Source: Candidatus Collierbacteria bacterium RIFOXYD2_FULL_45_13
GTDB lineage: Bacteria; Patescibacteriota; Microgenomatia; UBA1400; MFAQ01
Length of the DNA: 64,000 nucleotides
Assembly (NCBI GenBank): GCA_001774685.1
Contig: MFAS01000001.1
Location: forward strand, 159,557-223,556
Reading direction: 5' to 3'
Part shown: one piece after another, positions 1 through 64,000 of the stretch
Layout of the letters: each line of letters opens with the position of its first letter
How positions within the stretch are numbered: position 1 is the stretch's first letter
The notes under the pieces: model-generated
Databases searched by the model: none
The model's input: only the letters and a program-made list of their open reading frames with translations
What the model was told of the DNA's origin: nothing
Position numbers and translations under genes: made by a program

Positions 1-314
1 CCCGAGTTCTGCTCAAAGAAGACGGTGCTTACCTCATCGGCCTCAATATTCAAAAATACAAGTTTTCCAGCATACCGGAATATGACCCCGCCCGCACCAG
101 AAAGCTTCTCCTTCACAAGAAGGAAATCGTGGCTATTCAAACAAAAATGAGATCAGCCGGGTTGACTTTGGTGCCTCTGAAGCTGTATAATAAGGGTAGT
201 CTCGTGAAGGTGCAAATAGCTCTAGTTCGAGGCAAAAAGAAGTTTGAAAAGCGCGAGTTGATTAAAAAAAGGGTCTCAAACCTGAGCTTAGCGAGACGTT
301 TAAAAAACCAATAG
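1..314 (+). CDS. smpB: SsrA-binding protein SmpB, 5' end outside window
   Basis: In-frame translation from position 1 gives ...LLHKKEIVAIQTKMRSAGLTLVPLKLYNKGSLVKVQIALVRGKKKFEKRELIKK..., the conserved SmpB C-terminal region. The tmRNA gene lies immediately downstream. Confidence 0.8.
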   Translation, partial: RVLLKEDGAYLIGLNIQKYKFSSIPEYDPARTRKLLLHKKEIVAIQTKMRSAGLTLVPLKLYNKGSLVKVQIALVRGKKKFEKRELIKKRVSNLSLARRLKNQ

Positions 315-572
315 ATGAAAGGACAAAAAATGGATCTGTTCTGGACCAAAATTATCCCTGAATGTGTTTCCAAGTATCCTTGGGGTGGTGAATTTACGGC
401 TAAAATGAGCCTAAAAAAGTATCAAGAGGGCATCAAGTCCAAAATTAAGGCTATGGATGAAAACGAATTTGACTTGTTCCTGGCCGCTGTTGTTATGCAA
501 GCGAGCCGTGATCAGATGATGGGCGTTAATTTAACCGAAAAAGTTGGTTTCCTTAGAGGTCTTCGAGCCTAA
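315..572 (+). CDS. hypothetical small protein (85 aa)
   Basis: ORF abuts the smpB stop. No recognisable domain. Confidence 0.3.
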   Translation: MKGQKMDLFWTKIIPECVSKYPWGGEFTAKMSLKKYQEGIKSKIKAMDENEFDLFLAAVVMQASRDQMMGVNLTEKVGFLRGLRA

Positions 573-577
573 TCAAC

Positions 578-623
578 CGTCATTGCGAGTTTCGGTACCC
601 CGAACCGTGGCAATCTCACTCCA
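578..623. repeat. structured dispersed repeat, copy 1 (GTCATTGCGAG - short hairpin - GTGGCAATCTCACTCCA)
   Basis: Both flanks are near-identical to 31991..32033 and similar to 43353..43390. It contains an internal hairpin ttcgg-tacc-ccgaa. Confidence 0.5.
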
Positions 624-672
624 CGCGGTTTAGTTTGCATTTTACGCTCATTCGTGGTATATTATAGGCATT

Positions 673-1085
673 GGGGACGACAGGAATCGATGGAATGGTA
701 CGTTTACAGACGCAAGCCTCCTTTGGTAATAGGAGTCAAACAGACCAAAACACAACTGTCAATAAAGAAGACAAGTTACTTGGTTTCGTGGCTAGTGGAG
801 TCAAATCCCTCGCTAACGAAATCAAATCTTTCACTCCCGTTTACGCTTTTGCCTAAACTGTAGTTTAAAGACGTCTTGAGAGCCGGCGGATCCCGGGCTA
901 CTTTCAGGGCGAAAAAATACCGGATTGAATGCTTCAAGTTTGATTTAGGCTTGAAGACTAACTTTTTCTAAATCGACCATAAAGTGTTCTTGTTTGCCTG
1001 AAGCTTTATGGAAAATCGGCAATCTAAGCTTGTAGACTCTGTAATCAGATTACTCCAGACGAGGGTTCGACTCCCTCCGTCTCCA
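673..1085 (+). ncRNA. ssrA: tmRNA (ssrA)
   Basis: - The 5' end GGGGACGACAGGAATCGATGG matches the tmRNA 5' consensus.
- The 3' end carries a T-arm GAGGGTTCGACTCCCTC followed by CGTCTCC-A, which pairs with the 5' GGGGACG as a 7-bp acceptor stem.
- CCA is not encoded.
- An internal tag frame GCT AAC GAA ... TAA at 812..856 encodes ANEIKSFTPVYAFA*, with the typical A-N-D/E start and hydrophobic A-x-A end.
- The gene lies directly downstream of smpB. Confidence 0.8.
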
Positions 1086-1121
1086 CAAACAAAAAGTCCA
1101 CCCTCGCGGGAGAGTTTTTGG

Positions 1122-2996
1122 TTATTTCAACACCCCCACCGTCCCGTTGATCAGCACCATCAGATTCCCCTGACTATCAAACTCAATATCCGAAGCCTCC
1201 AGCAACTTTCCGGATTTCAATGTCTGGCTGCACACACCCGTTTCTTTACTGCACAGAGCCACCAAGCCGCGACTAACACCCAAAAGGGCAATCTTCGCCC
1301 CATTCTGTTCTACTGCGATCCGATTTATTTTTATCTCAGCCGGAAGACCGCTCAAAGAAAACGACTCTCTTGATCCTCGTCGAAATTTTTCGACTTCTCC
1401 TTTTTCGTAGGCCACCCAAACATCACTGTCAATCGCCATATCTACTGGTTCAAAGCTCATTGACTGATTTTGCTTAAACCATCTGGTCCTGTCACCAAAT
1501 CCATCTCCAGTGGCGGCGTATTTATATATCTCCTTGTTTCCTTGATCAAGTACGTATAAGTTACCCCCAAAACTACCCAGGACCTTTGGTTTTCCCACGG
1601 CCGAATCAAACTTTATCAGATCGACGCCGGTTACCGCGTTTCTAACACCTTCGTTACTTAGCACCATAATTTTATTTCCCTCGCCGGCAACATCCAACCA
1701 ACCCAAACCCTCCCCTTTCCCGGCCACCACTTTTATATCTTTCGTTTTAACCTCTGCCGTTACAATCACCCCCATTGATGTGTCAAGGACGATAAATTGG
1801 CCGTTATTCTGTAAATTCATTCTATTGCCTTTATACCCCTGCCGCACGAGGTTAATTTTTAAGATTTCTTCTATTTGGCTCTCCTTCTCTCCAGAAGCCA
1901 CCGTCCACCCATCGTTGATCATTTTTTCCAAATCAAAAAGTTCTTTGCTATATCGACCTGAAACAAAATGATCCTTACCGGCATCAAAACTCAACCTCAG
2001 ATCCTCAATCAGTTTCTTGGCACCGGTAGGATTAATGGAAACCAAACCCCCGGCTTCCTGTAAACTCTTTTCTATTGGCTCAGAAAAACTCTGCCATCTT
2101 TTCTGCTGAGCAGTTTGTTTCATCTTTATCGAACCGGAAACCAAACTTATCAACAATAGAATCAAAAACAAAACTCCCAAAAGCATCGACCACTTTTTCC
2201 TTTTTGGAGAAAGTCCTCTGTCTACCAACTCCCTACGTTCAACCGGTCGGAATTTCATCCACTGGTTGATCAGCTTCTCTTTCAAACCTATCGGACCAAC
2301 CAATTTATCTTCAGCCAAGTCCAAAACAGGCTTCCTCTCGTTCACTTCGGAAATATTGGAATCTTGTTCTACATACTCGCCAACCTCAATAGTATTGAGT
2401 TCCTGTTCCATCAATTCATTGAAGTTCAGAATTAGTCCGGCGGCAGCGTTGTTTTCTTCCACCAGCTCATGGTTCCAGCGCCGGACATCTTCCTCTGTCG
2501 CCACCGACAAGCTTTTAAAAATCTCGTCCTTAGCTACTCCGACAAGCACTATCATTTTGTCTCCACTTATGACACTCCCCTTCACCACCTTATCCGGTGT
2601 CAACCTCCCAGTAAAATCATACTCTTGTTGGTTACGGGTTAACACTACTTTTACCTTTCCCCACCCTGCAACCCTGATCTCCCGCTTTCCGTCAAAATAA
2701 CTAACCCACACCCAAACTCCGTTTAAGTTGGGGAATTTTTTCTCCCACTTTTTTCCAAAGTCTCCCAGATCTCCGCCCAGTTCTAAATTATTGAAATACT
2801 CCTCAACCCAAGCCATCTGTTCGGCATCTCTCTCCGCCCAGTTCTCCATGTTTTCATCGAAAACAGCACCAAAAAGGGCTCCTTTATACGCAAGCTCCTT
2901 ATCGTCAAAGGGAATTCGTGCATAAACTTGAGCCCAGCCATTGGCCCCTTCCTCATTTACAATTCTCCAAAAAGATAATCCTAAGCCGGTATTCAT
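1122..2996 (-). CDS. hypothetical membrane protein (624 aa)
   Basis: Long ORF with a single central TM helix (WSMLLGVLFLILLLISLVSG). The C-terminal half has repeated beta-strand-like GxG/DxG segments, propeller-like. No confident family assignment. Confidence 0.5.
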   Translation of the reverse strand: MNTGLGLSFWRIVNEEGANGWAQVYARIPFDDKELAYKGALFGAVFDENMENWAERDAEQMAWVEEYFNNLELGGDLGDFGKKWEKKFPNLNGVWVWVSYFDGKREIRVAGWGKVKVVLTRNQQEYDFTGRLTPDKVVKGSVISGDKMIVLVGVAKDEIFKSLSVATEEDVRRWNHELVEENNAAAGLILNFNELMEQELNTIEVGEYVEQDSNISEVNERKPVLDLAEDKLVGPIGLKEKLINQWMKFRPVERRELVDRGLSPKRKKWSMLLGVLFLILLLISLVSGSIKMKQTAQQKRWQSFSEPIEKSLQEAGGLVSINPTGAKKLIEDLRLSFDAGKDHFVSGRYSKELFDLEKMINDGWTVASGEKESQIEEILKINLVRQGYKGNRMNLQNNGQFIVLDTSMGVIVTAEVKTKDIKVVAGKGEGLGWLDVAGEGNKIMVLSNEGVRNAVTGVDLIKFDSAVGKPKVLGSFGGNLYVLDQGNKEIYKYAATGDGFGDRTRWFKQNQSMSFEPVDMAIDSDVWVAYEKGEVEKFRRGSRESFSLSGLPAEIKINRIAVEQNGAKIALLGVSRGLVALCSKETGVCSQTLKSGKLLEASDIEFDSQGNLMVLINGTVGVLK

Positions 2997-3017
2997 TGTT
3001 GGGCAGGTGTTCCTTTC

Positions 3018-3239
3018 CTAAGCTAATAGTACAATAACAGTCACAAAAAGCGAAAACAAAAAGTATCCCCAAGTCAAAACCTTGAGACTTTTCCCGATTG
3101 GTAGATTGACCACTTTGTCCATCAAACTTTCCTGTCTGACCATAATCAGAGAAAGAATCAAAAAGAGAATCATTGATACCTTTACCATTAGCCCTACAAT
3201 CATACTCAGACTAATGGTTACTCCTGGTATTATCTCCAT
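3018..3239 (-). CDS. small hydrophobic protein (73 aa, 2 predicted TM)
   Basis: Hydrophobic ORF overlapping the stop of the upstream minus-strand gene by 10 nt, an operon-like arrangement. Confidence 0.3.
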   Translation of the reverse strand: MEIIPGVTISLSMIVGLMVKVSMILFLILSLIMVRQESLMDKVVNLPIGKSLKVLTWGYFLFSLFVTVIVLLA

Positions 3240-3877
3240 GGTTTCTCAGCTTCTTCTGTTAATTGTGAAATTACCGATGCCACTTTGTCTGGGAAGGCCA
3301 CTGCTTCGAAAGTGAAGGCAGAGGTTTCTGTGTGAGTATCTGGAGTTCTCTGCTCGGATGCCGTCTGAACAATCACATCTCCATAGTTAAAAAAACTAGC
3401 CAGGATTCCCTTCTGTGTATAGTTGACGTCTTGGATCATTGAAATCTGCGCTACATTTACCGTCTTACTCAACAGTCCAATAAAGTCTACGTCCACCAAC
3501 CTCTCGTTGGTAATAATGTAGACATTGTAAAACCAGGTCAAAAAACTTTGCATGCCGAAGAATATCAGCCCCATGTACCACAACATCGTAATGCTAACCA
3601 GGGTGTTGCCGTCCAGTGCCTTTAGAAAAGGGAACTCCCCCCATACAAAGGGAATTACAAAAGCAAAGCACAGCATGGCTATCCATCCTAAATTGGTGAC
3701 AAGGTGCCTTCTTCCCAAGAGCAGAACGGTTTCGTCGTCTTGCTGAGATTCAAATCTAAACCTGTGGGGGCGGGGTATACAAGATCCAAAGGAGCTCCCT
3801 GAAAAACTCTCACCCAACAGTTTCTTTATCTCCGCTGATTCTCCTTTGACACTTCCCGCTTTAAAAACTTCCGGCAT
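3230..3877 (-). CDS. membrane protein with bacterial PH domain (bPH_2/DUF304, YdbS/YdbT-like)
   Basis: RRHLVTNLGWIAMLCFAFVIPFVWG ... ITNERLVDVDFIGLLSKTVNVAQISMIQDV...NYGDVIVQT is the classic two-TM plus PH-like signature. The longest ORF reaches 4030, but that start overlaps the SpoIID gene. The internal Met at 3877 is proposed as the start. Confidence 0.55.
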   Translation of the reverse strand: MPEVFKAGSVKGESAEIKKLLGESFSGSSFGSCIPRPHRFRFESQQDDETVLLLGRRHLVTNLGWIAMLCFAFVIPFVWGEFPFLKALDGNTLVSITMLWYMGLIFFGMQSFLTWFYNVYIITNERLVDVDFIGLLSKTVNVAQISMIQDVNYTQKGILASFFNYGDVIVQTASEQRTPDTHTETSAFTFEAVAFPDKVASVISQLTEEAEKPWR

Positions 3878-3902
3878 ACCTAATTGTACCAAACCAATCT
3901 CC

Positions 3903-5645
3903 CTACTTCTTTTCAATATTAAACAACCCGCTCTTGAGAGAAATCCATCCCGGAGCCCGGATATTGAAGACTTTCTTAAACTCCGAACCGGACATCTCCA
4001 CAGCACCTTTATTGGTCTCAAAATGAACATTGGCTGTGTAACCTCCGTCTGAATATGTCACACTCACTCCACTTACACTACTATAACCACCACCTACACT
4101 TTCAGCCTTACTCCTCAAGTCGCTCATGCTGTACGGATTGTCTCCACCACAACCACCCAAGGGTAAGACTCTCGAGTCTGAACCGTTTTTCAAAACTTTC
4201 CAAGCGTTCAATAAATCTGCCATTTCTTCTGAAGTTAACCAGGGGTGGCTTCTGCCGCAACTGGCTCCACTACTGCCTTTGTACCAAGCTTTGTAAAACC
4301 AAGGGCTACCGGCAATTTTTTCATAAGCCTGTGACGTCCAACCCGACCTTCCATTTGAAGTATCCCAAAAGGCGGATGTGGTATATCCGGCATAGCTATC
4401 GGTATACGACTCTTGATATCCACCGGAAGTCGACGCATACCAAGATTTGAATGGTTTTCCGTTGGCCATCATTACCCATCCCTTAGTCGCATTCACCGCC
4501 TCCTCCCACTTTCCACCCTTATTCGCATTCTTGTAAACTTGACATGCCTGAGTCGTACAAATCGCTCCTCCGTTTCCTTGATCGGTCCAAGCCAGAGCGT
4601 AAGATCTAGCCGCCACCGCTTGGGCCTTCAAGGCCTCCATTCCGCCACTATCCCCCCAACCACCTGGCATCTCGTAAATTCTTTTTACATATGTTTCAAT
4701 ATCCATCCGACCATATCCTTGGACGCTGATTTGTTTACCGGCATCATAATCCTTTTTTATCTCTACGCCTCCATAATAAGCATGTAATATTTCCTCGGCG
4801 TTTTGACCAGACTTGGCCCGCCCATAAGCTCCGTACTGGCTCATTCCCTTGAAGTGTGGCGCTCCGAAGGAAAACGCCGCGAAGGCAGGAGAGAAGCCAG
4901 GATTATAATCCGGCCGCGAAGCCGGATCATCTGCCAACGGTACATCTCCCACTGTAGTAGAAAAAGTTCCTTGTTTCTCGGCCAAGATCGCCGCCTGCTT
5001 GGCCGATAGTGCCGCAATCTTTCCCGACAAATCACTCTGAAAGGCTTTGGCCTTTTTTACCTCGGCTTGAAAAAAAAGGTTTTGTTTGTCCAGCTCCGCC
5101 TGCAGTTTACTAAGCTGTTCCTTTTGTTTTTCCAGAGTTTTTTTATCTTCTTCCAGTTGGCCAATTTCTTGAACCAAGCTCACAATTACTTGCCTGTCTT
5201 TATCATTACTCTCTTGTCTGTAAGCCAGTTCCCTCCTAGTTTGTCCCATGCTCGTGCTGGAAAGCAAACTCACCCACAACGGTTCGGATCGCAGTCGGAT
5301 ATACATTCCTCTTATCTTCACCGCCAATACCATGTATTGCGTCGACACTTTTTCACTTCTGTCTTTAATTCCAATTTCGGTCGTTTTTAGTTTGGCCAGA
5401 GCCGTGTTGATCCCTTTTTGTAAGGCTGCTATCCTGGATCCCAGTTTTTTGACCTCCGTTTCCAAAGGCGCGGTCGCCGCCAGTGACATATCTAGTTCTT
5501 TTTGCGATTCATTTTTACAAATCTCCAGCTGATCAATCGCCAAATTGTTGATATTCCCCTCCGAACAATCAATCGCCTCAGCCGAGTTAATGCCAGCAAA
5601 AAGGCCCACCCCTAATACCACCACTAATAAATACCGCCACTTCAT
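3903..5645 (-). CDS. SpoIID/LytB-domain protein with N-terminal signal peptide and coiled-coil region
   Basis: Signal peptide MKWRYLLVVVLGVGLFAGINSAEA. The SpoIID/LytB motif is HFKGMSQYGAYGRAKSGQNAEEILHAYYGGVEI, and ASTSGGYQESYTDSYAGYT is also present. Confidence 0.75.
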   Translation of the reverse strand: MKWRYLLVVVLGVGLFAGINSAEAIDCSEGNINNLAIDQLEICKNESQKELDMSLAATAPLETEVKKLGSRIAALQKGINTALAKLKTTEIGIKDRSEKVSTQYMVLAVKIRGMYIRLRSEPLWVSLLSSTSMGQTRRELAYRQESNDKDRQVIVSLVQEIGQLEEDKKTLEKQKEQLSKLQAELDKQNLFFQAEVKKAKAFQSDLSGKIAALSAKQAAILAEKQGTFSTTVGDVPLADDPASRPDYNPGFSPAFAAFSFGAPHFKGMSQYGAYGRAKSGQNAEEILHAYYGGVEIKKDYDAGKQISVQGYGRMDIETYVKRIYEMPGGWGDSGGMEALKAQAVAARSYALAWTDQGNGGAICTTQACQVYKNANKGGKWEEAVNATKGWVMMANGKPFKSWYASTSGGYQESYTDSYAGYTTSAFWDTSNGRSGWTSQAYEKIAGSPWFYKAWYKGSSGASCGRSHPWLTSEEMADLLNAWKVLKNGSDSRVLPLGGCGGDNPYSMSDLRSKAESVGGGYSSVSGVSVTYSDGGYTANVHFETNKGAVEMSGSEFKKVFNIRAPGWISLKSGLFNIEKK

Positions 5646-5680
5646 TACATCTAGTTTATATCAAGCTCTTACCATCATCC

Positions 5681-6115
5681 ATGATAAAATTACAGTGCAT
5701 GAAATACCTCTTTCGACTTCTCGCCATTACTTTATTGTTTCTAGCTCTACTCTCTCCAACTACCGCAAATGCCACATCTGTGGGACCAATCAATTTTGCC
5801 TCCCCTCAAGGATCGTGCGGACAAGACTCCGTGGAAACAGCTCTGGGGTGTATCTCCACATTAGCCGATGCCGGACCAAACTCCTTCTTTGCTTCAATAA
5901 TTAAAATTGCAGTCGGCTTAGGTGGCGGACTCGCCCTGATTCTTATGCTTTACGGAGTCTTCATTGTTACCACCTCGGCTGGCATACCCGACAAGCTCAA
6001 AGAGGGTCAAGAAGTGATTACCTCAGCAATTTCCGGTCTCATCTTCATCATCCTCTCTGTTTTTCTACTAAACTTTATTGGTATCAATATTCTTAGTCTC
6101 CCTGGTTTACAATAA
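5681..6115 (+). CDS. T4SS pilin-like protein (VirB2/TrbC-like, two-TM hairpin)
   Basis: Signal-like N-terminus, then two hydrophobic helices separated by a short polar loop (GIPDKLKEGQEVITSAISGL). The size and topology match the paralogs at 8601..11236. Confidence 0.55.
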   Translation: MIKLQCMKYLFRLLAITLLFLALLSPTTANATSVGPINFASPQGSCGQDSVETALGCISTLADAGPNSFFASIIKIAVGLGGGLALILMLYGVFIVTTSAGIPDKLKEGQEVITSAISGLIFIILSVFLLNFIGINILSLPGLQ

Positions 6116-6119
6116 AATC

Positions 6120-6479
6120 ATGTTCTTCATAAAATCAGCCTACGCCGTAAATATTGGTCAAACCACATTATCAGGTTCTGGAGCTGATATTTCCAAACTT
6201 TACAATCCCGCCGAATCCAAAATCAAGATTGGTTCAGCCTTAAACAGTCTTTTCTCCAAAGACCTCATTAATTTGGTTTTTGTCATCGCCGGACTTCTCT
6301 TTTTTGCCAGTCTTGTCATGGCCGGTTGGGACTATATGATGAGTTCCGGTGACCCCAAAAAGGTAGCAGGGGCATCCACCAGATTTATCAACAGCTTGCT
6401 GGGTATCATTATGTCCCTCGTTGCCTACCTTGTAGTCCGGATAGTTCTGTCATTCTTGGGTCTTGGCAATCTCATTTAA
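6120..6479 (+). CDS. T4SS pilin-like protein (VirB2/TrbC-like)
   Basis: TM1 - loop AGWDYMMSSGDPKKVAGAS - TM2. The loop motif is shared with the 10880 ORF (AGSDPKAVASAW). The start is taken as the ATG at 6120, just after the upstream stop. Confidence 0.5.
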   Translation: MFFIKSAYAVNIGQTTLSGSGADISKLYNPAESKIKIGSALNSLFSKDLINLVFVIAGLLFFASLVMAGWDYMMSSGDPKKVAGASTRFINSLLGIIMSLVAYLVVRIVLSFLGLGNLI

Positions 6480-6505
6480 CCTGTTTTGGTATAATTTACA
6501 CCTGC

Positions 6506-7216
6506 ATGGCCACCCTACCAAAACACATTGCAATTATGATGGACGGTAATCGCCGCTGGGCACGTACCAAGGGCTTAGACCCTGTAAAAGGTCACGAATA
6601 CGCCGCCAATCACACTATAGAACCGCTGATTGAAAAATGTGCTGATCTGGGCATACCTTATGTCACCTTTTGGGCCTTTTCAACCGAAAACTGGAAACGG
6701 GAGGAAAAAGAGGTCCAAGGCATCCTAGAGATATTCCGACTTGCCTTTGGAGCCCTTGCCCTTCGCTTTATCAGCAAAGGAGCCAAATTGCATATTCTTG
6801 GAGATATGAGTCGATTTCCAAAGGATATCGTCAACAAATCACTTGAGATGATTGCGAAGTCTTCAAAAAATAACAAGATCACGGTCTCCTTTGCCCTCAA
6901 CTATGGAGGTCGTGACGAGATTGTCCGGGCCGTTAAAAAAATAGTTGCTGAAAAAATTCCCGTTAACCAAATCAATGAAGAAGCTGTCTCGACCCACCTC
7001 GATACTGCTGGTATGCCCGATCCGGATCTTGTCATCCGCACCGGCGGAGAACGACGTACCTCAGGCTATCTCCCCTGGCAATCTGTTTACTCCGAACTAT
7101 ATTTCACTCCCATTCTATTTCCCGACTTCACTCCCGACCAACTCATGGAAGCTATTAACGACTTCTCCCAAAGAGATCGCCGATTCGGCGGGAATTCCAC
7201 CCCAAAGACGAAATAA
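6506..7216 (+). CDS. uppS: undecaprenyl-diphosphate synthase (isoprenyl transferase)
   Basis: HIAIMMDGNRRWARTKGL ... NYGGRDEIV ... RTGGERRTSGYLPWQSVYSELYF are canonical UppS motifs. An extended -10 TGGTATAAT lies 10 nt upstream of the ATG. Confidence 0.9.
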   Translation: MATLPKHIAIMMDGNRRWARTKGLDPVKGHEYAANHTIEPLIEKCADLGIPYVTFWAFSTENWKREEKEVQGILEIFRLAFGALALRFISKGAKLHILGDMSRFPKDIVNKSLEMIAKSSKNNKITVSFALNYGGRDEIVRAVKKIVAEKIPVNQINEEAVSTHLDTAGMPDPDLVIRTGGERRTSGYLPWQSVYSELYFTPILFPDFTPDQLMEAINDFSQRDRRFGGNSTPKTK

Positions 7217-7417
7217 GATTTCATCGATAGCTTCCTGAGCAAAACCTTTCTTTTCAAATCTTTCACGGATCTGATAATAATCTCCAACCAATGGAATAGA
7301 CCCCCCAGGATATTTAAATACCGTCATGTCTGAGTCTTTTAATGTTTTTTCTTCTCCGTCGAATCTCATCCTTGTCGGTTGTTCACGCCAGTGTCTTGGT
7401 ACTTCCATAAAATTCAT
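7115..7417 (-). CDS. hypothetical small protein (100 aa); 3' end overlaps uppS
   Basis: ORF in the convergent gap between uppS and the polyprenyl synthase gene. No domain recognised. It may be shorter or spurious. Confidence 0.2.
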   Translation of the reverse strand: MNFMEVPRHWREQPTRMRFDGEEKTLKDSDMTVFKYPGGSIPLVGDYYQIRERFEKKGFAQEAIDEILFRLWGGIPAESAISLGEVVNSFHELVGSEVGK

Positions 7418-7462
7418 CCTAAAACACCATTTCTCTCAAACACTCTCACAATTTGTCACCAC

Positions 7463-8611
7463 CTATACCTCCCTCTCCACCATATACCTCGCAATCCCCT
7501 CGAGGTAATCGATCGCTTCTTCATTTAACCCCTTACCTCTCAAAGAAGCCGCCGTATCCGCGGCTTTGGCCGCATATTTTCTGGCTACATTTACGGAATA
7601 GGTATGTGCCCCGCTTTCTCTGATCGCCAGTTTTGCCGCCTCTATATCGCCATCCTCCGCCATGAGTTTTCCCCAAACTTTTAACAAGGCCTCCTTTTGG
7701 TTTTCTGTTCCCATCTCCATAACTTTCACAACGAGGAGTGTCACTTTGCCTTGCAATAGATCCGAGTTGGCGGATTTTCCGATTTTTTCTTCGTTGCCAT
7801 AGACACCTAGTACATCATCCTGCAGTTGAAAGGCTATCCCGCCGTCCACCGAATACTTACTTAGTATTTCTAAGATATCTTCCGGCAAACCAGCCAGCAA
7901 ACCGCCAACCATCAAGGGGTTTTCGTATGTATAGATTGCTGTTTTGGCTCTATGCAAGCTCATCACCTTTTCTTCCGTTATCTCTCCTATTTTTGACAAA
8001 CTCACATCGTACGCTTGTCCAAAGGCCGTATTGGTAATTCCTCTCAACACTTGTTTCATTATTCTTTGAATCTTTTCTCTGTCGGAACTACACTCTAACA
8101 ATCTTTCAAATCCTAAGCACAAAATAGCATCCCCGACATTCACGGCCATCGTGTCTCCATAATGAGCATCTCCTTCGCCAAAAAACTCTTGGGTTGTGGG
8201 TCTCCCCCTCCTTATTTTGTCTCCATCCATAAAGTCATCGTGCATTAAAAGAGCCGTGTGCACCAGCTCCACCGCTTCCGCCGCTCTCCACACCCCCTCC
8301 ATATTTTCGAATTTTTGATTTTTTGATTTTTTGAGTTTTTTCCCCAGCCGATATCCATAAATCACAAAGGCTGACCTTGCCCTTTTTGCCGATCTCAAGT
8401 TGTGTTCCTTGCTGTGACACAATATTTTGTGTACCAGTTTCTTCTGTGTCGGATTAAAACCAAAATTTTTCTCAATTTCCTCATCCCAATATTTATTCAA
8501 TCTCAAATCCATTTCTTTAGCCAATTCCATCAACCTTGCTTTCGCCCACTCTCCTAGCTTGTTTGTTACCATGTGTCCAATTTTACTGTAAAATATTCGT
8601 ATGGTTATCAA
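7463..8611 (-). CDS. polyprenyl (farnesyl/geranylgeranyl) diphosphate synthase
   Basis: First Asp-rich motif LLMHDDFMDGDKIRRGRPT and second motif FQLQDDVLGV. The N-terminal region contains a KKLKKSKNQKF stretch encoded by the TTTTTGA repeat. Confidence 0.85.
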   Translation of the reverse strand: MITIRIFYSKIGHMVTNKLGEWAKARLMELAKEMDLRLNKYWDEEIEKNFGFNPTQKKLVHKILCHSKEHNLRSAKRARSAFVIYGYRLGKKLKKSKNQKFENMEGVWRAAEAVELVHTALLMHDDFMDGDKIRRGRPTTQEFFGEGDAHYGDTMAVNVGDAILCLGFERLLECSSDREKIQRIMKQVLRGITNTAFGQAYDVSLSKIGEITEEKVMSLHRAKTAIYTYENPLMVGGLLAGLPEDILEILSKYSVDGGIAFQLQDDVLGVYGNEEKIGKSANSDLLQGKVTLLVVKVMEMGTENQKEALLKVWGKLMAEDGDIEAAKLAIRESGAHTYSVNVARKYAAKAADTAASLRGKGLNEEAIDYLEGIARYMVEREV

Positions 8612-8921
8612 AACCTCTCTTGCCGCAGAATCACTGGAGAACCTCTATGCTCCAGCCAAAGCCTTGAGCGGGGGTAGTGGGGCCACTCTCGCCAAACTCA
8701 TCAATCCTCTGATATACAACGTACTTATTATCTCCGGCCTGATTGCCTTTATTGTCATCATCATCGCTGGCTTCAACTATGTTTCGGCAGGTGGTGACAA
8801 GGGCAAAATTGAACAAGCACAAAACATGCTAAACTATTCAATAATAGGCCTGATATTAGTCGTCCTCGCCTTTTTAATTACTCGGGTCATTGGAGCGATC
8901 TTCGGCTTTAAATTCTTTTAA
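8601..8921 (+). CDS. T4SS pilin-like protein (VirB2/TrbC-like), paralog
   Basis: TM1 (LIISGLIAFIVIIIAGFNYV) - loop SAGGDKGKIEQAQN - TM2. The GGDK loop motif is shared by the tandem paralogs. Confidence 0.6.
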   Translation: MVIKTSLAAESLENLYAPAKALSGGSGATLAKLINPLIYNVLIISGLIAFIVIIIAGFNYVSAGGDKGKIEQAQNMLNYSIIGLILVVLAFLITRVIGAIFGFKFF

Positions 8922-8926
8922 CAAAA

Positions 8927-9286
8927 ATGAACATCCTCAACCAACTTATCAATAGTGCTTATGCCACCGATGTCATTGGCACCATTGATTTACCCGCCGG
9001 AATCCCCAAAGAAACCAGCCAGACCACCGACATTATCTCGGCCCTTATTCGTTTTATCGTTGTTGTGGGCGGAGTTTTTGCCCTTTGGCAATTACTGTCC
9101 GGGGGTTTTCAATTTATCAGCTCCGGCGGAGACAAAGGTAAGTTGGCCGAAGCTCAAAATAAAATTACCATGAGTCTGGTCGGCCTAGTCATCATCGCCG
9201 CCAGTTTCATCATCATCGCCATTATCAGCAAGGTTCTTTTTGATGATTTCGGAGCCATCCTCGCCCCCAAATTACAATCCATCTGA
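8927..9286 (+). CDS. T4SS pilin-like protein, paralog
   Basis: Loop FISSGGDKGKLAEAQNKIT between two TM helices. Confidence 0.6.
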   Translation: MNILNQLINSAYATDVIGTIDLPAGIPKETSQTTDIISALIRFIVVVGGVFALWQLLSGGFQFISSGGDKGKLAEAQNKITMSLVGLVIIAASFIIIAIISKVLFDDFGAILAPKLQSI

Positions 9287-9287
9287 T

Positions 9288-9653
9288 ATGAACAGATTCA
9301 TCCCTACCATACACGCCGCCGACATACCTCTTGGATCAGAAGTCGGTGGAGTAGGCCCTTTTCAAACAGCCATCAGTGGAGGAGTACAGGCCGGACTTGG
9401 TAATTTGCTCTCTAATCTTATTACCACCATGACCGTCATCGGAGGTCTAGCCTTTGTTGTCTATTTCTCGCTTGGAGCGCTCGAATGGATTACCGCCGGT
9501 GGAGACAAAACGAAAGTCTCCGGTGCCCAAACCCAGATGACTCAGGCCGCCATCGGCTTGATCGCCATTGTCGCCTCCTACTTTATTATCGGTATCGTCG
9601 GAGCTGTACTCGGTTTTGATATTCTCAATCCGTTTGCCGCACTAAAACTCTAA
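9288..9653 (+). CDS. T4SS pilin-like protein, paralog
   Basis: Loop WITAGGDKTKVSGAQTQMT between two TM helices. The start is taken as the ATG at 9288, right after the upstream TGA. Confidence 0.6.
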   Translation: MNRFIPTIHAADIPLGSEVGGVGPFQTAISGGVQAGLGNLLSNLITTMTVIGGLAFVVYFSLGALEWITAGGDKTKVSGAQTQMTQAAIGLIAIVASYFIIGIVGAVLGFDILNPFAALKL

Positions 9654-9659
9654 ATATTT

Positions 9660-10010
9660 ATGTCTATCACAATCATCCGCCCCGCCCACGCTGTCAACGA
9701 AATTGTTAACAGAGCCCTTTCTCCCAATGTCCCTCAAGATCCCGGTGGCGGTTTGGCTTTTTATATAGCCAGTCTCTGGCAAACAGTTGTCACCGTCGGA
9801 GGAATTGCCTTTATCATCTATCTAGTCTGGGGCGGTATCGAGTATCTCACCTCCGGTGGGGACAAGGCCAAAATTGATGACGCCCAGAAAAAAATCACCA
9901 GTTCGGTTATCGGTGTCGGTATTTTAGTTGCCTCCTACGCCATTACCTATTTCATTCAAGCTGTCTTCAAGATTAATATTCTCAAACCTGTTTTTCCCAG
10001 CGCACTATGA
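9660..10010 (+). CDS. T4SS pilin-like protein, paralog
   Basis: Loop YLTSGGDKAKIDDAQKKIT between two TM helices. Confidence 0.6.
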   Translation: MSITIIRPAHAVNEIVNRALSPNVPQDPGGGLAFYIASLWQTVVTVGGIAFIIYLVWGGIEYLTSGGDKAKIDDAQKKITSSVIGVGILVASYAITYFIQAVFKINILKPVFPSAL

Positions 10011-10366
10011 TATTCCAAAAACTTTCTCAGGTATTTGCCGCCGATATCGAGCTCCCTATTGGAGAAATGGCCACCAAAAATAACTTTTTCGGCTATACCT
10101 GTATCGGACATCTCGTCAGCAATCTCGTCGCCGCCGCTTTTATCGTTGCCGGTATCGCTTTCTTTGTCTATCTCGTCATGGGAGGCATCCAGTGGCTTAC
10201 TTCCGGCGGAGACAAGGGAAAAATTGAGTCATCCCAGAAGATGATCTCTGCCGCCCTGATCGGCCTAGCCATCGTCGCTTCTAGCTATGCAGTCTATATG
10301 ATTGTTCTCACCTTCTTCGGTATCAATCTAGACGCCCTCTGTACCGACAATCCTCTCGGTAATTGA
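10007..10366 (+). CDS. T4SS pilin-like protein, paralog
   Basis: Loop WLTSGGDKGKIESSQKMIS between two TM helices. There is a 4-nt overlap with the upstream gene. Confidence 0.6.
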   Translation: MIFQKLSQVFAADIELPIGEMATKNNFFGYTCIGHLVSNLVAAAFIVAGIAFFVYLVMGGIQWLTSGGDKGKIESSQKMISAALIGLAIVASSYAVYMIVLTFFGINLDALCTDNPLGN

Positions 10367-10428
10367 CAATTAAAAAATCATATATAATAGTCAGTAATAC
10401 GCATAACAATTATTAAAAAATAAAAAAC

Positions 10429-10770
10429 ATGTCTTTAATTCCTCAAGCATTGGCAGCAGCTGGCACCATCGGAGTTCCCCAACCGACAGGTATGAAGATC
10501 ACCGATATTGGCGTCCTTATCAGCCGTGTTATTTCTCTAGCTTTCATCGTTGCCGGTATTCTCACTTTCGCTTTTCTCGTCATGGGAGGCATTGAGTGGC
10601 TTACTTCCGGAGGAGACAAGGGCAAAACCGAACAGGCCAGAAATCGTATCACCGCCGCGGTTGTCGGTCTTGCGATCGTGGCTGCTTCCTGGGCTTTAAT
10701 GAAACTAATCGCCTATTTCTTTGGCGTTGATGTCTTCGAGGGAAACATCAACATCCCCAAACCCTACTAA
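10429..10770 (+). CDS. T4SS pilin-like protein, paralog
   Basis: Loop WLTSGGDKGKTEQARNRIT between two TM helices. Confidence 0.6.
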   Translation: MSLIPQALAAAGTIGVPQPTGMKITDIGVLISRVISLAFIVAGILTFAFLVMGGIEWLTSGGDKGKTEQARNRITAAVVGLAIVAASWALMKLIAYFFGVDVFEGNINIPKPY

Positions 10771-10798
10771 GAATTTAGTATTAGAAAAAAACAAATTA

Positions 10799-10818
10799 CC
10801 GCCGTCAGGCGGTTTTTT
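10799..10818 (+). terminator. rho-independent terminator after the pilin array
   Basis: ccgcc-gtca-ggcgg followed by TTTTTT. Confidence 0.6.
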
Positions 10819-10830
10819 GTATCCTTTTTT

Positions 10831-10861
10831 AACTTGAGTTTTTGAGTTCTTGAGTTTTTTT
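10831..10861. repeat. tandem TTGAGTTYT repeat (3 units), intergenic copy
   Basis: aacTTGAGTTTTTGAGTTCTTGAGTTTTTTT. Related copies lie at 8311..8342, 33907..33925, 44524..44561 and 53105..53131. Confidence 0.5.
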
Positions 10862-10879
10862 ACGATATAATTATTCTCA

Positions 10880-11236
10880 ATGACCCTTTCTTTCATTCCC
10901 CAAGCATACGCCGCCAGCAATTGGTCTGGAGAATGCGTTGGTCAAAATGTCGCTGGTGTGGACGCCACAGATGTGGCTTCTATCCAAGGAATTACCTGTT
11001 TGCTAAGAAACGTTCTTTCCCCTATACCAGCCCTCATTGCTCTTGCCGCCGTGGGCATCATTATCATGGCCGGCATTCGTCTAACTACTGCCGGATCGGA
11101 TCCCAAAGCAGTAGCTAGTGCTTGGAACATGTTCACTTGGGCCGTCATTGGTCTTATCCTGCTCTCCGCCGTGTGGCTGGCTCTTGTCCTTATCGAAAAC
11201 TTCACTGGTGCCAAGGTTACCCAATTCGGCATTTAA
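10880..11236 (+). CDS. T4SS pilin-like protein (divergent paralog)
   Basis: Signal-like N-terminus, then TM1 - loop TTAGSDPKAVASAWN - TM2. Confidence 0.5.
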   Translation: MTLSFIPQAYAASNWSGECVGQNVAGVDATDVASIQGITCLLRNVLSPIPALIALAAVGIIIMAGIRLTTAGSDPKAVASAWNMFTWAVIGLILLSAVWLALVLIENFTGAKVTQFGI

Positions 11237-11266
11237 CCTTTTCCCTTACCAAGTATAATTATTTCA

Positions 11267-14200
11267 GTGAAGAAACTTGTCTTATTATTGTTGTGTCTTT
11301 TTGTCTTTTATCTTTTTGGTGTCGACTCCATTTCCGCCGCCACTCCCACCCCAACCCCTACAGCCAACACCAGTCATACTCCCTCTGTTGATGCCGGTGT
11401 CGACGGCCCAAATCCCGCTCCACCAATTGGCATCCCTTGTGGAAAGACTGTTTGTTTGGAAGGTGAGGTTTGTACCAAGTTTCCTGGAGATGTTGATGAG
11501 CACTGTGTCCCGGATCCCATTCCCACCAACGCTGCCGGTGAAAAATTCAACCCTGTCCTTCCACCCCAATGTCCCGCAGGCACAGGGGTCTTCCCTCCCA
11601 ACAGTGTTTGTTGGAATGAAATCATCAACACCCAAACCTCTATCAGAGAGTACGACCACACCTGTATTTACGAACCCGTTGCCGAATACTCAGACGATCG
11701 CTGGTTAAACCGAGGCCCTCAACCTTTTAACCAGTGTGGTATCGGCGACTCCGGCCCGGGTGGCCCACCGGCACCGGGTGGCGACACCTACGAATGCGCC
11801 GTCAACATGCTTGTTTATACCGATGTCCGTGACGCGGAACTGGGTGGCTATGCGCCCAGCACCCTTGCCGAAGCTAGTTACTCGGCCGACTTCTTGGCAC
11901 AGAACTATCTCTACAATTCACTATTTGGACGACCTATGAATCTTTCCAGTAGTTACGACAAAAAGAACGCTGCTCTGAACAACGGCTATCCAACTCGGGA
12001 AGCATATCGAACTTATTGGCGTTTACTTCCGGCCGCCAACCAAGCCAATCTGCGCTCTTTTGTTATGAATTCTGCCCACGATGATCAAATGGATAATTTT
12101 AGTTTTAATTACATTGATTCCAATGGCATGAAAAAGTCCACCAGTTTCAAGAAACTTTTTGATGCTCTCAGCAAACAAGTAATCCTGTTTTGGCATTTTC
12201 CCTTTATCCGTATTGGCTGTCTCACTCAATATCCCGTCTGTCCGGAATACGCTCAGGCTATTCGGGAACTAAAACCGGTCTTTCAGGATATTAGAAATCT
12301 TGTTCGTGATCTCAATCTAGGTCCACTCGCTACGATTCCTATTGATATATACGAAGGCGCTATCTCCGCTTTTGGAGGAGATTTGGATGGACCATACGCC
12401 GCTTTTGTCCCTCTAGATTTTAATAGTATGCGCGGCTACATCCTCAAGAAAAAAGATACCAAAGAAGAATCCTATTATGAGACTTATTACGACGAACTCG
12501 TCGACGAGTACAATTCCGGCCGTTATGGCAGAAACAAACCTCTTTTAACCAATATTTCTTATGAACACCTTCCCTATCTTAGTGCCATCTACCAAGGACT
12601 TCTCTCCCCCAAGTTCGGTATGATCCCTGCTCTTCAACCCCAAGCAATCATCGATAAATGGGCTACAGAAAGTGGCATCTCGGATTATCGTGCCGGCAAC
12701 ACCCCTCTCACCATGCCGGAAGTCAGAATCGCTCAAAAGAACTTTCTTCAACGAATAGTCGACGAAGCAGTCGCAATCATTTCTGACCCACTTGGCTGGA
12801 TTGCCACCAACATTCTGGGGATTGGTACTCCGGAAGATTACAAAAAAGTTGGCTATACCGAGAACGGAACCGATAACCCCAGAGACAGGATCAGATCTGT
12901 CTACGACAATCCGAGGGGTTGCCCCTTACCCACTAGTTATCACCTCCTAGCCCCTAAAACAGTACCCATCTCCTTAGACGATCATCACCAGGTCATCACT
13001 ATTGAAGGCAAACGAGTCCAATGGGCCTACGACCCCATCTGTCAGCCACTCGAGCAACAAAAATGTGATAAAAATGGGCAGAACTGCACGACCGAATATA
13101 TCGACTGCCCCGTCAGCCCTGAAACTTATATTGAGGGTGGTATGTGCTGTACCAGACATTGGCAGGTCTCCGGTCGGGAACATGGCAAAGCACTTGATGT
13201 CTTAAACAATCCCAAACAAACCGATATTCGAGAAGTGGTCGCTGCTAATAATAGTTATTCCTTCTACAAAACAATGCTCCCGGCAGGGGCGTCCAAAATT
13301 ACCGACGCTGCTATCGACGCTTATGAAGCTTTTCACTTTGTCTCTTATAGCGACAGGGGGGGGACAGTAGAAGCCATCGGCCCAAACGACGGTGGTAGTT
13401 CATCAAAAGTATTAAACCCCGCCGAACCGGTCAACCGCATTGACAACTTCTCTCAAGATACCATACACATGTTACAAAACTGCTGGACCGTTCCCGAGAC
13501 TCTTCAAAACTCTCCTCGCTGCAAAATCGAGTTCCCTCCAGAGGCTACATCATCCAGCTCTCTTTGTGGCGGAGAAGCTTTCAAAAAAATTGACCCGAAT
13601 CCCGCCGCCCCCAGTGCCAAGGCCACTGACTTCTTTGTCTCCACCATTGAACCCACTCTCTCTGATGAAGTAATTTCGGCTTATGCCGAAGCCGAAAAAC
13701 AAACTGGCGTTCCTTGTGAAGTCCTAGCCGGTATTCACTTCGAAGAAGGTGATAATGATCCTAAAAAGGATCTCCAAAGTGGTGCCCCTTTAAACGGTCG
13801 GTCTTTAACCGAGTCTGCCGTCCAAGCCGCAGAAGAGCTCAAAGGCAAGGCCGGTGGCGATATTACATCCATGGACCAGCTCGCCATGGCCCTCTCCTAC
13901 TACAACGGTGGTGGTAATGCGAACTGTCAAGCCAGTAGTAGTTACAACTGCCCTTCCGCCACTTCTGACCAGTGTGGAATGACGGCTGCCTGTAGTACTA
14001 ATACTAGTGCTTGCACCTGCACCGGTACCGCCGAGGCCGGAAGCTGTCGCGCAGCATGTACTGCCGGCTTCCCCTATCAATTCAGTTATCCTTACTGTCC
14101 GCCCTCGAACATCGGCTACGACGACCCTTATGTCGTTAACTGGTGGCAGTCTCCTCAGCACGACGAAATGTACCTTCTTTATATGTACGACTGCACTCAG

Positions 14201-14275
14201 ACCAGACCTCAGATACATACCAGACCTGGTTCTCTTACTGTCGCCATCAATTTATTTCTTTCGGAAACAAAATAA
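11267..14275 (+). CDS. large secreted Cys-rich protein (1002 aa), unknown function
   Basis: - GTG start 7 nt after a TATAAT hexamer.
- Signal peptide MKKLVLLLLCLFVFYLFGVDSISAA followed by a TPTPTPT linker.
- Many Cys residues throughout.
- The C-terminal region (GVPCEVLAGIHFEEGDND...LSYYNGGG) might be glycoside-hydrolase-like, but that is speculative. Confidence 0.6.
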   Translation: MKKLVLLLLCLFVFYLFGVDSISAATPTPTPTANTSHTPSVDAGVDGPNPAPPIGIPCGKTVCLEGEVCTKFPGDVDEHCVPDPIPTNAAGEKFNPVLPPQCPAGTGVFPPNSVCWNEIINTQTSIREYDHTCIYEPVAEYSDDRWLNRGPQPFNQCGIGDSGPGGPPAPGGDTYECAVNMLVYTDVRDAELGGYAPSTLAEASYSADFLAQNYLYNSLFGRPMNLSSSYDKKNAALNNGYPTREAYRTYWRLLPAANQANLRSFVMNSAHDDQMDNFSFNYIDSNGMKKSTSFKKLFDALSKQVILFWHFPFIRIGCLTQYPVCPEYAQAIRELKPVFQDIRNLVRDLNLGPLATIPIDIYEGAISAFGGDLDGPYAAFVPLDFNSMRGYILKKKDTKEESYYETYYDELVDEYNSGRYGRNKPLLTNISYEHLPYLSAIYQGLLSPKFGMIPALQPQAIIDKWATESGISDYRAGNTPLTMPEVRIAQKNFLQRIVDEAVAIISDPLGWIATNILGIGTPEDYKKVGYTENGTDNPRDRIRSVYDNPRGCPLPTSYHLLAPKTVPISLDDHHQVITIEGKRVQWAYDPICQPLEQQKCDKNGQNCTTEYIDCPVSPETYIEGGMCCTRHWQVSGREHGKALDVLNNPKQTDIREVVAANNSYSFYKTMLPAGASKITDAAIDAYEAFHFVSYSDRGGTVEAIGPNDGGSSSKVLNPAEPVNRIDNFSQDTIHMLQNCWTVPETLQNSPRCKIEFPPEATSSSSLCGGEAFKKIDPNPAAPSAKATDFFVSTIEPTLSDEVISAYAEAEKQTGVPCEVLAGIHFEEGDNDPKKDLQSGAPLNGRSLTESAVQAAEELKGKAGGDITSMDQLAMALSYYNGGGNANCQASSSYNCPSATSDQCGMTAACSTNTSACTCTGTAEAGSCRAACTAGFPYQFSYPYCPPSNIGYDDPYVVNWWQSPQHDEMYLLYMYDCTQTRPQIHTRPGSLTVAINLFLSETK

Positions 14276-14280
14276 ATTAT

Positions 14281-14850
14281 ATGAATAAGAAAATCCTCAT
14301 CCCCATTATCAGCGTTATCATTCTCTTTTTTGTTTTTTTACTGATCTCCATTCTTCGCTATCGCTCGGAGAGACCAAGCTTTTTGGAAACCATTCCTCTC
14401 TTCTCCCAACCTACTCCAAAAGTGACCAGAACTATAGTCCCGACCATTACCACTATACCCGGCGTACCCAACCAAACAAATCTTGAATCTATAGCCAAAG
14501 CAAAAGACAGTACCAAATCACTCGTCGAAAAAAACAAGATTTTTGACGCTCTGCCTATTAGGGAAGAAGACTTCTCCACGTCGGCAAATATCAAAACAAC
14601 CATCAATATATACAACTTACTTTATGATCCTGAGTCTGCCCTTCGAGTCGAAATCTATGGCATCAATTACAACAATCAGGATATTAACAGTAAAGACGCC
14701 CTCGCTTTTAAAGAGTCTTTCCTCAAGGCTAAACAATTTTTTAGCAAATACCAGGTAAACCTTAATAGTCTGCAAATTATTTACGGTAATCGTCAATATA
14801 TTCAAGACACGGCCACCTACTGGGTTAAAACCTTCAAACTCCTCGATTAA
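14281..14850 (+). CDS. membrane-anchored hypothetical protein (190 aa)
   Basis: N-terminal TM anchor (ILIPIISVIILFFVFLLISIL) with an extracytoplasmic domain. A VirB8-like role is only a guess from position. Confidence 0.5.
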   Translation: MNKKILIPIISVIILFFVFLLISILRYRSERPSFLETIPLFSQPTPKVTRTIVPTITTIPGVPNQTNLESIAKAKDSTKSLVEKNKIFDALPIREEDFSTSANIKTTINIYNLLYDPESALRVEIYGINYNNQDINSKDALAFKESFLKAKQFFSKYQVNLNSLQIIYGNRQYIQDTATYWVKTFKLLD

Positions 14851-14886
14851 TTACCCATGAGTGTTCATTTTCCTGTATAATTTTTC

Positions 14887-16674
14887 TTGACTATGCGATC
14901 GCTTCAAAAACATCTCAGCCTTATTTTTCTATTTCTTTTCACACTGACTTCAATTGTATTTGTACCTCAAGTCCGAGCCGCCACTTCTCCCACTACGAAC
15001 ACGTTTGGGGTACCCGGAGTCAAAACTCTTCAAGATTATGTCAAGGAGTTCTGTGATAAACGCTCCGGTGACTTGATGAACCTAGAAACCTGGTACTCCG
15101 GTAAATGTGGCCCGACAGTAGACACCCTTAGTGGTGACGGCGTGGGGTTTGTCGATATCGTTATCCTCCAAGGTATGGAGTGGGTCAATGCCCTAACCTT
15201 TAACTCACCAGGAGACAGTTATATTGATAGTGTCAAACGCCAGCTAGAATTCCTCCAAGCTATCAAGGACGCCCTTACTGCTTCCACCAACCAAACAAAT
15301 CTCAATGATATTGCCTTTATGTCCATTAAGGGAAGCGGCTTATTGGATTCTGCGGGCAGGGCAGTCGCGGGACTTGCCACCACCAGACCGGCTAGTTCTA
15401 TCGACTACGTTGCCTACGTATCCTCAAATCTTAGAAAACACAAAGTAATCGGTGATACCTATGCGGCCGGTCCGGGTTATGGCTTTACCGCTCTCGCCCC
15501 CATCCTTCCTCTCTGGCGTGCTTTCAGAAACATTGCCTACCTCTTGTTTGCACTCGGCTTCGTCCTCTACGGCATTATGATTATGTTCCGGGTCAAGATC
15601 GATTCAAAAACGGCCGCCACCATCCAGCTCGCCATACCCAAACTTATAGCCACTCTTCTGATGATCACTTTTTCTTACGCTATAGTTGGTTTCTTGGTCG
15701 ATATCTCCACCATCGCCGATGCCATGGCTATTAGTATTCTCCGAGCAGGCGGAATTCTCAACTCCAGCGGTTTTGGATCAAGTATCGGCAGCGGCCTTGT
15801 CGACGTCGTCAGTGGACAAACTATTTTCGGTGCCATTGGTTCTTTCCTAATCAACACCGTTACTGCCGTGATTATTTCCCCTTTCCTTTTTTTCAACCTC
15901 CTTCTTGGAGGTCTAGCAGGTATCATCGTCGCTGTATTCGTTTCCGGCTTAAGTATGATTACCGGACTGGGAATAATTGTCAGTATTATCATCATCATTG
16001 CCATTGCCATTTCTTATTTCAAGCTAATACTCAAACTTTTCCAAGCCTTCTTTGGTGTCATCATCAATCTTATTTTTGCCCCAATCATTCTATTGGGAAA
16101 TTTACTTCCGGGTTCCACTTCTTTCGGCGACTGGCTCAGAAGTATTTATGGCAATCTGGCCGTCTTTCCCGTCGCCATCTTTTTTCTTACTATGTCTTAT
16201 GCCCTAATGTGCCAACCACTCCTCTCTCTTGCAGGATCAGGTGGGCTACTCAGCGGTGTCATTACTGCCGGCCTAGAAAACCTGATTGGTGTCAACCAAC
16301 TCTCTACTCTTAGCAACATCTGGACACCACCCCTGACAATACCGGGAGGTCAATTCACCTCAGGTGGGGCAACTACTGGCACTGCCACAGGCAGTGTCGG
16401 CAGTCTCATGTTAGGAACTATCGGTTTTGGTCTTCTCCTTATGTCCAGTAAGTACTGTGAGATGGTCGAAAAGGCCCTCAAGACGCCTCCATTCCCCTAC
16501 GGCGCCGCCATCGGCGAAGCCCTCAAGACCGGAGTCAACCTGCAAGACAAGTGGGCTCAGAGCGGTTATAAACTACCTGCCGCAAAATACACTGCCCCAA
16601 TAAGCAGTTATCTACGAACAACCCCAGGACTCGAAGTTAAACCGACGGTCGACGCTCTCACAAAAGACGTTTAG
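14887..16674 (+). CDS. polytopic membrane protein, VirB6/TrbL-like candidate
   Basis: Signal peptide, then a soluble domain of about 190 aa, then at least 8 hydrophobic helices and a Gly/Thr-rich C-terminus. This architecture is typical of VirB6/TrbL/PrgH-like channel proteins. Assigned from topology and context. Confidence 0.45.
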   Translation: MTMRSLQKHLSLIFLFLFTLTSIVFVPQVRAATSPTTNTFGVPGVKTLQDYVKEFCDKRSGDLMNLETWYSGKCGPTVDTLSGDGVGFVDIVILQGMEWVNALTFNSPGDSYIDSVKRQLEFLQAIKDALTASTNQTNLNDIAFMSIKGSGLLDSAGRAVAGLATTRPASSIDYVAYVSSNLRKHKVIGDTYAAGPGYGFTALAPILPLWRAFRNIAYLLFALGFVLYGIMIMFRVKIDSKTAATIQLAIPKLIATLLMITFSYAIVGFLVDISTIADAMAISILRAGGILNSSGFGSSIGSGLVDVVSGQTIFGAIGSFLINTVTAVIISPFLFFNLLLGGLAGIIVAVFVSGLSMITGLGIIVSIIIIIAIAISYFKLILKLFQAFFGVIINLIFAPIILLGNLLPGSTSFGDWLRSIYGNLAVFPVAIFFLTMSYALMCQPLLSLAGSGGLLSGVITAGLENLIGVNQLSTLSNIWTPPLTIPGGQFTSGGATTGTATGSVGSLMLGTIGFGLLLMSSKYCEMVEKALKTPPFPYGAAIGEALKTGVNLQDKWAQSGYKLPAAKYTAPISSYLRTTPGLEVKPTVDALTKDV

Positions 16675-16717
16675 ATAGAATACCGCCACCTTCCTGTTTT
16701 GTTCCTAAAAAACTATT

Positions 16718-19537
16718 TTATAGAATTAGGTCTTTTTTCGCTCTATTCCAATAAGTCTCTGGAAACACCATCTTATTATCAAGTTTTTCAGCTCTTATCG
16801 ACTTCCTGGCCAGTTCAACAATTGCTGCCGTAGCGTGTACACCACTACCCCACCATGCCGGATAATCCTTCGGTTTAAAGTCATTAGCCAATGCGACGAT
16901 CACGCTAAAACAGTTCTTCCAAAGATGGTCCACATAATTCACATATTCCCTTTTGTTCGCTAGAAGAGGTTCTGATTTTTCCGTTGACTTCCCATCCCAC
17001 AAATAAGCTTTTACTTCAGGGGTCTGCACGTCGGTCGCTAATACCTGTTCGGCTTTTTCTGCTAGCTTCTTCATATCCCAGGGCTGTTGATTTTTGAAGT
17101 CAGCAACCGAATGTGCATGTAAGAAAGATTCGCAAGCGGTCAACATTGTCATTGAGACCCATTCATCTACACTTTGCCACTGACCATTAAAGGAAAATTC
17201 TGGCGGAATCATATCCTTCTCATTTACGATTCCAGCTGCCTTCATCGAGGTCTTCCAATGCACAATACATTTTGTTTTTAAGGCTCCCAATTTATCTATA
17301 TCCGATTCTGGCTTCAGGGCTTCTTTCAAGGCTACCAAAAGATCCAAAGCTGTCTTCATTTCCTCTATTCTTGACTCCGTGTCTGTTGCAATTTGAACCT
17401 TCCCTGATTCAGTCACAGCTTGTATCAAACTCTTCCATTCTTTGTCTTTTTGCTTTTCAAGTAATTTTTGGGCCTCTGATTTAACAGAATCTTCTGCAAC
17501 CCTACCTTTAGCCCCCATCACCACTCTGGCTTTCTTTCTTTCATATACCGCGATAACTTCAGCCTTTGTCCATTTCACAACCACACCGTCGACTTCAAAA
17601 CCATGGTTTGCAATCCTTATCCATTCATCTCCATTAGTTTCAAAGGTTACGTCGATTGCTCTCTGAGCCCCAGTATACAAGTTTTCCTGTACTCTCCACT
17701 TGAGCCATTCTCCAGCTTCGAGAGCTCTATCCCCACCATTCGATAGACCGGTTGGCACCAAATGGCTTGGGAAATGTTTTGACAACCAAACTTCAATTTC
17801 ATCTTGACTCGGTTTTCTACCATAGTTTGCCATTTGAAACTGAACAAAAGCTTGTGCTGTTTTTTCCCTATCGACAGCGACATCTCTCGATTTACGTCTC
17901 TTTGTGTCACCATGAACCATCAATAGGAACGGGTCTAAACTTGTCCCCTTTGTGTCGGTGGCCATTAGACTAGACATCAACATGGCAAAAGCAACTTCTC
18001 CAACATACCTATTCAAACCCAATTTCTTATATAACTCGGCTTTCTTTTCCGCCGCCACAGCCACATATCCGTCCCAATAGTCATTATTATCAAAAAAATT
18101 CTTGAGTTTAAGCATTGCCTTGCTTATCTCTATCTGTATATTCTTTGGACCAGCTTCCCCGGGAAGCATCATCATGTTATCACCCAACCGGTTTCCATCT
18201 TTGTCATATTTACCTTCAAATGCCAGTTCCGTGTACTTTGGAACAAACAGAGAGGAGTTTAGTCTGGCAGAGGTAATGTCCTCAAGACCTTTTAGCTTAT
18301 CCCATTCAGAAACAACGTTCTTAATGCTAATAAAGTTGTCTAGACTCATTTCTTCAACAATCCTTTGTACTTCCTCATTTAATAAAGGCACCTGCTCCAT
18401 CGGAATACCCATTTTTGTAGCCAATAACCCCTGCGGACCAAAAAATGAGCCACTAATGGATCTTTCGTTCGTCATTCCCAAGTCAAAGATACTATCCAAA
18501 CAATATTGCCTGATCGCATCCGCCTGAGATGGTGTTAACTTCAATTCAAAATCAATTACTTCCTGAACTCTGGCAACATCATCTGGAGATACACCCGGTT
18601 TCCCTCCAAAATCTCTCATCCACCGCAAAGCGGCTTCCTTTTGCTGTTTAATATTACCCATAAAAAAGGCCGGATTGATTACTTGTTCCAAACGTTCACT
18701 GGCGCCTTGCAAATTAGTTTGTGTCTGTAATGCCAATTCTGGTGACTCAAGCTTTTCTTCTACCAATTTAAGTATTCCAGCAGGAGCAAGACCTTTCACC
18801 ATTTCTCTCCGTAAATTCTCAAGGGCTTGTCTTTTGCTACCCAACGAATACCCATCGATAATGACCAAAGTGTCGTCTAATTTTTTTTGCCATTTGTTCA
18901 CAGGAGCGGCTTCATCGACGGGAATTGTTGGTTCAGACTCTATATCTCCGCCTGCTGACAGTACTACATCCACCCCTAAAGGAACATCAAGTCTAAGCGT
19001 TTTCTCCATAAAATCTTTTTGTTCTGCGGAAATTGCACCGTCCTTCAAAGACTCAGCCAAATCTCTTATTTTTTCTTTTCTTTCAGCAATTCTCTTTCTG
19101 CCATCTTGAGTTGCAAAACTTAAATCTCTGTTCAGGATAAAATCTAAATCTGCTCCATCCTCTCTTAGTCTTCTGATTGCGCCTAATCTTTCTCGTACTT
19201 TGTCCTGTTTCTCCGCAGCAGTTTTCCCCAAAGTGGCAAGTCGTAGATCCTCTGCAATCTCAGCTGCTTCCCGAATACCTTCTCCAACTTCCACAGCTCG
19301 CACTGGAGTACCCACCGGCTCCGGCAAAACTACAGTTCCCTTCAAAATAGAGGCCATTTCTGCCTGAGTACCCGGATCAGTCAGACTCTCTGCAATTTCC
19401 ATCACATCTGCATTAGTATCGTCTTCTTTCCAAGATATTCTCATTTCTCCAAGATTCTTTTGTGCCAAAGGATCGCCGGCTCTAGCCTGTTCGATCAACT
19501 TTGCCTGCATCGCCACCATTTTTTCGCTATGTTCCAT
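16718..19537 (-). CDS. large uncharacterised protein (939 aa), cytoplasmic, highly charged
   Basis: Uninterrupted 2.8 kb ORF with no signal peptide, TM helix or recognisable motif. In an operon with the 658-aa ORF (39-nt spacing). Confidence 0.6.
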   Translation of the reverse strand: MEHSEKMVAMQAKLIEQARAGDPLAQKNLGEMRISWKEDDTNADVMEIAESLTDPGTQAEMASILKGTVVLPEPVGTPVRAVEVGEGIREAAEIAEDLRLATLGKTAAEKQDKVRERLGAIRRLREDGADLDFILNRDLSFATQDGRKRIAERKEKIRDLAESLKDGAISAEQKDFMEKTLRLDVPLGVDVVLSAGGDIESEPTIPVDEAAPVNKWQKKLDDTLVIIDGYSLGSKRQALENLRREMVKGLAPAGILKLVEEKLESPELALQTQTNLQGASERLEQVINPAFFMGNIKQQKEAALRWMRDFGGKPGVSPDDVARVQEVIDFELKLTPSQADAIRQYCLDSIFDLGMTNERSISGSFFGPQGLLATKMGIPMEQVPLLNEEVQRIVEEMSLDNFISIKNVVSEWDKLKGLEDITSARLNSSLFVPKYTELAFEGKYDKDGNRLGDNMMMLPGEAGPKNIQIEISKAMLKLKNFFDNNDYWDGYVAVAAEKKAELYKKLGLNRYVGEVAFAMLMSSLMATDTKGTSLDPFLLMVHGDTKRRKSRDVAVDREKTAQAFVQFQMANYGRKPSQDEIEVWLSKHFPSHLVPTGLSNGGDRALEAGEWLKWRVQENLYTGAQRAIDVTFETNGDEWIRIANHGFEVDGVVVKWTKAEVIAVYERKKARVVMGAKGRVAEDSVKSEAQKLLEKQKDKEWKSLIQAVTESGKVQIATDTESRIEEMKTALDLLVALKEALKPESDIDKLGALKTKCIVHWKTSMKAAGIVNEKDMIPPEFSFNGQWQSVDEWVSMTMLTACESFLHAHSVADFKNQQPWDMKKLAEKAEQVLATDVQTPEVKAYLWDGKSTEKSEPLLANKREYVNYVDHLWKNCFSVIVALANDFKPKDYPAWWGSGVHATAAIVELARKSIRAEKLDNKMVFPETYWNRAKKDLIL

Positions 19538-19576
19538 TATTTTTGAAAAATATATCTAATCTCAGCCTCAATTATA

Positions 19577-21553
19577 TCACCCGAGACCCAATAAGCGTGC
19601 GTAGGCACCAGCTATCTTCGTCATTGCCGGGAACTCAGCTCTTTTTGCCTCGCTCATCCTCCAAACCTCTACTACTGCTCTAAGTTGCATCATCAGGTCC
19701 TTAGATTTACCTGGAGCAGCTTTCTCCATATCCGTCAAGAACTTCCTTATTTTTATCCCCTCAGCCTCGAGTGAAGCAAGAACAGGCTCCTTTGCCCCTT
19801 CGTCAACCAGCTCAGATAGTTGAATTAACATATTTTCAACACTAACTTTTTTGTTCTCTTTACTTTCAACCACAGGCCTAGCTTCAACAGCTTTCATTCC
19901 CTTTGCCTCCTCCGAATCCGGCAGATATGGAACCCCACCCTCTCTAATTTTCATTCTTTTTAACCACTCGACAATCTGTTCCCTATTTTCCCACTTTATC
20001 GAAGTACCTTCTAGTTTATATGGATACGTTACCTCTTTGTCAGACAACAACAACTCCGCTGCGTTTCTCAACCATTGTCTATTTTGATATGCTTGTTCCA
20101 TACTTGGGTCAAAGGAAATACTCGGTATATCAGCTCCCCGACGTATAAGATATTGTCTGATTTCTTCACTCCTCGCGGGATCTGTCCCTAAAACAGTAGC
20201 AGCTACTATATCCCCCAAGATGCCGTCATACCAAACTAAATTATCATTTTTCTCTCCCTCTTTGGTTCCTGTTTCCTCATCTATCCCATGCCCCTGTCCA
20301 AGACGTTTTTTAATCTCACCGTATAGCATCATCCATTTATAAAATTTCTCTAAGTTATTTCCTAAAAATACTTTTAGGTCTTTACTCATGGAAGCAATGT
20401 CATAATTTTCAGATTGTCTCTGAATTTCTGCTATAAGTTTTTGTATCTTTTTTCCTTCAACACCTCCAAGGTCTTTAGAATAAACTATCCCTAGTGTTGA
20501 AACATCAACTTTCGTATCTACGCCGATTACATTCAGATTGTACCCTCTACTTATTAGTCTCCTCACAGCCGCCAATCTCTCCGCATCACCAAACCGTAAA
20601 TCTCCCAACTGCTGGCGCATACTCTCATTCATGGGAACATTACCCAAGATCTTCAAAGCGGGAACCGGATCAACAAAAGAGGATTCGTCGCTAATCCTTA
20701 ACTCTGCCTTATCAACAATTCCGATATTTGTTATAGATGCTGTCTCTTTGAGCAGAGAATCTGCTGATGTTTGCTTCTCATCCGCCGGATGCTCACCTTT
20801 TTGTAGCAACATTCTCCGCGCTTCCCTCAAATCTTCTAGGTTAACTCTCGATTCAGATATGAGCGAAGTGTTTTCTTTCCAATCCAAAGGCTCTTCTGTT
20901 TCCAGATTCAAATATTTTTGTATCTCCAGCGTCATCCTTCGCCCATCCTCAAATCTCCTAACCGGCTTCCCTTCGCTACCAGCTCTGTCACTGGGTTTTG
21001 TCAACCACTTAATATGGAATTTCTTTATCCTTTCTTTTGCACCATTCCAAGCTTCAGGCGAAGCACTAACTTCATTTCTTTCTGGGTAAATTATCTTCAG
21101 GTCACCAACAAGTTGTGTTGCATAATATTCTGCACTATCAGCTTCCTTTGTCTCAGGCGCTCTATCAAATTCTTTAACTTCTGAGGTTATCACTCGTGGA
21201 GAACCAGTCTTTATTTCTACAGTACGGACATCACTACCACCCGTATCTGACATCACAACTTCAGCTATTCTTTGGCCGCCCTTTTGGCTACCTGTTTTTT
21301 CAACCACTTCCGGAATATCCTTATCTTCTTCGGCCAGGCTTCGCAAAGAAACCTTCTTTTTGTCAGGTTTTTTCTTTGTTGGAGCTATATTTCTAGCCTC
21401 CTCTTCTATCCTTAATCTCTCGGCTTTTGCTTCTTCAGATTCTACTAAGCCTTTTGGAACATCAGCCACCACAGATTGCCCTCCACTAGATTTTTCCAAT
21501 ATTTTTTTAAATCTATCTAATCGTGATTGTGTCGGTTCACTTGCTGGTGGCAT
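19577..21553 (-). CDS. large uncharacterised protein (658 aa), cytoplasmic, Lys/Glu-rich
   Basis: Uninterrupted ORF with no signal peptide, TM helix or recognisable motif. Divergently arranged from the PrgI-like gene. Confidence 0.6.
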   Translation of the reverse strand: MPPASEPTQSRLDRFKKILEKSSGGQSVVADVPKGLVESEEAKAERLRIEEEARNIAPTKKKPDKKKVSLRSLAEEDKDIPEVVEKTGSQKGGQRIAEVVMSDTGGSDVRTVEIKTGSPRVITSEVKEFDRAPETKEADSAEYYATQLVGDLKIIYPERNEVSASPEAWNGAKERIKKFHIKWLTKPSDRAGSEGKPVRRFEDGRRMTLEIQKYLNLETEEPLDWKENTSLISESRVNLEDLREARRMLLQKGEHPADEKQTSADSLLKETASITNIGIVDKAELRISDESSFVDPVPALKILGNVPMNESMRQQLGDLRFGDAERLAAVRRLISRGYNLNVIGVDTKVDVSTLGIVYSKDLGGVEGKKIQKLIAEIQRQSENYDIASMSKDLKVFLGNNLEKFYKWMMLYGEIKKRLGQGHGIDEETGTKEGEKNDNLVWYDGILGDIVAATVLGTDPARSEEIRQYLIRRGADIPSISFDPSMEQAYQNRQWLRNAAELLLSDKEVTYPYKLEGTSIKWENREQIVEWLKRMKIREGGVPYLPDSEEAKGMKAVEARPVVESKENKKVSVENMLIQLSELVDEGAKEPVLASLEAEGIKIRKFLTDMEKAAPGKSKDLMMQLRAVVEVWRMSEAKRAEFPAMTKIAGAYARLLGLG

Positions 21554-21682
21554 CTCACTCTCATCTTAACATTTTCACCCTTCAGACATATACAATATTT
21601 TTCCCAAATCTCACCAGACACGATATACTTAACTAGACTCATCGAACCAGCAACCAACAACTTAAGAACTTCTCACCAAGAC

Positions 21683-22600
21683 ATGGCCATTCAACAACAT
21701 CCACTACCGCAAGACATCAGCTCCTATCGCTTTCGCTTGATCGGTGACATGACCATCAAGCAGTTCGCTTCGCTGGGTATCTCCATTGTTGTTGCCGTCA
21801 TTGTTTATAGCCTTCCCTTACCCTTCTTTTTCAAATACCCGCTCTCTTTTATCTTTATCGTTCTCGGAGTCGGTATGGCTTTTGTTCCTGTTCAGGGACG
21901 CTCCTTAGATGTCTGGATCCTCGCCTTTATCCGTTCCATCTATTCCCCTACCCAATATGTCTGGAAACGCTCCAAGGATATTTCCGAAGAGATGACACTC
22001 CCCACCGGACCTCTTGTGGGAACTCAAGCGGTGTCCAACGCCAGAATAGAGCTCACTACCGCTTCACCAAACGCTCCGATTGTCTCCATTACCCCCGCTT
22101 CCGCTCCCCAAGCTCCGACTCCATCAATCTCTACGGAGCCCCCCCTTGTCGCTCCATCAACCTCTCCTGTGTCGATCACCCCCCCACCGGTTTCTCCTGT
22201 CCAAACAGAACAACCTCTTTCTGTACCCTCTTCACATCCAATATCTGATTCCACTTTAAACCCTACGGCCACGGCGACAACAACCAGCCTCTCTGCACCA
22301 ACCACTCCCCAAGTCGCCCAGCTTCCAATTCCTTTCACCCCCACCACTCCCAACACCCTTGTTGGTTTGACTCTTACACCCGAAGGAAAAATACTTGACG
22401 GAGTTCTGGTAGAAATTCAACACAATGGCCTTACTTCTCGAGCCACCAAAAGTAACAAACTCGGTCAGTTTATGTTTGCCCGTCCTCTGGAAAATGGCCT
22501 CTATCAAATCCTGGCCGAAAAAGAAGACTATACTTTCTCCCCCTATTCTCTAGATCTTACTGGCGAAATTATCCGACCTCTCAAAGTACAAGCAATCTAA
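21683..22600 (+). CDS. PrgI/VirB3-like membrane protein with Pro/Thr-rich linker and C-terminal carboxypeptidase-regulatory-like beta domain
   Basis: N-terminus PQDISSYRFRLIGDMTIKQFASLGISIVVAVIVY plus a second TM helix resembles PrgI-family (VirB3-analogue) proteins that precede VirB4 in Gram-positive-type T4SS. The C-terminus GKILDGVLVEIQHNGLTSRATKSNKLGQFMF...GLYQI is CarbopepD_reg-like. The start is chosen at the ATG at 21683. Confidence 0.45.
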   Translation: MAIQQHPLPQDISSYRFRLIGDMTIKQFASLGISIVVAVIVYSLPLPFFFKYPLSFIFIVLGVGMAFVPVQGRSLDVWILAFIRSIYSPTQYVWKRSKDISEEMTLPTGPLVGTQAVSNARIELTTASPNAPIVSITPASAPQAPTPSISTEPPLVAPSTSPVSITPPPVSPVQTEQPLSVPSSHPISDSTLNPTATATTTSLSAPTTPQVAQLPIPFTPTTPNTLVGLTLTPEGKILDGVLVEIQHNGLTSRATKSNKLGQFMFARPLENGLYQILAEKEDYTFSPYSLDLTGEIIRPLKVQAI

Positions 22601-22602
22601 AC

Positions 22603-23253
22603 ATGCCTGAAAACATCAAGTCATCGACCCAGGAAAGTCTCGATATTTACACTATCAAAAATCATCTTGTCTTTTTAAAAGACGGCTCTTGTTCGCTTGT
22701 CCTAAAAACTACAGCTATCAACTTCAATCTGCTTTCCGAAGAAGAGCAAGATGCCACTATCTATGGCTATGCCGGCTTACTGAACTCACTCTCTTTCTCT
22801 ATACAAATTCTTATCCGATCTCAACGAAAAAATATTTCCGATTATATTAATTTGTTAGACAATCGTATTCAGATTACTCCATCTCAAAAAGTCAAAGAGC
22901 AACTTCTTTCCTACCGTCAATTTGTCAAATCTCTCGTCAAAGAAAACCGTGTTCTGGAGAAAAAGTTTTATGTCATCGTTTCCTTTTCGGCTATCGAATT
23001 GGGTGTCACCAAATCAACCTTTAATCCCATGGCCAAAACCACCCAAAAACCTCCTTTTGACATCTCCTACATTGAAGAAAAAGCTTCGATGGCTCTCTAT
23101 CCTCGGCGCGATCACATTATTCGTCAGTTCGCTAGAATCGGACTCAAGGCCAGCCAGCTCACCACAAGCGAATTGGTGACTTTGTTTTACACTATTTATA
23201 ATCAAGGCAGTGTCACTCAGGCCATCACCCCGGGCAGATCCAACGCCTCCTAA
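22603..23253 (+). CDS. VirB4 N-terminal domain encoded as a separate ORF (split VirB4, part 1)
   Basis: LDIYTIKNHLVFLKDGSCSLVLKTTAINFNLLSEEEQDATIYGYAGLLNSLSFSIQILIRSQRK follows the N-terminal pattern of VirB4/TrbE proteins: (I/L)..hhhLkDGS....h.h.Gh.F.l...E......Y..LL. Recalled from Agrobacterium VirB4 and TrbE. Confidence 0.5.
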   Translation: MPENIKSSTQESLDIYTIKNHLVFLKDGSCSLVLKTTAINFNLLSEEEQDATIYGYAGLLNSLSFSIQILIRSQRKNISDYINLLDNRIQITPSQKVKEQLLSYRQFVKSLVKENRVLEKKFYVIVSFSAIELGVTKSTFNPMAKTTQKPPFDISYIEEKASMALYPRRDHIIRQFARIGLKASQLTTSELVTLFYTIYNQGSVTQAITPGRSNAS

Positions 23254-23282
23254 AACCTGTCGTCTTCAGTTATACTTAATTC

Positions 23283-25175
23283 ATGGCTTTGAACCTTTTT
23301 TCTCTTGGCAAAAAACAAAGCGTACCGCCTGCTACTGCACCTGTCTCTACACCGGTTCCTAACGTTACATCAACAAACTCTTCTTCCGTCGATCAAAAAT
23401 CTGCCGCCTCCAGTCAATCCATCCAAGATATTATTGCCCCCTCTGCCGTTGAAGTCGATTTTTCTCATATCAAAATCGACGATGTCTATATCCGCACCCT
23501 CTTCGTCACCGGCTACCCTCGCTATGTCTCCGCCAACTGGTTATCCCCCCTGGTCAACTTCAATCACTCTTTAGACATTTCCATGTTTGTCTACCCTTCA
23601 GATTCCAAGGATACCTTAGAGAGTCTCAGGAGACGCATCGCCGAGATGGAAGCGGAAATTAATACCGATATCGAACGAGGCCGCATCCCCCGTGCCGCCA
23701 CCGAAGCGGGCTTGGAAGACGCTAAAGTTCTCCAATCACAGCTGGTCAAGGGAGCCGAAAGATTTTTCCAGTTCTCTCTATATATCAGCATCTCCGCTGA
23801 TTCCGAAAAAGAACTAAACACCTCCACCGCTCAGATTCAGTCCATGTTGGCTTCTCTCTTGATTATCAGCAAAATTGCTTCCCTCTCTATGGAAGATGCT
23901 TTCAAAAGCACCCTTCCTTACTGCAAGGACAAGCTGATGTTAACGAGAAATATGGACACGACGGCTCTCTCTACTACTTTTCCTTTTACTTCCTCAGAAC
24001 TTTCTGATAACCAAGGGATTCTTTACGGCGTCAATGCCCACAACGACTCCCTGGTTATCTTCGACCGTTTCTCTCTGGAAAATGCCAACATGCTGATACT
24101 GGCCACTTCCGGTGCCGGCAAGTCATACGCTGTCAAGCTCGAGATCCTTCGCTCTCTGATGTTCGACTGTCAAGTCATTATTCTCGATCCTGAAAACGAG
24201 TATGAGATGGTCACTAAGTCTGTCGGCGGCAACTATCTCTCTTTTTCTACCAGCTCTCAACACAAAATTAATCCTTTCCAGATAGCCCGCCCCAAAGAAA
24301 GTACCGAAGATGAAATGGGTTATAAATATCTTTTTCTCATGTCTCTCCTCAAGATCATGATTGGCCAGATGGACCCTATCGAAGAGGCTACTATGAATAG
24401 GGCTCTCGTCCTGACCTATCGTCAAAAAGGCATTACCGAAGACCCAGCCACCCATACTCTCGAACCACCTCGCATGGAAGATCTTTATCGCTCTCTTATT
24501 GGTATGGAAGAATCAGTCAGTAAAACATTGGCCGCCAGACTCGAGCGGTTTGTCATGGGTGCCGTCAAGGGAATTTTCGACCAGCAAAGCAATATTGACA
24601 TCAACGCTCCCATCACCGTTTTTACTCTTCGAGATACCGCCGATGAGATTCGGCCCATCATCATGTTTATGATTCTGGACTTTGTCTGGAATGAAGTGCG
24701 AAAAAATCTTCGCAAAAGAATGCTTGTCGTCGATGAGGCCTGGTACCTCATGCGTTACGAAGACTCTGCCAAAATTCTTCAGGGCTTCGTTAAACGCGCA
24801 CGTAAGTATTACTTCGGTGTATCTATCATTTCTCAGAACGTTGATGACTTTCTTGGTTCGGCTTATGGTAAAGCCATTATCACGAACTCCGCCCTCAAAC
24901 TACTCCTCAAACAGTCATCCGCTGCCATCAACCAGATCTCCGAAGTTTTCTATCTTTCTCAAGGCGAAAAACAACTATTACTTTCGGCCGGAGTCGGAGA
25001 GGGTATTTTCTTTGCCGGTATGAACCACGTCGCCATCAAAATTATTTCCTCCGCCGATGAACATGCCTTAGCCACCAGTAAGCCTGCAGAAATTTTGGAA
25101 AGACAGAAACAAGAAAAAGCCCAAGCAGCCGCCGAAGCCGCTTCCCAAATACAACCACAGCTAAGTAATTCCTAA
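23283..25175 (+). CDS. virB4: VirB4/TrbE/PrgJ-family T4SS ATPase (split VirB4, part 2)
   Basis: DIIAPSAVEVDFSHIKIDDVYIRTLFVTGYPRYVSANWLSPLV...DISMFVYPSD matches the Gram-positive VirB4 (Orf16/TcpF/PrgJ) middle-domain pattern. Walker A is ILATSGAGKSYAVK and Walker B is RMLVVDEAWYLM. The start codon is directly preceded by TATACTTAATTC. Confidence 0.8.
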   Translation: MALNLFSLGKKQSVPPATAPVSTPVPNVTSTNSSSVDQKSAASSQSIQDIIAPSAVEVDFSHIKIDDVYIRTLFVTGYPRYVSANWLSPLVNFNHSLDISMFVYPSDSKDTLESLRRRIAEMEAEINTDIERGRIPRAATEAGLEDAKVLQSQLVKGAERFFQFSLYISISADSEKELNTSTAQIQSMLASLLIISKIASLSMEDAFKSTLPYCKDKLMLTRNMDTTALSTTFPFTSSELSDNQGILYGVNAHNDSLVIFDRFSLENANMLILATSGAGKSYAVKLEILRSLMFDCQVIILDPENEYEMVTKSVGGNYLSFSTSSQHKINPFQIARPKESTEDEMGYKYLFLMSLLKIMIGQMDPIEEATMNRALVLTYRQKGITEDPATHTLEPPRMEDLYRSLIGMEESVSKTLAARLERFVMGAVKGIFDQQSNIDINAPITVFTLRDTADEIRPIIMFMILDFVWNEVRKNLRKRMLVVDEAWYLMRYEDSAKILQGFVKRARKYYFGVSIISQNVDDFLGSAYGKAIITNSALKLLLKQSSAAINQISEVFYLSQGEKQLLLSAGVGEGIFFAGMNHVAIKIISSADEHALATSKPAEILERQKQEKAQAAAEAASQIQPQLSNS

Positions 25176-25177
25176 CC

Positions 25178-27709
25178 ATGGCCAATCACGAACAGGACAT
25201 CTATGATCTTGGACAGGTTCAAAAATATTTTCCAAAAAAATTAGAGGATCTTTCAGAACAAGAAAGAGCAGAGGCCTTACGACTTTTCAGTATAGGAGCT
25301 GGGTTTTATAACCAGTTTTTTCGAAAAGGTTCCGGTCACAAAGTAACCCCCTATACTTTTCAAAAAGAAGCCTCACCGGACGAAATTCAGCAAATCATAA
25401 ATTATTTGTCGAAAGAAGAGGAGGAGGAAACCAAAAAAACCAAAACTCCGGCCAAAGAAGAGTCGTCGGTTCCACCGGAGATCGAAGGTCTTGTCGAAGA
25501 ATACCGTCAAAATCAAGAACGTCTAAACGAAGAAGAGGTCAAATCCAGTGGTCAACGCACCGTCGCCGAACAAGTCAAAATTGCTCTCTCCCACTCCAAA
25601 ATCCGTGAGCAAATTATGGCCAATCGCCGAGAACGTGAAGCCGCAGGTGAAAAGTTTCAAGACCCAAACGAAGTAATCGTTAATCTGGGAGATCCAAAAA
25701 GCCAGAGTATCAACGCTGTTCTTTCCACCACCAAAAAAGCCATTGACTCTATCGCTTACACGTATCCTGGTTTTTCTTCTCTCTCAACTTCAGTTCAAAG
25801 ACAGGTCATCAACGATGCTGTTGACCTAAGTTTAGCTGGTATTGATGATTTAGACGTCGCTATTCAAACCGCCTCCATCCAACTAGGTGTTGATAGGATT
25901 CCCTCTAGCTACATTTCTGAGGTAGCTCGTGAGCTAAGTGATATAGAGAAAGATTCCGAAGAGCTGGAAGAAAGTCTTTCACAAAACGAATATGCCATTG
26001 ACAGTTTAAAAGCTAAAACCACACTATCTGACTCGGAACAACAGCAGTTAAATAAACTTCTTAAAGAAAATAACATTCTCACCTCCGGACTTAACAAGGC
26101 TTCTACCCGTTTCATCGATTTTGTCGATTCACAGAATGAAAGATATGGTCAATATCTTGCCGAAAAAAGGGACCACCTCAGAACCAACCCGGATCTGGAT
26201 GAACTTACCCTTGCCGCAAACACCAAAAGAGACAATCTTCACGAAAATCTTCTCAAAAACGGAGTTACTCCTAGAGGTTTTTCCGATCTGGACAAAATTG
26301 CCGGTTTGGTCACCGTCATTCAAAAAGACATTCCTGGCCTTCATCAATATGCCAGTTACGAAGGAGCTCAAGCCGCCGCCATCATTGGAGGAGGTCAGGG
26401 CCAGGCAATACTGGCCTATTCCAAAGGAGTCACCGGTGGAGTACTACGCCAAGCGGAAAAATATGCCGCTGCTAATCCCAATTCTGCTACAGCCAAATTT
26501 CTCGCCAACAATACTAAGGTTTTTCAAGCCGCCAGACGCTCCATTCGTGAAATAGAAAATTCCAAACTTGGAAAAGATGTTCTTCAGGCAGTCAGTAAGG
26601 GCAATCAAATCATCGGTATCGTCACCAATCCAGTCGGCGCTCTCAAACAATGGGCCGGTCAAAAAGCCGGCGAACAAATAGCTAAGAGGTTGGTTGAAAG
26701 ATTCGGGAGTGAGGCTCTCAAGAATGCCGCCAATCTGTTGTTGAAGGAGGGTCTCAAAGATGGAGTCAAAAAGCTAGCCTCTCAAGCTCTATCCAAAGTG
26801 GCTATCAAAGTTGCTACATGGGCGGCTTTAAAGTTAGGAATCAGTCTTACTGCCGAATCTTTGAACGCTATCATGCCCGGGCTAGGAGTTATTGTCGACA
26901 TTGTTGTTCAAGCCGTAATATATATCGCCGAAAAAACTATTGGTGCTGGCTATCAAGCCATGCAAAGTACGGCTAGAGAAATCTGGGGAGAGGAACTCAA
27001 ACCCCGCGATTTACTCGCTCCTCTGGCAGCATTGGGTGGACTCGCGGTTGCTCTATTTGGTACATTGAAGGCTGCTCAAAGAACCGCCCAAATAGCTGTA
27101 GTATCCGCCGCAGGTATCGTTATAGGATCTGTCAGTATTCTGTTAATTTATCTTTCTCTCGCCTTCCTAATTGCCCCCATGCTTTCCGCTTTGGTGCAAC
27201 TTGATAGTTTGGAGAAGGTTAAGTATTCCGAATATGCCGCGCCAGTCACCGCTACCAACTGTTCCAACGTACCTTGGCCCTTTTCAGACACTCATCCAAT
27301 TACACAAGGCCCTCGTCAAACAACTACCAGTTGTACCCACGCCGGCGACATCGCAGAATCTGCTGATTTCAGTGTCACTGTCGGAACTCCTATATTAAGC
27401 ATTTTCTCCGGAAAGATCGACTTCGCCGGATGGAGCGATGATGGCTATGGAAACAATGTTAAAATGACGGCAACCACCGACACGGGCACAAGCTTTACTG
27501 TCATTTACGGTCACTTCTCCAAAGTTTCAGTGACTACAGGTAGTACTGTTCAAGTTGGAGCTCAGTTGGGCTTATCGGGAAGCACTGGCTACAGCACAGG
27601 CCCTCATCTCCATCTCGGCTATCGTGGTATCGAATACAACTCGTGTCCTGCTGGCAATTTTAGAATTAACGAAAACTGTTGCACAACCGATACTTGCAAT
27701 CAGCCATAA
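25178..27709 (+). CDS. membrane protein with C-terminal M23 (LytM-type) peptidase domain; candidate T4SS cell-wall hydrolase (VirB1 analogue)
   Basis: C-terminus HAGDIAESADFSVTVGTPILSIFSGKIDFAGW...GYSTGPHLHLGYRGIEY carries the M23 HxxxD and HxH motifs. Two or three TM helices precede it around residues 600-660. The N-terminal region of about 600 aa is cytoplasmic and coiled-coil rich. Confidence 0.7.
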   Translation: MANHEQDIYDLGQVQKYFPKKLEDLSEQERAEALRLFSIGAGFYNQFFRKGSGHKVTPYTFQKEASPDEIQQIINYLSKEEEEETKKTKTPAKEESSVPPEIEGLVEEYRQNQERLNEEEVKSSGQRTVAEQVKIALSHSKIREQIMANRREREAAGEKFQDPNEVIVNLGDPKSQSINAVLSTTKKAIDSIAYTYPGFSSLSTSVQRQVINDAVDLSLAGIDDLDVAIQTASIQLGVDRIPSSYISEVARELSDIEKDSEELEESLSQNEYAIDSLKAKTTLSDSEQQQLNKLLKENNILTSGLNKASTRFIDFVDSQNERYGQYLAEKRDHLRTNPDLDELTLAANTKRDNLHENLLKNGVTPRGFSDLDKIAGLVTVIQKDIPGLHQYASYEGAQAAAIIGGGQGQAILAYSKGVTGGVLRQAEKYAAANPNSATAKFLANNTKVFQAARRSIREIENSKLGKDVLQAVSKGNQIIGIVTNPVGALKQWAGQKAGEQIAKRLVERFGSEALKNAANLLLKEGLKDGVKKLASQALSKVAIKVATWAALKLGISLTAESLNAIMPGLGVIVDIVVQAVIYIAEKTIGAGYQAMQSTAREIWGEELKPRDLLAPLAALGGLAVALFGTLKAAQRTAQIAVVSAAGIVIGSVSILLIYLSLAFLIAPMLSALVQLDSLEKVKYSEYAAPVTATNCSNVPWPFSDTHPITQGPRQTTTSCTHAGDIAESADFSVTVGTPILSIFSGKIDFAGWSDDGYGNNVKMTATTDTGTSFTVIYGHFSKVSVTTGSTVQVGAQLGLSGSTGYSTGPHLHLGYRGIEYNSCPAGNFRINENCCTTDTCNQP

Positions 27710-27714
27710 CGATT

Positions 27715-28722
27715 ATGATAAAAATAAATACCCATCTTTCCAAAAAGACGATCCTATTCGGAACTGCTATCCTCTTGCCTCTCGTAATTCTCACAAGTTA
27801 TTACTTGGCCTCCCGAACATCAAAAAACCAAGCAGCAACCATCAATCCTGAACCTGTTTCCACCAAAGAATCCTCTCCTTCTGCCGATCAAAATCCTTTC
27901 CAGAACAAATCCACCAAGTTAGAAGTAAATTGGGAAAATGCCAAAATCAATTTTCAAAAAGGGAACTACCCTACGTACGAGACAACACCTATTATCAATG
28001 ATGTAAATGTCGACTCGTTTGCCTCAATTCTCGGTTTTTCCGGCACAGATAGAAAGACATTACCAGACAATGATGCAATCTGGAAAAAAGGAAAGGAAAC
28101 ACTCCTTTATATTTCATCGGAGAACACTTTGGATTATCAAAATGAAAAGGTCTATGTTGGACCTTCCAGATTCAACGAAGCCAACCTTATCAACCGGGCC
28201 AAACAATATGCCTCCAATCTGTTCTCTCATACGGAGCTAGTACCTTCTCCTGTTACCTATTTCGGGGATAATGCCTATGAGCCAAATATTACCAATGTCA
28301 ACAACTCACTCTTAGCCCAAATCAACTTTAACCAAACTATAGGCGGCCATCTTGTAATACCGGCCAATCTAAAATCAGAGTACTTCATTTCGTTGTTTAT
28401 TACCCCTGATCTAACTATTCAAACATTCAAAAGCTCTCCCGGCTATCAATCGGCCAGAATTGCTTCAGGGGCTTCACTGGCAGATTTTGATAAGCTTAAG
28501 ACTATTCCCGCTAACTATTTTAGAAAAATAACAAACATGCCATTAGAAATAGAATCTATCATTACTTTCTCCAAAAAACTATATTATTCTGTCTCCTCTG
28601 TTGACATTGCTTATACAATTATTGGCTCCAAGGCCGTACCTGTTTACTATATCGACGGCACTGTTTACGGAGATAACATAAAAGTCAGTGACCATGTTGT
28701 TTACTTGGCGCCCTTGAACTAG
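27715..28722 (+). CDS. membrane-anchored extracytoplasmic hypothetical protein (335 aa)
   Basis: N-terminal TM anchor (ILFGTAILLPLVILTSYYLA). No known domain. Confidence 0.5.
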   Translation: MIKINTHLSKKTILFGTAILLPLVILTSYYLASRTSKNQAATINPEPVSTKESSPSADQNPFQNKSTKLEVNWENAKINFQKGNYPTYETTPIINDVNVDSFASILGFSGTDRKTLPDNDAIWKKGKETLLYISSENTLDYQNEKVYVGPSRFNEANLINRAKQYASNLFSHTELVPSPVTYFGDNAYEPNITNVNNSLLAQINFNQTIGGHLVIPANLKSEYFISLFITPDLTIQTFKSSPGYQSARIASGASLADFDKLKTIPANYFRKITNMPLEIESIITFSKKLYYSVSSVDIAYTIIGSKAVPVYYIDGTVYGDNIKVSDHVVYLAPLN

Positions 28723-29831
28723 TTCTGCGTCCTCACCGGCATCACCACCTGAATCCAGCCATCATCATCTTCTCGCTTAAAGACACTTGGCTTCAACTCT
28801 CCTTCAGTCTCCCATACCACCCTTTCACTATTATTCACTCCAAGGTAGTCTAGTAAATATCTGGCATTGAAAGCCACTGTCAGCCCGTCTCCTTCAACTT
28901 CCGTTTCGATCTCTGTTGAATTACTTCCAAGTTGGCTACTTTCAGCTTTTACGATTAGCTTTTCTCCTTCAATTGCCATCTTCACAATGTTGGCATTGTC
29001 CCTGGCAAACAAATTGGCTCTTTTGACGGCCTCTAATAGCTCTTCTCTGTTAAAGATGGCTTTTGTTGAATAGGTGTTCGGCATTATCTGTTGGTAGGGT
29101 GGAAACTCCCCTGCAATCAGTCGAGATGAGACTTCCATGTCGGCGATAGAAAATATTACCTGTTGATTATCTTTATCAAACTCAATTCCAAAAGAATCTT
29201 CTCCTGTTTCGGCCAACACTTTAGATACTTCCTGAAGAGACCTTGCCGGAAGAATAAACTTTGTGTTTTTCTCAACACTGGTTTTTACCACGTTAAGTTT
29301 GTCGACACATAGTCTATATCCATCCGTAGCCGCCAATACTGTTCTGTTTTCTTCCAAGCTCCAGAGAACTCCTGTCAACACCGGCCTAGTATCGTCCTTA
29401 GCCGCCGAAATACATACCCTATCCATCTTTTGCCGAAACTCACCACTCTTCAAAGTAATTTGAGTTTTCTTTGCTCTAGGAATGCTTGGAAAATCTTCCA
29501 CTCCTTGGCCTACCACCTCAGCATTAATTCCTTTCGCCAAGACTTTCAAAGAATTCTTTTCTGCCGAAAGAGTCACATTTCCTGCTGGCAGACTGGCAAC
29601 TAGTTCTCCAAAAAGTTTTGCGGGCACTACCATTTCACCTTCTTCGTCAATCTTGGCCGGTAACTTCACCCAAAAACTCACTTCCAAATCCGTTGACACC
29701 AAATTCACTTCATCCTTTGTTATTTTCAAAAGTACTCCCGAAAGAATTGGAAGCTGAGGTCTTACACCAATACCTCTATTTACAATTCCCAGATATTTCT
29801 TTAAATCCGTTGACTGTACAGTTATCTTCAT
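28719..29831 (-). CDS. dnaN: DNA polymerase III beta subunit (sliding clamp)
   Basis: MKITVQSTDLKKYLGIVNRGIGVRPQLPILSGVLLKI... is the typical DnaN N-terminus. Three-domain length of 370 aa. A TATACT hexamer lies 8 nt upstream of the ATG. Confidence 0.9.
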   Translation of the reverse strand: MKITVQSTDLKKYLGIVNRGIGVRPQLPILSGVLLKITKDEVNLVSTDLEVSFWVKLPAKIDEEGEMVVPAKLFGELVASLPAGNVTLSAEKNSLKVLAKGINAEVVGQGVEDFPSIPRAKKTQITLKSGEFRQKMDRVCISAAKDDTRPVLTGVLWSLEENRTVLAATDGYRLCVDKLNVVKTSVEKNTKFILPARSLQEVSKVLAETGEDSFGIEFDKDNQQVIFSIADMEVSSRLIAGEFPPYQQIMPNTYSTKAIFNREELLEAVKRANLFARDNANIVKMAIEGEKLIVKAESSQLGSNSTEIETEVEGDGLTVAFNARYLLDYLGVNNSERVVWETEGELKPSVFKREDDDGWIQVVMPVRTQN

Positions 29832-30217
29832 TTGTTTCTAGTATACATAATCTTCATGGCCATTCCGACCGAATGTTTTATGACATTGTAATCTGTTTAA
29901 GTTATTTGTTATTTCTTTACTGTTATATTGTTTTATTTAAATAAAAACAGTAGTGAATAGTAGTAGAAGTGGTGGACAAGTGGACAATAGCTTTACCACT
30001 TGCCTACTTTCTCTGTTGTTAATCTTTTATCGACTCTTACATCCACCCTTTCTATTCAAAAGTCAACAAATCCCTTCTTGACCGATTGCTATCAACTCTC
30101 TTTCTGTGTGGATTCTTTTCTGAATAACTTGATTGCTTATCCACCCATTTCTAAACAATCTAATACTTCTTCACAGTTGTTGAAGATATCCACAGAGCGT
30201 GGATAAGATGTGGATAG
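29832..30217. other. oriC: putative chromosomal replication origin (oriC) between dnaA and dnaN
   Basis: Cluster of DnaA-box-like 9-mers:
- TGTGGACAA x2 (complement of TTGTCCACA) at about 29967..29985.
- GATATCCACA at 30186.
- GTGGATAAG and TGTGGATAG at 30199..30218.
An AT-rich stretch at about 29880..29950 is a candidate DNA unwinding element. Confidence 0.6.
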
Positions 30218-31597
30218 TTAAGTGTATAACGCTTGCTTCAAAGCCATCACCTTTCGCCGTATATCCATGTTTTTTTCAATTTCCAGTTCCATTTTATCGC
30301 ATGCATGCATGACAGTGGTGTGATCTCGACCTCCCATTAGTTCTGCCACCTCCGTTAAGTTTAGTTTTAATGTTTCTCTCAGAATGTACATCGCGATATG
30401 TCTCGCCACTACCAAGTCAGCCTTCCGGCTTTCTCCTAAAAGATCTTTGTTTCTAAAATCAAAATACTTAGCCACAGTCGAAATTACCTTGATCGGTCGC
30501 ACCTTAATATCTTTCACTGTATTGGCCGGGAGTCCCATCGTCTGCTGAACCATCTCTCTCGTCAAGACTCCTCCGTCAATACTGGCTCCTGTTGCCAGTC
30601 TGACAAAGGTACCCTCAAGCTCGCGGGCGTTCGTTGGGAAACTATTAGCAATCAGTTCAAAGGCACTATCCTCAACCTCAGCTTTAATATCCAGCGCCCG
30701 CTGGCGCAATATCGCCACTCTCATTTCATAATCCGGTAATCCAATGTCCACCATCATTCCTCCAAGGAACCTGCTTCGCAGTCTATCCTCCAAACCGACA
30801 ATCTCCTGAGGCTTCCGGTCACTTGTCATGATGATCTGTGCTTGTTTATTTGTCAGCTCGTTAAAAGTATGGAAAAACTCTTCTTGAGTTGAATCCTTTC
30901 CACCAAAGAATTGGACATCGTCTACTAGTAGCGCTCCCACTTGCCGGTATTTCTTTTTAAAGGCATCCGTCATTTTTGATTTGAAAGAACCAACCAGGTC
31001 GTTAGTAAATTGCTCACTGGTCACACAGACTACTTTACCAACTCCTTTTCTGACTAGTTCGTGCCCTACAGCATGCATCAAATGTGTCTTCCCTACTCCG
31101 ACCCCTCCATAGATAAATAGTGGATTGTGTCTGGTGCCCGGGTAATCTACCACTGCTTTGGCCGCCGCAAAAGCTAAGCGGTTCGAACTCCCCACCATAT
31201 ATGATTCAAAGACGTAACGCGGGTTTAGATTAGTTCCTGTTTGTCTATTCTCTTCCGGCGGAGTAAAAAGTCCAATATTTGTCTCCCTAATCTCAGAGTC
31301 TTTAAGCTCTTTCTTACTGGCCTCAACTTCTCTTGTTGCCTCTACCACAACCAAGGCCATATCACATTTCTTGCCGGTGATCTTCTCCGCTGCCTGTTTG
31401 ATAATGCTGTAATACTTGGTTTCAATGGTGTGGCTTAAGAACATCGAAGAGGCCGCCAGTTCTAAAAGAAGTCTTTGTTCGTCAATTGGTGTCACCGATC
31501 TGAGAAAACAAGGCTTGATAAAGCCCGCAAAACTGGCGGGAGACATGGAAACACCTAACTCGCCGCAAATGCTATGCCACAACTTCTCACTGTCCAT
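30218..31597 (-). CDS. dnaA: chromosomal replication initiator DnaA
   Basis: Walker A FIYGGVGVGKTHLMHAVG. Box VII/DNA-binding domain region ARHIAMYILRETLKLNLTEVAELMGGRDHTTVMHACDKM. Likely start MDSEKLWHSICGEL at 31597. The longest ORF extends to 31672. Confidence 0.9.
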   Translation of the reverse strand: MDSEKLWHSICGELGVSMSPASFAGFIKPCFLRSVTPIDEQRLLLELAASSMFLSHTIETKYYSIIKQAAEKITGKKCDMALVVVEATREVEASKKELKDSEIRETNIGLFTPPEENRQTGTNLNPRYVFESYMVGSSNRLAFAAAKAVVDYPGTRHNPLFIYGGVGVGKTHLMHAVGHELVRKGVGKVVCVTSEQFTNDLVGSFKSKMTDAFKKKYRQVGALLVDDVQFFGGKDSTQEEFFHTFNELTNKQAQIIMTSDRKPQEIVGLEDRLRSRFLGGMMVDIGLPDYEMRVAILRQRALDIKAEVEDSAFELIANSFPTNARELEGTFVRLATGASIDGGVLTREMVQQTMGLPANTVKDIKVRPIKVISTVAKYFDFRNKDLLGESRKADLVVARHIAMYILRETLKLNLTEVAELMGGRDHTTVMHACDKMELEIEKNMDIRRKVMALKQALYT

Positions 31598-31721
31598 ACG
31601 CCCATTCTCACTACTTATCCACATTTTTACAACCCCCAATTTACCCAAAAAGAATAATACTATCCACATCACCTCCTTTGAGGGTATAATGTCCTGTTCC
31701 CATCAATGTTAAAATAATCAT

Positions 31722-31859
31722 ATGCCCAAAAGAGTCTACCAACCCAAAAAAGTCAAACGTATTAGAAAACACGGTTTTCGTATTAAGATGGCCAGTGCCT
31801 CAGGTCGTAATGTCATCAAACGCCGACGTGCTAAGGGTCGAACCAAGTTAGCGCTCTAA
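31722..31859 (+). CDS. rpmH: 50S ribosomal protein L34
   Basis: Translation is [45 protein letters not shown]. It is below the 60-aa ORF-track cutoff. Confidence 0.85.
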
Positions 31860-31860
31860 C

Positions 31861-32250
31861 ATGCCACTTCCGGCCATAAACCGGCTTCCCTTACGCAAAG
31901 AAAGAGATCGTCTCACCCGTGAAGGAAAATCTTTCCACACCCGCCACTTCACCCTCGTCACCGCCCCTATCCCCGTCATCCCGATCTCTTCGTCATTGCG
32001 AGGAGGCAAAGCCGACGTGGCAATCTCACTCCATCAAGTTCCCCGCTTCTCCATCCTGCTCTCCAAAAAAACCGCCCGTCTCGCCGTCGACCGCAATCAA
32101 ATCAAGCGTGTCACCTCTGCTCTCCTGGCCGAACTCCACTCCCAATTCCCTTCAGCCGACTACCTGGTCATCCCCAAACGTTCCGTCCTCAACACCCCTC
32201 ACTCAGATCTTCTCTCCGACCTCTCCTCCCTCCTCCCCAAGCTCAAATAG
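31861..32250 (+). CDS. rnpA: RNase P protein component, with an in-frame 22-aa insertion derived from a dispersed repeat
   Basis: Position immediately after rpmH. ...FTLVTAPIP[VIPISSSLRGGKADVAISLHQV]PRFSILLSKKTARLAVDRNQIKR carries the RnpA signature KKxxxAVxRNxxKR. The bracketed segment is encoded by repeat copy 31991..32033. Confidence 0.7.
   Translation: MPLPAINRLPLRKERDRLTREGKSFHTRHFTLVTAPIPVIPISSSLRGGKADVAISLHQVPRFSILLSKKTARLAVDRNQIKRVTSALLAELHSQFPSADYLVIPKRSVLNTPHSDLLSDLSSLLPKLK
31991..32033. repeat. structured dispersed repeat, copy 2 (inside rnpA coding sequence, in frame)
   Basis: cgtcattgcgag-gaggcaaagccgac-gtggcaatctcactcca. Both flanks are nearly identical to copy 1 at 578..623. 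Confidence 0.5.
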
Positions 32251-32368
32251 TTACATCCTCCGACCTCTCCCTGACATCCCATAACTATCTTTTTGCCCGA
32301 TTTGAAGGTACAATCCCCTCTTAGAACGCATCCGCACTCTAAAAAGGAGAATTTACCCATGTCATGGA

Positions 32369-32776
32369 TTGACGACGCCAAAAAACAAGCCGAGCTCAAG
32401 CACATTCAGGAAAGTTATTCCCGAAGATATTGAAGCCATCGAAAAAGTATTAGAAAAATCAAAGGATGAAGGAATAATAATAGTTTCCGTCAAAATGGGA
32501 CGAAGTGGAGATGGTAGTCTTCGAGAAGTTGGAAATTTTGAGCAACTGAGGCATCGTGGTACAAGTATGGGTAGTGATATGGGCGAATCTGACTACGATT
32601 ACACTAGTTGCTTAGTCATTCAATGGAATTTGAGATTTAGAAATGAGAACGGATCTTTCTGCGAGAAGGAATTAAATTTGGGTATAAATTGTGAAGATAA
32701 CACTTTTGTACCAACAATGACCGCAAAAGAATTTGAGGAAGAAATACGGAAATGGCTTGTCAGCATATTTTATTAA
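32369..32776 (+). CDS. hypothetical protein (135 aa, TTG start); possible frameshifted gene
   Basis: An SD (aaggag) plus ATG at 32359 opens a 24-codon frame (MSWIDDAKKQAELKHIQESYSRRY*). The long ORF is in another frame. No domain recognised. Confidence 0.3.
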   Translation: MTTPKNKPSSSTFRKVIPEDIEAIEKVLEKSKDEGIIIVSVKMGRSGDGSLREVGNFEQLRHRGTSMGSDMGESDYDYTSCLVIQWNLRFRNENGSFCEKELNLGINCEDNTFVPTMTAKEFEEEIRKWLVSIFY

Positions 32777-32826
32777 CAACAAAACTACCAACAGGGTTCA
32801 CCACCTTGTTTTTTTATTGTCAAGAA

Positions 32827-32886
32827 CCCGTCATTTCGACCGAAGTGGAGAAATCTCAAAGTATTCGCATCAAAATGGAGTGAGAT
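32827..32886. repeat. degenerate copy or copies of the structured repeat, partly inverted
   Basis: cccgtcatttcgaccgaagtggagaaatctca ... tggagtgagatc. The last part is the reverse complement of the ATCTCACTCCA arm. Confidence 0.35.
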
Positions 32887-33000
32887 CTTCCCCTACGGGG
32901 ATCAACGAGACTCACTAAACTCGAGATGACAAATAAATAATACTTAACTCCAATAATGCTAATTATTGACTTCGGGTATCTTATGGCATAAATTAAATAT

Positions 33001-33837
33001 ATGCCCAAAAAAGTAATTGATCCTACCAAGATCGCTATTTTTCAGAAGAAAGAAATCCGCAAAACCATTTACAAAAACGAATGGTGGTTTGTGATTACTG
33101 ATATTGTAGTGGCCTTAACCGATTCCGTTCAACCTGTCGGATATATAAAAGATATGCGACGCAGAGATGAACAACTCTCCAAAGGGTGGGGGCAGATCGC
33201 CACCCCCCTTTCAATCGCAACCAGTGGAGGTAATCAAAAGATAAATTGTGCCAATACAGAAGGCATCTTCCGAATCATCCAATCGATCCCCTCTCCCAAA
33301 GCCGAACCATTCAAGCGTTGGCTGGCCAAAGTCGGCTACGAAAGAATCCAAGAAATAGAAGATCCGGAACTCGCCCAAAAAAGAGCCAGAGCCATTTACA
33401 AAGCCAAAGGCTACCCCGATAGTTGGATAGAAAAACGCATAAGGTCAATCGCTATTCGTGAAGATCTCACCGAACAATGGGAAATTCACGGAGTCAATCT
33501 CCAAAAGGAATATGCCATTCTTACGGCCGAAATCTCCCAAGCCGCTTTTGGAGTCACTCCCTCACAACACAAACAGATAAAGGGATTGGAAAGACAAAAT
33601 CTCCGGGATCACATGTCCGACCTGGAACTACTCTTCTCCATGCTAGGGGAAGCTTCCACTACCGCCATTACCAAGACCGAACACCCCAAAGGTTTCACCG
33701 AAAACAAAAAGGTCTCTCGTCGAGGTGGAAAGATCGCCGGAGATGCTCGGGTAAACCTGGAAAAAGAAATCGGCCAGAGTGTTGTCACACCCAAAAACTT
33801 CCTCCCCAATCAAAATGACAAAAAGAAACTAAAATAA
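33001..33837 (+). CDS. Bro-N domain protein (phage antirepressor-like, KilA-C-type C-terminus)
   Basis: EIRKTIYKNEWWFVITDIVVALTDSVQPVGYIKDM...GNQKINCANTEGIFRIIQSIPSPKAEPFKRWLAKVG is the Bro-N signature. The gene is inserted between rnpA and yidD. Confidence 0.7.
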   Translation: MPKKVIDPTKIAIFQKKEIRKTIYKNEWWFVITDIVVALTDSVQPVGYIKDMRRRDEQLSKGWGQIATPLSIATSGGNQKINCANTEGIFRIIQSIPSPKAEPFKRWLAKVGYERIQEIEDPELAQKRARAIYKAKGYPDSWIEKRIRSIAIREDLTEQWEIHGVNLQKEYAILTAEISQAAFGVTPSQHKQIKGLERQNLRDHMSDLELLFSMLGEASTTAITKTEHPKGFTENKKVSRRGGKIAGDARVNLEKEIGQSVVTPKNFLPNQNDKKKLK

Positions 33838-33840
33838 TCA

Positions 33841-33880
33841 GTCATTCCCGACCTGAGTGGGCCTCTGCTACCCGAAGAGG
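33841..33880. repeat. weak, degenerate copy of the structured repeat
   Basis: gtcattcccgacctgagtgggcctctgctacccgaagagg shares GTCATT and taccc-gaa with copy 1. Confidence 0.25.
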
Positions 33881-33906
33881 TAACTCTATACAAATTACTC
33901 CAAAAA

Positions 33907-33925
33907 TTTGATTTTTTGAGTTCTT
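33907..33925. repeat. TTTGATTTTTTGAGTTCTT repeat, intergenic copy
   Basis: Same TTGAGTTYT / TTTTTGA family as 10831..10861. Confidence 0.4.
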
Positions 33926-33970
33926 CCGCAACACAAATGTAAAATATACAATGTAAAATCTAAAATATTT

Positions 33971-34222
33971 ATGATTTCTTTTTACCAAAAATATATCTCT
34001 CCCTATTACCACACACTAGGCCACGCTCTATTTGGCAATTCCTTTGCCTGTCGCTTCTCCCCTACCTGCTCCGAGTATGCCAAAGAATCCTACCGCCTTC
34101 ATGGTATCATTATCGGGACAAAACTCAGTCTCGGCCGTTTTCTCCGTTGTCAACCCTTTAGTAAAGGAGGAATCGACCCCGTCCCACCCCGCCAAGCGGC
34201 AGGGCCTGCTAAAATCAAATAA
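33971..34222 (+). CDS. yidD: membrane protein insertion efficiency factor YidD
   Basis: ISPYYHTLGHALFGNSFACRFSPTCSEYAKESYRLHG is the YidD signature. Confidence 0.8.
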   Translation: MISFYQKYISPYYHTLGHALFGNSFACRFSPTCSEYAKESYRLHGIIIGTKLSLGRFLRCQPFSKGGIDPVPPRQAAGPAKIK

Positions 34223-34224
34223 CT

Positions 34225-34962
34225 ATGCTCGCACCAATTAACTACGTCCTCTATCAAATCCTAGTCTTCTTTTATAGTCTTTTTGGTGGCAATCTCGGTT
34301 TGCCTATTATCGCCATCACCCTTATCACCAAATTCCTATTAATCCCCTTCGTTCTTCCTTCGATGAAGTCTGCGAAAAAAATGCAGGAACTCAAGCCGGC
34401 TTTGGATAGACTCAAAGAAAAGCACAAGGACAAAAAAAAACTCCAAGTGGCTCAAATGGCACTCTACAAAGAGCAAGGTATCAACCCTGCCGCCGGCTGT
34501 CTACCTCAGATAGTTCAAATTATCATTCTTATTTCCCTCTACCAGGTCTTCATGGAGTTCATCAAACAGCCTTCCATCGGAGGTCTTCTCGTAAATCCTC
34601 ACTTCCTTTATCTGGATCTTACCAAGCCGGACCACACTTATATCATGCCTGTGCTGGCCGGAGTCACTCAATTCATCTTTTCGCTTATGATGCAGTCCGG
34701 CGTCGAGTCCCATATTCAAAACCCCAAACAGAAAGAAGAAAAGAAAAAAGAAGAGAACAGTTTGGAAATGGCCACCAGTATGCAGCAACAGATGCTCTAC
34801 ATGATGCCCGTTATGACCGTTATCATCTCCCTGAACTTCCAGTCTGGGCTTATCCTCTACTGGGTCGTCTCCACCATTTTCTCGATTGTTCAGCAATACT
34901 ACTTCTCCGGCTTGGGAGGTGTAAAACCCTTCCTTCTTAAATTAAGGATTATCAAACAGTAA
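34225..34962 (+). CDS. yidC: membrane protein insertase YidC (short form)
   Basis: PIIAITLITKFLLIPFVLPSMKSAKKMQELKPALDRLKEKHKDKKKLQVAQMALYKEQGINPAAGCLPQIVQI is the YidC/Oxa1 core. Position after yidD. Confidence 0.8.
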   Translation: MLAPINYVLYQILVFFYSLFGGNLGLPIIAITLITKFLLIPFVLPSMKSAKKMQELKPALDRLKEKHKDKKKLQVAQMALYKEQGINPAAGCLPQIVQIIILISLYQVFMEFIKQPSIGGLLVNPHFLYLDLTKPDHTYIMPVLAGVTQFIFSLMMQSGVESHIQNPKQKEEKKKEENSLEMATSMQQQMLYMMPVMTVIISLNFQSGLILYWVVSTIFSIVQQYYFSGLGGVKPFLLKLRIIKQ

Positions 34963-34966
34963 TAAC

Positions 34967-35428
34967 ATGGACCAATCAAAGGTTACCGAAATACTTTCCA
35001 ACGTTTTAACTCAGCTGGAGCTTAACGAGGATCAAATCAAAATAGAAGTTGTCGACGAGGACAATATCAATATTCTCCTGACCCCTTCTACAGACGCCGC
35101 CGGTATCTTTGTCGGACATCATGGTGAGGGCCTGGCTTCTCTCCGCATGATTTTCTCTCTTATGATCTACCAACGCTTCAGTGTCTGGCCCAAACTTCAC
35201 ATCAACGTCAACGACTACCAGGAGCGTCGGGAAGATTCGCTCAAAGAACTCGCTCAAGACGCTGCGGATAGAGCCGTCTCTCTCCAAAAGGAAATAATCC
35301 TTCCCAACCTCAGCTCTTTCGAGCGACGCATTATCCACCTGTTTCTTGAAGAGTACAAGGGAGTCCGCACCGAGTCCCGTGGTGAAGCCCCCTACCGCCA
35401 AATGGTCATCATCCCCACCGCCGAGTAA
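34967..35428 (+). CDS. jag: Jag/KhpB (EloR) RNA-binding protein with KH and R3H domains
   Basis: R3H motif LSSFERRIIHLFLEEYKGVRTESRGEAPYRQMVI. Conserved yidC-jag order. Confidence 0.75.
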   Translation: MDQSKVTEILSNVLTQLELNEDQIKIEVVDEDNINILLTPSTDAAGIFVGHHGEGLASLRMIFSLMIYQRFSVWPKLHINVNDYQERREDSLKELAQDAADRAVSLQKEIILPNLSSFERRIIHLFLEEYKGVRTESRGEAPYRQMVIIPTAE

Positions 35429-35647
35429 ATATTCCTAAAATCGCGTTTTAGCATAGGTAATTCACCGCAGACCATGTGCCTTCAGGAAATTATCCGGAGT
35501 CGCAAAAGCGTGGTATTTTTCTGTTAAGAAAAATTTTTGAGACGAGGCTAAAACAACCGCGAATCGCCGGAATGAGCGGATTGTGGTTTCCACGAAGGGA
35601 TATGGTCGAGAGGTGAGGCAGTTCCTGACTAGGGTACAATCTGAGTA

Positions 35648-36787
35648 GTGTTTTCTACCATCTTTCTCCAACTAATTGTCTTCTTCCTTCCCACCCAACT
35701 TGGTCTTCATTTTTGGCCTGAGTTCTCCCGCGCAGCTGGAATCAAAGTCGACTATCTCTCCCCCACACTTTATCTAGTCGACCTACTACTCATTTTCTAT
35801 ATTTCTCTATCGTTCTCCTCAATCATAAAATGGATTCGGCACCATCTTTCTCCAGTTCTTATCTTCTTAGTCTTTGTTTTCGTTAACACTTTCTTTAGTA
35901 TCTCGCCTCTAAACGCTTTGTTTTGGTGGGCTCATTTAATCCTCTACACCGTCTTTTTTCTAGTCCTTCGTCTGAGAAAGGTTCGTTGGACAGATATCAA
36001 AACTCCCCTGCTCGCCTCTACACTTCTGATAATTTTTTTGGAAGTCATCCAGCTTGTAAACCAGTCCTCTGTTGGCGGACTCTTCTATTGGCTCGGAGAA
36101 CGAGCGTTTAGTACCTCCACTCCTGGGCTCGCACGAATTTCCTTCTTTGGCCACGATTTTGTTCGTGCTCCTTCAACTTTTTCCCACCCAAACTCTCTGG
36201 CTGGATACTTAATGGTTGTCTATTATTTGTTTCATGTATACAGATCCTCACTTTGGCAAAGGCTCGTGATCTTTCTCGGCCTTCTTCTGACTTTTTCAAA
36301 AGCAGCCCTATTAGCATTCCTTCTTGTTATTTCTCTTCATGCAAACCCCGTCTTTTTGATTTGGTTCTTTACTATATTCTCTTTCCTACAACCTTTTGTT
36401 TCCGCAATACCCACTTCTATTCAATTCATTTCGGATCGTGTGTTTCTCCTAACGCCAACAAAAGACATTATTCTGGAATCCTCTCTTATGGGAGTCGGTC
36501 TTGGAGGCTTCATTCCGTCTCTCGCTCTCCATCTCCCGGGATCTCATCTTTTGTCGGAAAAACTCCAACCCGTCCACAACCTTCCCCTACTCCTCCTGTC
36601 GGAAATTGGTCTGATCGGTCTCGGAATCATAATCCTTCTTATTCGGAACAAATATAAGAAAAACCACTATAAAAAGATTCTCGCCTTACTGGCTATTGTC
36701 ATAATCACCGGAGCCTTTGATCATTATTGGTGGACCTTGCCACAAAACAAGCTAATACTTCTTCTCGCAGGCGCCGTTTTGTTGTAG
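35648..36787 (+). CDS. O-antigen ligase/polymerase-family (Wzy_C) polytopic membrane protein
   Basis: More than 10 TM helices. PVHNLPLLLLSEIGLIGLGIIILL resembles the Wzy_C/WaaL motif HN.yL..l.E.G.iG. Confidence 0.6.
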   Translation: MFSTIFLQLIVFFLPTQLGLHFWPEFSRAAGIKVDYLSPTLYLVDLLLIFYISLSFSSIIKWIRHHLSPVLIFLVFVFVNTFFSISPLNALFWWAHLILYTVFFLVLRLRKVRWTDIKTPLLASTLLIIFLEVIQLVNQSSVGGLFYWLGERAFSTSTPGLARISFFGHDFVRAPSTFSHPNSLAGYLMVVYYLFHVYRSSLWQRLVIFLGLLLTFSKAALLAFLLVISLHANPVFLIWFFTIFSFLQPFVSAIPTSIQFISDRVFLLTPTKDIILESSLMGVGLGGFIPSLALHLPGSHLLSEKLQPVHNLPLLLLSEIGLIGLGIIILLIRNKYKKNHYKKILALLAIVIITGAFDHYWWTLPQNKLILLLAGAVLL

Positions 36788-36790
36788 ACT

Positions 36791-37228
36791 ATGGCTATGT
36801 CAAAAACGCTCGACTTTCTGGAAATCAACACCGACGGCGGATCCCGGGGAAACCCCGGACCGGCGGCTATTGGCGTCGTGGCAAAGAGTCAAGGACTGGT
36901 AATTTTCACTCTTTCTGAAAAAATAGGCGAAAACACCAATAACGTTGCCGAATACACCGCAGTTCTCCGTGCCTTGGAAAAAATAGAAGAGGATAAAATT
37001 TTTACGGAAAAAATTCGTTTCGTTCTGGACTCAGAATTAATTGTCAAACAAATCACCGGTCTCTACAAAGTCAAGCAACCACACCTCCAAGTATTACGCA
37101 AACAGATTATTGACTTGATCAAAAAGCTGAGAGACACAGGACAAATAAAATTGATGTCTTTTGTAAATGTCTTAAGGGATAGAAACAAGGAAGCTGACAG
37201 ACTTGTAAACGAAGCACTCGATAGTTAG
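36791..37228 (+). CDS. rnhA: ribonuclease HI
   Basis: INTDGGSRGNPGPAAIGVV ... NNVAEYTAVLRALE ... LDSELIVKQITG are RNase H1 catalytic motifs. Confidence 0.8.
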   Translation: MAMSKTLDFLEINTDGGSRGNPGPAAIGVVAKSQGLVIFTLSEKIGENTNNVAEYTAVLRALEKIEEDKIFTEKIRFVLDSELIVKQITGLYKVKQPHLQVLRKQIIDLIKKLRDTGQIKLMSFVNVLRDRNKEADRLVNEALDS

Positions 37229-37462
37229 ACTCTCAACTTTCACAAAGAAAAAATTCAGCAGAATGAGGATTCCTTGGCTATGCATAGTATGTGGACAAGT
37301 CTAATTGATCCTGTGCCCAGATTTTCACATGTAGAAAGTAAGTACAAGAAAAGGAAACACCAGGCAGAAGAGATGCAAAAAAACGAGGCTAGAAAAAAAG
37401 CAAAATAAGTAAGAACGAAAAAAAGTAAAAGTATAAAACAGGAAATCATCTATACTTAATTC

Positions 37463-40186
37463 ATGGACGCGGGAAAAATTAAGATTGCTGTCTGGAGCAA
37501 CAACTCGTTTGTGGAGGATTCTTTCGTTGGTCAGACGAGTGTCCTTGAGCTGGATTTTAAAGAGTTCAAAACCACCGTCTCGACACCCTATTTCCTTGCC
37601 ATCATAGACTTGGATAAAAGCCTCTCGAACGTAAGTCAACAACTAATAGACCTGTATTCGTTGGCGCGTGAAAAAGATCAAAAACTGGCCGTCATCCTAC
37701 TTCACGGCGCTGAAGTCGACACCGAAAAAAACCTCTACTTCCAGGAACTACTTGGTAAAATGGGGGGAGATAGGCCTTTACATCGTCTAGTAATCGTTAA
37801 AGATCTCTTTCAGGTTAATCTTCTCTATTCCGAAACCTACCTCGAAAAATATATCTTGGAGGCGATTGCTGATCGAAAAATTATCATATCCGTAAAAGGC
37901 GAAAACACGCTGTTCCCAATATCTTTTTCAGATATAACAAACTGCCTTAAAAAAATTCTTTTTCTTCAGGGTACTGCCGGCAAAACTTTCTGGGTGCTGG
38001 GAGATCCTGTTACCGACCTTGAAATAGCATACCTTATTAAAAAAAATCTTGAGGATACCGAAGGGGCCGAGTTCGAAATTGATGCCACAGGAGAGAACCA
38101 GAAACTCTCTCTAGATCTTAATGCCTTGGGAAATCAGACAAGAGCAATGCTCACCTGGGAGCCCAAAGAGGAGTTCTCGTCAAGTCTCAAGGACGCTGTT
38201 CATCGGCTTTCCGAGGACCGGTCCCTATTGCTTACGAAACTTCATCATAACCAAAAACAGAACGGCTCACCCGCACAAAAAACAATCGAAAAATACTTCC
38301 GGATTTTCACGAAGACCATCCTCACGATAAAACTCAAAAAGAAAGAAATCAAAAACATCGAAACTAGCCGACAACTGCTGCGCAGCCTTTTTGAAAGGCT
38401 ACTAATTTTGGCAACCTCGGTGTATCTAATTCTCACTGTGAGTTTTATTATGTTTACCTCACTCTCTCTGAGATACGTCGAAAAAACCTTATTTGTTATG
38501 AGGAGGGGAGATATTGCCACCTCGGTCAAATATCTCAAACAATCTAGATTCTTTTCCAAAATAGGGGAAGACAGTTACTCTGCCATCTCCCCATTAATCT
38601 CCTTGATAGCAGACGACATCCACGAAAAGAACTACAACCTCTTTATTTTTCTTCATTATTCGCAGTCTAGTCTGGTCAGCCTCCAGCAAACATATCAGTT
38701 AGCCGAAAGTATTTATCGGACCATAGGTGACACTTCGAAAGGTCAGTTTTATATCGATTCCAGTCTTGCGCTGCGCTCAAATCTTAGCCAAGTATATGAA
38801 AATCTGAATCAAATTGAACTGCTTAGCGGACAGGGAAAACTCCCCAAAATACTTCAAGACAAGATAAGCTCTAGTCCGGAATTCAAAAACTTGAAACTGA
38901 TTGAACAACAAATCACTGATCTACTAAAAACTATCGAACTTATTCCGGCCTTTCTGGCGGGGGACTCAGCCAAGAATATTGTCATTCTGTTTCAAAACAG
39001 CCAAGAAATCCGCAGTACTGGAGGAGCCATCGACTATATCTTGGCGCTTGTCCTCGACCAGGGACGTGTTGTGTCCAAAAATATATACCGTAGCGACGAG
39101 ATTGATAAATTGGCCGTGGGTATTATTAGTGCGCCCCCTTTTGTCAGCCAATTTACCGGCCTAAGCGATTGGAAGATGAGAGATCTCAATTACAATCCGG
39201 ACTTTCCCCAGACGGCGACCAACGTCTCTTGGTTTATAGAAAAGACTCTGAAGTTCAAGCCGGACATCATCATGGCCATGAACGACAAACTCATCAGCAG
39301 TTTGCTGATTGAAGACAAGGGGGTTATGTTACAAGGCCAAAATATTACCGCAGACTCGTTCAGACAAGAATTGAGGTCTGTTTCACCCAGCTCTCTTTAC
39401 AGAGACCTTATCAACTATTATCTGGATGGTATTTTCAACCACACCCGAACGCTCGTATCCCTTGGCAGGGTAATTGCCAAGCAGTCGGACGAAAATCAAT
39501 TACTGTTTTGGTCAGCGGACGACAATGTTGAAGAGTCAATAATCACTCAATCCTTTGCTGGCGCGCTCTATCCGCACTCATGTCATGGGGGACTATCAAA
39601 CGTTCGAACCTGCATAGCTCAAACGACCTATTTAAATGAGTCAAACTATTCTCTCTTACCGCTTTCCGACATCCTTGAACGCAAGACTCTACACACGGTC
39701 TGGCTTGAACCGGATATCATCAGGCACGAATATCACCTTCAGTATCAATTCAAGGACAAGATAACCAATCAGAATCGGGACATTAATGAACTCTTTCAAA
39801 TTTATGCTCCACAAAACTCTACGCTGGATCAGGTTCAACTTGACGACAAGATTCTCTCTCTACGCTTGGGCACAGAACAACAAGACAATGACTTGAAAAG
39901 GTTCCAATTTCCCATATCTTTCACCCTCAATCAACCGCATAACCTTATCTTTAGATTTAGTACTCGCCTATCAAACACCAGCCTCCTTCCTTATGCTTAT
40001 TCTCTGACCGAATACCACCAGCCGGGAATTTCCAACCAGTATGCAGAGTTAAACATCAACATCCCGGAAACGGCGAGACCGGCAACAATCACCTCCCCAG
40101 TTAGTACTGGACCAAACAGTTTAAAGCTGGTTATGCCGGCCAAAACAACTACCTTTGGTGTCAGCTTGACAGTTGGAAGTCGGTAA
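37463..40186 (+). CDS. DUF4012-domain membrane protein with N-terminal cytoplasmic domain
   Basis: A central TM helix is followed by AKNIVILFQNSQEIRSTGGAIDYILALVLDQGRVV, the DUF4012 consensus (LllfQNnaElR.tGGfiGsy). The start codon is preceded by TATACTTAATTC. Confidence 0.65.
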   Translation: MDAGKIKIAVWSNNSFVEDSFVGQTSVLELDFKEFKTTVSTPYFLAIIDLDKSLSNVSQQLIDLYSLAREKDQKLAVILLHGAEVDTEKNLYFQELLGKMGGDRPLHRLVIVKDLFQVNLLYSETYLEKYILEAIADRKIIISVKGENTLFPISFSDITNCLKKILFLQGTAGKTFWVLGDPVTDLEIAYLIKKNLEDTEGAEFEIDATGENQKLSLDLNALGNQTRAMLTWEPKEEFSSSLKDAVHRLSEDRSLLLTKLHHNQKQNGSPAQKTIEKYFRIFTKTILTIKLKKKEIKNIETSRQLLRSLFERLLILATSVYLILTVSFIMFTSLSLRYVEKTLFVMRRGDIATSVKYLKQSRFFSKIGEDSYSAISPLISLIADDIHEKNYNLFIFLHYSQSSLVSLQQTYQLAESIYRTIGDTSKGQFYIDSSLALRSNLSQVYENLNQIELLSGQGKLPKILQDKISSSPEFKNLKLIEQQITDLLKTIELIPAFLAGDSAKNIVILFQNSQEIRSTGGAIDYILALVLDQGRVVSKNIYRSDEIDKLAVGIISAPPFVSQFTGLSDWKMRDLNYNPDFPQTATNVSWFIEKTLKFKPDIIMAMNDKLISSLLIEDKGVMLQGQNITADSFRQELRSVSPSSLYRDLINYYLDGIFNHTRTLVSLGRVIAKQSDENQLLFWSADDNVEESIITQSFAGALYPHSCHGGLSNVRTCIAQTTYLNESNYSLLPLSDILERKTLHTVWLEPDIIRHEYHLQYQFKDKITNQNRDINELFQIYAPQNSTLDQVQLDDKILSLRLGTEQQDNDLKRFQFPISFTLNQPHNLIFRFSTRLSNTSLLPYAYSLTEYHQPGISNQYAELNINIPETARPATITSPVSTGPNSLKLVMPAKTTTFGVSLTVGSR

Positions 40187-40225
40187 CGCTTGAGAAGGCA
40201 GGCATTCTAAGATACAATACCACTC

Positions 40226-40903
40226 ATGAACAAATATGTATTAAAGGCCGAAAAACGAATTTTAACAGGCAGCAAGGTAAAGAAGCTCAGACGACAGGGA
40301 GTCATTCCTGCCAACGTCTTTGGCCACACCATCAAAAGCCAGGCAATTCAAGTTTCCGAGGTCGAATTCAGTCGTGTTTACAAAGATGCAGGAGAGACCA
40401 GTCTTATCTGGCTTAAAGTCGAAGGTGAAGATAAAGAAAGGCCTACACTCATTAAAGCCTTAACCAACAACCCTACAACCGGTAAGAGGTATCATGTTGA
40501 TTTCCACCAGGTTAATCTGAAGGAAAAAGTCTCCGCCAATGTGCCTGTAGAAATCACTGGTGAAGCTCAAATGGTTAAAGATGGTTTGGCCGTACTGGAT
40601 ATCAACTTGCATGAAATTGAAGTTGAGGCTCTGCCTACCGATATTCCCGAAAGTGTCATTTTCGACATATCTACTCTCAAGGAAATCGGTGACAATCTTA
40701 AGCTTTCGGATGTTAAGATCCCGGCAGAGGTCTCCGTGTTGACCGACTTAGAGACAATTATCGTCGCTCTAGGTGCTCCTCAGAAGGAAGAAGCTCTGCT
40801 GGTTGAAGAAGTCCCGGCAGAGGCTGAGGTTACCGGTACTGTACCAACCGAAGGCGAAGCTACCGCAGGCGAGAAGCCAGCTGAGACTCCAAAGGCCGAA
40901 TAA
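40226..40903 (+). CDS. rplY: 50S ribosomal protein L25 / general stress protein Ctc
   Basis: MNKYVLKAEKRILTGSKVKKLRRQGVIPANVFGH is the L25 N-terminus. Acidic C-terminal extension as in Ctc. Confidence 0.8.
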   Translation: MNKYVLKAEKRILTGSKVKKLRRQGVIPANVFGHTIKSQAIQVSEVEFSRVYKDAGETSLIWLKVEGEDKERPTLIKALTNNPTTGKRYHVDFHQVNLKEKVSANVPVEITGEAQMVKDGLAVLDINLHEIEVEALPTDIPESVIFDISTLKEIGDNLKLSDVKIPAEVSVLTDLETIIVALGAPQKEEALLVEEVPAEAEVTGTVPTEGEATAGEKPAETPKAE

Positions 40904-41015
40904 TTCATTGCCATTGCCCGCCTAGCCCAGTCACCGGCTCCGGTCAAACTTGACACAGCATATTCTCGATCCTATAATACCCAACTGTAAGGCCACTTTA
41001 ACTAAAGGAGTTGAA

Positions 41016-41210
41016 ATGACAGCGAATTCTGGGAATAATATGCTTCGGAAAATCGTGATCGTTGTAATGTCCTTAATTGCCTCGATCTATGTGGGGTGGT
41101 TACTTTCCCACTGGGGAATCATATTCGGAATCGTTGTTGGGGGTGCTCTCTTTGTCATCTCCGTCTACTCCGGAATGAAAAACCCAAACAGTTTTTTCAA
41201 ACAGTGGTAA
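41016..41210 (+). CDS. small membrane protein (64 aa, 2 TM)
   Basis: Strong SD AAGGAG 5 nt upstream of the ATG at 41016. Two hydrophobic helices. Confidence 0.4.
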   Translation: MTANSGNNMLRKIVIVVMSLIASIYVGWLLSHWGIIFGIVVGGALFVISVYSGMKNPNSFFKQW

Positions 41211-41228
41211 ACCAAACTCCCCGCACAG

Positions 41229-41258
41229 AACCGTCCTTTAAAAAGGGGCGGTTTTTAT
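41229..41258. terminator. candidate bidirectional terminator between convergent genes
   Basis: accgtccttt-aaaa-aggggcggt forms a bulged stem followed by TTTTTATTTTT. Confidence 0.35.
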
Positions 41259-41270
41259 TTTTAAAAATAA

Positions 41271-43343
41271 CTACCACTTTTCAGAGATAAGTAACTTTTG
41301 ATTTGAATACACCTCTTTCCATACCGCTTCCGTTACAAAGGGGACAAAAGGATGAAGCATTACCAAAAATGATTTGAACCCATCCTTTAGAACCTCATCG
41401 CTTATCTTTCCTTGCTTGTTCTCTTCTATCTGCACATCACAGAACCAGTGCCAAAATTCATTATAGACATACTCCGCCGCCAGACCGACCCGGTTCTCCT
41501 CTAGCAGTCTCGTCAATTCCTGCCTTACCTCTTGAATTTTCATCCTAAAATCATCGTCTCGTTCATTGTTTCCTGCCTTAAGTTCTTGAGTTATTGATGT
41601 TTTGAGATCTTGAACATATCGTCCCGCATTCCAAATTTTATTTGCAAAATTTCTCATTCCTCTTACCTTATTTTCTCCGGTGTTACTATCTTGTCCTGCT
41701 GTAGTACTCATCACCAGAGCCATTCTCAGGGAATCTGCTCCATATTTTTCAACCAGCTCCAGGGGGTTAATCACGTTTCCTATACTCTTGCTCATTTTTC
41801 TGCCCTGTTCATCTCTTACCAATCCATGTAAATACACTGTTTTGAATGGGGATTTCCCTGTCATATAAATCCCCAACATCATCATTCTCATTACCCAGAA
41901 GGGGAGAATGTCATAAGCTGTTTCCATGACCGTTGTTGGATAGAAAGCTTCAAAATCACCCGGCTTACCCGTTTCTAATGTGACTACCGGCCACTGGCCG
42001 GAAGAAAACCAGGTATCAAACGTGTCCGTTTCTTGTACCCACCCATCGCCTGGGCTCGTCTCACTCACTACGTAATCATCGTTTTGAGTTTTATACCACA
42101 CCGGCATTCTTATTCCCCAAACAATCTGCCGGCTGATATTCCAGTCTCTTAGGTTTGTCAACCAATGCCGCAGTATCTTATCGTGGCCTGATCCCAAAAT
42201 CACCGTTTCCCCTGAGTCTAATGCTGCAAGCGCTTTGTCGGCCAATGTTTTTACTTTTACAAAAAATTGTTTCATTGGCAGAGGCTCAATTGCTCGATGA
42301 CATCGATAACAAGTACCCACACTGTGCAGGTATGGTTTTGTTTCCAACAAGGCTTCTCCCAAATCACTCGCGACTTTCTCTCTGGCCTCTGCCACACTCA
42401 ATCCTTCATATTTCCCGGCGTTCTTAGTCATCTTGCCGTTGGTCCCAATTATCTGATGATCCCTCACTATTTCATCCATATTCCACCCTTGTCGTACCGC
42501 CACTTCCCAATCATTGTTGTCATGTGCCGGAGTAATTTTTACCGCCCCGGTTCCAAACTCCATATCCACCATTGAGTCTCCGACAATTGGGATCTCTCTA
42601 CCTACCAAAGGCAAGATAACTTTCTGACCGATTAGGTGTTTGTATCTTAAGTCCTCTGGATTAACGGCCACGGCTACATCTCCGAGCATTGTCTCTGGTC
42701 TCGTTGTCGCTACTACTATTTGTCCATAGCGGATCATATACAGCTTGTCTTCTTTGTCCTCATGATCAACTTCCAGCTCGGAATAAGCGGTTCCACATTT
42801 GGTACAGTAATTTACTAGTTTTACACTTCTGTAAACCAATCCTTCTTCATGAAGTTTGAAGAAATTCTTTTTTACCTCTTTCACAATTTCCGGGTCAAGT
42901 GTAAATTTGTATCTACTCCAGTCTGCGCTTGCACCCAATCTCTTCATCTGATCAATGGCGACACCGGAGTTCTCGTGTACATAATCCCAGATCATCTGAT
43001 AAAGGGTTTCTCGGTCAAAATCAAACCTGCTCTTACCCCGTTTTGTCAGTTTCTTTTCAAATACAAACTGGGTTTCGATTCCTGCGTGGTCTGTACCGGG
43101 TAACCAGAGAACAGCCTCACCCTTCATTCGGTGAAATCTGACAAATATATCTTCAATCGTTACAAACATTGCATGCCCCACGTGCAATGGATCGTTAGCG
43201 TTCGGGGGCGGCATGATAATTGTAAAAGTCTTCCGTCCTGTCTTCGCCACGTCGTCTCCGGCTAGAGGAGTAAAGACCCCACTATTCTCCCATTCCGTGT
43301 AGATTTTTGTCTCGCTGTCTTTGTGATTATAATTTTTATCCAT
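41271..43343 (-). CDS. valS: valyl-tRNA synthetase (short form lacking C-terminal coiled-coil)
   Basis: HIGH motif PPPNANDPLHVGHA and KMSKS motif GRKMSKSIGNVI. TWFSSGQWP...FYPTTVMETAYDILPFWVMRMMM is ValS-type. Confidence 0.85.
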   Translation of the reverse strand: MDKNYNHKDSETKIYTEWENSGVFTPLAGDDVAKTGRKTFTIIMPPPNANDPLHVGHAMFVTIEDIFVRFHRMKGEAVLWLPGTDHAGIETQFVFEKKLTKRGKSRFDFDRETLYQMIWDYVHENSGVAIDQMKRLGASADWSRYKFTLDPEIVKEVKKNFFKLHEEGLVYRSVKLVNYCTKCGTAYSELEVDHEDKEDKLYMIRYGQIVVATTRPETMLGDVAVAVNPEDLRYKHLIGQKVILPLVGREIPIVGDSMVDMEFGTGAVKITPAHDNNDWEVAVRQGWNMDEIVRDHQIIGTNGKMTKNAGKYEGLSVAEAREKVASDLGEALLETKPYLHSVGTCYRCHRAIEPLPMKQFFVKVKTLADKALAALDSGETVILGSGHDKILRHWLTNLRDWNISRQIVWGIRMPVWYKTQNDDYVVSETSPGDGWVQETDTFDTWFSSGQWPVVTLETGKPGDFEAFYPTTVMETAYDILPFWVMRMMMLGIYMTGKSPFKTVYLHGLVRDEQGRKMSKSIGNVINPLELVEKYGADSLRMALVMSTTAGQDSNTGENKVRGMRNFANKIWNAGRYVQDLKTSITQELKAGNNERDDDFRMKIQEVRQELTRLLEENRVGLAAEYVYNEFWHWFCDVQIEENKQGKISDEVLKDGFKSFLVMLHPFVPFVTEAVWKEVYSNQKLLISEKW

Positions 43344-43352
43344 AAAAGGTTT

Positions 43353-43390
43353 GTCATTGCGAAGTCATCTAAGGCGACTGTGGCAATCTA
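43353..43390. repeat. structured dispersed repeat, copy 3 (valS 5' leader)
   Basis: gtcattgcgaa-gtcatctaaggcgact-gtggcaatct. Confidence 0.4.
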
Positions 43391-43394
43391 TATA

Positions 43395-43797
43395 AATAAT
43401 ATCTTAAAAAACCCTCATCAATCTCCCTTCTGGGGGACTGACGAGGGCCTTTTGGGCGGTACCACCTCGCATTCTACTCTTTAACTTCTAGCTCACGGTT
43501 GACAACTCCGATCATCGCTCTCTTTGTTAATTCTATCATGGATTTGTTAAAGCCAAAAAAAGTCCGCTGGCTCAGTAGCGGACAATAAATCACCGGATGG
43601 TTCGAGGAGAGGGATGTGTCCTCGCTATCCTGTGTGTTTTAGCTTGAGCCCAATGCTTGAGAGTTTCTGGATCACTAAGTTTCTTTACTCTTCTCTCCAG
43701 ATTCTTCTTCTAACCGTGATTGACGGCCACTCAAACATCCGCACGGAGCCTTCGTAGCCTTACGGCCAGTATTCTCCTCGACGTGACTAACTTCAAG
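43395..43797 (-). promoter_or_regulatory. T-box riboswitch leader of valS
   Basis: On the minus strand:
- GAATGCGAGGTGGTACCGCCC matches the T-box core (AAUUAGGGUGGUACCGCG).
- A terminator hairpin ccctcgtcagtcccccagaagggagattgatgaggg + TTTTTT (43405..43446) follows it.
- The leader is about 400 nt and ORF-free, and runs into the aaRS gene.
- Purine-rich agaagaagaatctggagagaagagtaaag is Stem-I-like. Confidence 0.55.
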
Positions 43798-43803
43798 TCT
43801 CAT

Positions 43804-43832
43804 AGTATACACCAAAGGCTCTAATTTGTCAA
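43804..43832 (-). promoter_or_regulatory. sigma70-type promoter driving the valS T-box leader
   Basis: Minus-strand TTGACA - 17 nt - TATACT. Confidence 0.5.
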
Positions 43833-43850
43833 GTAGTTTCACAATCAAGC

Positions 43851-44921
43851 CTACACTACAGCCAGGCTTGGATCTGGCCTTAAATCCATCTCAGATTCTT
43901 CAGGTCGCAGTAAGGCTGAAGCTCCTACCATGGCAGCATTGTCTCCACAATATTTAAGTTCAGGCACGAAGAATGACAATCCAGCCATTGCAATCTCTTG
44001 TCTCAGAGTCTCCCGCAACTTTTTGTTTGCCGCAACTCCGCCGGCCAAAAGGACGCTTTTAGGCTTAAATTGTTCCACTGCTAGCATTGTTTTCTTCACT
44101 AAGACCTCCGACACCGCCTGGCTAAACTCCCTCGCCACCAAATTTCTAAAACTTTCCTCCGATATCTGAGGATTGGCTTCTGAGAACTGACTTCGGTTTT
44201 CCACCATCCTAGCCACCGCGGCTTTTATTCCGGAGAAGCTCATCTCAAGTCTTGGATCATGGATCAATGGTCTGGGAAGCTTGAATAGATTCTTGTATTT
44301 ATCCCATTCTTCATTTGTTACCTTATTCGCTGCCCTATCTATTTCCGGCCCTCCCGGATAGGGGAGTCCGAGAATCCTCGCCGCTTTATCAAATGCTTCT
44401 CCCGCCGCATCATCCCTTGTTCCGCCAATCCATGTCCATTTTGTTAGGCTCTCCATAAGAATTAAATCGGTATGTCCTCCACTTACTACCAAACCTACCG
44501 CCGGCAATTTCGGCACCCCAGTGCTTTGAGTTTTTGAGTTTTCGATTTTTTGAGTTTTTTCAACTATCCAATTCGCCATTACATGCGCCGCCATGTGGTT
44601 GACTTTTAATAGTGGTTTTTTCCACACCCAAGCTAGAACTTTCGCGGATTCGACGCCTACCAGCAGACTCCCCATGAGCCCGGGGCCATAGCTTACCGCC
44701 ACCGCGTCGATATTTTCACCGTTCATTGCCTCAGTTATTACGGGAATAATACTCTTGATCTGTTCCCTAGCCGCCACCTCAGGCACGATACCTCCATATT
44801 TTTCGTGCATTTCCACTGAGCTGGCCACCACACTATTTATTACTCTGACTCCCTCGCCAAAGTTTTCCACTACAGCCGCCGCTGTTTCGTCACACGTGCT
44901 TTCAATCGCCAACATCTTCAT
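43851..44921 (-). CDS. tsaD: tRNA N6-adenosine threonylcarbamoyltransferase TsaD (Kae1/Gcp family)
   Basis: MKMLAIESTCDETAAAV ... LVVSGGHTDL ... GGVAANKKLR. It contains a low-complexity insertion KTQKIENSKTQSTG encoded by the TTGAGTT repeat at 44524..44561. Confidence 0.85.
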   Translation of the reverse strand: MKMLAIESTCDETAAAVVENFGEGVRVINSVVASSVEMHEKYGGIVPEVAAREQIKSIIPVITEAMNGENIDAVAVSYGPGLMGSLLVGVESAKVLAWVWKKPLLKVNHMAAHVMANWIVEKTQKIENSKTQSTGVPKLPAVGLVVSGGHTDLILMESLTKWTWIGGTRDDAAGEAFDKAARILGLPYPGGPEIDRAANKVTNEEWDKYKNLFKLPRPLIHDPRLEMSFSGIKAAVARMVENRSQFSEANPQISEESFRNLVAREFSQAVSEVLVKKTMLAVEQFKPKSVLLAGGVAANKKLRETLRQEIAMAGLSFFVPELKYCGDNAAMVGASALLRPEESEMDLRPDPSLAVV

Positions 44922-44974
44922 CCTTATATTCTAATCTGAGAACTGACATCCTGCCTGCCCGCCTAATTGTGCAA

Positions 44975-46690
44975 CTATTGGCGGGTTCCTTTTAGATATA
45001 TTGCCTGCCATGGCTGATAGTTGCTCACAAAAGTTTTTTCGTAAATAGTTTCTCCTCCTCTTACCACAGAATAATTAAAGACCACTTTGGCACCCCAAGC
45101 CGACCAATCAATTTGTTTCATAGTGCCTAGTGGTAAGGTGGGATCATCTACATACATCGTAGCTGGTGGTGGTGTCTGGTTCGATATTTGCGGTTTCGAA
45201 ATCGTCGCTTTCCTGCCGTCGCTGGTTCCATAAATATCCACCTGCATCGATAAGCTCTTCGTGTCAACAGTTTCTTGGATCAATATGTAGTGACCGGTAT
45301 CATTCAGAAATTTTAGATCTGCCGTCGGGTAATACACTGTAGCATCAATTCCCGGTGGGCTGTCCTGCTCATAATAGCCAACCCGATACGCATGCGCCTT
45401 TCTCTCCGTAATTGGCAAACCGGCATCTAGCGCCGCCCTGAAAGTCGTGGTGGATACTTGGCAAACCCCACCACCGTCGCCAAGGACAGTTCTGCCCTGA
45501 CTGATGATATATGCTGTTTGATATCCGGTAGCTCTCGAAATGTCTCCCACTGCAGCAACGAAGGAGAACTCTTCTCCAGGGGCCACCAATGTCCCGTTTA
45601 TTCTTGATGCAGCCAAGTTCACATTAAAGACTCTGCCTGGTATCGAGTGGAAAAAGGTTGACTTTCCGGTGCCAATTAACTCTTTAATTCCCAAGTTATT
45701 AATATCACCGGTTTTAATCTTTGGATAAGTTAGGATTACCGGAATATCCAAGGCCTTGTCTTCTGCTGACAGGAGAGATTGTGCCAGTTTTGTCCTGAAC
45801 TGCGGGATGTCTATCGTGGCTCCAACAATCTCCGGTTGAAATTCGTTAACTTTGTTATTCTCAAAAACGAAAACAGCGTCTCTCGGCTCAACTTCCACAG
45901 AAGGCTTGATTTCATTTACTAAGGATTCGAATCTGCCATTCTCAATTTGCTCGTTTATGAGTCCAAACAAGGGGGACATCTCGTCGGCACTTAATCGTTT
46001 CTCAAAACCCCTGAAACGAATTATCAATTTGTTACTGCCCCATTTCTCTAAGCTTTGTATGGCAGCATTAACCAAGTCACCATTTTCCTTCGTTTCGACC
46101 AAGTTGGTTGGTACTTGTATTACATGGTTACCAGGCCTACCAAATTGCTTAACAATTTCCCCAATTAAATCATTTTGTTTGACCTCGACGCCGTTTTTAC
46201 CGGAAACAAGTATATATTTATCGTTTTCTTTTCGTAACTCTGGCCATATCGGTTTTTGATTCAACTTTTCGGAAATCTGTTCGGTCAGACCCAGAATATC
46301 ATCCTTGTCGTAACTTACCGGAACATCAATATCCCGACCGAATATAATTGCTCTCGAGCCTTCAGTGATCTGGGTCAAAACATTTCCGTTTCTCCCCACC
46401 CCCATGGCCTGATCGACTGCCCAAACCAGATCGTACTCGACTCTTATTCCGGCTAATTTTGATACAATCTTACCGTCAGATTCTAAAGTAACCTTGCTTG
46501 GATCACTTTCAAAATATGAGGTTATTAGTTTTAGTGCCGTCGGCTTATCCATTCCGGTCATATCTACCCCGGCAATGTTTACTTTTGGGAAAATCAACTT
46601 CCTAAAAGCCAGCCTAAAACCGCCATAGACAGTAATTGTCATCAGCAGAATTATCGTCAGTGTGCCCAAAAGGTATTTTAATTTTTCCAT
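44975..46690 (-). CDS. VanW-family protein with N-terminal TM anchor
   Basis: GRTVLGDGGGVCQVSTTTFRAALDAGLPITERKAHAYRVGYY...GIDATVYYP is the VanW domain signature. Confidence 0.7.
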   Translation of the reverse strand: MEKLKYLLGTLTIILLMTITVYGGFRLAFRKLIFPKVNIAGVDMTGMDKPTALKLITSYFESDPSKVTLESDGKIVSKLAGIRVEYDLVWAVDQAMGVGRNGNVLTQITEGSRAIIFGRDIDVPVSYDKDDILGLTEQISEKLNQKPIWPELRKENDKYILVSGKNGVEVKQNDLIGEIVKQFGRPGNHVIQVPTNLVETKENGDLVNAAIQSLEKWGSNKLIIRFRGFEKRLSADEMSPLFGLINEQIENGRFESLVNEIKPSVEVEPRDAVFVFENNKVNEFQPEIVGATIDIPQFRTKLAQSLLSAEDKALDIPVILTYPKIKTGDINNLGIKELIGTGKSTFFHSIPGRVFNVNLAASRINGTLVAPGEEFSFVAAVGDISRATGYQTAYIISQGRTVLGDGGGVCQVSTTTFRAALDAGLPITERKAHAYRVGYYEQDSPPGIDATVYYPTADLKFLNDTGHYILIQETVDTKSLSMQVDIYGTSDGRKATISKPQISNQTPPPATMYVDDPTLPLGTMKQIDWSAWGAKVVFNYSVVRGGETIYEKTFVSNYQPWQAIYLKGTRQ

Positions 46691-46754
46691 TCTTGATATA
46701 CTTTAACTGTAATCGGATGTCCCGTTTATATATTCTAACTTGACTACTTAATTT

Positions 46755-48263
46755 ATGGATAATCAATTTCCACTACCAGGTCCGGTTGCTTCCGTTCCGG
46801 AGCCATCAACTTTCCCTCCCTCGACGTCTGATGTCTCACCTTTGCCTAGTCCCGAAGAGGCAGCACCTCCACCACCCGGATATCAGCCACCCGCCGCAGC
46901 CAACCCTCCAGCCGTTTCGAGCTCACCTTTCAAAATGATTACTCCTATAATCATTGGCTTGGTCGTCATTGGTCTGATTGCCTATATTTTGTTCCGCCTC
47001 CTTGGTAAGACCGTCAGCAGCAAAACTCAGTCAGTCTCTCCGTCCACAACCGTCACTTTGACATACTATGGCCTTTGGGAGCCATCTTCCGTTATGAAAC
47101 CGGTTATCGATGCCTTCGAAAAACAAAATCCCAACATCAAGATCGACTACCAGCTCCAATCACCACAGGACTACCAAGACCGTGTAAAAACAGCATTGGA
47201 AAGTCAGACTCCACCTGATATCGTTCGATTGCACACCACCTGGCTACCTCTTTTTGCAGCCGCTTTGCTTCCGGCTCCCCCCAACACCTTATCGGCAACA
47301 GAGCTTGCTACTAATTTTTATCCCATCGTCAGCAAGCTTCTGGTATCCGGGAATCAAGTTTACGGTGCACCCATGACCGCGGAAACCCTGGGGCTTTTTG
47401 TTAACACCGCCATTCTTCAGCAAAAACAGCTCCAACCACCCAAAACTTGGGAGGATCTGCTTACAGCCGCCAAAGCAGTAAGAGAGCTAGAGCCGATTAC
47501 CGGAAAGATTAGACGTGCAGGTGTCGCTCTTGGCAACACCACCAACGTCGAATACTGGCCCGACATTGTCTCCATGATGCTTCTACAAGCCGGTGTTTCC
47601 CTTACCGACATCAAAGGACCGGAAGTGGGTGTCACTCTGAAGTACTACACAGATTTTGTTTCCAAACATCAAGTTTGGGACGACACACTGCCTCCTTCAA
47701 CGGTTGCATTTTCAAATGAGAAAGTAGCCATGATTATTGCTCCCAGTTGGGTTGCTAAAGATATCAAAGCTATCAACCCGTCACTTTCTTGGCAGGTTGT
47801 TCCGGTTCCCCAGCTTCCGGATATTGATCCGATTAGCTGGACATCAATCTGGTTTGAGGCTGTTGCCAAGAATAGTGCTCACCCGCAGGAAGCATGGAAA
47901 TTTGTTAGTTTCTTGGCTTCGGCAAACGCCCAGCAAATACTTTTTGACTCGGCTACTCAAGATAGAGGATTCCCCCAGCCTCCCGCCAACAAGGCTGTTG
48001 CCGAAATTGCTTCTAAGAATCCGGTTCTTGCTCCCTTTGTTGACAGCCTTAACACGGCCAAGACCTTTTACACTGCCTCAAAGACTCAAGATTCCAAAAC
48101 CGCCTTGAATTCTCGCCTGATCAAATACCTGGAAGACGCCATTAATAGTACTTCCACTAACCAAGAGGACAACAAAATCGTGGAAACCTTACACAACGGC
48201 TTCGTTCAGGTATTATCTCAATACGGCTTGGTAGCCGCACCACCTCCTTCACCCACTCCGTAA
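46755..48263 (+). CDS. extracellular solute-binding protein (ABC-type, family 1) with Pro-rich N-terminus and TM anchor
   Basis: Pro-rich segment, then a TM helix, then TLTYYGLWEPSSVMKPVIDAFEKQNPNIKIDYQ...YQDRV, which is sugar-SBP-like. No permease genes are adjacent. Confidence 0.6.
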   Translation: MDNQFPLPGPVASVPEPSTFPPSTSDVSPLPSPEEAAPPPPGYQPPAAANPPAVSSSPFKMITPIIIGLVVIGLIAYILFRLLGKTVSSKTQSVSPSTTVTLTYYGLWEPSSVMKPVIDAFEKQNPNIKIDYQLQSPQDYQDRVKTALESQTPPDIVRLHTTWLPLFAAALLPAPPNTLSATELATNFYPIVSKLLVSGNQVYGAPMTAETLGLFVNTAILQQKQLQPPKTWEDLLTAAKAVRELEPITGKIRRAGVALGNTTNVEYWPDIVSMMLLQAGVSLTDIKGPEVGVTLKYYTDFVSKHQVWDDTLPPSTVAFSNEKVAMIIAPSWVAKDIKAINPSLSWQVVPVPQLPDIDPISWTSIWFEAVAKNSAHPQEAWKFVSFLASANAQQILFDSATQDRGFPQPPANKAVAEIASKNPVLAPFVDSLNTAKTFYTASKTQDSKTALNSRLIKYLEDAINSTSTNQEDNKIVETLHNGFVQVLSQYGLVAAPPPSPTP

Positions 48264-48265
48264 TT

Positions 48266-49087
48266 ATGGATCTCCGTCAAGCCATCTCCGATACCCTTAA
48301 GTATGCGGATTATTTTCACTACCCGCTTACCTCTCGAGAGATTCACTATTGGCTAACTACACCGTGTCTAACTCCTTTTGCTACGATAAGGCCATTACTT
48401 CCTCCGAAACTTACAAAATCACAAAGAAGTCTTCGATCTTTGGTTTTGCACTCATCGGAACAAAAACGATCTCATGCCCGCAGATTGGCGGCCACTCTCC
48501 GGTTTGTTCCTGGACTACGCCTGGTTGCTCTCACCGGCTCTGTTGCGGCCGGTAACTCCTACCCCAATGATGACATCGATCTGTTCTTTATTACTTCCCC
48601 GCACTGTCTGTGGTTGGTTCGCCCATTGGTCATTATCCTAATATCCATCTTCTTTCGTCGACGCCATCCGGGGGAAGATCACTCCAAAGCGGCCAATGCA
48701 TTTTGCCCCAATCTATGGTTGGATTCTTTGTCTCTCGCCGTTCCTGAAAACAAACGCAATCTATATACAGCTCACGAGGTACTCCAAACAATTCCGCTCC
48801 TAGATAGGGGAGATACCTATCTGGCTTTTTTACATGAGAACCGGTGGGCTAAAAGGTTCTTGGCCAACGCCTTTTCTTCCCTTGCTTCGGCACACAAACC
48901 ATTGCGATCAGCTGAGATCTTGTATAACCTTTTCGCACCCTTAAATTACATTTTCTATCTTATTCAGCTTCTGTACATGAACCCCAAGAAAACTAGTGAG
49001 GTTGTTCACCTCCACGCCGCTTTTCTTCACACCACAGACTTCGCTAGTGCGATCAGCCACCACCTAAAAACTTCGAAAGACATATAA
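48266..49087 (+). CDS. hypothetical protein, possible nucleotidyltransferase fold
   Basis: LVALTGSVAAGNSYPNDDIDLFFIT resembles the NTase GS-x9-DxD motif. Weak. Confidence 0.4.
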   Translation: MDLRQAISDTLKYADYFHYPLTSREIHYWLTTPCLTPFATIRPLLPPKLTKSQRSLRSLVLHSSEQKRSHARRLAATLRFVPGLRLVALTGSVAAGNSYPNDDIDLFFITSPHCLWLVRPLVIILISIFFRRRHPGEDHSKAANAFCPNLWLDSLSLAVPENKRNLYTAHEVLQTIPLLDRGDTYLAFLHENRWAKRFLANAFSSLASAHKPLRSAEILYNLFAPLNYIFYLIQLLYMNPKKTSEVVHLHAAFLHTTDFASAISHHLKTSKDI

Positions 49088-49099
49088 TTACATCTGAAT

Positions 49100-49897
49100 A
49101 TGGATATCTTTACCCTATACATCTACCAACCTTTCTTCAATATCTTGGTCGGTCTTTACTGGTTTGTGGGGCAAATTCTTCCTTCTCCGGACATGGGCAT
49201 CGCTGTTATTCTTTTCGCTGTCGCCGTTCGGATTATTCTTCTTCCAATAGATCTCATAGGAGAACAGTCTGACGAAGAAAAGCTTCAAATTGCTCTCAAA
49301 GTTAAAAAAGTCAAAAAAGAATTCGCTTCCGATCCTGTTCGGCAAAAAGAAGGCATCAGACAGTTAATGCGCCAAAGCCCGGGAGCTATCTTTTCCGAGG
49401 TTTTTACCATCACTGTTCAAGTGTTAATCATTTTAATCCTATACCGTATTTTTACGACAGGCTTGGAAGGTGCGGATATGCACCTTCTTTACAAATTTAT
49501 GCCTTCGGTCCGCCAACCCATCAACCTCATGTTCCTTGGAAAATACGACCTATCCCATACTAACAGTGCCCTGAACCTCCTTCAGTCTGTAATGATCTGT
49601 CTCAGTGAAATAGTTCACCTCTATTTTGAACCTGTTAGGCCTTCGAGAAAAGACTTCCTTTCTCTGGTGATCATCCTTCCCATTGTTAGTTTCCTCATTT
49701 TTATGTTCCTTCCGGCAGGCAAAAAGGTCTTTATTATCACCTCGCTCGCCTTCGGCATCGCCCTCAAAATCGTTAGACAAATTCTCTATCTTACTTACTC
49801 TTTTAGGCATCAGACTCCTGAAAACATCTCCCAGCCTGCCCTCTCTACACCCGCACCGTCAATCGGGGCCTCTACGACCACCCCTCCAACAGCTTAA
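49100..49897 (+). CDS. second YidC/Oxa1-family insertase paralog
   Basis: LYIYQPFFNILVGLYWFV...GIAVILFAVAVRIILLPIDLIGEQSDEEKLQIALKVKKVKKEFASDPVRQKEGIRQLMRQSPG follows the YidC core pattern. Confidence 0.6.
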   Translation: MDIFTLYIYQPFFNILVGLYWFVGQILPSPDMGIAVILFAVAVRIILLPIDLIGEQSDEEKLQIALKVKKVKKEFASDPVRQKEGIRQLMRQSPGAIFSEVFTITVQVLIILILYRIFTTGLEGADMHLLYKFMPSVRQPINLMFLGKYDLSHTNSALNLLQSVMICLSEIVHLYFEPVRPSRKDFLSLVIILPIVSFLIFMFLPAGKKVFIITSLAFGIALKIVRQILYLTYSFRHQTPENISQPALSTPAPSIGASTTTPPTA

Positions 49898-49920
49898 AAA
49901 AGGTTATAATAGACCAAGTT

Positions 49921-50532
49921 ATGGCTGATTTTGATAAATTGGTAGTTTCCTTTCTCGTCGACGAAGTTGTTGGCGGTTTCTTTATTTCCGTCCCACCCGG
50001 GCATGTCGCCTGTGTTTATGATCGAGGTGCCGGAGTTCTTAAACGAGTTTGGGGACCGGGGCTTCATCTCAAGATCCCTTTTTGGCAAATAGCCAAACTC
50101 TTTAATGCTCAAGTTCTGGAATACACCATTAGGCACGGGTTCGACCTTTCCGTGAAGGAAGCTCTTGGTGACGAGCCTGTCATTGCCACCACCAAGGATA
50201 ACAAAACCATCTCTATCGAGGGCTCAATTCTCTTCAGGTTGGATAAGGCTAACGCCCCTCTTCTTTGGGAGAACATTGGGGACAACTTTGTATCCAAGGT
50301 TATTCGTCCATATTCCAGAAGCCGGATCGCTTCTGCTTTCAGCAAGTTCGGTTCCAAAGAGATCGGTTCAGAGCGATCCAAAATCGAAGGAATGCTAAAA
50401 AGTGAACTAAACGAACTTTTTCATAGCAGTGCTTTAATCATTGAGAATGTTCTGTTCTCCGAAGTTAAGATTGCTGATCCGGAAGCCCACCATTCCGGGA
50501 AGAGTATCCTTTCTGCTACGCCCACTGTTTAG
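49921..50532 (+). CDS. SPFH/Band-7 (prohibitin-like) domain protein
   Basis: GHVACVYDRGAGVLKRVWGPGLHLKIPFWQIAKLFNAQVLEYTI is the SPFH N-terminal signature. Confidence 0.65.
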   Translation: MADFDKLVVSFLVDEVVGGFFISVPPGHVACVYDRGAGVLKRVWGPGLHLKIPFWQIAKLFNAQVLEYTIRHGFDLSVKEALGDEPVIATTKDNKTISIEGSILFRLDKANAPLLWENIGDNFVSKVIRPYSRSRIASAFSKFGSKEIGSERSKIEGMLKSELNELFHSSALIIENVLFSEVKIADPEAHHSGKSILSATPTV

Positions 50533-50553
50533 TTTTTTTAATATACTTAACTC

Positions 50554-53500
50554 ATGGCCTTGCCCAAATACTCTGTTTTGCAGATACGTCCAGCCAAAGA
50601 CTCCCTCACTGGGCAGGCGGCCTTTATCGAATTTCTGGCTTCACTCAGAACGGCTCTAAAATCAGGTTTCCTGGATAGGCTTCTTGGAACGTATGAAACT
50701 ATCTGTCTTGAAATTGTCAATTTAAATCAGACTACCTTTTTTATTCTTGCCTGTCCGGAACGACTCGAACATTTAGTACGCGCTCAGATTGCAGCCCAGT
50801 ATCCCACCGCACTCATTACCCCTATGAAAGATTATCTATCCGACTGGCTGAACCACGGTCAGACCGCTCTCGGTCAGCTTGTTCTCACCGGTCCCTCATA
50901 TCTTTCACTCAACAACACCTTGGACGATAAAGTCGACCAAATGGCCTCCATTCTTGGCAGTCTCGCAAGAATTCCTGCCGGTCAGGCTGGAATAATCCAG
51001 ATATGTCTTTTTGCTGCTCCGAAGAACTGGCAAAAATCCGCCCGCGCACAGCTGGAAGTTGTTACCCCCGCTACAGCCACCGATGCCGCCAAAAGTAAGC
51101 CTAGTCCCTACAAAGCCATTATCGAAAAAAAATTAATTTATCCGGCTTATTCTTGTGATATACGTCTGGCGACTATTGCACACGACCAGCAAACGTCCAA
51201 ACAACTCCTGTCTCAAATTGCAGCCGCGTTCGGTACTTATGCTCTTTCAGAAGGTAATAGCTTCAAACTAAAAACACCCAAGCACTCTGGGTCACTCAAC
51301 AAGCTTCGTCAGATGATATTGGATCGCTCTGCCAAGTATGCGAACCAATATCAATATCTCAACTATGGCGAAATTACCGCCATGTTCCACCTTCCTGGGG
51401 TATTACTGGCACCCATCAAGGGAATTGCGTGGGGTAAGACCCTAAAAGGTGAGGCTCCCACCAACCTACCGGTTGATGAGAATCTTCCGGAGAACGAAAG
51501 ACATCTGTACAATTTTTTTGCCAAAACCGAGTACAAGAATCACTTAGCAATCTTCGGTATGAAAAAGGGGATCGATCGCCTTCGCCATACTTACATTTTG
51601 GGGAAGTCGGGAACCGGTAAATCAACCCTCATCGGCCGCATGGCCATTAACGATATTCAGCACGGAGAAGGGGTTGCCTTTGTTGATCCTCATGGTGACG
51701 CAGCCGAAGTTCTTTTAGATTATATTCCAGAGAGCCGTATCGATGAAGTTGCTTATTTAGACCCTTCAGTTCCCGGCATATCTTTTTGGATGAATCCTCT
51801 CTATGTCAAAAACCCTGCTCAGGGTGAAATGGTTGCCTCCAGCATTGTCTCTATTTTTAGCAAACTTTACGGTAATTCCTGGGGACCTCGTCTGGAGTAT
51901 ATATTAAGAAATACCTTACTAACCCTGGTTTACAAGCCGGAAACTACCTTAGCGGATGTACCCCGTATACTTACCAACAAAGATTTCCGCGAAAAAGAGT
52001 GTTTGATCCACGTTACCGACCCGATTCTTGTCAATTTCTGGCGTGACGAATACGATAAGTATTCCGAAAAGTTTCAAACCGAAGCCATTGCTCCGATCTT
52101 AAATAAAGTTGGTCAGTTTGTCACCTCTCCTACCATCCGCGATATCATCAATCATCCCAAAAGCACCGTCGATTTTGAGGAGATGATGAACACCGGCAAG
52201 ATCATTATCCTGAATCTACCCCAGGGAAAGATAGGAGAAGACAATGCCGCCTTACTTGGAGCCATGTTCATTTCTCAAATCCAAATTGCGGCGATGAATC
52301 GGGCCCATGTGGCCGAAGAAAAAAGGAGAGATTTCTTTCTTTATGTCGATGAGTTCCAAAACTTCGCCACCTCTTCCTTTGTGAAGATCCTTTCCGAGGC
52401 TCGGAAATATAGGCTTGGATTAATCCTAGCCAATCAGTACATCGCACAACTGCCAGAAGAGATTCAAAATGCCATTTTTGGCAACGTCGGAACTGTTATG
52501 AGTTACGTTGTAGGGGCCTCGGACGCCGATCGAATCGTAAAAGAATTGAATAATCTGTACACAGCTGACGATCTTGTTGGTTTGGGTAAATATCAACTGG
52601 CTATGAAAATGTCTGTCGACTCCCAAATGACCCAACCTTTCTCCTCATATGGATTACCATTACCTGATACCCGAACCCAGCAAAAAGAAAAGGTTCTCGC
52701 CGCCACCTACGAGAAATACTATCGCAAAATAGAGCCTATGGATATGTCCCAGGTTACTGCCATTATGACCCCGGCACCCAAACGATATACCGAACCACCT
52801 TACATCCCAAAAGCGCTTAGAGAACCTTCCGCTGCAATCTCAGATCAAAAAGAAGCCACACGAAGTTATGAAGACACTCAGCGTTTTAACAAGCCGCCTT
52901 TTGTAAGTGTCTCTACTTCCACTACCGTGCCACCAAAACTTCCATATCAGCCCCAACTCCCTCCCACTCCGGCATTATCCAAGCCGAACCCATTCAAAAT
53001 TCCTCCATCAGGATCTCCTCCGGTTTCTTCGCCACCCGTAGTGGATCGTCGTGGCCTGCCCATTTCACCCCCCACAAAACCGGTCGACTCAATAAAACCA
53101 CTAACTGAGAACCGAGAACTGAGAACTGAGATCTCTACCTCGACCTCTCTCAAAGAACCTTCCTTGGAAGAACTCGATGGTCTTCGCAAACAGGGTTTGC
53201 GCCCCAGTGTCGTCGGCTGTTTCTTAAATAATAAAAAAATTCTTCTAGCTTACCAAAAATCGTTTAATCAATGGACTCTTCCTCAGGGGGGAGTGGACAA
53301 CGGAAAAACCATTAAGGAAACGTTCTTTCAGGAAATGGGAGAGGAGGTCACGGAGGACTTTATCAAAACATGTAGTGAAGATATCAAACTTGTCGCTGTC
53401 GATAAAATCGAATTTCCCCCAAGCAAACAAGGACTCAGAGATATGGTTACTGATTCAGACGAACCCGTAGTGATGAAAGGGAAATATTACTATTTCTATA

Positions 53501-53985
53501 CTAGCGATGCCCAATCAACCGATATAACTATCGGAGCTAGCGAATTCGACGATATAAAATGGCTAAATTACGACGAAGCGTATAAACTAATTAAAGAGAC
53601 CAACTCCGGCGGCAGGTTGAGGACGATCACCAACCTTCTCCGAGTGCTCATGGAAAAGGGTCTTCTGTCTACCAATCAACCTTCAAAACATGGATCCGAA
53701 CCGGAACCAAAACCAGAAAGACCAAAAACTAATACTTCCTCCGGAAGATACTCTCCTGGCGAGTCCAGAAACTTTCAGAACGGTAGTTTCGGATCCGGAC
53801 CCATCGCCGGTGACATCAGGAGTCAGTTACACCCCGCCTCAGTCGTGGGGGGCAGACCAGTCAGCGGTCCCGATGGGAACTCCAACAGTCGAACCCCTTC
53901 AAACTCCATCTCGGAATCCTCAACTCTCGGAATCGACGACTCCACCAAGCCATCAGGAGACTCTACCCCTCCCTCCGCGTACTGA
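50554..53985 (+). CDS. VirD4/TrwB (type IV coupling protein)-like P-loop NTPase with long disordered Pro-rich region and Nudix-like C-terminal module (1143 aa)
   Basis: - Walker A HTYILGKSGTGKSTLIG, then HGEGVAFVDPHGDAAEVL...VAYLDP...FWMNPL. This parallels TrwB/TraD motifs (GTTGSGKS...VIVDPNGD...ILNP).
- Walker B FFLYVDEFQNF ... RKYRLGLILANQ.
- No N-terminal TM helix.
- C-terminus WTLPQGGVDNGKTIKETFFQEMGEEV is a degenerate Nudix-box-like segment.
- The start codon is preceded by TATACTTAACTC. Confidence 0.55.
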   Translation: MALPKYSVLQIRPAKDSLTGQAAFIEFLASLRTALKSGFLDRLLGTYETICLEIVNLNQTTFFILACPERLEHLVRAQIAAQYPTALITPMKDYLSDWLNHGQTALGQLVLTGPSYLSLNNTLDDKVDQMASILGSLARIPAGQAGIIQICLFAAPKNWQKSARAQLEVVTPATATDAAKSKPSPYKAIIEKKLIYPAYSCDIRLATIAHDQQTSKQLLSQIAAAFGTYALSEGNSFKLKTPKHSGSLNKLRQMILDRSAKYANQYQYLNYGEITAMFHLPGVLLAPIKGIAWGKTLKGEAPTNLPVDENLPENERHLYNFFAKTEYKNHLAIFGMKKGIDRLRHTYILGKSGTGKSTLIGRMAINDIQHGEGVAFVDPHGDAAEVLLDYIPESRIDEVAYLDPSVPGISFWMNPLYVKNPAQGEMVASSIVSIFSKLYGNSWGPRLEYILRNTLLTLVYKPETTLADVPRILTNKDFREKECLIHVTDPILVNFWRDEYDKYSEKFQTEAIAPILNKVGQFVTSPTIRDIINHPKSTVDFEEMMNTGKIIILNLPQGKIGEDNAALLGAMFISQIQIAAMNRAHVAEEKRRDFFLYVDEFQNFATSSFVKILSEARKYRLGLILANQYIAQLPEEIQNAIFGNVGTVMSYVVGASDADRIVKELNNLYTADDLVGLGKYQLAMKMSVDSQMTQPFSSYGLPLPDTRTQQKEKVLAATYEKYYRKIEPMDMSQVTAIMTPAPKRYTEPPYIPKALREPSAAISDQKEATRSYEDTQRFNKPPFVSVSTSTTVPPKLPYQPQLPPTPALSKPNPFKIPPSGSPPVSSPPVVDRRGLPISPPTKPVDSIKPLTENRELRTEISTSTSLKEPSLEELDGLRKQGLRPSVVGCFLNNKKILLAYQKSFNQWTLPQGGVDNGKTIKETFFQEMGEEVTEDFIKTCSEDIKLVAVDKIEFPPSKQGLRDMVTDSDEPVVMKGKYYYFYTSDAQSTDITIGASEFDDIKWLNYDEAYKLIKETNSGGRLRTITNLLRVLMEKGLLSTNQPSKHGSEPEPKPERPKTNTSSGRYSPGESRNFQNGSFGSGPIAGDIRSQLHPASVVGGRPVSGPDGNSNSRTPSNSISESSTLGIDDSTKPSGDSTPPSAY

Positions 53986-54001
53986 AGAATCTTCTTCCCC
54001 T

Positions 54002-54664
54002 ATGATGAAAACCTTACTTACCGGAGTTGCCTTAATTCTTTTCGGTGCCTTGCTTGGAGTTCTGGCTTCACGCTTCCTCCCCATGTCTCCCTCGGTCACG
54101 CCTTCCCAAGATATAGAACCCACTACAGATACCAACCCCACTGAAGCTGAAATTGAGACTTCACCAACTGTCGAAATTACCCTGCCCTTAACTCCCACGG
54201 CTACACCATCATCATTATTAAATCTCAAGTGGAATATGATGACCGTTAAGTCGCCATTGGCCGCTTTTACTTCCTATCGTATCTACTACCCAACAACCTG
54301 GTCTATCAAGGAATATCGAAACTTTTCCACCTCAAAAGATGGCGGCAACTCTACTCTTACTCTGGAAAAGGGGACGGCAATCTTAAGTATTCGTCAGGCA
54401 CCTGGAGAAGTTCAAGATTGTTCTCCGGCTCTTTACTCTGATTTTCATATTCTAATCAAGCGAGACATTGTTGCCTGGAAGTGGGCCAAAAAAGCCACCG
54501 ACGAAGCAGCTTCCACCTATGATGTCTGCGAAAGCCTCTCTGGTAGCAAATACATTTCGCCCACATCGATCGGTTACATCATTGCAAATAGCCCGACCGT
54601 CGTTGACGCAGAGACTCTTGATGAAATAAACTACATTCTCGAAAAGATCGTCATCTTAAAATAA
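54002..54664 (+). CDS. membrane-anchored hypothetical protein (220 aa)
   Basis: MMKTLLTGVALILFGALLGVLASRF is a TM anchor. The longest ORF (53690) would overlap the upstream gene by about 300 nt, so the internal start at 54002 is proposed. Confidence 0.45.
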   Translation: MMKTLLTGVALILFGALLGVLASRFLPMSPSVTPSQDIEPTTDTNPTEAEIETSPTVEITLPLTPTATPSSLLNLKWNMMTVKSPLAAFTSYRIYYPTTWSIKEYRNFSTSKDGGNSTLTLEKGTAILSIRQAPGEVQDCSPALYSDFHILIKRDIVAWKWAKKATDEAASTYDVCESLSGSKYISPTSIGYIIANSPTVVDAETLDEINYILEKIVILK

Positions 54665-54684
54665 ACGGACCTGGTCCTGGGGTC

Positions 54685-54736
54685 TTGACAAAATTTTCTC
54701 TTTTTATAAAATAGCAATCGAGACGGAAGAGTGCTA
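54685..54736 (+). promoter_or_regulatory. groESL promoter (TTGACA-16-TAAAAT) with overlapping degenerate CIRCE inverted repeat
   Basis: TTGACA at 54685..54690 and TAAAAT at 54707..54712. TAGCAATC-N9-GAGTGCTA at 54712..54736 matches CIRCE (TTAGCACTC-N9-GAGTGCTAA) with one mismatch in the left arm. Confidence 0.5.
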
Positions 54737-54808
54737 CTTTTCTGGTATACTCATCTCTGTCAATGTTCGTCTCCAGTTAGTTTTTATCATTTAACACAAA
54801 TAACCAAC

Positions 54809-56748
<1,940 letters not shown>

Positions 56749-56771
56749 CTTCAGCTTCAAAAGACAAAAAA

Positions 56772-56794
56772 AGACCCCGCAAGGGGTCTTTTTG
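56772..56794 (+). terminator. rho-independent terminator after groEL
   Basis: agacccc-gcaa-ggggtct followed by TTTTT. Confidence 0.7.
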
Positions 56795-56840
56795 TGAGTC
56801 AAGACTAGACAGAGAAAAACATCTCATATAATATGTAAAC

Positions 56841-57674
56841 ATGGAACAATTGATGGAAGCTCAAGGAGAATTATCATACTTAGCAAATGGCAACCTCGCT
56901 CTTATCGAGGGAACCCCTCTTGCTATCACCAGGGAGGTGTGGGAGAAGCCAAATGGTTTTCGTCTACTTTCCGGCACCCATACGAAAACTGAGTCTGATA
57001 TTAAGCCTGTCGAGGTTGTTGGTAGTGAGATGACTGAACTTCAGGATCAGGTTGACGTCCAAATATCTGTCAATCCCGATGGAAGACTGGTTCTTACCAA
57101 TAACCACTCCTCTGAGATATCTCTATGGATCTATGGGAAAGAAGTGATAGTCAAGCCGGGTGCTGAGAACAGCCAAACGATTTCTCCAAAACCGGAAGAG
57201 TATCAGAATATGGATGGGATAGAGGATAACGCCTTCTACCTCTGTCTCGGCAACGAACGTGTCGTAAAAGTATCCAAACAGTTGCTGGACAATAAAGTAG
57301 TTCTCAGGAACTCCTCTCTTGACCGAAAAGGTTCTGGGGTTGCAGGTAATCTTCTAGATACGCCAGAAGGCGAAAACCGTCGAATTGACTATGGGTTTGC
57401 AGGGGCTCATGAGGGTGGTTTTGTCGAATTCACCGTAGACCAAGATTCTCAGGCTCCAAAAATCACGGTCGACACGCAGCACGATAAATATTTCTTGGTT
57501 CCTACAGACAACAATCCTCTCTATGTTCGCCCAGAAAATGATCTACAGAGTGTTGAGGTGACTCAAAGGTACCACATGCAACCAGGCACATATTTTCGTT
57601 TCAAAGAACGCGCCTACTATTTTGTGGGTCTTGACGAACACAAAAAGCCTCGCGTTATTGAGATAAAAAAATAG
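56841..57674 (+). CDS. hypothetical protein (277 aa)
   Basis: Long ORF with no recognisable domain. TATAAT 8 nt upstream of the start. Confidence 0.5.
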   Translation: MEQLMEAQGELSYLANGNLALIEGTPLAITREVWEKPNGFRLLSGTHTKTESDIKPVEVVGSEMTELQDQVDVQISVNPDGRLVLTNNHSSEISLWIYGKEVIVKPGAENSQTISPKPEEYQNMDGIEDNAFYLCLGNERVVKVSKQLLDNKVVLRNSSLDRKGSGVAGNLLDTPEGENRRIDYGFAGAHEGGFVEFTVDQDSQAPKITVDTQHDKYFLVPTDNNPLYVRPENDLQSVEVTQRYHMQPGTYFRFKERAYYFVGLDEHKKPRVIEIKK

Positions 57675-57697
57675 TACAGCCAAACTAAGATAAAAAA

Positions 57698-57722
57698 ATC
57701 TGCCCGATAGGCGGATTTTTTT
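57698..57722 (+). terminator. rho-independent terminator
   Basis: atctgcc-cgata-ggcggat followed by TTTTTTT, with an upstream A-run. Confidence 0.55.
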
Positions 57723-57843
57723 ATAGCATCTATATGTGAAACGGAGTTAATGTATGATTGATATCCACAAAATAATTGAGTTATTCACACCACAGAAACC
57801 ATTGATATATCAATCCGAAACAAGTACAAAACTGTTGAAATCT

Positions 57844-58434
57844 TTACTTAGCTTTAGCAAGAGATAGATACGATCTTGGGTTCACGGCTCGGCCATTTTT
57901 CAGTACCTCTATGTGGAGGTGGGGTCCGGTAGTTTTACCGGTCAGTCCTACTTCTCCTACGACCATATCGGTGGTGACCTTATCACCCTCTTCTACAAAA
58001 ATCTTTCCCATATGGGCATACCTGGTTTGCATTCCGTTTCCGTGATCAACGACGACGGAACGACCATAATCCCATCTGGTAATACTCATCAAAACGACCA
58101 CACCATCTTTCAGAGGGTGTATCTTGGATCCTAGAGTGGCGGTAATGTCTAGTCCCGGATGACCCAAATGGAACTCTTGAGACACACCCGTGTTTTCAGA
58201 TATGACGGTTACCAGACTTCTCTTGGTTTCAATTACTATTTTTTCATCAAAAGGCTGGATGTTGGCCGAGGCCAATATGGTTTGATCTCCAGGCAACACA
58301 AACATGCCTGAAGCTAAAGTGGTGATCGAAATAACACCGCCCAAGGCGGCTTTAAGACTTCTTTTTTCGAACATCGGCCTGAAAAGCTTGGAGAGGGGAT
58401 GCGACGTTCTTTTTTGAGGTTGGTTTTGTATCAT
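57844..58434 (-). CDS. M23-family metallopeptidase
   Basis: HLGHPGLDITATLGSKIHPLKDGVVV...VVVDHGNGMQTRYAHM...GLTGKTTGPHLHIEV carries the HxxxD and HxH motifs. N-terminal TM/signal anchor. Confidence 0.75.
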   Translation of the reverse strand: MIQNQPQKRTSHPLSKLFRPMFEKRSLKAALGGVISITTLASGMFVLPGDQTILASANIQPFDEKIVIETKRSLVTVISENTGVSQEFHLGHPGLDITATLGSKIHPLKDGVVVLMSITRWDYGRSVVVDHGNGMQTRYAHMGKIFVEEGDKVTTDMVVGEVGLTGKTTGPHLHIEVLKNGRAVNPRSYLSLAKAK

Positions 58435-58569
58435 AGATGCGGGCGAAAGCCCGCGTAAGGCACAAAAAACGCTCGATCACTCAAGCGAAACAGTATCATA
58501 CCATATCAAGCCACCAAAAGTCAAGTTAAACATGATGTCGTCAAGCCCAATTCGTGCCCAAATTTATCA

Positions 58570-59562
58570 GTGGTAAACTCAATCTATATGATTACAGCCA
58601 ACGAACTCTTGGGCAAGAATGTGCTCCTCAGAGCCGATCTTGACGTGCCTATTAAGGACGGCAGGGTGGAGAACACTTTCCGACTTGAGTCTCTTTTACC
58701 CACCCTCAAGCTCTGTCTGGAAAACGCCCGTCGTACCTGTTTGATAGGGCATTTAGGCCGACCTGAAGGCCTGGATCCTGCTTTTAGCCTCGCTCCGGTT
58801 CTAGATGAGTTAAAAAGGTTGACCCATCAAGACATTTTGTTTGTATCTTCGGGTTATTCTCCAGGGGAGTGCTGGAAGGGGGAACTCCCCCTCGCCTTAA
58901 TTGAGAACCTAAGGTTCGACCCTCGTGAAGAAAAAATTGACAGGGGATTCGCCAGTGTTTTGTCCCAAGGTGCCGATATTTATGTTTATGAAGCATTTGC
59001 TTCTTTTAACCCCGCTACCAGCCTCCAAACAGTTCCCGAAGTTCTACCCACAGCCACCGGACTCCAGTTTGATCGGGAGATTACCACTCTAGGTAGGGTG
59101 CTCAGGAGCCCAATCCACCCCACTCTCCTCCTAGCCTCAGGTGCCAAGATGGATAAGCTCGAAATCATCAAACAAATCATGCCCAAGTTCGACCGCAGCC
59201 TCCTTGGTGGCAAATTTGCCTCGCCAAACCACCTGACACCAGACGGACTGGATCTGAACGAAGAGGCCACTTCCCTCTTCAAAAAGGCCATTTCTGAGGC
59301 ACAAACCATCGTGCTCAATGGCCCCTTGGGTTATTATGAGGATGGCGCCCACGCCAAAGCCACCAAAGAGGTCTTCCAGTCCCTTAAAGATAGCTCCGCC
59401 ATGACCATTCTCGGAGGTGGAGATACCATCGCCGCCATCCCCGATCTTGGCTTCAGTTACGCTGACTTTGGCTTCGTCAGCACTGGCGGCGGTGCCATGC
59501 TCGATTTTCTAGCTACCGGCACCCACCCCCTTCTCGAAATCCTCAAAAACCGCACCCCATAA
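58570..59562 (+). CDS. pgk: phosphoglycerate kinase (short form, 330 aa)
   Basis: LLGKNVLLRADLDVPIKDGRV ... ILGGGDTIAAI ... FVSTGGGAMLDFL are PGK motifs. Confidence 0.85.
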   Translation: MVNSIYMITANELLGKNVLLRADLDVPIKDGRVENTFRLESLLPTLKLCLENARRTCLIGHLGRPEGLDPAFSLAPVLDELKRLTHQDILFVSSGYSPGECWKGELPLALIENLRFDPREEKIDRGFASVLSQGADIYVYEAFASFNPATSLQTVPEVLPTATGLQFDREITTLGRVLRSPIHPTLLLASGAKMDKLEIIKQIMPKFDRSLLGGKFASPNHLTPDGLDLNEEATSLFKKAISEAQTIVLNGPLGYYEDGAHAKATKEVFQSLKDSSAMTILGGGDTIAAIPDLGFSYADFGFVSTGGGAMLDFLATGTHPLLEILKNRTP

Positions 59563-59625
59563 CTATCTTTTTTGAACTAATACCTTTAAAATCATCCAAG
59601 TTTAATTTGAAGGAGGCACTTTACA

Positions 59626-59895
59626 ATGTTGCTTTATGGGTTCTTGATTCTTTTAGGTTCGATTGTTCTGCTTGTTCTCGATATAAAACTAATTATGGAG
59701 AATGATAAGACTAACTTATTCTTGAAAATGTTGGGAGGTCTATTCATTCCAGCCATTTTCTGGATCAATGTATTAAATTTCGGTGCCAACTTTCTCCCTA
59801 CACTTTTGTCCATCCCAGGCGTCCAAGCTGTCGGACCCATAATTGGGATTATCTTAGTCATCGGCTACATTTTCCTTAGAATAACTTTAAAATAA
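59626..59895 (+). CDS. small membrane protein (89 aa, 3 TM)
   Basis: Strong SD GAAGGAGG 8 nt upstream of the start. Hydrophobic throughout. Confidence 0.45.
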   Translation: MLLYGFLILLGSIVLLVLDIKLIMENDKTNLFLKMLGGLFIPAIFWINVLNFGANFLPTLLSIPGVQAVGPIIGIILVIGYIFLRITLK

Positions 59896-59908
59896 ACACT
59901 ATCACGCA

Positions 59909-59934
59909 CCTCTCCCAATTCGGGGGAGGTTTTT
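59909..59934 (+). terminator. rho-independent terminator
   Basis: cctctccc-aattc-gggggagg followed by TTTTT. Confidence 0.6.
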
Positions 59935-59986
59935 GTAGCAGTCCCCTCCTTGTGCTACAGTTTAATTAGTTACTATTACTGCCCAT

Positions 59987-61075
59987 ATGACAAATTTTTC
60001 CATCAACGGCTTCGGTCGCATTGGTCGCTCGGCCACCCGCGTCTGGCTCGCCAGTCATCTCGACGAATCAAACCTGGTTGCCATTAACACTTCCGGGTCT
60101 CAGGGAGTTCATGGCTGGGCGTATCTCCTCAAATACGATACTTCCTATGGTCCATTACCTTATGAGATTTCTGCCGAGGAAGTGCAGAAACCAGATCAAG
60201 TTTCTGACGCCAACCCTCTCCTCGGCTACCTAAACATCAAACACCCTCAGAAAGACCTCCGTATTCCTGTTCTCGCCCAAAGAGATCCTTCTCGTATCCC
60301 CTGGGACAAGTATGGCACCGAAATTGTTGTCGAATCTACCGGGGCTTTTACTTCTCTCGAAAAAGCCATTCTTCATATCTGTGGTGGAGTTAAGATGGTC
60401 GTTCTCTCGGCTCCTGCCAAAGGTGCCGGCGTCCCCACTGCCGTCCTGGGTGTCAACGATAAAGAAATATTTCATAAAGATAGAGTCAACGTTATTTCCG
60501 TCATCAGTAACGCTTCGTGTACCACCAACAGTGTCGCTCCGGTCGCGGATATCCTTCACGAAAAACTTGGAATCTTAAAAGCCATGCTGACCACGGTTCA
60601 TGGTTATACCGACGATCAGAATCTTCAGGACAACTCTCACCGCGATCTTCGTCGTTCTCGGGCTGCTGCGATGAATATTGTTCCCACCAGTACCGGAGCC
60701 GCTATTGCCGCTACTCAGGCCATTCCGGAATTAAAAGGACTTTTTGACGGTATTTCTCTTCGTGTTCCAGTCCTTACCGGCTCTATTACCGACTTTACTT
60801 TTATCACTCAACACTCCACTAGCGTTGAAGAAATAAATCAAATTTTTATCGATGCCGCCAGAACTCCACGCTATCGTAGTATCTTGGCCGTGACGGATGA
60901 GCCTATTGTTTCTTCCGATATTATTGGCCGATCAGAATCCAGCATCATCGACTTGGACATGACTCGAGTCGTCGACGGCACGATGGTTAAAGTTCTCGCT
61001 TGGTACGATAACGAGTGGGGTTACGCCAATAGACTGGTGGAAGAAACCATCAAGGTGGGCAAGGCTCTGGAGTAA
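59987..61075 (+). CDS. gap: glyceraldehyde-3-phosphate dehydrogenase
   Basis: INGFGRIGR ... SNASCTTNSVAPV (catalytic Cys) ... WYDNEWGYANR. Confidence 0.9.
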   Translation: MTNFSINGFGRIGRSATRVWLASHLDESNLVAINTSGSQGVHGWAYLLKYDTSYGPLPYEISAEEVQKPDQVSDANPLLGYLNIKHPQKDLRIPVLAQRDPSRIPWDKYGTEIVVESTGAFTSLEKAILHICGGVKMVVLSAPAKGAGVPTAVLGVNDKEIFHKDRVNVISVISNASCTTNSVAPVADILHEKLGILKAMLTTVHGYTDDQNLQDNSHRDLRRSRAAAMNIVPTSTGAAIAATQAIPELKGLFDGISLRVPVLTGSITDFTFITQHSTSVEEINQIFIDAARTPRYRSILAVTDEPIVSSDIIGRSESSIIDLDMTRVVDGTMVKVLAWYDNEWGYANRLVEETIKVGKALE

Positions 61076-61092
61076 ATAGAAACAATTATTTG

Positions 61093-61164
61093 AGGCCGGA
61101 GAGGGAATCGAACCCTCGCATAAGAGTTTTGCAGACTCTCGACTTTCCACTTGTCTATCCGGCC
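61093..61164 (-). tRNA. tRNA-Cys (GCA)
   Basis: - Minus-strand read: GGCCGGA-TA-GAC-AAGTGGAAA-GTC-G-AGAGT-CTGCAAA-ACTCT-TATGC-GAGGG-TTCGATT-CCCTC-TCCGGCC-T.
- 7-bp acceptor stem.
- Anticodon loop CU-GCA-AA.
- T-arm GGTTCGATTCC.
- Discriminator U73, typical of tRNA-Cys.
- CCA not encoded. Confidence 0.8.
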
Positions 61165-61209
61165 AACTGCACGCACTATTCTAACATTTTCTGATAAACT
61201 AAGGATATT

Positions 61210-62091
61210 ATGAGGTCACGTCTTTTACGCACACTGCCCATTTTGTTATTCTCAGTCTTTCTCGCCGGCTGTCAGCTAAATCCCTTTGCCAAGAAGTCCG
61301 GTATCCAAATTACATCACATCCCGATGCCAATGTGGTAATCAACGGCAAATCTGTGAGCAAGACTCCTTTCTACGACGAAAATCTTTCACCTGGTCTGGC
61401 GACTATCCAGATGACCGCGATCGACTCAGGTCAATCTTGGGAAACAAAAGTCAATCTGGTCAGTGGCACCTTGACCACCGTTCACAGGGAATTCGGCACC
61501 ACCCCGGACAAAGCCCATAGCTACACTCTTTCTTTCGAAAAATTATCCAACAACAAAGACTCTTCGGTAAACATTATTAGTCTTCCTGCCAACGCCACCG
61601 TTAGTGTCGATGGAAAACCGGCCGGCTTTACTCCGGTGACCGCCGATATTGCCCCCGGTCCTCACGTTTTTTCTTTCACCGCCCCAGGTTATCAGGACAA
61701 AATAGTTAACGCCGCTGTCCAAACAGGATACCGACTGGTTCTCAACCTCACGATGGCCACCATGGAGATCGTTCCCACCCCTACACCTACACCGATTGCC
61801 ACTCCTTCAGCCACCCCTAAGCCTACCGGCACTACAGTCATTACCCCTCTGCCCAAACAGGCAACTTCTTCCGCAACACCTGTCAAACCCTACGTCGAGA
61901 TCCTCTCTACTCCTACTGGCTGGCTCAAGGTTCGCGAAACGCCTTCCACCAGTGGTACTGAACTAGCCAAAGTTAACCCAGGTGACACCTTTAACTTCAA
62001 AGAGTCGGACACTACCGGCTGGTACTACATCGAATATCTAAAAGGTTCATGGGGCTACGTCTCCTCCCAATACGCCAAGTTGGTCAAATAA
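61210..62091 (+). CDS. lipoprotein with PEGA domains and C-terminal SH3b domain
   Basis: Signal peptide plus lipobox LAGC. PANATVSVDGKPAGFTP is PEGA-like, after an earlier ANVVINGKSVSKTP. A TPTPTP linker follows. C-terminus GWLKVRETPSTSGTELAKVNPGDTF...GWYYIEY is SH3_3. Confidence 0.6.
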   Translation: MRSRLLRTLPILLFSVFLAGCQLNPFAKKSGIQITSHPDANVVINGKSVSKTPFYDENLSPGLATIQMTAIDSGQSWETKVNLVSGTLTTVHREFGTTPDKAHSYTLSFEKLSNNKDSSVNIISLPANATVSVDGKPAGFTPVTADIAPGPHVFSFTAPGYQDKIVNAAVQTGYRLVLNLTMATMEIVPTPTPTPIATPSATPKPTGTTVITPLPKQATSSATPVKPYVEILSTPTGWLKVRETPSTSGTELAKVNPGDTFNFKESDTTGWYYIEYLKGSWGYVSSQYAKLVK

Positions 62092-62124
62092 TCTACAAAA
62101 AAGCCCCGACTTTAGCCTCGGGGC
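62091..62124 (-). terminator. rho-independent terminator, serving the minus-strand lipoprotein gene and possibly bidirectional
   Basis: On the minus strand, gccccga-ggctaaag-tcggggc is followed by TTTTTTGT. Confidence 0.5.
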
Positions 62125-62134
62125 ATTATAAAAG

Positions 62135-63091
62135 TTAAGGGGTAGTTGTCGGCGTTGCCGTGGGAAGCTGGTCAATCGGAATGATCGCTCCTCCAAAGTA
62201 ACACACTTGGTTGGATTCAGAGCATACAAAAGTGCGTTCGCACTCCGCTCGCAACGAAGTACCAATCTCATACTGGGCACAGAACAGGTCTCTGCGGTGA
62301 AGGAAGTCTTGAAACTCCTGATCCTCCAGGACCTGACTTGAGCTTCCGGAGTCCCCCGAGTCGCTTTTCTCCGGTTCAAAGTACCGAACCGCTAAGTCTT
62401 CGAACTTAAACAAGCGGAAGTACTGCCAGTCGGTCATATACTTCGATTTTTCAAGCTTCTCGAGCCAAATCGCCGCCACATCTGGACGTTTCATCTCACC
62501 GCTGATGTACTTTTGCGGATCGATATCTGTTGAATCTCGAAGCGTATCCCGCGAACGGTCATTGAACTTCACCATCAGCTGGGCAGCTCCGCCGACCTCA
62601 TACAGCAAGCGCAGGTTTTCCTGGGAGCTGAAGTCCAATGAGACGTCCAGGGCGTAACTGGCACCGAATTTCTGGTAACCTTTCAGTGTCACGTTACTCA
62701 ACGCTTTTACGCAGTTGAAGTCATTGTAGGTGCCTCCGCAGGCATTAGGGTCAATATCCGACACGATATGGATTTGCTGCCGCGTATAAACGCGGACATA
62801 GTCACTTGGGGTCGGATGATACCCAACGCCTTCATATATACCATATTCTTCGGCATTGACGCGATAGACTCCCACTTCGTCCACGCCGAGCCTTACCGCC
62901 GGTAACTCCTGGCTGGTGAGAGCGTCGTACGTTTCTTCAGCAGATAGCCGCACCGTGCACTTTGAGCTGGCAGGATCGTAATCTTTCGGGCAAATTAACG
63001 TCGAGCCTTTCTCAAATGCCGCTGGTGCACACGCCCCGAGCAGTATCAGTAGTATGGAGGTCAATCCGAACCACACCTTCAGTTTACGCAT
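62135..63091 (-). CDS. putative lipoprotein, unknown function (318 aa)
   Basis: Signal peptide with lipobox LLGAC. Several Cys residues. No known domain. Confidence 0.5.
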   Translation of the reverse strand: MRKLKVWFGLTSILLILLGACAPAAFEKGSTLICPKDYDPASSKCTVRLSAEETYDALTSQELPAVRLGVDEVGVYRVNAEEYGIYEGVGYHPTPSDYVRVYTRQQIHIVSDIDPNACGGTYNDFNCVKALSNVTLKGYQKFGASYALDVSLDFSSQENLRLLYEVGGAAQLMVKFNDRSRDTLRDSTDIDPQKYISGEMKRPDVAAIWLEKLEKSKYMTDWQYFRLFKFEDLAVRYFEPEKSDSGDSGSSSQVLEDQEFQDFLHRRDLFCAQYEIGTSLRAECERTFVCSESNQVCYFGGAIIPIDQLPTATPTTTP

Positions 63092-63201
63092 GACTCTACT
63101 CCTTACAAAATAGATTTTTATCGTGCAGACTTACAGATGGAATCATACTACGAAAGCCCTATAATGTCAATAACTTCATGGACTTACCCACCGAAAATTT
63201 G

Positions 63202-64000
63202 TTAGCCTACGTAATACAGTACCCCAATCACCATCACCGCCCAGCTTACGCCCGTAATCATCAAGGGCTTGTCCGAAAGCAGGATTCTCTCCGGGCTTTC
63301 ACCTTCATTCTTTTCGTAAATCAGCTGTAGATAACGCATAATTCCGTAGACCACAAAGGGAATTGTTATCATCATCCATTTTTCTGAGACAAGGGTTTTG
63401 GGCAAAATCGAGATAATATCAAGCGCTCGGCCATCTGGAACAATTCGGGGATGATTGAAGGAAAACAGCGCGTAGGTAATCCAGGTGCTCGTTGCGAACA
63501 TTGCCGTATAAATATCCAGTAAGTGCTCCGTGTATCTCTTTAGAGTAGCTCTGGTCTCCACCTCCTTATAGTTTAGGAGCAGAGTCATCTCCCCCCTCCT
63601 TTTCCCGACGGCCAGAAACAGTGAAGCCGCTATGACCGTCATCAGGAACCAGACATCCATGTGAGCAGATATAGTAAAGGCTCCGGCATAGACTCGAATA
63701 AGATACCCGGAGGCAATCACAATGACATCGACAATTGGCACTTTTTTTAGATATTGAGAATAGGCCACCTGGACCAGTAAGTAAGTAACACCACTCAGGA
63801 AGAGATAGTAGTTTATGGCATATGCCCAGGTGAGACCTGTCACCACACCCAAAATCAAGACGAATACCGCGATAGACAAGGGTAAATCCCCGTTAGCGAT
63901 CGGTCTGAATTTTTTGTACGGGTGTTTCCGGTCCGCTTCTACATCAATTAAGTCGTTAAAGATGTAAGTAACACTACTAAAAATCGTAAATATAATAAAT
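63202..64000 (-). CDS. UbiA-family prenyltransferase (decaprenyl-phosphate phosphoribosyltransferase-like), 5' end beyond window
   Basis: Extending the frame upstream of the annotated TTG start gives NDLIDVEADRKHPYKKFRPIANGDL, the UbiA/DPPR-synthase Asp-rich motif NDxxDxxxDRxHPxKxxRPIAxG. Multiple TM helices downstream. Confidence 0.6.
   Translation of the reverse strand, partial: FIIFTIFSSVTYIFNDLIDVEADRKHPYKKFRPIANGDLPLSIAVFVLILGVVTGLTWAYAINYYLFLSGVTYLLVQVAYSQYLKKVPIVDVIVIASGYLIRVYAGAFTISAHMDVWFLMTVIAASLFLAVGKRRGEMTLLLNYKEVETRATLKRYTEHLLDIYTAMFATSTWITYALFSFNHPRIVPDGRALDIISILPKTLVSEKWMMITIPFVVYGIMRYLQLIYEKNEGESPERILLSDKPLMITGVSWAVMVIGVLYYVG

Follow-up and report, generated by a model that had tools for sequence, protein, structure and literature searches.

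The 1.72 kb stretch between rnpA and yidD in Candidatus Collierbacteria bacterium RIFOXYD2_FULL_45_13 is probably a lineage-specific accessory islet, and not a transposon, a prophage remnant or a repeat-bounded cassette. It lies within the conserved rpmH-rnpA-yidD-yidC-jag operon beside dnaA, in a window (the whole stretch of DNA analysed) of 64,000 nt (MFAS01000001.1:159557-223556). We propose that the islet is a small hot spot of gene flux between core genes, born in one subclade of the Candidatus Collierbacteria and since remodelled by recombination. It is composed of four modules: (i) ORF-X, ending at a conserved intrinsic-terminator-like hairpin, (ii) hairpin repeats that are REP-like and belong to a clade-wide family, (iii) a self-contained DinD-family gene, coding for a Bro-N DNA-binding domain and a helical DinD-type domain, whose predicted promoter would suit leaderless translation, and (iv) a putative rebuilt yidD promoter. 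It represents no new class of system.

Anatomy of the locus

All of the genes that a first-pass annotation had read from the sequence, namely rpmH, rnpA, a 135-aa ORF with a TTG start, a 278-aa Bro-N protein, yidD, yidC and jag, are present (Table 1), and the neighbourhood within 6 kb on either side comprises dnaN, dnaA, rpmH, rnpA, yidD, yidC, jag, RNase H and DUF4012. A -10-like TAAAAT is found 6 nt 5' of the rpmH ATG, and the rnpA product is 19 aa longer than that of the relative L001 (129 vs 110 aa). An Rfam scan of 31500-34300 returned no RNA family, the sole match being psbNH below threshold (E 0.17).

Table 1. Features of the rnpA-yidD islet and its flanks, with positions counted from the first nucleotide of the window.
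Feature	Position	Strand	Basis or sequence
dnaA	30218-31672	minus	Pfam gene call
rpmH (ribosomal protein L34), left conserved flank	31722-31859	+	Pfam PF00468, E 1.4e-19
rnpA (RNase P protein), 129 aa	31861-32250	+	Pfam PF00825, E 4.8e-16
hairpin-repeat copy in rnpA loop, in frame	31992-32033	+	GTCATTGCGAGG...GTGGCAATCTCACTCCA, translated ..SLRGGKADVAISLH..
rnpA-ORF-X spacer, AGGAG at 32345-32349, 9 nt 5' of ATG 32359	32251-32358	+	
ORF-X short ATG frame, 24 codons	32359-32433	+	MSWIDDAKKQAELKHIQESYSRRY, then stop
ORF135 (TTG start, 135 aa), +1-frame body of ORF-X	32369-32776	+	
intrinsic-terminator-like hairpin and T-tract, 3' of ORF-X	32790-32817	+	terminator scan
divergent hairpin-repeat relative and inverted family-tail copy	32830-32886 (relative itself 32830-32857)	+	
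Bro-N gene promoter-like site	32966-32994	+	promoter scan
DinD-family Bro-N protein, 278 aa	33001-33837	+	Pfam PF02498, E 1.4e-12
divergent hairpin-repeat relative, directly 3' of Bro-N stop	33841-33886	+	
yidD promoter-like site	33916-33945	+	promoter scan
yidD, right conserved flank	33971-34222	+	Pfam PF01809
yidC	34225-34962	+	Pfam PF02096
jag	34967-35428	+	Pfam PF01424

Origin and variability of the rnpA-yidD gap

In eight more distant Collierbacteria-like genomes (L017-L024) the rnpA-yidD gap measures only ~5-130 nt. The direct succession of the two genes had been given as the usual bacterial order; with rnpA directly before yidD in these distant genomes too, it is the ancestral state, and the 1.72 kb stretch was gained within the lineage, in a conserved operon beside dnaA. 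While the distant genomes lack the insert, the junction is variable within the subclade. Several of the relatives are fragmentary MAG contigs, those of L012, L014 and L015 being cut at yidD; among the nine informative related species-level genomes, seven carry the Bro-N gene inside the gap, and it is missing from the gap in L007 and L016. The contents differ between species and include ORF-X, a 63-aa membrane ORF, HAD, HIT and the Bro-N gene. Thus the window holds a frameshifted ORF-X followed by the Bro-N gene; L008 has ORF-X, a frameshifted Bro-N gene and HIT; L009/L097 a 125-aa ORF, the 63-aa ORF, the Bro-N gene and HAD; L010 a hairpin and a truncated Bro-N gene; L001 HAD, HIT and the Bro-N gene; and L011 and L105 the Bro-N gene. 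The position of the Bro-N gene relative to HAD and HIT varies accordingly. Were the arrangement ancient and conserved, as the first-pass annotation had allowed, relatives would carry the same genes at the same site: this holds for the Bro-N gene in the seven genomes, but content and order vary, and the arrangement is not a fixed, ancient one. The site thus combines conserved core-gene flanks, variable content and an empty state in the outgroup.

ORF-X and its terminator

The spacer DNA that follows rnpA is homologous to the DNA 3' of rnpA in L008 and L016. The small ORF with a TTG start, lying behind a Shine-Dalgarno (SD) sequence and a short ATG frame, had been suspected of being frameshifted, and so it proved: ORF135 is the frameshifted body of ORF-X, and the short ATG frame is the original N-terminus, now out of frame with that body. 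The N-terminal motif MSxWIxDAxxQA is kept in L008, L016, P0123, P0124 and P0126, and the C-terminus of ORF135, PTMTAKEFEEEIRKWLVSIFY, aligns with PTxTAPEVEAQIKAWLVQIFSEQK of the ORF-X family, a tiny, clade-restricted family whose ends are conserved and whose middle is hypervariable. Membership of ORF135 in this family was recognised only via the intact homologues of L008 and L016; scans of Pfam, PHROG, NCBIfam and PADLOC gave no match, and when 5.8 billion proteins were searched by word index and 1.84 billion representatives by full HMMER, only ORF135 itself was returned. Its codon score is 0.25 in frame vs -0.50 and -0.66 off frame, its GC content is 0.373 (z -2.4), and the DNA of the short ATG frame is identical in four independent assemblies. 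Being 5'-shortened and frameshifted, the ORF-X of the window is probably decaying. SD-like motifs are rare within the window (3 of 51 ORFs). In L007 and L009 the terminator segment follows a different gene, with 88-92% conservation; it also falls within an 87% block shared with L008.

Hairpin repeats are dispersed and do not bound the islet

The structured repeats noted in the first reading form a real family, but its copies do not serve as boundaries of the islet. The family pattern GTCATTGCGA-N10-30-GGCAATCT occurs three times in the window vs none in 100 shuffles, and multiple dispersed copies share termini conserved beyond chance, as in REP- and RPE-like elements. Each hairpin has a 5-bp outer stem (ATTGC/GCAAT) and variable inner stems, and folding gave z-scores of only -0.7 to -1.5 relative to shuffled sequence. 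The copy at 31992 lies within the rnpA frame, ~220 nt 5' of the rnpA stop, and therefore does not flank the insert. Within the islet, the family has divergent relatives at 32830-32857 and 33841-33886. In the first of these stretches (32830-32886), the relative GTCATTTCGA..GAAATCTCA is accompanied by an inverted copy of the family tail (ATGGAGTGAGAT); the left junction TTTTTTTATTG-TCAARAACC-GTCATT also occurs in L009, and the L008 stretch matching it sits in a homologous DNA block. The second reads GTCATTCCCGA...TACCCGAAGAGGTAACTC and resembles the first insert in the rnpA of L008 (GTCATCCCGAGC...GGTACCCGAAGGGGTAGATCTCACTCCA); the stretch itself has no counterpart in the relatives. Further copies were found in L008, L009, L016, L021 and L022, and the family is clade-wide and intergenic, with copies also in islet-free rnpA-yidD spacers (L020, L014). 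At the rnpA site that holds the copy of the window, different palindromic inserts are present in L007, L008, L009, L010/L011 and L021, with the frame kept throughout, so that these loop inserts show the RPE hallmark of in-frame copies in a protein-coding gene; in the DNA alignment the insert is absent from L001, L016 and most outgroups. A further supposed boundary repeat, TTGAGTT, is a common intergenic motif: its TTGAGT at 33916 is the -35 element of the promoter-like yidD site, and further members of the motif family precede other genes or lie in the rnpA-yidD spacer of L022.

These observations bear on the proposal of the first-pass annotation that a discrete mobile or phage-derived cassette, bounded by structured repeats, was recently inserted into the operon, a scenario that we regard as highly improbable and as already largely refuted. 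The insert is indeed absent from the outgroups, but the gene is found at the same locus in the seven of nine related species. Repeat copies do stand between the modules, and the indel that distinguishes L009 from L007 consists of hairpins plus the gene; against this, one of the supposed bounding repeats lies within rnpA, the repeats recur in the islet-free spacers, the gene in L001 and L011 has no adjacent hairpin, and elsewhere just 3 of 71 loci have a hairpin motif near the gene on its upstream side, and 2 of 73 on its downstream side. The protein family does extend to phages (PHROG 15286, 29 IMG/VR loci at 35-58% identity and four phage records), but the composition of the gene is native, with host-typical GC content, GC3 and codon usage. 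The search for recombinases covered the 64 kb of the window. Gene calls within 6 kb on either side include neither a transposase or integrase nor any phage gene that would indicate a prophage location, no pair of terminal inverted repeats bounds the insert (the longest arms, 19 nt at 79%, are located elsewhere), and comparison of the empty (L007) with the filled (L009) site revealed no target-site duplication.

Other routes of mobilisation were considered and rejected. A candidate target duplication, ACTCCAAtAAT/ACTCCAAaAAT, has its first copy outside the shared cassette block. An integron gene cassette does not fit a gene with its own promoter-like site, no integrase within 6 kb on either side and, in L001, L009, L010 and L011, no hairpin 3' of the stop codon. 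Hairpin-mediated (attC- or REP-like) mobilisation was dismissed as no hairpin stands beside the gene in L001, L011 and most of the 80 metagenomic loci.

Promoters and expression signals

The promoter-like site of the Bro-N gene matches the consensus, with TTGACT, 17 nt, TAAATT and 6 nt to the ATG, and the mRNA is predicted to be probably leaderless; in the window, 10 of 51 ORFs have such a leaderless-type arrangement, an enrichment over the 4.7% of control positions. The consensus match upstream of yidD comprises TTGAGT, 18 nt and TAAAAT; additional TAAAAT hexamers follow, the last of them 4 nt from the ATG, and L009 shares the DNA from 33935 onward. The likeness between the rpmH and Bro-N gene starts (22 of 26 nt) was rejected as a sign of duplication: a third similar start is present at 55114, and -10 boxes are enriched 4-8 nt before ATGs, pointing to a shared leaderless start context.

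A DinD-family protein with an N-terminal Bro-N domain

The 278-aa protein had been described as a Bro-N/KilA-C protein. The first half of this description stands: the Bro-N domain covers residues 19-110, the AF2 model has pLDDT 80-90 over residues 10-110, and Foldseek matches viral Bro-N proteins. The second half does not, as no KilA-C/ANT domain is present at E<=0.01 and the C-terminal half is of DinD type. Bro-N is the only Pfam domain at E<=0.01, and residues 101-278 searched alone gave none at E<=0.1. The PADLOC PDC-S13 model PDLC04920 aligns residues 9-276 with profile positions 5-275 of 286 (E 2.7e-110), and PHROG 15286 is matched at E 3e-82. E. coli DinD itself matches PDLC04919 (E 2e-121) and carries Pfam Bro-N, while its residues 122-250 match PDLC04920 (E 2.2e-16). 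By these profile matches, the 278-aa protein is classed as a member of the DinD family. Residues 120-278 are poorly modelled (pLDDT<50), and searches by sequence, profile and Foldseek gave no PDB relative for the C-terminal domain; marginal sequence and profile matches to flavivirus NS5 in the PDB (E ~0.01) were judged spurious, and Foldseek against the PDB returned nothing at E<=0.001, the best match being DdrC (E 0.015, TM 0.21).

Probable recombination of the Bro-N gene as a gene-sized unit

The Bro-N DNA shared between relatives extends from the -35 TTGACT to the stop codon or near it, and the block common to L001, L009, L010 and L011 starts within a few nt of that element. The L007/L009 indel corresponds exactly to the hairpins, the promoter, the ORF and 1 nt. 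Silent sites of the gene are incongruent with those of the core genes: between the window and L008, third-codon identity is 96% over Bro-N codons 1-28 and 83-230 vs 57% in dnaA, yidC and jag, and between L001 and L010 it is 80% in the Bro-N gene vs 51% in core genes. Codons 29-82 are unrelated between the window and L008 (30%), which delimits a swappable 54-codon subdomain of Bro-N (33085-33246) whose types A and B are distributed regardless of core-gene similarity. Chimeric assembly of a co-assembled MAG could conceivably have produced the 98% block shared by the window and L008, but a second incongruent pair, L001/L010, speaks against such an artefact.

We find it very unlikely that the history was purely vertical, with one ancient, larger islet followed by differential loss only and the apparent exchange reflecting MAG chimerism or codon-bias artefact. 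Such a history would account for the left junction (terminator-TCAARAACC-GTCATT) common to the window and L009 with its homologous stretch in L008, for the promoter common to all ingroup copies, and for Bro-N third positions being somewhat more conserved than those of core genes in all pairs. It would not explain why L001 has the Bro-N gene on the other side of HAD/HIT from L008 and L009, why silent-site identity in two independent pairs is 80-96% vs 51-57% in core genes, or why the subdomain types ignore core-gene similarity.

Elsewhere the gene is solitary and found in unrelated contexts, with the rnpA-yidD context in only 2 of 80 metagenomic Bro-N loci and two copies 4.7 kb apart on one contig. 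Copies from Daviesbacteria and Blackburnbacteria retain 72-77% amino-acid identity at saturated silent sites (about 39%); between the window and a Blackburnbacteria genome, DnaA is 37%, YidC 42% and L34 55% identical.

The Bro-N domain is known as a DNA-binding module of mobile-element proteins, and the DinD-like gene could accordingly be a selfish, free-standing gene of homing type, whose product would cut or mark genomes without the gene so that repair copies the promoter-to-stop unit. This would account for the tight, gene-sized boundaries, the spread and the location between essential genes, and the silent sites incongruent with the flanks, the lone copies scattered over many unrelated contexts and the pair on one contig are all compatible with it. 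We nevertheless consider it improbable to about the same degree as a purely vertical history: no nuclease domain (LAGLIDADG, GIY-YIG, HNH etc.) was found by Pfam, PADLOC, PDB sequence search or Foldseek, the flanks show no co-conversion (yidD and rnpA are 79-92% identical where the gene is 98%), and long-term purifying selection at saturated silent sites is a better fit to a host-beneficial function than to a homing gene in decay.

Discussion

In the accessory islet that we favour, the DinD-like gene would be exchanged as a promoter-to-stop unit and also in sub-gene segments, by homologous or illegitimate recombination that may follow DNA uptake and would require no enzyme of its own. The islet illustrates the plasticity of CPR genomes, in that even the conserved rpmH-rnpA-yidD-yidC-jag operon beside dnaA can hold a small recombination-driven islet in genomes of ~1 Mb. 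The Microgenomates DinD-family/PDC-S13 protein outdoes core replication and translation proteins in conservation, and yet it is encoded by an exchangeable accessory gene that is sometimes decaying; this combination therefore makes it a good functional candidate in defence, DNA-damage response or regulation. The protein may be a DNA-binding regulator or effector of DinD/PDC-S13 type, and is a candidate single-gene modulator of phage defence or of the DNA-damage response under very strong purifying selection. A bolder view, which we offer as speculation and think unlikely as a whole, would make the Microgenomates DinD-like gene a module of a previously unrecognised kind, the size of a gene and running from promoter to stop, able to spread and recombine among CPR lineages, with the 54-codon subdomain as an exchangeable specificity cassette, the near-invariant C-terminal domain, better conserved than DnaA, YidC or L34, acting on a universal cellular or phage target, and the islet as a minimal 'immune or regulatory hot spot' by oriC in ultra-small genomes.

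Comparison with known systems

The nearest known counterpart is E. coli DinD, which is reported to be induced by DNA damage under LexA control and to inhibit RecA filaments. The two proteins share a two-domain build of an N-terminal Bro-N domain and a helical C-terminal domain of ~160 aa, and several homologues of the window protein have been named DinD by JGI; pairwise BLASTP is, however, weak (E 0.17, 27% over 103 aa), and within the family the Microgenomates clade stands out by its exceptional conservation (70-90% identity). PDC-S13 is an untested defence candidate, proposed from genes embedded in defence systems, whereas the copy in the window is embedded in a housekeeping operon with no defence system within 6 kb on either side. 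Literature searches on PDC-S13 and on DinD with Bro-N found nothing specific.

With phage Ant antirepressors the protein has the Bro-N domain in common: weak matches to PHROG anti-repressor Ant cover its first ~100-165 residues, which hold Bro-N, and viral Bro-N proteins are found by Foldseek. It differs from them in having neither a KilA-C/ANT domain nor a prophage context, and its nearest relatives are CPR chromosomal genes, viral relatives reaching only 35-58% identity.

As a locus, the islet resembles variable, defence-island-like integration hot spots between core genes in its fixed core-gene flanks, species-variable gene content and order, empty outgroup site and recombining alleles. It differs in its very small size, with one to four genes in 1.3-2.5 kb, in lying inside the rpmH-rnpA-yidD-yidC-jag operon beside dnaA, in lacking an integrase or tRNA, and in a cargo that includes HAD and HIT enzymes and not recognised defence systems.

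The hairpins, for their part, are like RPE- and REP-type repeats in being short palindromes with conserved ends, dispersed over the genome, and like RPE in adding a surface loop through in-frame copies inside a protein-coding gene, here rnpA. The Collierbacteria elements are shorter (~35-60 nt), have apparently weak stems, and belong to several unrelated subfamilies that share the same single rnpA loop. A literature search on CPR palindromic repeats found nothing specific; with different hairpins repeatedly inserted in frame into one loop of the RNase P protein, the CPR have a clear counterpart to the Rickettsia palindromic elements.

Ancestry and content of the rnpA-yidD islet

The genes named in the first-pass annotation, whose observation was largely right, are all present: rpmH, rnpA, the Bro-N gene, yidD, yidC and jag are recognized by Pfam, and a 135-aa ORF with a TTG start (ORF135) follows an AGGAG and a short ATG frame (see table). 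Positions 31600-34300 are identical across four independent assemblies, and a search of the region for RNA families found none. Against the rest of the genome rnpA stands out in composition: GC (0.564) and GC3 (0.654) each have z about 3, and C far exceeds G (GC skew -0.48).

Compared loci, from related genomes or metagenomes, carry L numbers; 53 loci around YidC relatives were fetched and annotated by tblastn. In L017-L024, eight Collierbacteria-like genomes at greater distance (YidC 64-74% identical), yidD follows rnpA within about 5-130 nt, and this adjacency is therefore ancestral; the outgroups thus bear out the earlier claim of a conserved operon interrupted by gained DNA. Across the subclade with YidC identity of at least 84%, together with metagenomic locus L105, the gap measures 0.8-2.5 kb and its content varies. 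The stretch is a lineage-specific gain, a variable islet common to many species and not a strain-specific insertion. Many of the Collierbacteria-like MAG contigs (L008, L013, L015, L017-L019, L021-L026) are titled 'uncultured Pseudomonadales bacterium', and because L008 itself is so labelled, taxon labels of this kind on homologues are unreliable.

Features of the window and of the compared loci (BroN, Bro-N gene; ORF-X, family of ORF135; (-), minus strand)
Feature	Locus	Positions	Strand	Basis or content
dnaA	window	30218-31672	-	Pfam
rpmH	window	31722-31859	+	Pfam
rnpA	window	31861-32250	+	Pfam
AGGAG preceding ORF135	window	32345-32349	+	sequence
24-codon ATG frame, before/overlapping ORF135 start	window	32359-32433	+	sequence
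ORF135, TTG start	window	32369-32776	+	135 aa
Bro-N gene	window	33001-33837	+	Pfam
yidD	window	33971-34222	+	Pfam
yidC	window	34225-34962	+	Pfam
jag	window	34967-35428	+	Pfam
rnpA insert	window	31975-32037
rnpA insert	L007	6260-6345		two hairpins
rnpA insert	L008	5190-5320		two elements, +40 aa
rnpA insert	L009	4950-5030		one insert
rnpA insert	L010	3375-3445		one insert, common to L010 and L011
rnpA insert	L021 (outgroup)	4040-4100		one insert
270-370 nt repeated segment	L090	7514-7780, 9795-10163
270-370 nt repeated segment	L091	7644-8011
270-370 nt repeated segment	L093	5125-5243, 8002-8174
rnpA-yidD gap	window			ORF-X (frameshifted), BroN
rnpA-yidD gap	L008			ORF-X, BroN (frameshifted), HIT(-)
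rnpA-yidD gap	L009 / L097			125-aa ORF, 63-aa membrane ORF, BroN, HAD(-)
rnpA-yidD gap	L010			hairpin, BroN (internal deletion)
rnpA-yidD gap	L011			BroN only
rnpA-yidD gap	L001 = L013			HAD(-), HIT(-), BroN
rnpA-yidD gap	L105			BroN
rnpA-yidD gap	L007			63-aa ORF, degraded HAD(-), 112-aa ORF(-)
rnpA-yidD gap	L016			ORF-X, 111-aa ORF(-), HAD(-)

Boundaries and repeats

The DNA that the window has in common with L001, L009, L010 and L011 starts at 32962-32966, coinciding with or slightly preceding the -35 hexamer of a putative Bro-N promoter (TTGACT, 17 nt, TAAATT, 6 nt, ATG); in copies with an intact 3' end it stops at the stop codon or shortly before, and in L010, with its internal deletion, earlier, at 33690. 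The empty site of L007 has GATC between the T-tract of a conserved terminator and the stop codon of HAD, where the filled site of L009 has 993 nt (hairpin repeats, promoter, ORF and one extra base), and their comparison reveals neither a duplication nor inverted ends. With no integrase or transposase called within +/-6 kb and no inverted repeat bounding the insert either, the proposed repeat-bounded mobile or phage cassette is not upheld. In the suggested check of composition, the Bro-N gene resembled its host (GC 0.452, z -0.2; GC3 z -0.1; codon score above the genome mean); ORF135 is AT-rich (GC 0.373, z -2.4) and still scores as coding, in its own frame only.

The repeats themselves are real, as had been claimed, but do not bound the insert. 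The window has three copies of the pattern GTCATTGCGA-N10-30-GGCAATCT (at 579, 31992 and 43353, all plus strand) and 100 shuffles have none; related loci contain further copies. Divergent relatives lie at 32830-32886 and at 33841-33886, the second of them similar to an rnpA insert of L008. The family is also found in the islet-free rnpA-yidD spacer of L020 and upstream of yidD in L014, and elsewhere it rarely accompanies Bro-N genes (upstream in 3 of 71 loci, downstream in 2 of 73). Predicted folds of the repeats are no more stable than those of shuffled sequence. The TTGAGTT at 33907, previously read as another flanking repeat, fares no better: TTGAGT at 33916 is, by consensus match, the -35 element in a predicted yidD promoter, and the TTGAGTT motif to which it belongs also precedes other genes and recurs in the L022 spacer. 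The repeats are a general feature of intergenic DNA and do not mark the ends of a cassette. One copy (579-616) precedes the tmRNA gene (673-1088) by about 55 nt.

ORF135 and the ORF-X family

ORF135 matches no family, and two very large searches returned only ORF135 itself. At the corresponding position L008 and L016 carry intact ORFs of 172 and 173 aa, which form with three metagenomic proteins the small ORF-X family, whose members share the N-terminal motif MSxWIxDAxxQA and an almost unchanging C-terminus (PTxTAPEVEAQIKAWLVQIFSEQK) on either side of a hypervariable middle. The frameshift suspected earlier is correct, because in the window the N-terminal motif sits in the ATG frame and all that follows it in the +1 frame; the charged segment is short by about 30 residues. 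The simplest view of ORF135 is of a gene in decay, and programmed frameshifting between the two frames is a conceivable alternative. The predicted terminator of the family (32790-32817) is kept in L007, L008 and L009. ORF-X is among the few window genes with a strong AGGAG.

The DinD-like Bro-N gene

The Bro-N protein matches PADLOC PDC-S13 (E 2.7e-110) and PHROG 15286 (E 3e-82) over its full length; PDC denotes a set of 145 candidate systems, untested, that were drawn from genes located inside known defence systems (bioRxiv 10.1101/2024.01.29.577857). E. coli DinD (from NC_000913.3) shares the Bro-N domain and matches PDC-S13 models, including that of the window protein, although pairwise similarity is weak (direct BLASTP, E 0.17). 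A KilA-C domain, previously assigned to this 278-aa protein, was searched for and not found. AF2 modelled the Bro-N domain confidently, but not the C-terminal 160 residues; Foldseek matched the domain model to viral Bro-N proteins, and neither sequence nor Foldseek searches found a PDB relative of the C-terminal part. A marginal sequence match of the Bro-N region (33127-33354, residues 43-118) to part of the flavivirus NS5 polymerase in the PDB (E about 0.007-0.03) is probably spurious.

Homologues number more than 8000, the best 120 of these being 70-90% identical and mostly from Microgenomates, and viral relatives reach 35-58%. Copies from Daviesbacteria and Blackburnbacteria are 72-77% identical in amino acids at saturated third codons (about 39%), which indicates long-term purifying selection on the protein. 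The selection is stronger than on DnaA, YidC or L34, which are 37%, 42% and 55% identical when the window is compared with the Blackburnbacteria genome. Outside the islet the gene stands alone among unrelated chromosomal neighbours, at times in two copies, and only 2 of 80 metagenomic Bro-N loci have the rnpA-yidD context.

In L090, L091 and L093, conservation between the Daviesbacteria and Blackburnbacteria copies extends beyond the coding region to about 245 nt of non-coding sequence before the DinD-like ATG (about 80-86%); the cassettes of these loci include this long leader or promoter, unlike that of Collierbacteria. Near these cassettes lies a repeated segment, absent from the window, which encodes a 54-57 aa ORF (MLPL..KYYP..EELKEIQEVVYLLACAVMQ..) and in L090 forms a direct repeat around one DinD-like cassette and two genes.

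Over the whole window, 10 of 51 ORFs have a -10-like hexamer 4-8 nt before the ATG, compared with 4.7% of control positions, and SD-like motifs precede only 3 of 51 ATG ORFs, which suggests that leaderless genes are widespread there; because of this enrichment and rarity, the Bro-N gene too is plausibly expressed without a leader. At 8700-10700, tandem paralogous small genes of about 350-400 nt each share a ..GGTGGAGACAAGG.. block (five to six copies).

Exchange of alleles and relation to known elements

Third-codon identity between the window and L008 is 57% for dnaA, yidC and jag together and 96% for Bro-N codons 1-28 and 83-230, with codons 29-82 unrelated (30%), and between L001 and L010 it is 80% for Bro-N and 51% for core genes, MAG assembly chimerism being possible for any single pair. 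Codons 29-82 (33085-33246, 54 codons) exist in at least three versions that differ widely from one another (about 26-30% identity) in a protein that is elsewhere 90-98% identical; the versions are distributed without regard to core-gene similarity, and may constitute an exchangeable specificity module. Two ingroup copies are damaged near the C-terminus, by a frameshift in L008 (7029-7051) and, in L010 (4440-4494), by an in-frame deletion that removes about 35 aa, through either decay or assembly error. Judged from these comparisons, the Bro-N gene behaves as an accessory gene, apparently exchanged by recombination and occasionally lost.

Within rnpA, the copy at 31992-32033 is in frame, and the protein is 129 aa long, compared with 110 aa in L001. 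Different palindromic elements occupy the same loop of the RNase P protein, between HFTLVTAP and PRFSILLSKK, in frame in six or more genomes and lengthen it by 19-40 residues; the close relatives L001 and L016, and outgroups other than L021, have the loop without an insert. The region is best described as a small recombination-driven accessory islet with a DinD-family gene, which belongs to kinds already known, and the in-frame palindromic inserts of rnpA resemble the Rickettsia palindromic elements.

Follow-up and report, generated by a model that had tools for sequence, protein, structure and literature searches.

What stands in front of the valyl-tRNA synthetase gene in a bacterium of the candidate phyla radiation (CPR)? 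The question is raised by the minus-strand spacer between tsaD and valS of Candidatus Collierbacteria bacterium RIFOXYD2_FULL_45_13, which was analysed within a stretch of 64 kb, hereafter called the window. An initial annotation had proposed here, from the sequence alone, a canonical T-box riboswitch leader of about 400 nt. The NCBI taxonomy places Collierbacteria in the Microgenomates, a part of the Patescibacteria/CPR, and the comparative data bear out the presence of a T-box-type leader before valS in such a genome. The leader is real and strongly shrunken, covering about 120 nt (43524..43406, minus strand). It appears to be a minimal variant, so far unrecorded, of a known riboswitch class, with a function that we infer.

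The tsaD-valS spacer and its upstream unit

The spacer is 507 nt long and identical across three assemblies. The flanking genes and the elements lying outside the T-box are the following.

41271..43343, minus strand: valS, the regulated gene (690 aa; NCBIfam valS 785 bits, PRK05729 815 bits)
43353..43388, minus strand: palindromic repeat GATTGCC...GCAATGAC in the 5'UTR of valS, after the terminator and before the ATG
43555..43832, minus strand: orphan transcription unit of ~290 nt (promoter and terminator scan)
43583..43555, minus strand: terminator of the orphan unit, GUCCGCU-N8-AGCGGAC at 43583..43562 and U7 at 43561..43555 (scan)
43613..43604, minus strand: CCCUCUCCUC tract in the ~240-nt body of the orphan unit (sequence)
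43832..43804, minus strand: sigma-70 promoter TTGACA-17-TATACT, 11/12 match (scan)
43851..44921, minus strand: tsaD, the upstream neighbour (NCBIfam TsaD 350 bits)

The TsaD protein is 100% identical to one encoded in the Candidatus Collierbacteria assembly GCA_001000625.1. The ValRS comprises only 690 aa and aligns to positions 2-695 of the 860-position NCBIfam profile; its C-terminal part, about 165 residues, is missing in the window and in the Collierbacteria relatives. The valS ATG is not preceded by any visible Shine-Dalgarno sequence. Only short ORFs (≤57 aa) are found in the spacer, and no homologue of the longest one (57 aa) was found outside the source species.

All the sequence features named by the initial annotation lie in this spacer, on the minus strand and where they had been placed: the T-box core, the 36-nt hairpin with its U-run and the promoter TTGACA-17-TATACT. 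Their assembly into one leader could not be maintained. A second intrinsic terminator in the middle of the supposed 400-nt leader and a conserved extended -10 box just downstream had escaped notice. The promoter TTGACA-17-TATACT, taken for that of the T-box, drives a separate unit, which ends at its own terminator (43583..43555) and is absent from the nearest relative. The T-box leader has its own extended -10 promoter at 43538..43530 and measures about 120 nt instead of 400 nt.

A single canonical leader of about 400 nt, starting from the promoter at 43832..43804 and carrying its Stem I within 43800..43560, nevertheless has some points in its favour. The 11/12 promoter match is real, and read-through of the internal terminator would yield such a transcript. 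Moreover, the upstream sequence GUUUGAGUGGCCGUCAAUCACG resembles a short Stem I with GUC-A and matches the Stem I of a related ileS leader (locus L113) at 19 of 22 positions, though this match is not significant (E = 7.4). We consider such a long leader very improbable and reject it, because the intrinsic terminator with U7 (43583..43555) divides the two parts, the sequence downstream of this terminator holds a conserved promoter and a complete Stem I with its K-turn, and in the nearest relative the same T-box follows tsaD immediately, the upstream part being absent. Furthermore, the upstream part is unlike any of 199 related loci and is matched neither by the family HMM nor by the filters-off covariance model.

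The orphan unit thus set apart appears to be independent of the T-box and species-specific: it shows no detectable similarity to any of the 199 loci or to phage DNA, and it always occurs in the same tsaD-valS context. Its interpretation as a second or ancestral T-box was rejected, as searches with nhmmer and the covariance model R1 (filters off) gave no match and the Stem I-like 22-mer is not significant. A protein gene was rejected as well, the 57-aa ORF being matched only in the same species and preceded by no visible ribosome-binding site. The unit belongs to no Rfam family; the best match, RF02278 (21.7 bits, E = 0.056), is due to the CCUCUCCUC tract and the terminator. Its fold z-score is -1.8. 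In the most likely reading, the orphan unit may be a small RNA that is specific to the species and bears a tract resembling an anti-Shine-Dalgarno sequence.

The repeat in the valS 5'UTR belongs to a palindromic family, GATTSC-N(8-38)-GSAATGAC, with three copies in the window (579..615, 31992..32025 and 43353..43388, all minus strand) versus 0.07 expected. It also occurs in the related loci L004 (seven copies), L001, L005, L006, L013, L014 and L102, and is missing from the 5'UTR site in the nearest relative. In L004, L006 and L013, a copy is found inside the apical part of the T-box Stem II. Copies also lie in frame within valS of L004 (4802..4833) and L001 (4805..4836), where they encode RLPRHS(A/V)PRND and correspond to a gap in the ValRS of the window; these in-frame copies resemble the Rickettsia palindromic elements. 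Another observation concerns the tmRNA gene of the window (673..1088, plus strand, 98 bits), which, compared with the Rfam model, contains a large insertion and has a predicted tag peptide of unusual length, 32 residues (VNKEDKLLGFVASGVKSLANEIKSFTPVYAFA).

Architecture and alternative pairing of the leader

The T-box leader itself is composed of the following elements, listed from its promoter to its terminator.

43530..43538, minus strand: extended -10 promoter TGATAGAAT (read from the sequence; conserved in relatives)
43490..43519, minus strand: ultrashort Stem I, 30 nt in total (alignment of 15 leaders, RNAalifold)
43500..43503, minus strand: specifier GUC, a Val codon (43503..43501), and the conserved purine A43500, in the terminal loop of Stem I
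43470..43489, minus strand: single-stranded linker of 20 nt, standing in place of Stem II, the IIA/B pseudoknot and Stem III
43442..43469, minus strand: antiterminator CGAGG-UGGUACC-GCC-CAAAA-GGC-CCUCG (sequence, fold, covariation)
43406..43447, minus strand: intrinsic terminator, a 36-nt hairpin (43447..43412) and U6 (43411..43406) (fold, covariation)

Since the conserved promoter lies at 43538..43530, transcription would start near 43524, giving a leader of about 118 nt up to the U-tract. All 20 related leaders have a TAnAAT hexamer at a distance of 23-37 nt upstream of the specifier; in 13 of these leaders, TG precedes the hexamer. Stem I is built from the C-stem AGC/GCU, a K-turn, the 3-bp helix CGG/CCG and the 9-nt terminal loop AGUUGUCAA. 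The K-turn comprises the loop GAU, the tandem G.A/A.G pairs and U.U, in the order AGC-GAU-GA-U-CGG ... CCG-U-GA-GCU; the kink itself is predicted. A GUN specifier had been expected for valine, and the codon displayed here is GUC. The 3' part of the linker, GAGUAGAAU (43479..43471), is conserved, and the variation among strains and species is concentrated in the 5' part.

The T-box core GAATGCGAGGTGGTACCGCCC occupies 43474..43454 (minus strand). The antiterminator around it consists of helix A1 (CGAGG/CCUCG), the 7-nt bulge UGGUACC (43464..43458) and helix A2 (GCC/GGC) closed by the loop CAAAA. Positions 43447..43442 are common to the antiterminator and the terminator. The alternative pairing that had been anticipated for GGUGGUACCGC is present in the sequence, and both fold energies and covariation speak for it. 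The core of the terminator hairpin is computed at -26.1 kcal/mol versus -8.7 kcal/mol for the antiterminator, and the latter belongs to the minimum-energy fold when the transcript ends before the 3' arm of the terminator. As modelled, these energetics would follow the usual T-box logic, off by default and switched on by a ligand-stabilised antiterminator. The fold z-score of the leader is -4.7.

Related leaders were collected by a ValRS scan of species-representative genomes, which gave 80 loci, nearly all from Patescibacteria, and by a metagenome pattern scan, which added further ones. Upstream of valS, 16 of the scanned loci have GGTGGTACC, in one case as GATGGTACC. These leaders share a common layout, with a TAnAAT -10 box, a K-turn, a short hairpin with the loop NNNGUCA, and the T-box; they end in a terminator, replaced in L019 by a Shine-Dalgarno sequestrator. 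Fifteen Collierbacteria valS leaders were aligned with MAFFT, without structural input, and used for the covariation tests. Both GA dinucleotides of the K-turn, GUCA and UGGUACC are invariant in all 15.

When Stem I, the base of Stem II and the antiterminator are mapped onto this alignment, 92.4% of the cells are paired and 10 pairs changed on both sides; this antiterminator-form pairing was matched by none of 500 shuffles, and slid controls reached 29-52%. With the terminator form in place of the antiterminator, 89.3% of the cells are paired and 14 pairs changed on both sides. Among the individual elements, changes on both sides affect five of the six pairs of the Stem I helix, two A1 pairs and 6 of the 15 terminator pairs, and the antiterminator cells are 100% paired. 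The competition between the two forms can be followed at three columns, 132 (A1), 160 (shared) and 189 (terminator), which covary as C/G/U, A/U/A and U/A/U. RNAalifold, supplied with no structure, predicts Stem I and the terminator.

Comparison of the related leaders reveals a graded series of architectures. The distant Microgenomates loci L030, L032 and L034 retain Stem II, IIA/B and Stem III, and most Collierbacteria leaders retain, of these domains, Stem II alone. In the window, in its strain variant L211, in L098/L203 (GCA_001000965.1) and in L005 (GW2011_GWB1_44_6), Stem II is in turn replaced by a linker of 18-20 nt. The window leader is thus left without the distal platform of Stem I, Stem II, the IIA/B pseudoknot and Stem III. 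No long Stem I with an AG bulge and a distal loop, forming the elbow platform, was found, and the family alignment contains no additional columns for Stem I. Stem II (GGG-AAGAAA...AAGUAGAA-CCC), present in 12 of the 15 family members, was not found with its S-turn in the window: cmsearch deletes 30 of its model positions in R1 and 38 in R2, the whole block being replaced by just 2 nt. IIA/B is seen only in the more distant L030, L032, L034 and L113. Stem III is absent from all 15 family members; in the window, 17 RF00230 model positions are replaced by 1 nt, and the RF00230 alignment shows that the purines flanking the site (AAAGAG..AA) are retained. Likewise, no G.U wobble is found at the bulge-proximal end of A2, where columns 144-155 are G-C in 15 of 15 leaders.

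These losses are reflected in the Rfam search. The window remains unmatched by RF00230 at the gathering score, and a relaxed search of a 601-nt region gives only 13.4 bits (E = 1.5), where 93 would be required, so the term canonical does not apply. The relaxed alignment is reduced to the 2-bp base of Stem I, the purines around Stem III and the T-box, the bulk of Stems I, II and III being deleted. Judged by RF00230 alone, the T-box finding would fail. The initial annotation would have been abandoned if both an RF00230 match and an antiterminator had been wanting; the match is indeed wanting, and the antiterminator exists, so that the proposal of a T-box is not refuted. Since the window and 18 related loci all stay below the gathering score, RF00230 is unusable as a membership test for this short-leader class.

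Homology nevertheless ties the window leader to the T-box family, from which it descends. The fuller Microgenomates leaders, those of valS in L030, L032 and L034 and of ileS in L113, reach 36-44 bits with RF00230 (E = 1e-6 to 2e-4), and these significant but sub-threshold matches span Stem II, IIA/B, Stem III and the T-box. By blastn, the window leader matches the valS leaders of its relatives with E-values of 1e-9 to 1e-43. Finally, the covariance model R2, trained on the 12 Stem II-containing relatives alone, recognises the window leader with a score of 89.1 bits (E ~1e-21); its 38 positions for Stem II are deleted in this match. A T-box core that merely happens to stand beside an ordinary terminator would agree with the insignificant RF00230 score; this explanation is nevertheless negligible in probability, given that the exact core GGTGGTACCGC occurs only once in the 64-kb window, that the homologous family covaries and that the leave-out model reaches 89 bits.

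Specifier codon, conservation and proposed function

The codon displayed in the loop follows the downstream gene. GUC-A is found in all 20 valS leaders examined, and at the same loop position AUC stands before ileS (L113), GAC before aspS (L179), UGG before trpE (L163) and AGC before serS (L140), the last with the bulge UGGC; these four leaders with a short Stem I come from the metagenome scan, and the genes downstream of them were identified with NCBIfam. The bulge UGGU of the window leader predicts a discriminator A73 in its putative ligand, tRNA-Val. Bacterial tRNA-Ser carries G73. The UGGC of the serS leader would fit complementarity between the fourth base of the bulge and the discriminator, which lends the prediction indirect support. 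No tRNA-Val gene was found in the window and 37 loci.

On the grounds of the sequence elements, their alternative pairings, the covariation, the homology with more complete T-boxes and a codon that agrees with the gene downstream, we think that 43538..43406 (minus strand) is probably a miniaturised, transcription-attenuating T-box riboswitch specific for tRNA-Val. As such it would bind the tRNA, discriminate its charge and set the regulatory outcome. Transcription would begin just past the extended -10 box, and the nascent RNA would fold into the K-turn and the 3-bp hairpin, displaying GUC-A in the terminal loop. An uncharged tRNA-Val (anticodon GAC) could then pair with GUC and, through its free 3'-ACCA end, with the bulge UGGU. 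The weak antiterminator would thereby be stabilised by the tRNA, the stronger terminator blocked and valS read by the RNA polymerase. With charged Val-tRNA, the antiterminator would not be stabilised and transcription would stop at the U-tract. Because the platform, the S-turn of Stem II, IIA/B and Stem III are missing, the tRNA would be held by its two ends only, across the 20-nt linker.

An attenuator based on a leader peptide was also considered. The 39-aa ORF at 43593..43474, which contains VV, was rejected for this role because it is not conserved and starts upstream of the T-box promoter.

Conservation of the minimal form points to a function under selection. Its four diverged copies (window, L211, L098 and L005) have an average column identity of 87%. 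With both L098 and L005, the window leader shares 84.6% identity, rising to 92-93% over its 3' half, compared with only 57-78% for the coding DNA next to it. Where strains and species differ, the changes either preserve pairing (43418 A>G, 43417 U>C) or are located in the 5' linker, in the flanks of the loop or in the terminator loop; the codon, the K-turn and the T-box are spared, and the helices stay intact. This pattern suggests that purifying selection acts on the minimal form.

Several observations on individual leaders accompany this comparison. In L211 (1145..1330), which comes from a closely related strain, the minimal T-box is 96% identical to that of the window and is preceded by a different sequence; this scaffold is probably chimeric, since a gap (run of N) joins its T-box to window-type sequence. 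L014 (2814..2950, plus strand) has a valS leader with normal Stem I and Stem II that diverges after GGTGGTACCG to GTCCTTCGTCTAGGCTACGGACCGGCAGACCGTCC..., and its valS starts about 190 nt further downstream; it may represent an insertion or a rearranged expression platform. L163 (1335..1467, plus strand), on an unrelated metagenome contig, is a minimal T-box that precedes trpE (anthranilate synthase), with a K-turn, a loop with UGG-A, a 22-nt linker, the T-box and a terminator, without Stem II; R2 scores it at 64 bits. The valS leader of Candidatus Amesbacteria, L019 (1813..1941, plus strand), has a short Stem I with GUC-A and neither Stem II nor a terminator. The 3' strand of its A1 (CCUUU) is able to pair with AGGAGG just before the ATG, which suggests translational control by the same minimal design.

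The leader might, on the other hand, be a decaying relic, that is, a descendant of a T-box that no longer senses tRNA and acts as a leaky constitutive terminator or is heading for deletion, as in sister lineages. Elements essential in model T-boxes are missing: Stem II and IIA/B are reported to be essential to T-boxes with a truncated Stem I, and Stem III is reported to be indispensable for the discriminator (PMC7583486, PMC10651847). The canonical A2 pair beside the bulge, a G.U wobble that senses the aminoacyl group (PMC7583486), is replaced by G-C. Furthermore, the closest ValRS relatives (L001-L003), and also L009, L018 and L026, have no leader at all, so the leader is dispensable in the clade. 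However, a terminator of -26 kcal/mol before an essential gene should be selected against if nothing relieves it. The terminator, the antiterminator, the K-turn and GUCA are retained in four diverged genomes and are more conserved than the flanking genes, and the helices show pair-preserving changes. Equally minimal leaders stand before valS in Amesbacteria and, with UGG, before trpE on the unrelated contig. Collectively, these points make decay an unlikely explanation, and we retain the miniaturised, tRNA-Val-specific T-box.

A stronger version of the latter is put forward more tentatively, as a serious possibility. The leader could be a working T-box that grips tRNA-Val by the anticodon and the 3'-NCCA only, and thus the smallest natural tRNA-sensing riboswitch. 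It could then be one of a wider CPR class of 'mini T-boxes', found before valS in Collierbacteria and Amesbacteria and before trpE on another contig, a class that would be unseen by Rfam-based annotation.

Relation to known T-boxes

The window leader shares with the class I T-boxes (RF00230; Bacillus subtilis tyrS, glyQS) the UGGN-ACC bulge in an antiterminator competing with an intrinsic terminator, the K-turn at the base of Stem I, the conserved purines 5' of helix A1, and a specifier ending in C, followed by a purine and matching the amino acid of the downstream gene. Class I leaders are 180-300 nt long, with a specifier in an internal loop and a G.U at the base of A2, whereas the window leader, of ~120 nt, presents its specifier in a terminal loop, has G-C at this position and is devoid of the distal platform (AG bulge, distal loop), Stem II, IIA/B and Stem III. 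Since the distal platform is absent, there would be no contact with the tRNA elbow.

The glyQS T-boxes also connect Stem I to the antiterminator through a short single-stranded linker, without Stem II, and act at the transcriptional level. Unlike the window leader, they retain a long Stem I with the elbow platform and Stem III. Stem II is considered dispensable for them on account of their all-G/C codon-anticodon pair, GGC:GCC (PMC7583486), whereas the codon of the window leader is GUC. Structural and single-molecule studies reportedly arrive at the view that T-boxes acting on transcription require a long Stem I (PMC7583486), a truncated Stem I the help of Stem II and IIA/B, and the discriminator Stem III.

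T-box regulation appears, from the leaders compared here, to exist in reduced CPR genomes, namely those of Collierbacteria, Amesbacteria, Chisholmbacteria and other Microgenomates. In the full-text literature, the coverage of which is incomplete, we found no paper on T-boxes in the CPR (candidate phyla radiation, Patescibacteria, Saccharibacteria), and the literature yielded none on T-boxes without both platform and Stem II. TBDB leaves out leaders below 100 nt, and its search for the short class was restricted to Actinobacteria (PMC7778990). CPR T-boxes are missed by current annotation because of these two limits and because the Rfam score of 93 is not reached.

If the leader works, then the platform, Stem II, IIA/B, Stem III and the G.U pair are dispensable for transcriptional, charge-sensitive control, or the missing parts are replaced by something unseen, for instance a K-turn-binding protein. 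A naturally selected leader that lacks these parts while retaining the codon, the K-turn, the T-box bulge and a strong terminator would show what tRNA sensing minimally requires and would also serve as a compact engineering scaffold.

The nearest counterparts of the short Stem I are found in another phylum. Actinobacterial ileS T-boxes with a short or 'ultrashort' Stem I were reportedly described by Sherwood et al. in 2015. Those of Mycobacterium and Nocardia have, like the window leader, a truncated Stem I without platform and a K-turn directly below the specifier, and the fuller relatives L030, L032, L034 and L113 also resemble them in having Stem II with an S-turn, IIA/B and Stem III. The actinobacterial leaders act translationally, by Shine-Dalgarno sequestration, and their tRNA binding depends on Stem II and IIA/B (PMC7583486). 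The window leader differs from them in its transcription terminator, its phylum, its Val specificity and the loss of Stem II, IIA/B and Stem III. In its architecture, it combines the ultrashort Stem I of the actinobacterial translational ileS T-boxes with a transcription terminator, minus Stem II and Stem III.

Follow-up and report, generated by a model that had tools for sequence, protein, structure and literature searches.

To our knowledge, the T4SSs of CPR/Patescibacteria have neither relaxases nor a known substrate, and the one species in which this was tested cannot grow epibiotically without its T4SS. VirD4/TrwB-type T4CPs, e.g. TrwB of R388 and Cagβ of H. pylori, are built around a P-loop NBD with an all-alpha insertion and carry an N-terminal transmembrane domain as well as variable C-terminal domains (PMC7434980). 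T4CPs lacking the transmembrane domain are an already recognised class, exemplified by TraJ of pIP501 (PMC7434980). In Patescibacteria 5,713 "T4CP homologues" have been counted, only a minority of them near virB4, and in S. epibionticum the T4CP homologue is dispensable while the T4SS is essential (PMC12102498); Wang et al. described the Se T4SS cluster without a recognisable coupling protein (PMC10633639). A Nudix protein is tied to conjugative FtsK-like DNA translocation in the case of Pif, the conjugal-immunity protein of pSAM2-type actinomycete ICEs (PMC3218068).

The window analysed here, 64,000 nucleotides of a Collierbacteria (CPR) chromosome, contains an ORF that starts with ATG and encodes 1,143 residues. 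The product is a real three-part fusion, in which an N-terminal domain of predicted VirB4-like fold is followed by a VirD4/TrwB-like ATPase and by an RppH-type Nudix module that is partly degenerate (Table 1). An earlier note on this DNA had described an anchorless VirD4/TrwB-type ATPase fused to a Nudix-like C-terminal module with a degenerate box, and this description holds: all motifs it quoted are present, i.e. RHTYILGKSGTGKST (residues 344-358), VAFVDPHGD (374-382), YLDP (401-404), NPL (414-416) and YVDEFQNF (597-604) in the ATPase and GGVDNGKTIKETFFQEMGEEV (912-932) in the Nudix region. No transmembrane helix is predicted in the 1,143 residues, as no 19-residue window reaches the Kyte-Doolittle threshold of 1.6 (maximum 1.44). 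The linker between ATPase and Nudix module (~140 residues) consists of 28-50% Pro/Ser/Thr, and in the close clade of the window protein identity amounts to 91-97% in the ATPase, 74-92% in the Nudix domain, 45-78% in the linker and 18-67% in the C-terminal tail.

Table 1. Features of the ATPase-Nudix gene, its product and its surroundings (positions in the window)
Feature	Positions	Strand	Residues	Basis or remark
Whole ORF	50554..53985	+		DUF8128, T4CP-like ATPase, disordered linker, Nudix module, disordered tail
N-terminal soluble alpha/beta domain (DUF8128), predicted VirB4-N-terminal-domain-like fold	50554..51453	+	1-300	PF26449; AF2; Foldseek
T4CP-like P-loop ATPase	51508..52728	+	~319-725	Pfam TrwB_AAD_bind, TraG-D_C; Foldseek
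Walker A, GKSGTGKS	51601..51624	+	350-357	conservation
Predicted all-alpha insertion, where T4CPs have their all-alpha domain	51814..52191	+	421-546	model; TrwB_AAD_bind match
Walker B, FFLYVDE	52333..52353	+	594-600	conservation
Pro/Ser/Thr-rich disordered linker	52741..53163	+	730-870	composition; low conservation
Nudix domain, RppH / Ap4A-hydrolase subgroup	53185..53658	+	878-1035	Pfam, NCBIfam, PDB sequence matches
Degenerate Nudix box, GGVDNGKTIKETFFQEMGEEVTE	53287..53355	+	912-934	E918K, R926Q, G933T
Disordered Ser/Pro/Gly-rich C-terminal tail	53671..53982	+	1040-1143	composition; least conserved part
Band_7/SPFH gene, 21-nt gap upstream	49921..50532	+		Pfam; synteny; conserved neighbour in Collierbacteria-type locus
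TATACT -10-like hexamer and 6-nt spacer abutting ATG	50542..50553	+		probable leaderless-mRNA promoter
220-aa protein, one N-terminal TM helix	54002..54664	+		synteny; conserved neighbour of Nudix-bearing orthologs
Gram-positive-type chromosomal T4SS core beside dnaN/dnaA	21527..27709	+		PrgI (VirB3-like), TrsD-like, VirB4, M23 hydrolase
TrsD-like (core)	22603-23253	+		
VirB4 (core)	23283-25175	+		
M23 hydrolase (core)	25178-27709	+	843 aa	

Both Pfam and Foldseek (TrwB, Cagβ) place the ATPase closer to T4CPs than to HerA or FtsK. Of the profiles the earlier note had suggested, NUDIX is significant (see below), TrwB_AAD_bind passes narrowly (residues 344-635, 22.7 bits against a cutoff of 20.5), TraG-D_C passes just at its cutoff (22.0 against 22) and T4SS-DNA_transf stays below it in the window protein (13.8 against 20.1). 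Family-wide, TrwB_AAD_bind matches 57 of 59 diverse relatives (best 3.5e-19), TraG-D_C 53 and T4SS-DNA_transf 28. The best NCBIfam matches are TraD and the CD1115 VirD4-like models, every NCBIfam T4CP model being far below its cutoff. In Foldseek the modelled ATPase (pLDDT 85.7) matches TrwB (TMt 0.60-0.63, over the whole of TrwBΔN70) and Cagβ (TMt 0.56-0.58), both with a probability of 1.00. The Walker A residues G350, K351, S352, G353, T354, G355 and K356 are invariant in 95 homologs and nearly so in 150 diverse representatives; Y597, V598, D599 and E600 of Walker B and the FQNF following them are invariant as well, and altogether the ATPase has more than 100 invariant positions across the 95 homologs. 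In the structure model residues 421-546, located between the strands 409-411 and 550-554, form helices only, suggesting that the all-alpha domain typically inserted into the NBD of T4CPs is present.

Other identities of the motor were considered. A HerA/FtsK translocase fits less well: DUF87 is below its cutoff in the window protein (21.8 against 23.2), the Pfam profile search gave no FtsK_SpoIIIE match in this protein (three of the 59 diverse relatives match, at 1e-4) and the TMt for HerA (0.41-0.48) is below that for TrwB. Signatures of a VirB4-type ATPase are likewise missing, as an AAA_10 match is absent (two of the 59 relatives have one), P-loop_TraG is weak (E 0.028) and a profile comparison with CPR VirB4 yields a probability of 13%; the VirB4 encoded in the window carries the AAA_10, P-loop_TraG and CagE_TrbE_VirB signatures, whereas the ATPase gene product has none of them. 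PADLOC assigns mad8 to the ATPase core (E 2.3e-14), in addition to weak HerA and DndH matches, and the DndH C-domain, TdpA and HerA are among the structural/PDB matches, which would agree with a HerA-, DndH- or MADS-type ATPase that defends against phages. We regard such a role as highly improbable, since T4CP profiles outscore HerA family-wide, the family is near-universal in CPR, PADLOC finds no defence component among the neighbouring genes and the locus is a conserved housekeeping region, syntenic across genera, instead of a variable island.

The first ~330 residues had been described as soluble; they are, but they are more than that, as they contain a defined Pfam domain, PF26449 (DUF8128), assigned in precomputed annotation to a 100% identical protein (P0001) and to nearly all homologs. 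The AF2 model of this domain alone has a pLDDT of 90.2 and a pTM of 0.88, and TrwK/VirB4 chains occupy all of the top 14 places among the Foldseek matches in the PDB (E 1e-6 to 2e-4, TMq 0.43-0.52), i.e. among PDB matches the predicted fold resembles only the TrwK/VirB4 N-terminal domain. Moreover, the full model aligns with VirB4 co-linearly over ~870 columns (E 5e-15), and the order of N-domain and ATPase, without a transmembrane segment, is that of VirB4 (TrwK of R388). In contrast to this similarity in fold, sequence profiles lend the VirB4-like N-domain no support: there is no Pfam CagE_TrbE_VirB match, and hhalign leaves the N-domains unaligned.

At the other end of the protein, Pfam NUDIX (PF00293) matches residues 884-1014 (E=1.2e-9; 38.7 bits, cutoff 21.1; 120/134 positions covered). 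The best NCBIfam matches of the module are RppH models, and PDB sequence matches comprise RppH (4s2w) and Ap4A hydrolase (1f3y) over ~130 residues, so that the profile match points to a Nudix fold. As in RppH/NudH and Ap4A hydrolases, a W-x-[FL]-P-Q-G-G motif precedes the box; unlike these enzymes, the module is fused to a 730-aa ATPase, its box deviates from GX5EX7REUXEEXGU in three places (E918K, R926Q, G933T), and its sister lineages have repeatedly lost catalytic glutamates. The box is perfect in 33 of ~106 orthologs, and where the glutamates are lost the domain and its LWQLPQGG motif persist. In the window clade purifying selection acts on the domain, as its identity exceeds that of the linker, and the fusion is ancient, dating from a single event and retained in every deep branch of the sampled clade. 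Since many orthologs have a canonical box while others have repeatedly seen it decay, the module probably persists for the sake of binding and can do without hydrolysis. In the window protein it could still be an enzyme, since the three metal-binding glutamates E927, E930 and E931 are intact.

These glutamates and the perfect boxes elsewhere, together with close stand-alone homologs (L029, E 1.6e-43) and a long disordered linker that would allow the Nudix domain to act independently, also fit a fusion of convenience, in which an active RppH- or Ap4A-type hydrolase with a housekeeping job is merely tethered to the motor without mechanistic coupling. We consider this improbable: the fusion has survived in all deep sampled branches despite the loss of catalytic glutamates, the box of the window clade has lost the E and R residues that usually support the catalytic helix, and orthologs occupying the same slot of the chromosome have an S1 domain, or nothing, in place of the Nudix domain, this swap at the same position suggesting a role tied to the motor. 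Elsewhere in the family, paralogous classes bear a treble-clef zinc finger, Saccharibacteria orthologs have K/R-rich tails and distant orthologs possess one N-terminal transmembrane helix. The ATPase-Nudix architecture had been thought undescribed, and we found no account of it in the literature searched, yet it is common in public metagenomes, being present in 98 of the 120 closest protein clusters; the wider family exceeds 5,000 clusters across CPR. Proteins of this type evidently belong among the 5,713 "T4CP homologues" (PMC12102498). Public annotations of these ~1,000-residue motors as "MutT / 8-oxo-dGTP pyrophosphatase" or "NUDIX domain-containing protein" are misleading.

Should the ATPase be a working T4CP, the T4SS core of the window would be the machine to which it couples. 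The gene starts 25.4 kb past the VirB4 stop codon (not 23 kb, as first stated) and lies in a housekeeping block conserved across genera, consisting in the window of SBP, YidC, Band_7, the gene itself and GroES/EL, which speaks against a T4SS role, as do the published findings cited above on the T4CP homologues of Patescibacteria and on the Se T4SS cluster, and in most loci PrgI-TrsD-VirB4 is not found within ±10 kb of the gene. A link to the CPR T4SS, which the ATPase may serve, is suggested by four loci (L012, L013, L015, L018) in which the ortholog adjoins PrgI-TrsD-VirB4-M23 divergently beside dnaA, and by the many MAGs with ATPase and VirB4 genes on the same contigs. Among the window ORFs scanned there is no relaxase-like Pfam match. 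The order of Band_7/SPFH gene and ATPase gene is kept in L001, L003, L005, L006 and L007-L010. The protein encoded downstream, a candidate membrane partner of the ATPase, has homologs at this position in L007-L010 and counterparts of equal size in L001 and L005, but no Pfam, NCBIfam or PADLOC match.

Alternatively, the T4CP-derived ATPase may have been exapted as a cytoplasmic, T4SS-independent motor for housekeeping DNA or RNA transactions, e.g. on incoming or damaged DNA or in RNA turnover, with Nudix, S1 and basic tails as nucleic-acid handles. This would suit the vertical housekeeping synteny in Microgenomates, the RNA association of RppH-type Nudix and S1 modules and the position of the gene in 27-32 of 80 species-level loci (Saccharibacteria, Nomura-, Kerfeld- and Buchananbacteria), where the genes ahead of it on the same strand encode DprA, TopA and a sigma70_r4/HARE-HTH DNA-binding protein and the gaps often measure 13-100 nt. 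The dprA-topA adjacency is, however, an old gene pair, and part of this context may therefore be inherited synteny. Exaptation is left possible in the study that found the Se homologue non-essential (PMC12102498). Nonetheless, we rate an exapted motor as rather unlikely, as several lineages have the gene directly beside PrgI-TrsD-VirB4, distant orthologs are membrane proteins by virtue of their N-terminal transmembrane helix, and a VirB4-like N-domain would be odd in a purely cytoplasmic enzyme.

Three long ORFs have the 12-mer TATACTTAAYTC immediately in front of their ATG, VirB4 (23283), DUF4012 (37463) and the ATPase gene (50554), and allowing up to one mismatch it occurs five times against 0.62 expected, a number reached in none of 100 shuffles. 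Thus, the motif proposed to be common to this gene and virB4 is indeed shared, but the co-regulation read from it does not stand: a -10-like hexamer lies 4-12 nt ahead of the start codon in 14 of 36 window genes (p~2e-16), the exact 12-mer also precedes a non-T4SS gene, and orthologs retain TATACT only, 6-7 nt from the ATG, with differing spacers. TATACTTAAYTC is no T4SS signal but the probable leaderless-promoter layout of the genome.

Based on our findings we propose as the most likely reading, with a confidence slightly short of even, that the protein is a hexameric motor derived from T4CPs, that it contains its own receptor for a nucleotide or nucleic acid and that its N-domain docks it to the membrane and the T4SS. 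DUF8128 would take the place of the usual transmembrane domain and recruit the motor to the membrane and the chromosomal PrgI-TrsD-VirB4 machine, possibly with help from the SPFH protein encoded next to it or from the small transmembrane protein. The VirD4/TrwB-type motor, with intact Walker A/B motifs and the all-alpha insertion, is presumably hexameric and would burn ATP. The C-terminal module may serve as substrate or ligand receptor, as the variable C-terminal domains do in classical T4CPs, an idea suggested by that variability and by the S1 swap, zinc finger and K/R-rich tails in the family; the Nudix domain might bind a nucleotide or a nucleic-acid 5' end, hydrolysis being secondary or lost in the window lineage.

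Such a motor would share with VirD4/TrwB-type T4CPs the NBD with its insertion, the best Pfam/NCBIfam matches, the best ATPase superposition (TMt 0.56-0.63) and a variable C-terminal extension, but it differs from them by its 300-aa VirB4-like domain in place of the membrane domain, by scores far below every curated T4CP equivalog, by its chromosomal housekeeping locus without a relaxase nearby and by the enzyme-derived nature of its C-terminal module. TraJ of pIP501, which is paired with the membrane protein TraI, is likewise an anchorless coupling-type ATPase of a Gram-positive-type (MPF-FATA-like) system, and small membrane proteins are also encoded on either side of the window gene; descriptions of TraJ in the literature consulted, however, include neither a large structured N-terminal domain nor a Nudix domain. 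Pif, by comparison, is encoded by a separate gene on a mobile element.

The thousands of CPR "T4CP homologues" have so far been counted merely as HMM hits. The family can now be described by its anatomy, with an N-domain that is VirB4-like in predicted fold, a motor resembling VirD4 and C-terminal modules that are interchangeable and related to nucleotides or nucleic acids, which leads to testable ideas on the ligand and the docking site of the motor and bears on the divergence of VirB4 and VirD4. In a bolder reading, which we deem quite improbable, DUF8128 ATPases would constitute a third, unrecognised branch of T4SS motors that combines VirB4-type docking with a VirD4-type translocase and whose Nudix, S1, zinc-finger or basic modules would recruit nucleic acid, possibly RNA via its 5' end, without a relaxase. 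If this is true, the essential relaxase-less T4SS of CPR would gain a nucleic-acid or nucleotide substrate.

The target, a single ORF of 1143 residues in which all strings quoted in the earlier note were found, contains an ATPase that is coupling-protein-like. In Pfam, TrwB_AAD_bind matches aa 344-635 (22.7 bits, cutoff 20.5), TraG-D_C scores at its cutoff and DUF87/HerA falls just under it; NCBIfam and PDB sequence searches matched TraD, VirD4-like models and TrwB to the P-loop region. As these Pfam scores are marginal, the family as a whole was checked. HMMER, run exhaustively against 1.84 billion representatives with aa 1-730 as query, yielded 21,138 clusters at E<=1e-3, of which 5,773 reach E<=1e-30. 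Among 59 diverse representatives TrwB_AAD_bind matches 57 (best 3.5e-19), DUF87 54 (best 1e-12), TraG-D_C 53, T4SS-DNA_transf 28, FtsK_SpoIIIE three and AAA_10 two. For three diverse members the best NCBIfam models were TraD and the VirD4-like CD1115, all far under the curated cutoffs. The AlphaFold2 model of aa 1-740 (pLDDT 85.7) fits TrwB most closely (TMt 0.60-0.63, rmsd 4-7 Å), then Cagβ (0.56-0.58), with DotL (0.53) and HerA (0.41-0.48) below these, and its insertion at aa 421-546 is predicted to consist of helices only, where type IV coupling proteins (T4CPs) bear their all-alpha domain. Across 95 homologs both Walker motifs and over 100 further positions are invariant. Family-wide Pfam matches, the superposition on TrwB and Cagβ and the position of the all-alpha insertion support the T4CP-like ATPase proposed earlier, the target being closest to T4CP models. 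A HerA/FtsK identity was rejected on Pfam scores, Foldseek and the scan of the 59 representatives, and a function in defence, rejected with PADLOC, is highly improbable.

The N-terminal 300 residues are predicted to form a VirB4-like domain. The database protein identical to the target carries a precomputed Pfam annotation as DUF8128 (PF26449), and the best Foldseek matches of the full model (E-values 5e-15) are co-linear alignments of ~870 columns to TrwK/VirB4 of R388, in which an N-domain is followed by the ATPase. Because of this co-linearity aa 1-310 were modelled separately (pLDDT 90.2, pTM 0.88). TrwK/VirB4 chains constitute all top 14 PDB matches of this model (E 1e-6 to 2e-4, prob 1.00, TMq 0.43-0.52 over ~380-400 columns), after which unrelated alpha+beta folds appear at E >= 4e-4. 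In profile-profile comparisons the N-domain of the family could be aligned neither with the VirB4 of the window, nor with a CPR VirB4 profile, nor with the TrsD-like protein, and a close relationship to VirB4 or TrsD in sequence was rejected; the VirB4 likeness, as modelled, stands at the fold level.

The description of the N-terminus as soluble holds in that no transmembrane (TM) helix is predicted there, but the region is a structured DUF8128 domain with a VirB4-like predicted fold. The Kyte-Doolittle maximum over the whole protein (19-residue window) is 1.44, below the usual TM threshold of 1.6, and the target is therefore predicted to lack a membrane helix anywhere. Distant orthologs (Saccharibacteria, Dojkabacteria, others) carry a strongly hydrophobic helix (KD 2-3.7) N-terminal to the same domain, and this helix is missing from the Microgenomates orthologs. 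The absence of a membrane anchor is thus lineage-specific and has precedent: T4CPs devoid of a TM domain form a known subclass and act together with small membrane proteins, e.g. TraJ with TraI of pIP501 (PMC7434980). By analogy, the conserved neighbours of the target, an SPFH/Band_7 protein and a 220-aa TM protein, may serve as partners.

Residues ~730-870, the Pro-rich segment of the earlier note, are indeed rich in Pro, Ser and Thr, as are residues 1040-1143. In between, Pfam detects the suspected Nudix module at aa 884-1014 (E 1.2e-9, 38.7 bits, cutoff 21.1), which in NCBIfam and PDB sequence searches is closest, among characterised proteins, to RppH and Ap4A hydrolases. Among the 120 closest clusters (90% identity clustering, 43-100% identical to the target) PF00293 occurs in 98 and S1 (PF00575) in seven. 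One of these proteins, P0120, bears both; P0114 (S1 end) and P0067 (Nudix end) share exactly one syntenic slot, and the same holds for P0120 and the tail-degenerate P0105. In an NJ tree of N-domain plus ATPase, Nudix-bearing proteins occur in all deep branches, which argues for a single ancient fusion that subsequently decayed, was lost or was replaced. Judging from the sequences, the fusion is old, common and decaying. Of ~106 aligned members, 33 have a Nudix box without any departure from the canonical form; that of the target, G..K..QE..EE.T, is degenerate as noticed earlier and retains the three glutamates that bind metal. In many lineages one of these glutamates (E930 to G/S/Q, E931 to A/N/K) or almost the entire box has been lost, and the domain and its LWQLPQGG motif persist in them. 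Within the clade of the target, identity amounts to 74-92% in the Nudix domain compared with 45-78% in the linker and 18-67% in the tail, indicating that the domain is under selection. An incidental enzyme fusion seems unlikely; the module may be kept chiefly as a binding unit, with hydrolysis being optional. At locus L029 a close Nudix homolog stands alone, 6.5 kb away from an ATPase that has no tail. Other tails in the family are K/R-rich (Saccharibacteria), and a treble-clef zinc finger often ends ATPase-first paralogs; all observed add-ons are of kinds that bind nucleic acid or nucleotides. The public names of P0035, P0057, P0063, P0064, P0067, P0071 and P0075, ~1,050-aa T4CP-like ATPases labelled '8-oxo-dGTP pyrophosphatase MutT (NUDIX family)' or 'NUDIX domain-containing protein', reflect the smallest domain only.

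The window covers a housekeeping region of the Collierbacteria chromosome, with dnaA, dnaN, yidC, jag, rplY, leuS, tsaD, groES/EL, pgk and gap; its VirB4 is 100% identical to a Candidatus Collierbacteria protein. Adjoining dnaN/dnaA is a Gram-positive-type T4SS core of PrgI (VirB3-like), a TrsD-like component, VirB4 and an M23 hydrolase, which agrees with the published description of Patescibacteria (PMC12102498). The TrsD-like ORF, a component reported to be abundant in Patescibacteria, has no Pfam match and is assigned by its matches to NCBIfam TrsD and to the N-terminal portion of VirB4 models.

Features of the window (coordinates within the window)
Feature	Coordinates	Strand	Length	Remark
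Large ORF	11267-14275	+	1002 aa	flanks T4SS cluster
Large ORF	14887-16674	+	595 aa	flanks T4SS cluster
hyp939	16718-19537	-	939 aa	flanks T4SS cluster
hyp658	19577-21553	-	658 aa	flanks T4SS cluster
TrsD-like	22603-23253	+	216 aa	between PrgI and VirB4
VirB4	23283-25175
M23 hydrolase			843 aa	T4SS core
dnaN	28719-29831	-
dnaA	30218-31672	-
Bro-N protein	33001-33837	+
YidC/60KD_IMP	34225-34962	+
YidC/60KD_IMP	49100-49897	+
Target	50554-53985	+	1143 aa	single ORF
GroES	54731-55120	+	129 aa	GTG start at 54731

The four large ORFs flanking the T4SS cluster have neither a Pfam match nor a P-loop and could be T4SS components or substrates. Two of them, hyp939 and hyp658, appear soluble and charged; they occupy the position divergent from PrgI, and as paralogs of the target they were rejected for lack of a P-loop. 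The family HMMs match the target alone in the window. An origin-associated GC-skew switch is expected at dnaA/dnaN; in 2-kb bins no sign change occurs there, and the skew is negative in almost all bins of positions 1-64000, whatever the gene strand. Between dnaA and yidC lies, in an otherwise housekeeping region, a protein with Bro-N, a phage/virus-associated DNA-binding domain. The two YidC paralogs lie within 15 kb, and the one with the weaker score belongs to the conserved block, where it directly precedes Band_7 and the target. The GroES orthologs have 102 residues, and the true start is thus probably an internal ATG near 54806.

A scan of species-representative genomes found 513 relatives; the analysis of gene context covered 80 loci. 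The target begins 25.4 kb past the VirB4 stop codon, in a block of SBP, a 273-aa protein, YidC, Band_7, target, the 220-aa TM protein and GroES/EL, and this Collierbacteria-type SBP-YidC-Band_7-target-GroES/EL locus recurs at L007-L011. At L012, L013, L015 and L018 a tail-less gene of ~730 aa stands beside dnaA, divergent from PrgI-TrsD-VirB4-M23, which supports a T4SS role. In 27-32 of the 80 loci, mainly from Saccharibacteria and also from Nomura-, Kerfeld- and Buchananbacteria, the gene is preceded on its own strand by Pth, DprA, TopA and a sigma70_r4/HARE-HTH protein and points towards the dcw cluster; across L039-L086 (e.g. L056, L058, L063, L065, L075), in Saccharibacteria and some other CPR classes, this conserved run ends with a TM-anchored DUF8128 ATPase facing MurG-FtsW-MraY-PBP2-MraW. 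In several loci (L039, L040, L052, L070) a second ATPase paralog lies 2-5 kb upstream. The DprA, TopA and HARE-HTH neighbours have no homolog in the window. This arrangement, together with the housekeeping synteny, supports an exapted DNA or RNA role, and a nucleic-acid motor independent of any T4SS, at odds with the gene divergent from PrgI, is a lesser but real possibility. By iterative HMM, only three of the 80 loci have VirB4 within ±10 kb, in agreement with the published 148 of 5,713 Patescibacteria VirD4-type homologues near virB4 (PMC12102498). Taken together, a receptor-motor coupled to the T4SS is the mechanism we tentatively prefer, with a likelihood not quite even. Several MAG records (L007, L009, L010, L012, L014, L017, others) are titled 'uncultured Pseudomonadales' or 'Gammaproteobacteria', with proteins named 'Spirochaetia bacterium'; these labels look wrong, since the loci are syntenic with Collierbacteria or other Microgenomates.

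Co-regulation of the target with virB4, suggested earlier from a shared start motif, could not be upheld. The 12-mer TATACTTAAYTC, significantly repeated in the window, precedes not only these two genes but, as an exact copy, also the DUF4012 gene, and the target orthologs have TATACT at the same distance with other spacers. A -10-like hexamer (TATAAT, TACAAT, TATACT, TAGAAT; e.g. at 11254, 14876, 23271, 35635, 37451, 40213, 50542) ends 4-12 nt before the start codon of 14 of 36 genes (background 1.6%, p~2e-16), and this generality led us to reject a T4SS-specific regulatory motif. These genes have no Shine-Dalgarno sequence, Shine-Dalgarno cores are not enriched overall (three of 36 genes vs 9.5%), and a scan of the window for sigma-70 promoter and terminator consensus gave counts no higher than in shuffles. 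The layout thus reads as a leaderless-transcript signature rather than T4SS co-regulation and suggests that leaderless or near-leaderless mRNAs are widespread in this Collierbacteria genome. Copies with one mismatch occur at 32939, near the Bro-N gene, and at 21624-21635 (+), inside the long PrgI ORF called from TTG 21527; no start codon follows the latter, which leaves the true PrgI start uncertain.

Quinonero-Coronel et al. (2025) counted VirD4-type homologues in Patescibacteria, usually far from virB4, found relaxases mostly absent, stated that exaptation cannot be excluded and did not mention Nudix (PMC12102498), and Wang et al. (2023) described a T4SS cluster of S. epibionticum without recognisable coupling and relaxase proteins (PMC10633639). 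A 2025 FEMS review holds nothing on this architecture, 'DUF8128' appears in no paper of the literature searched, and Nudix and 'coupling protein' are found together there only as separate proteins, e.g. Pif of pSAM2. The architecture is thus undescribed in that literature, as had been supposed, but the fusion itself is common, as its frequency among the closest clusters indicates. The feature is genuine and was rightly noticed; it is no singular oddity, as the target belongs to a huge, catalogued and uncharacterised CPR family. Its anatomy appears to be new, with an N-domain resembling that of VirB4, a motor resembling VirD4 and an RppH-type Nudix that is decaying and interchangeable with S1.
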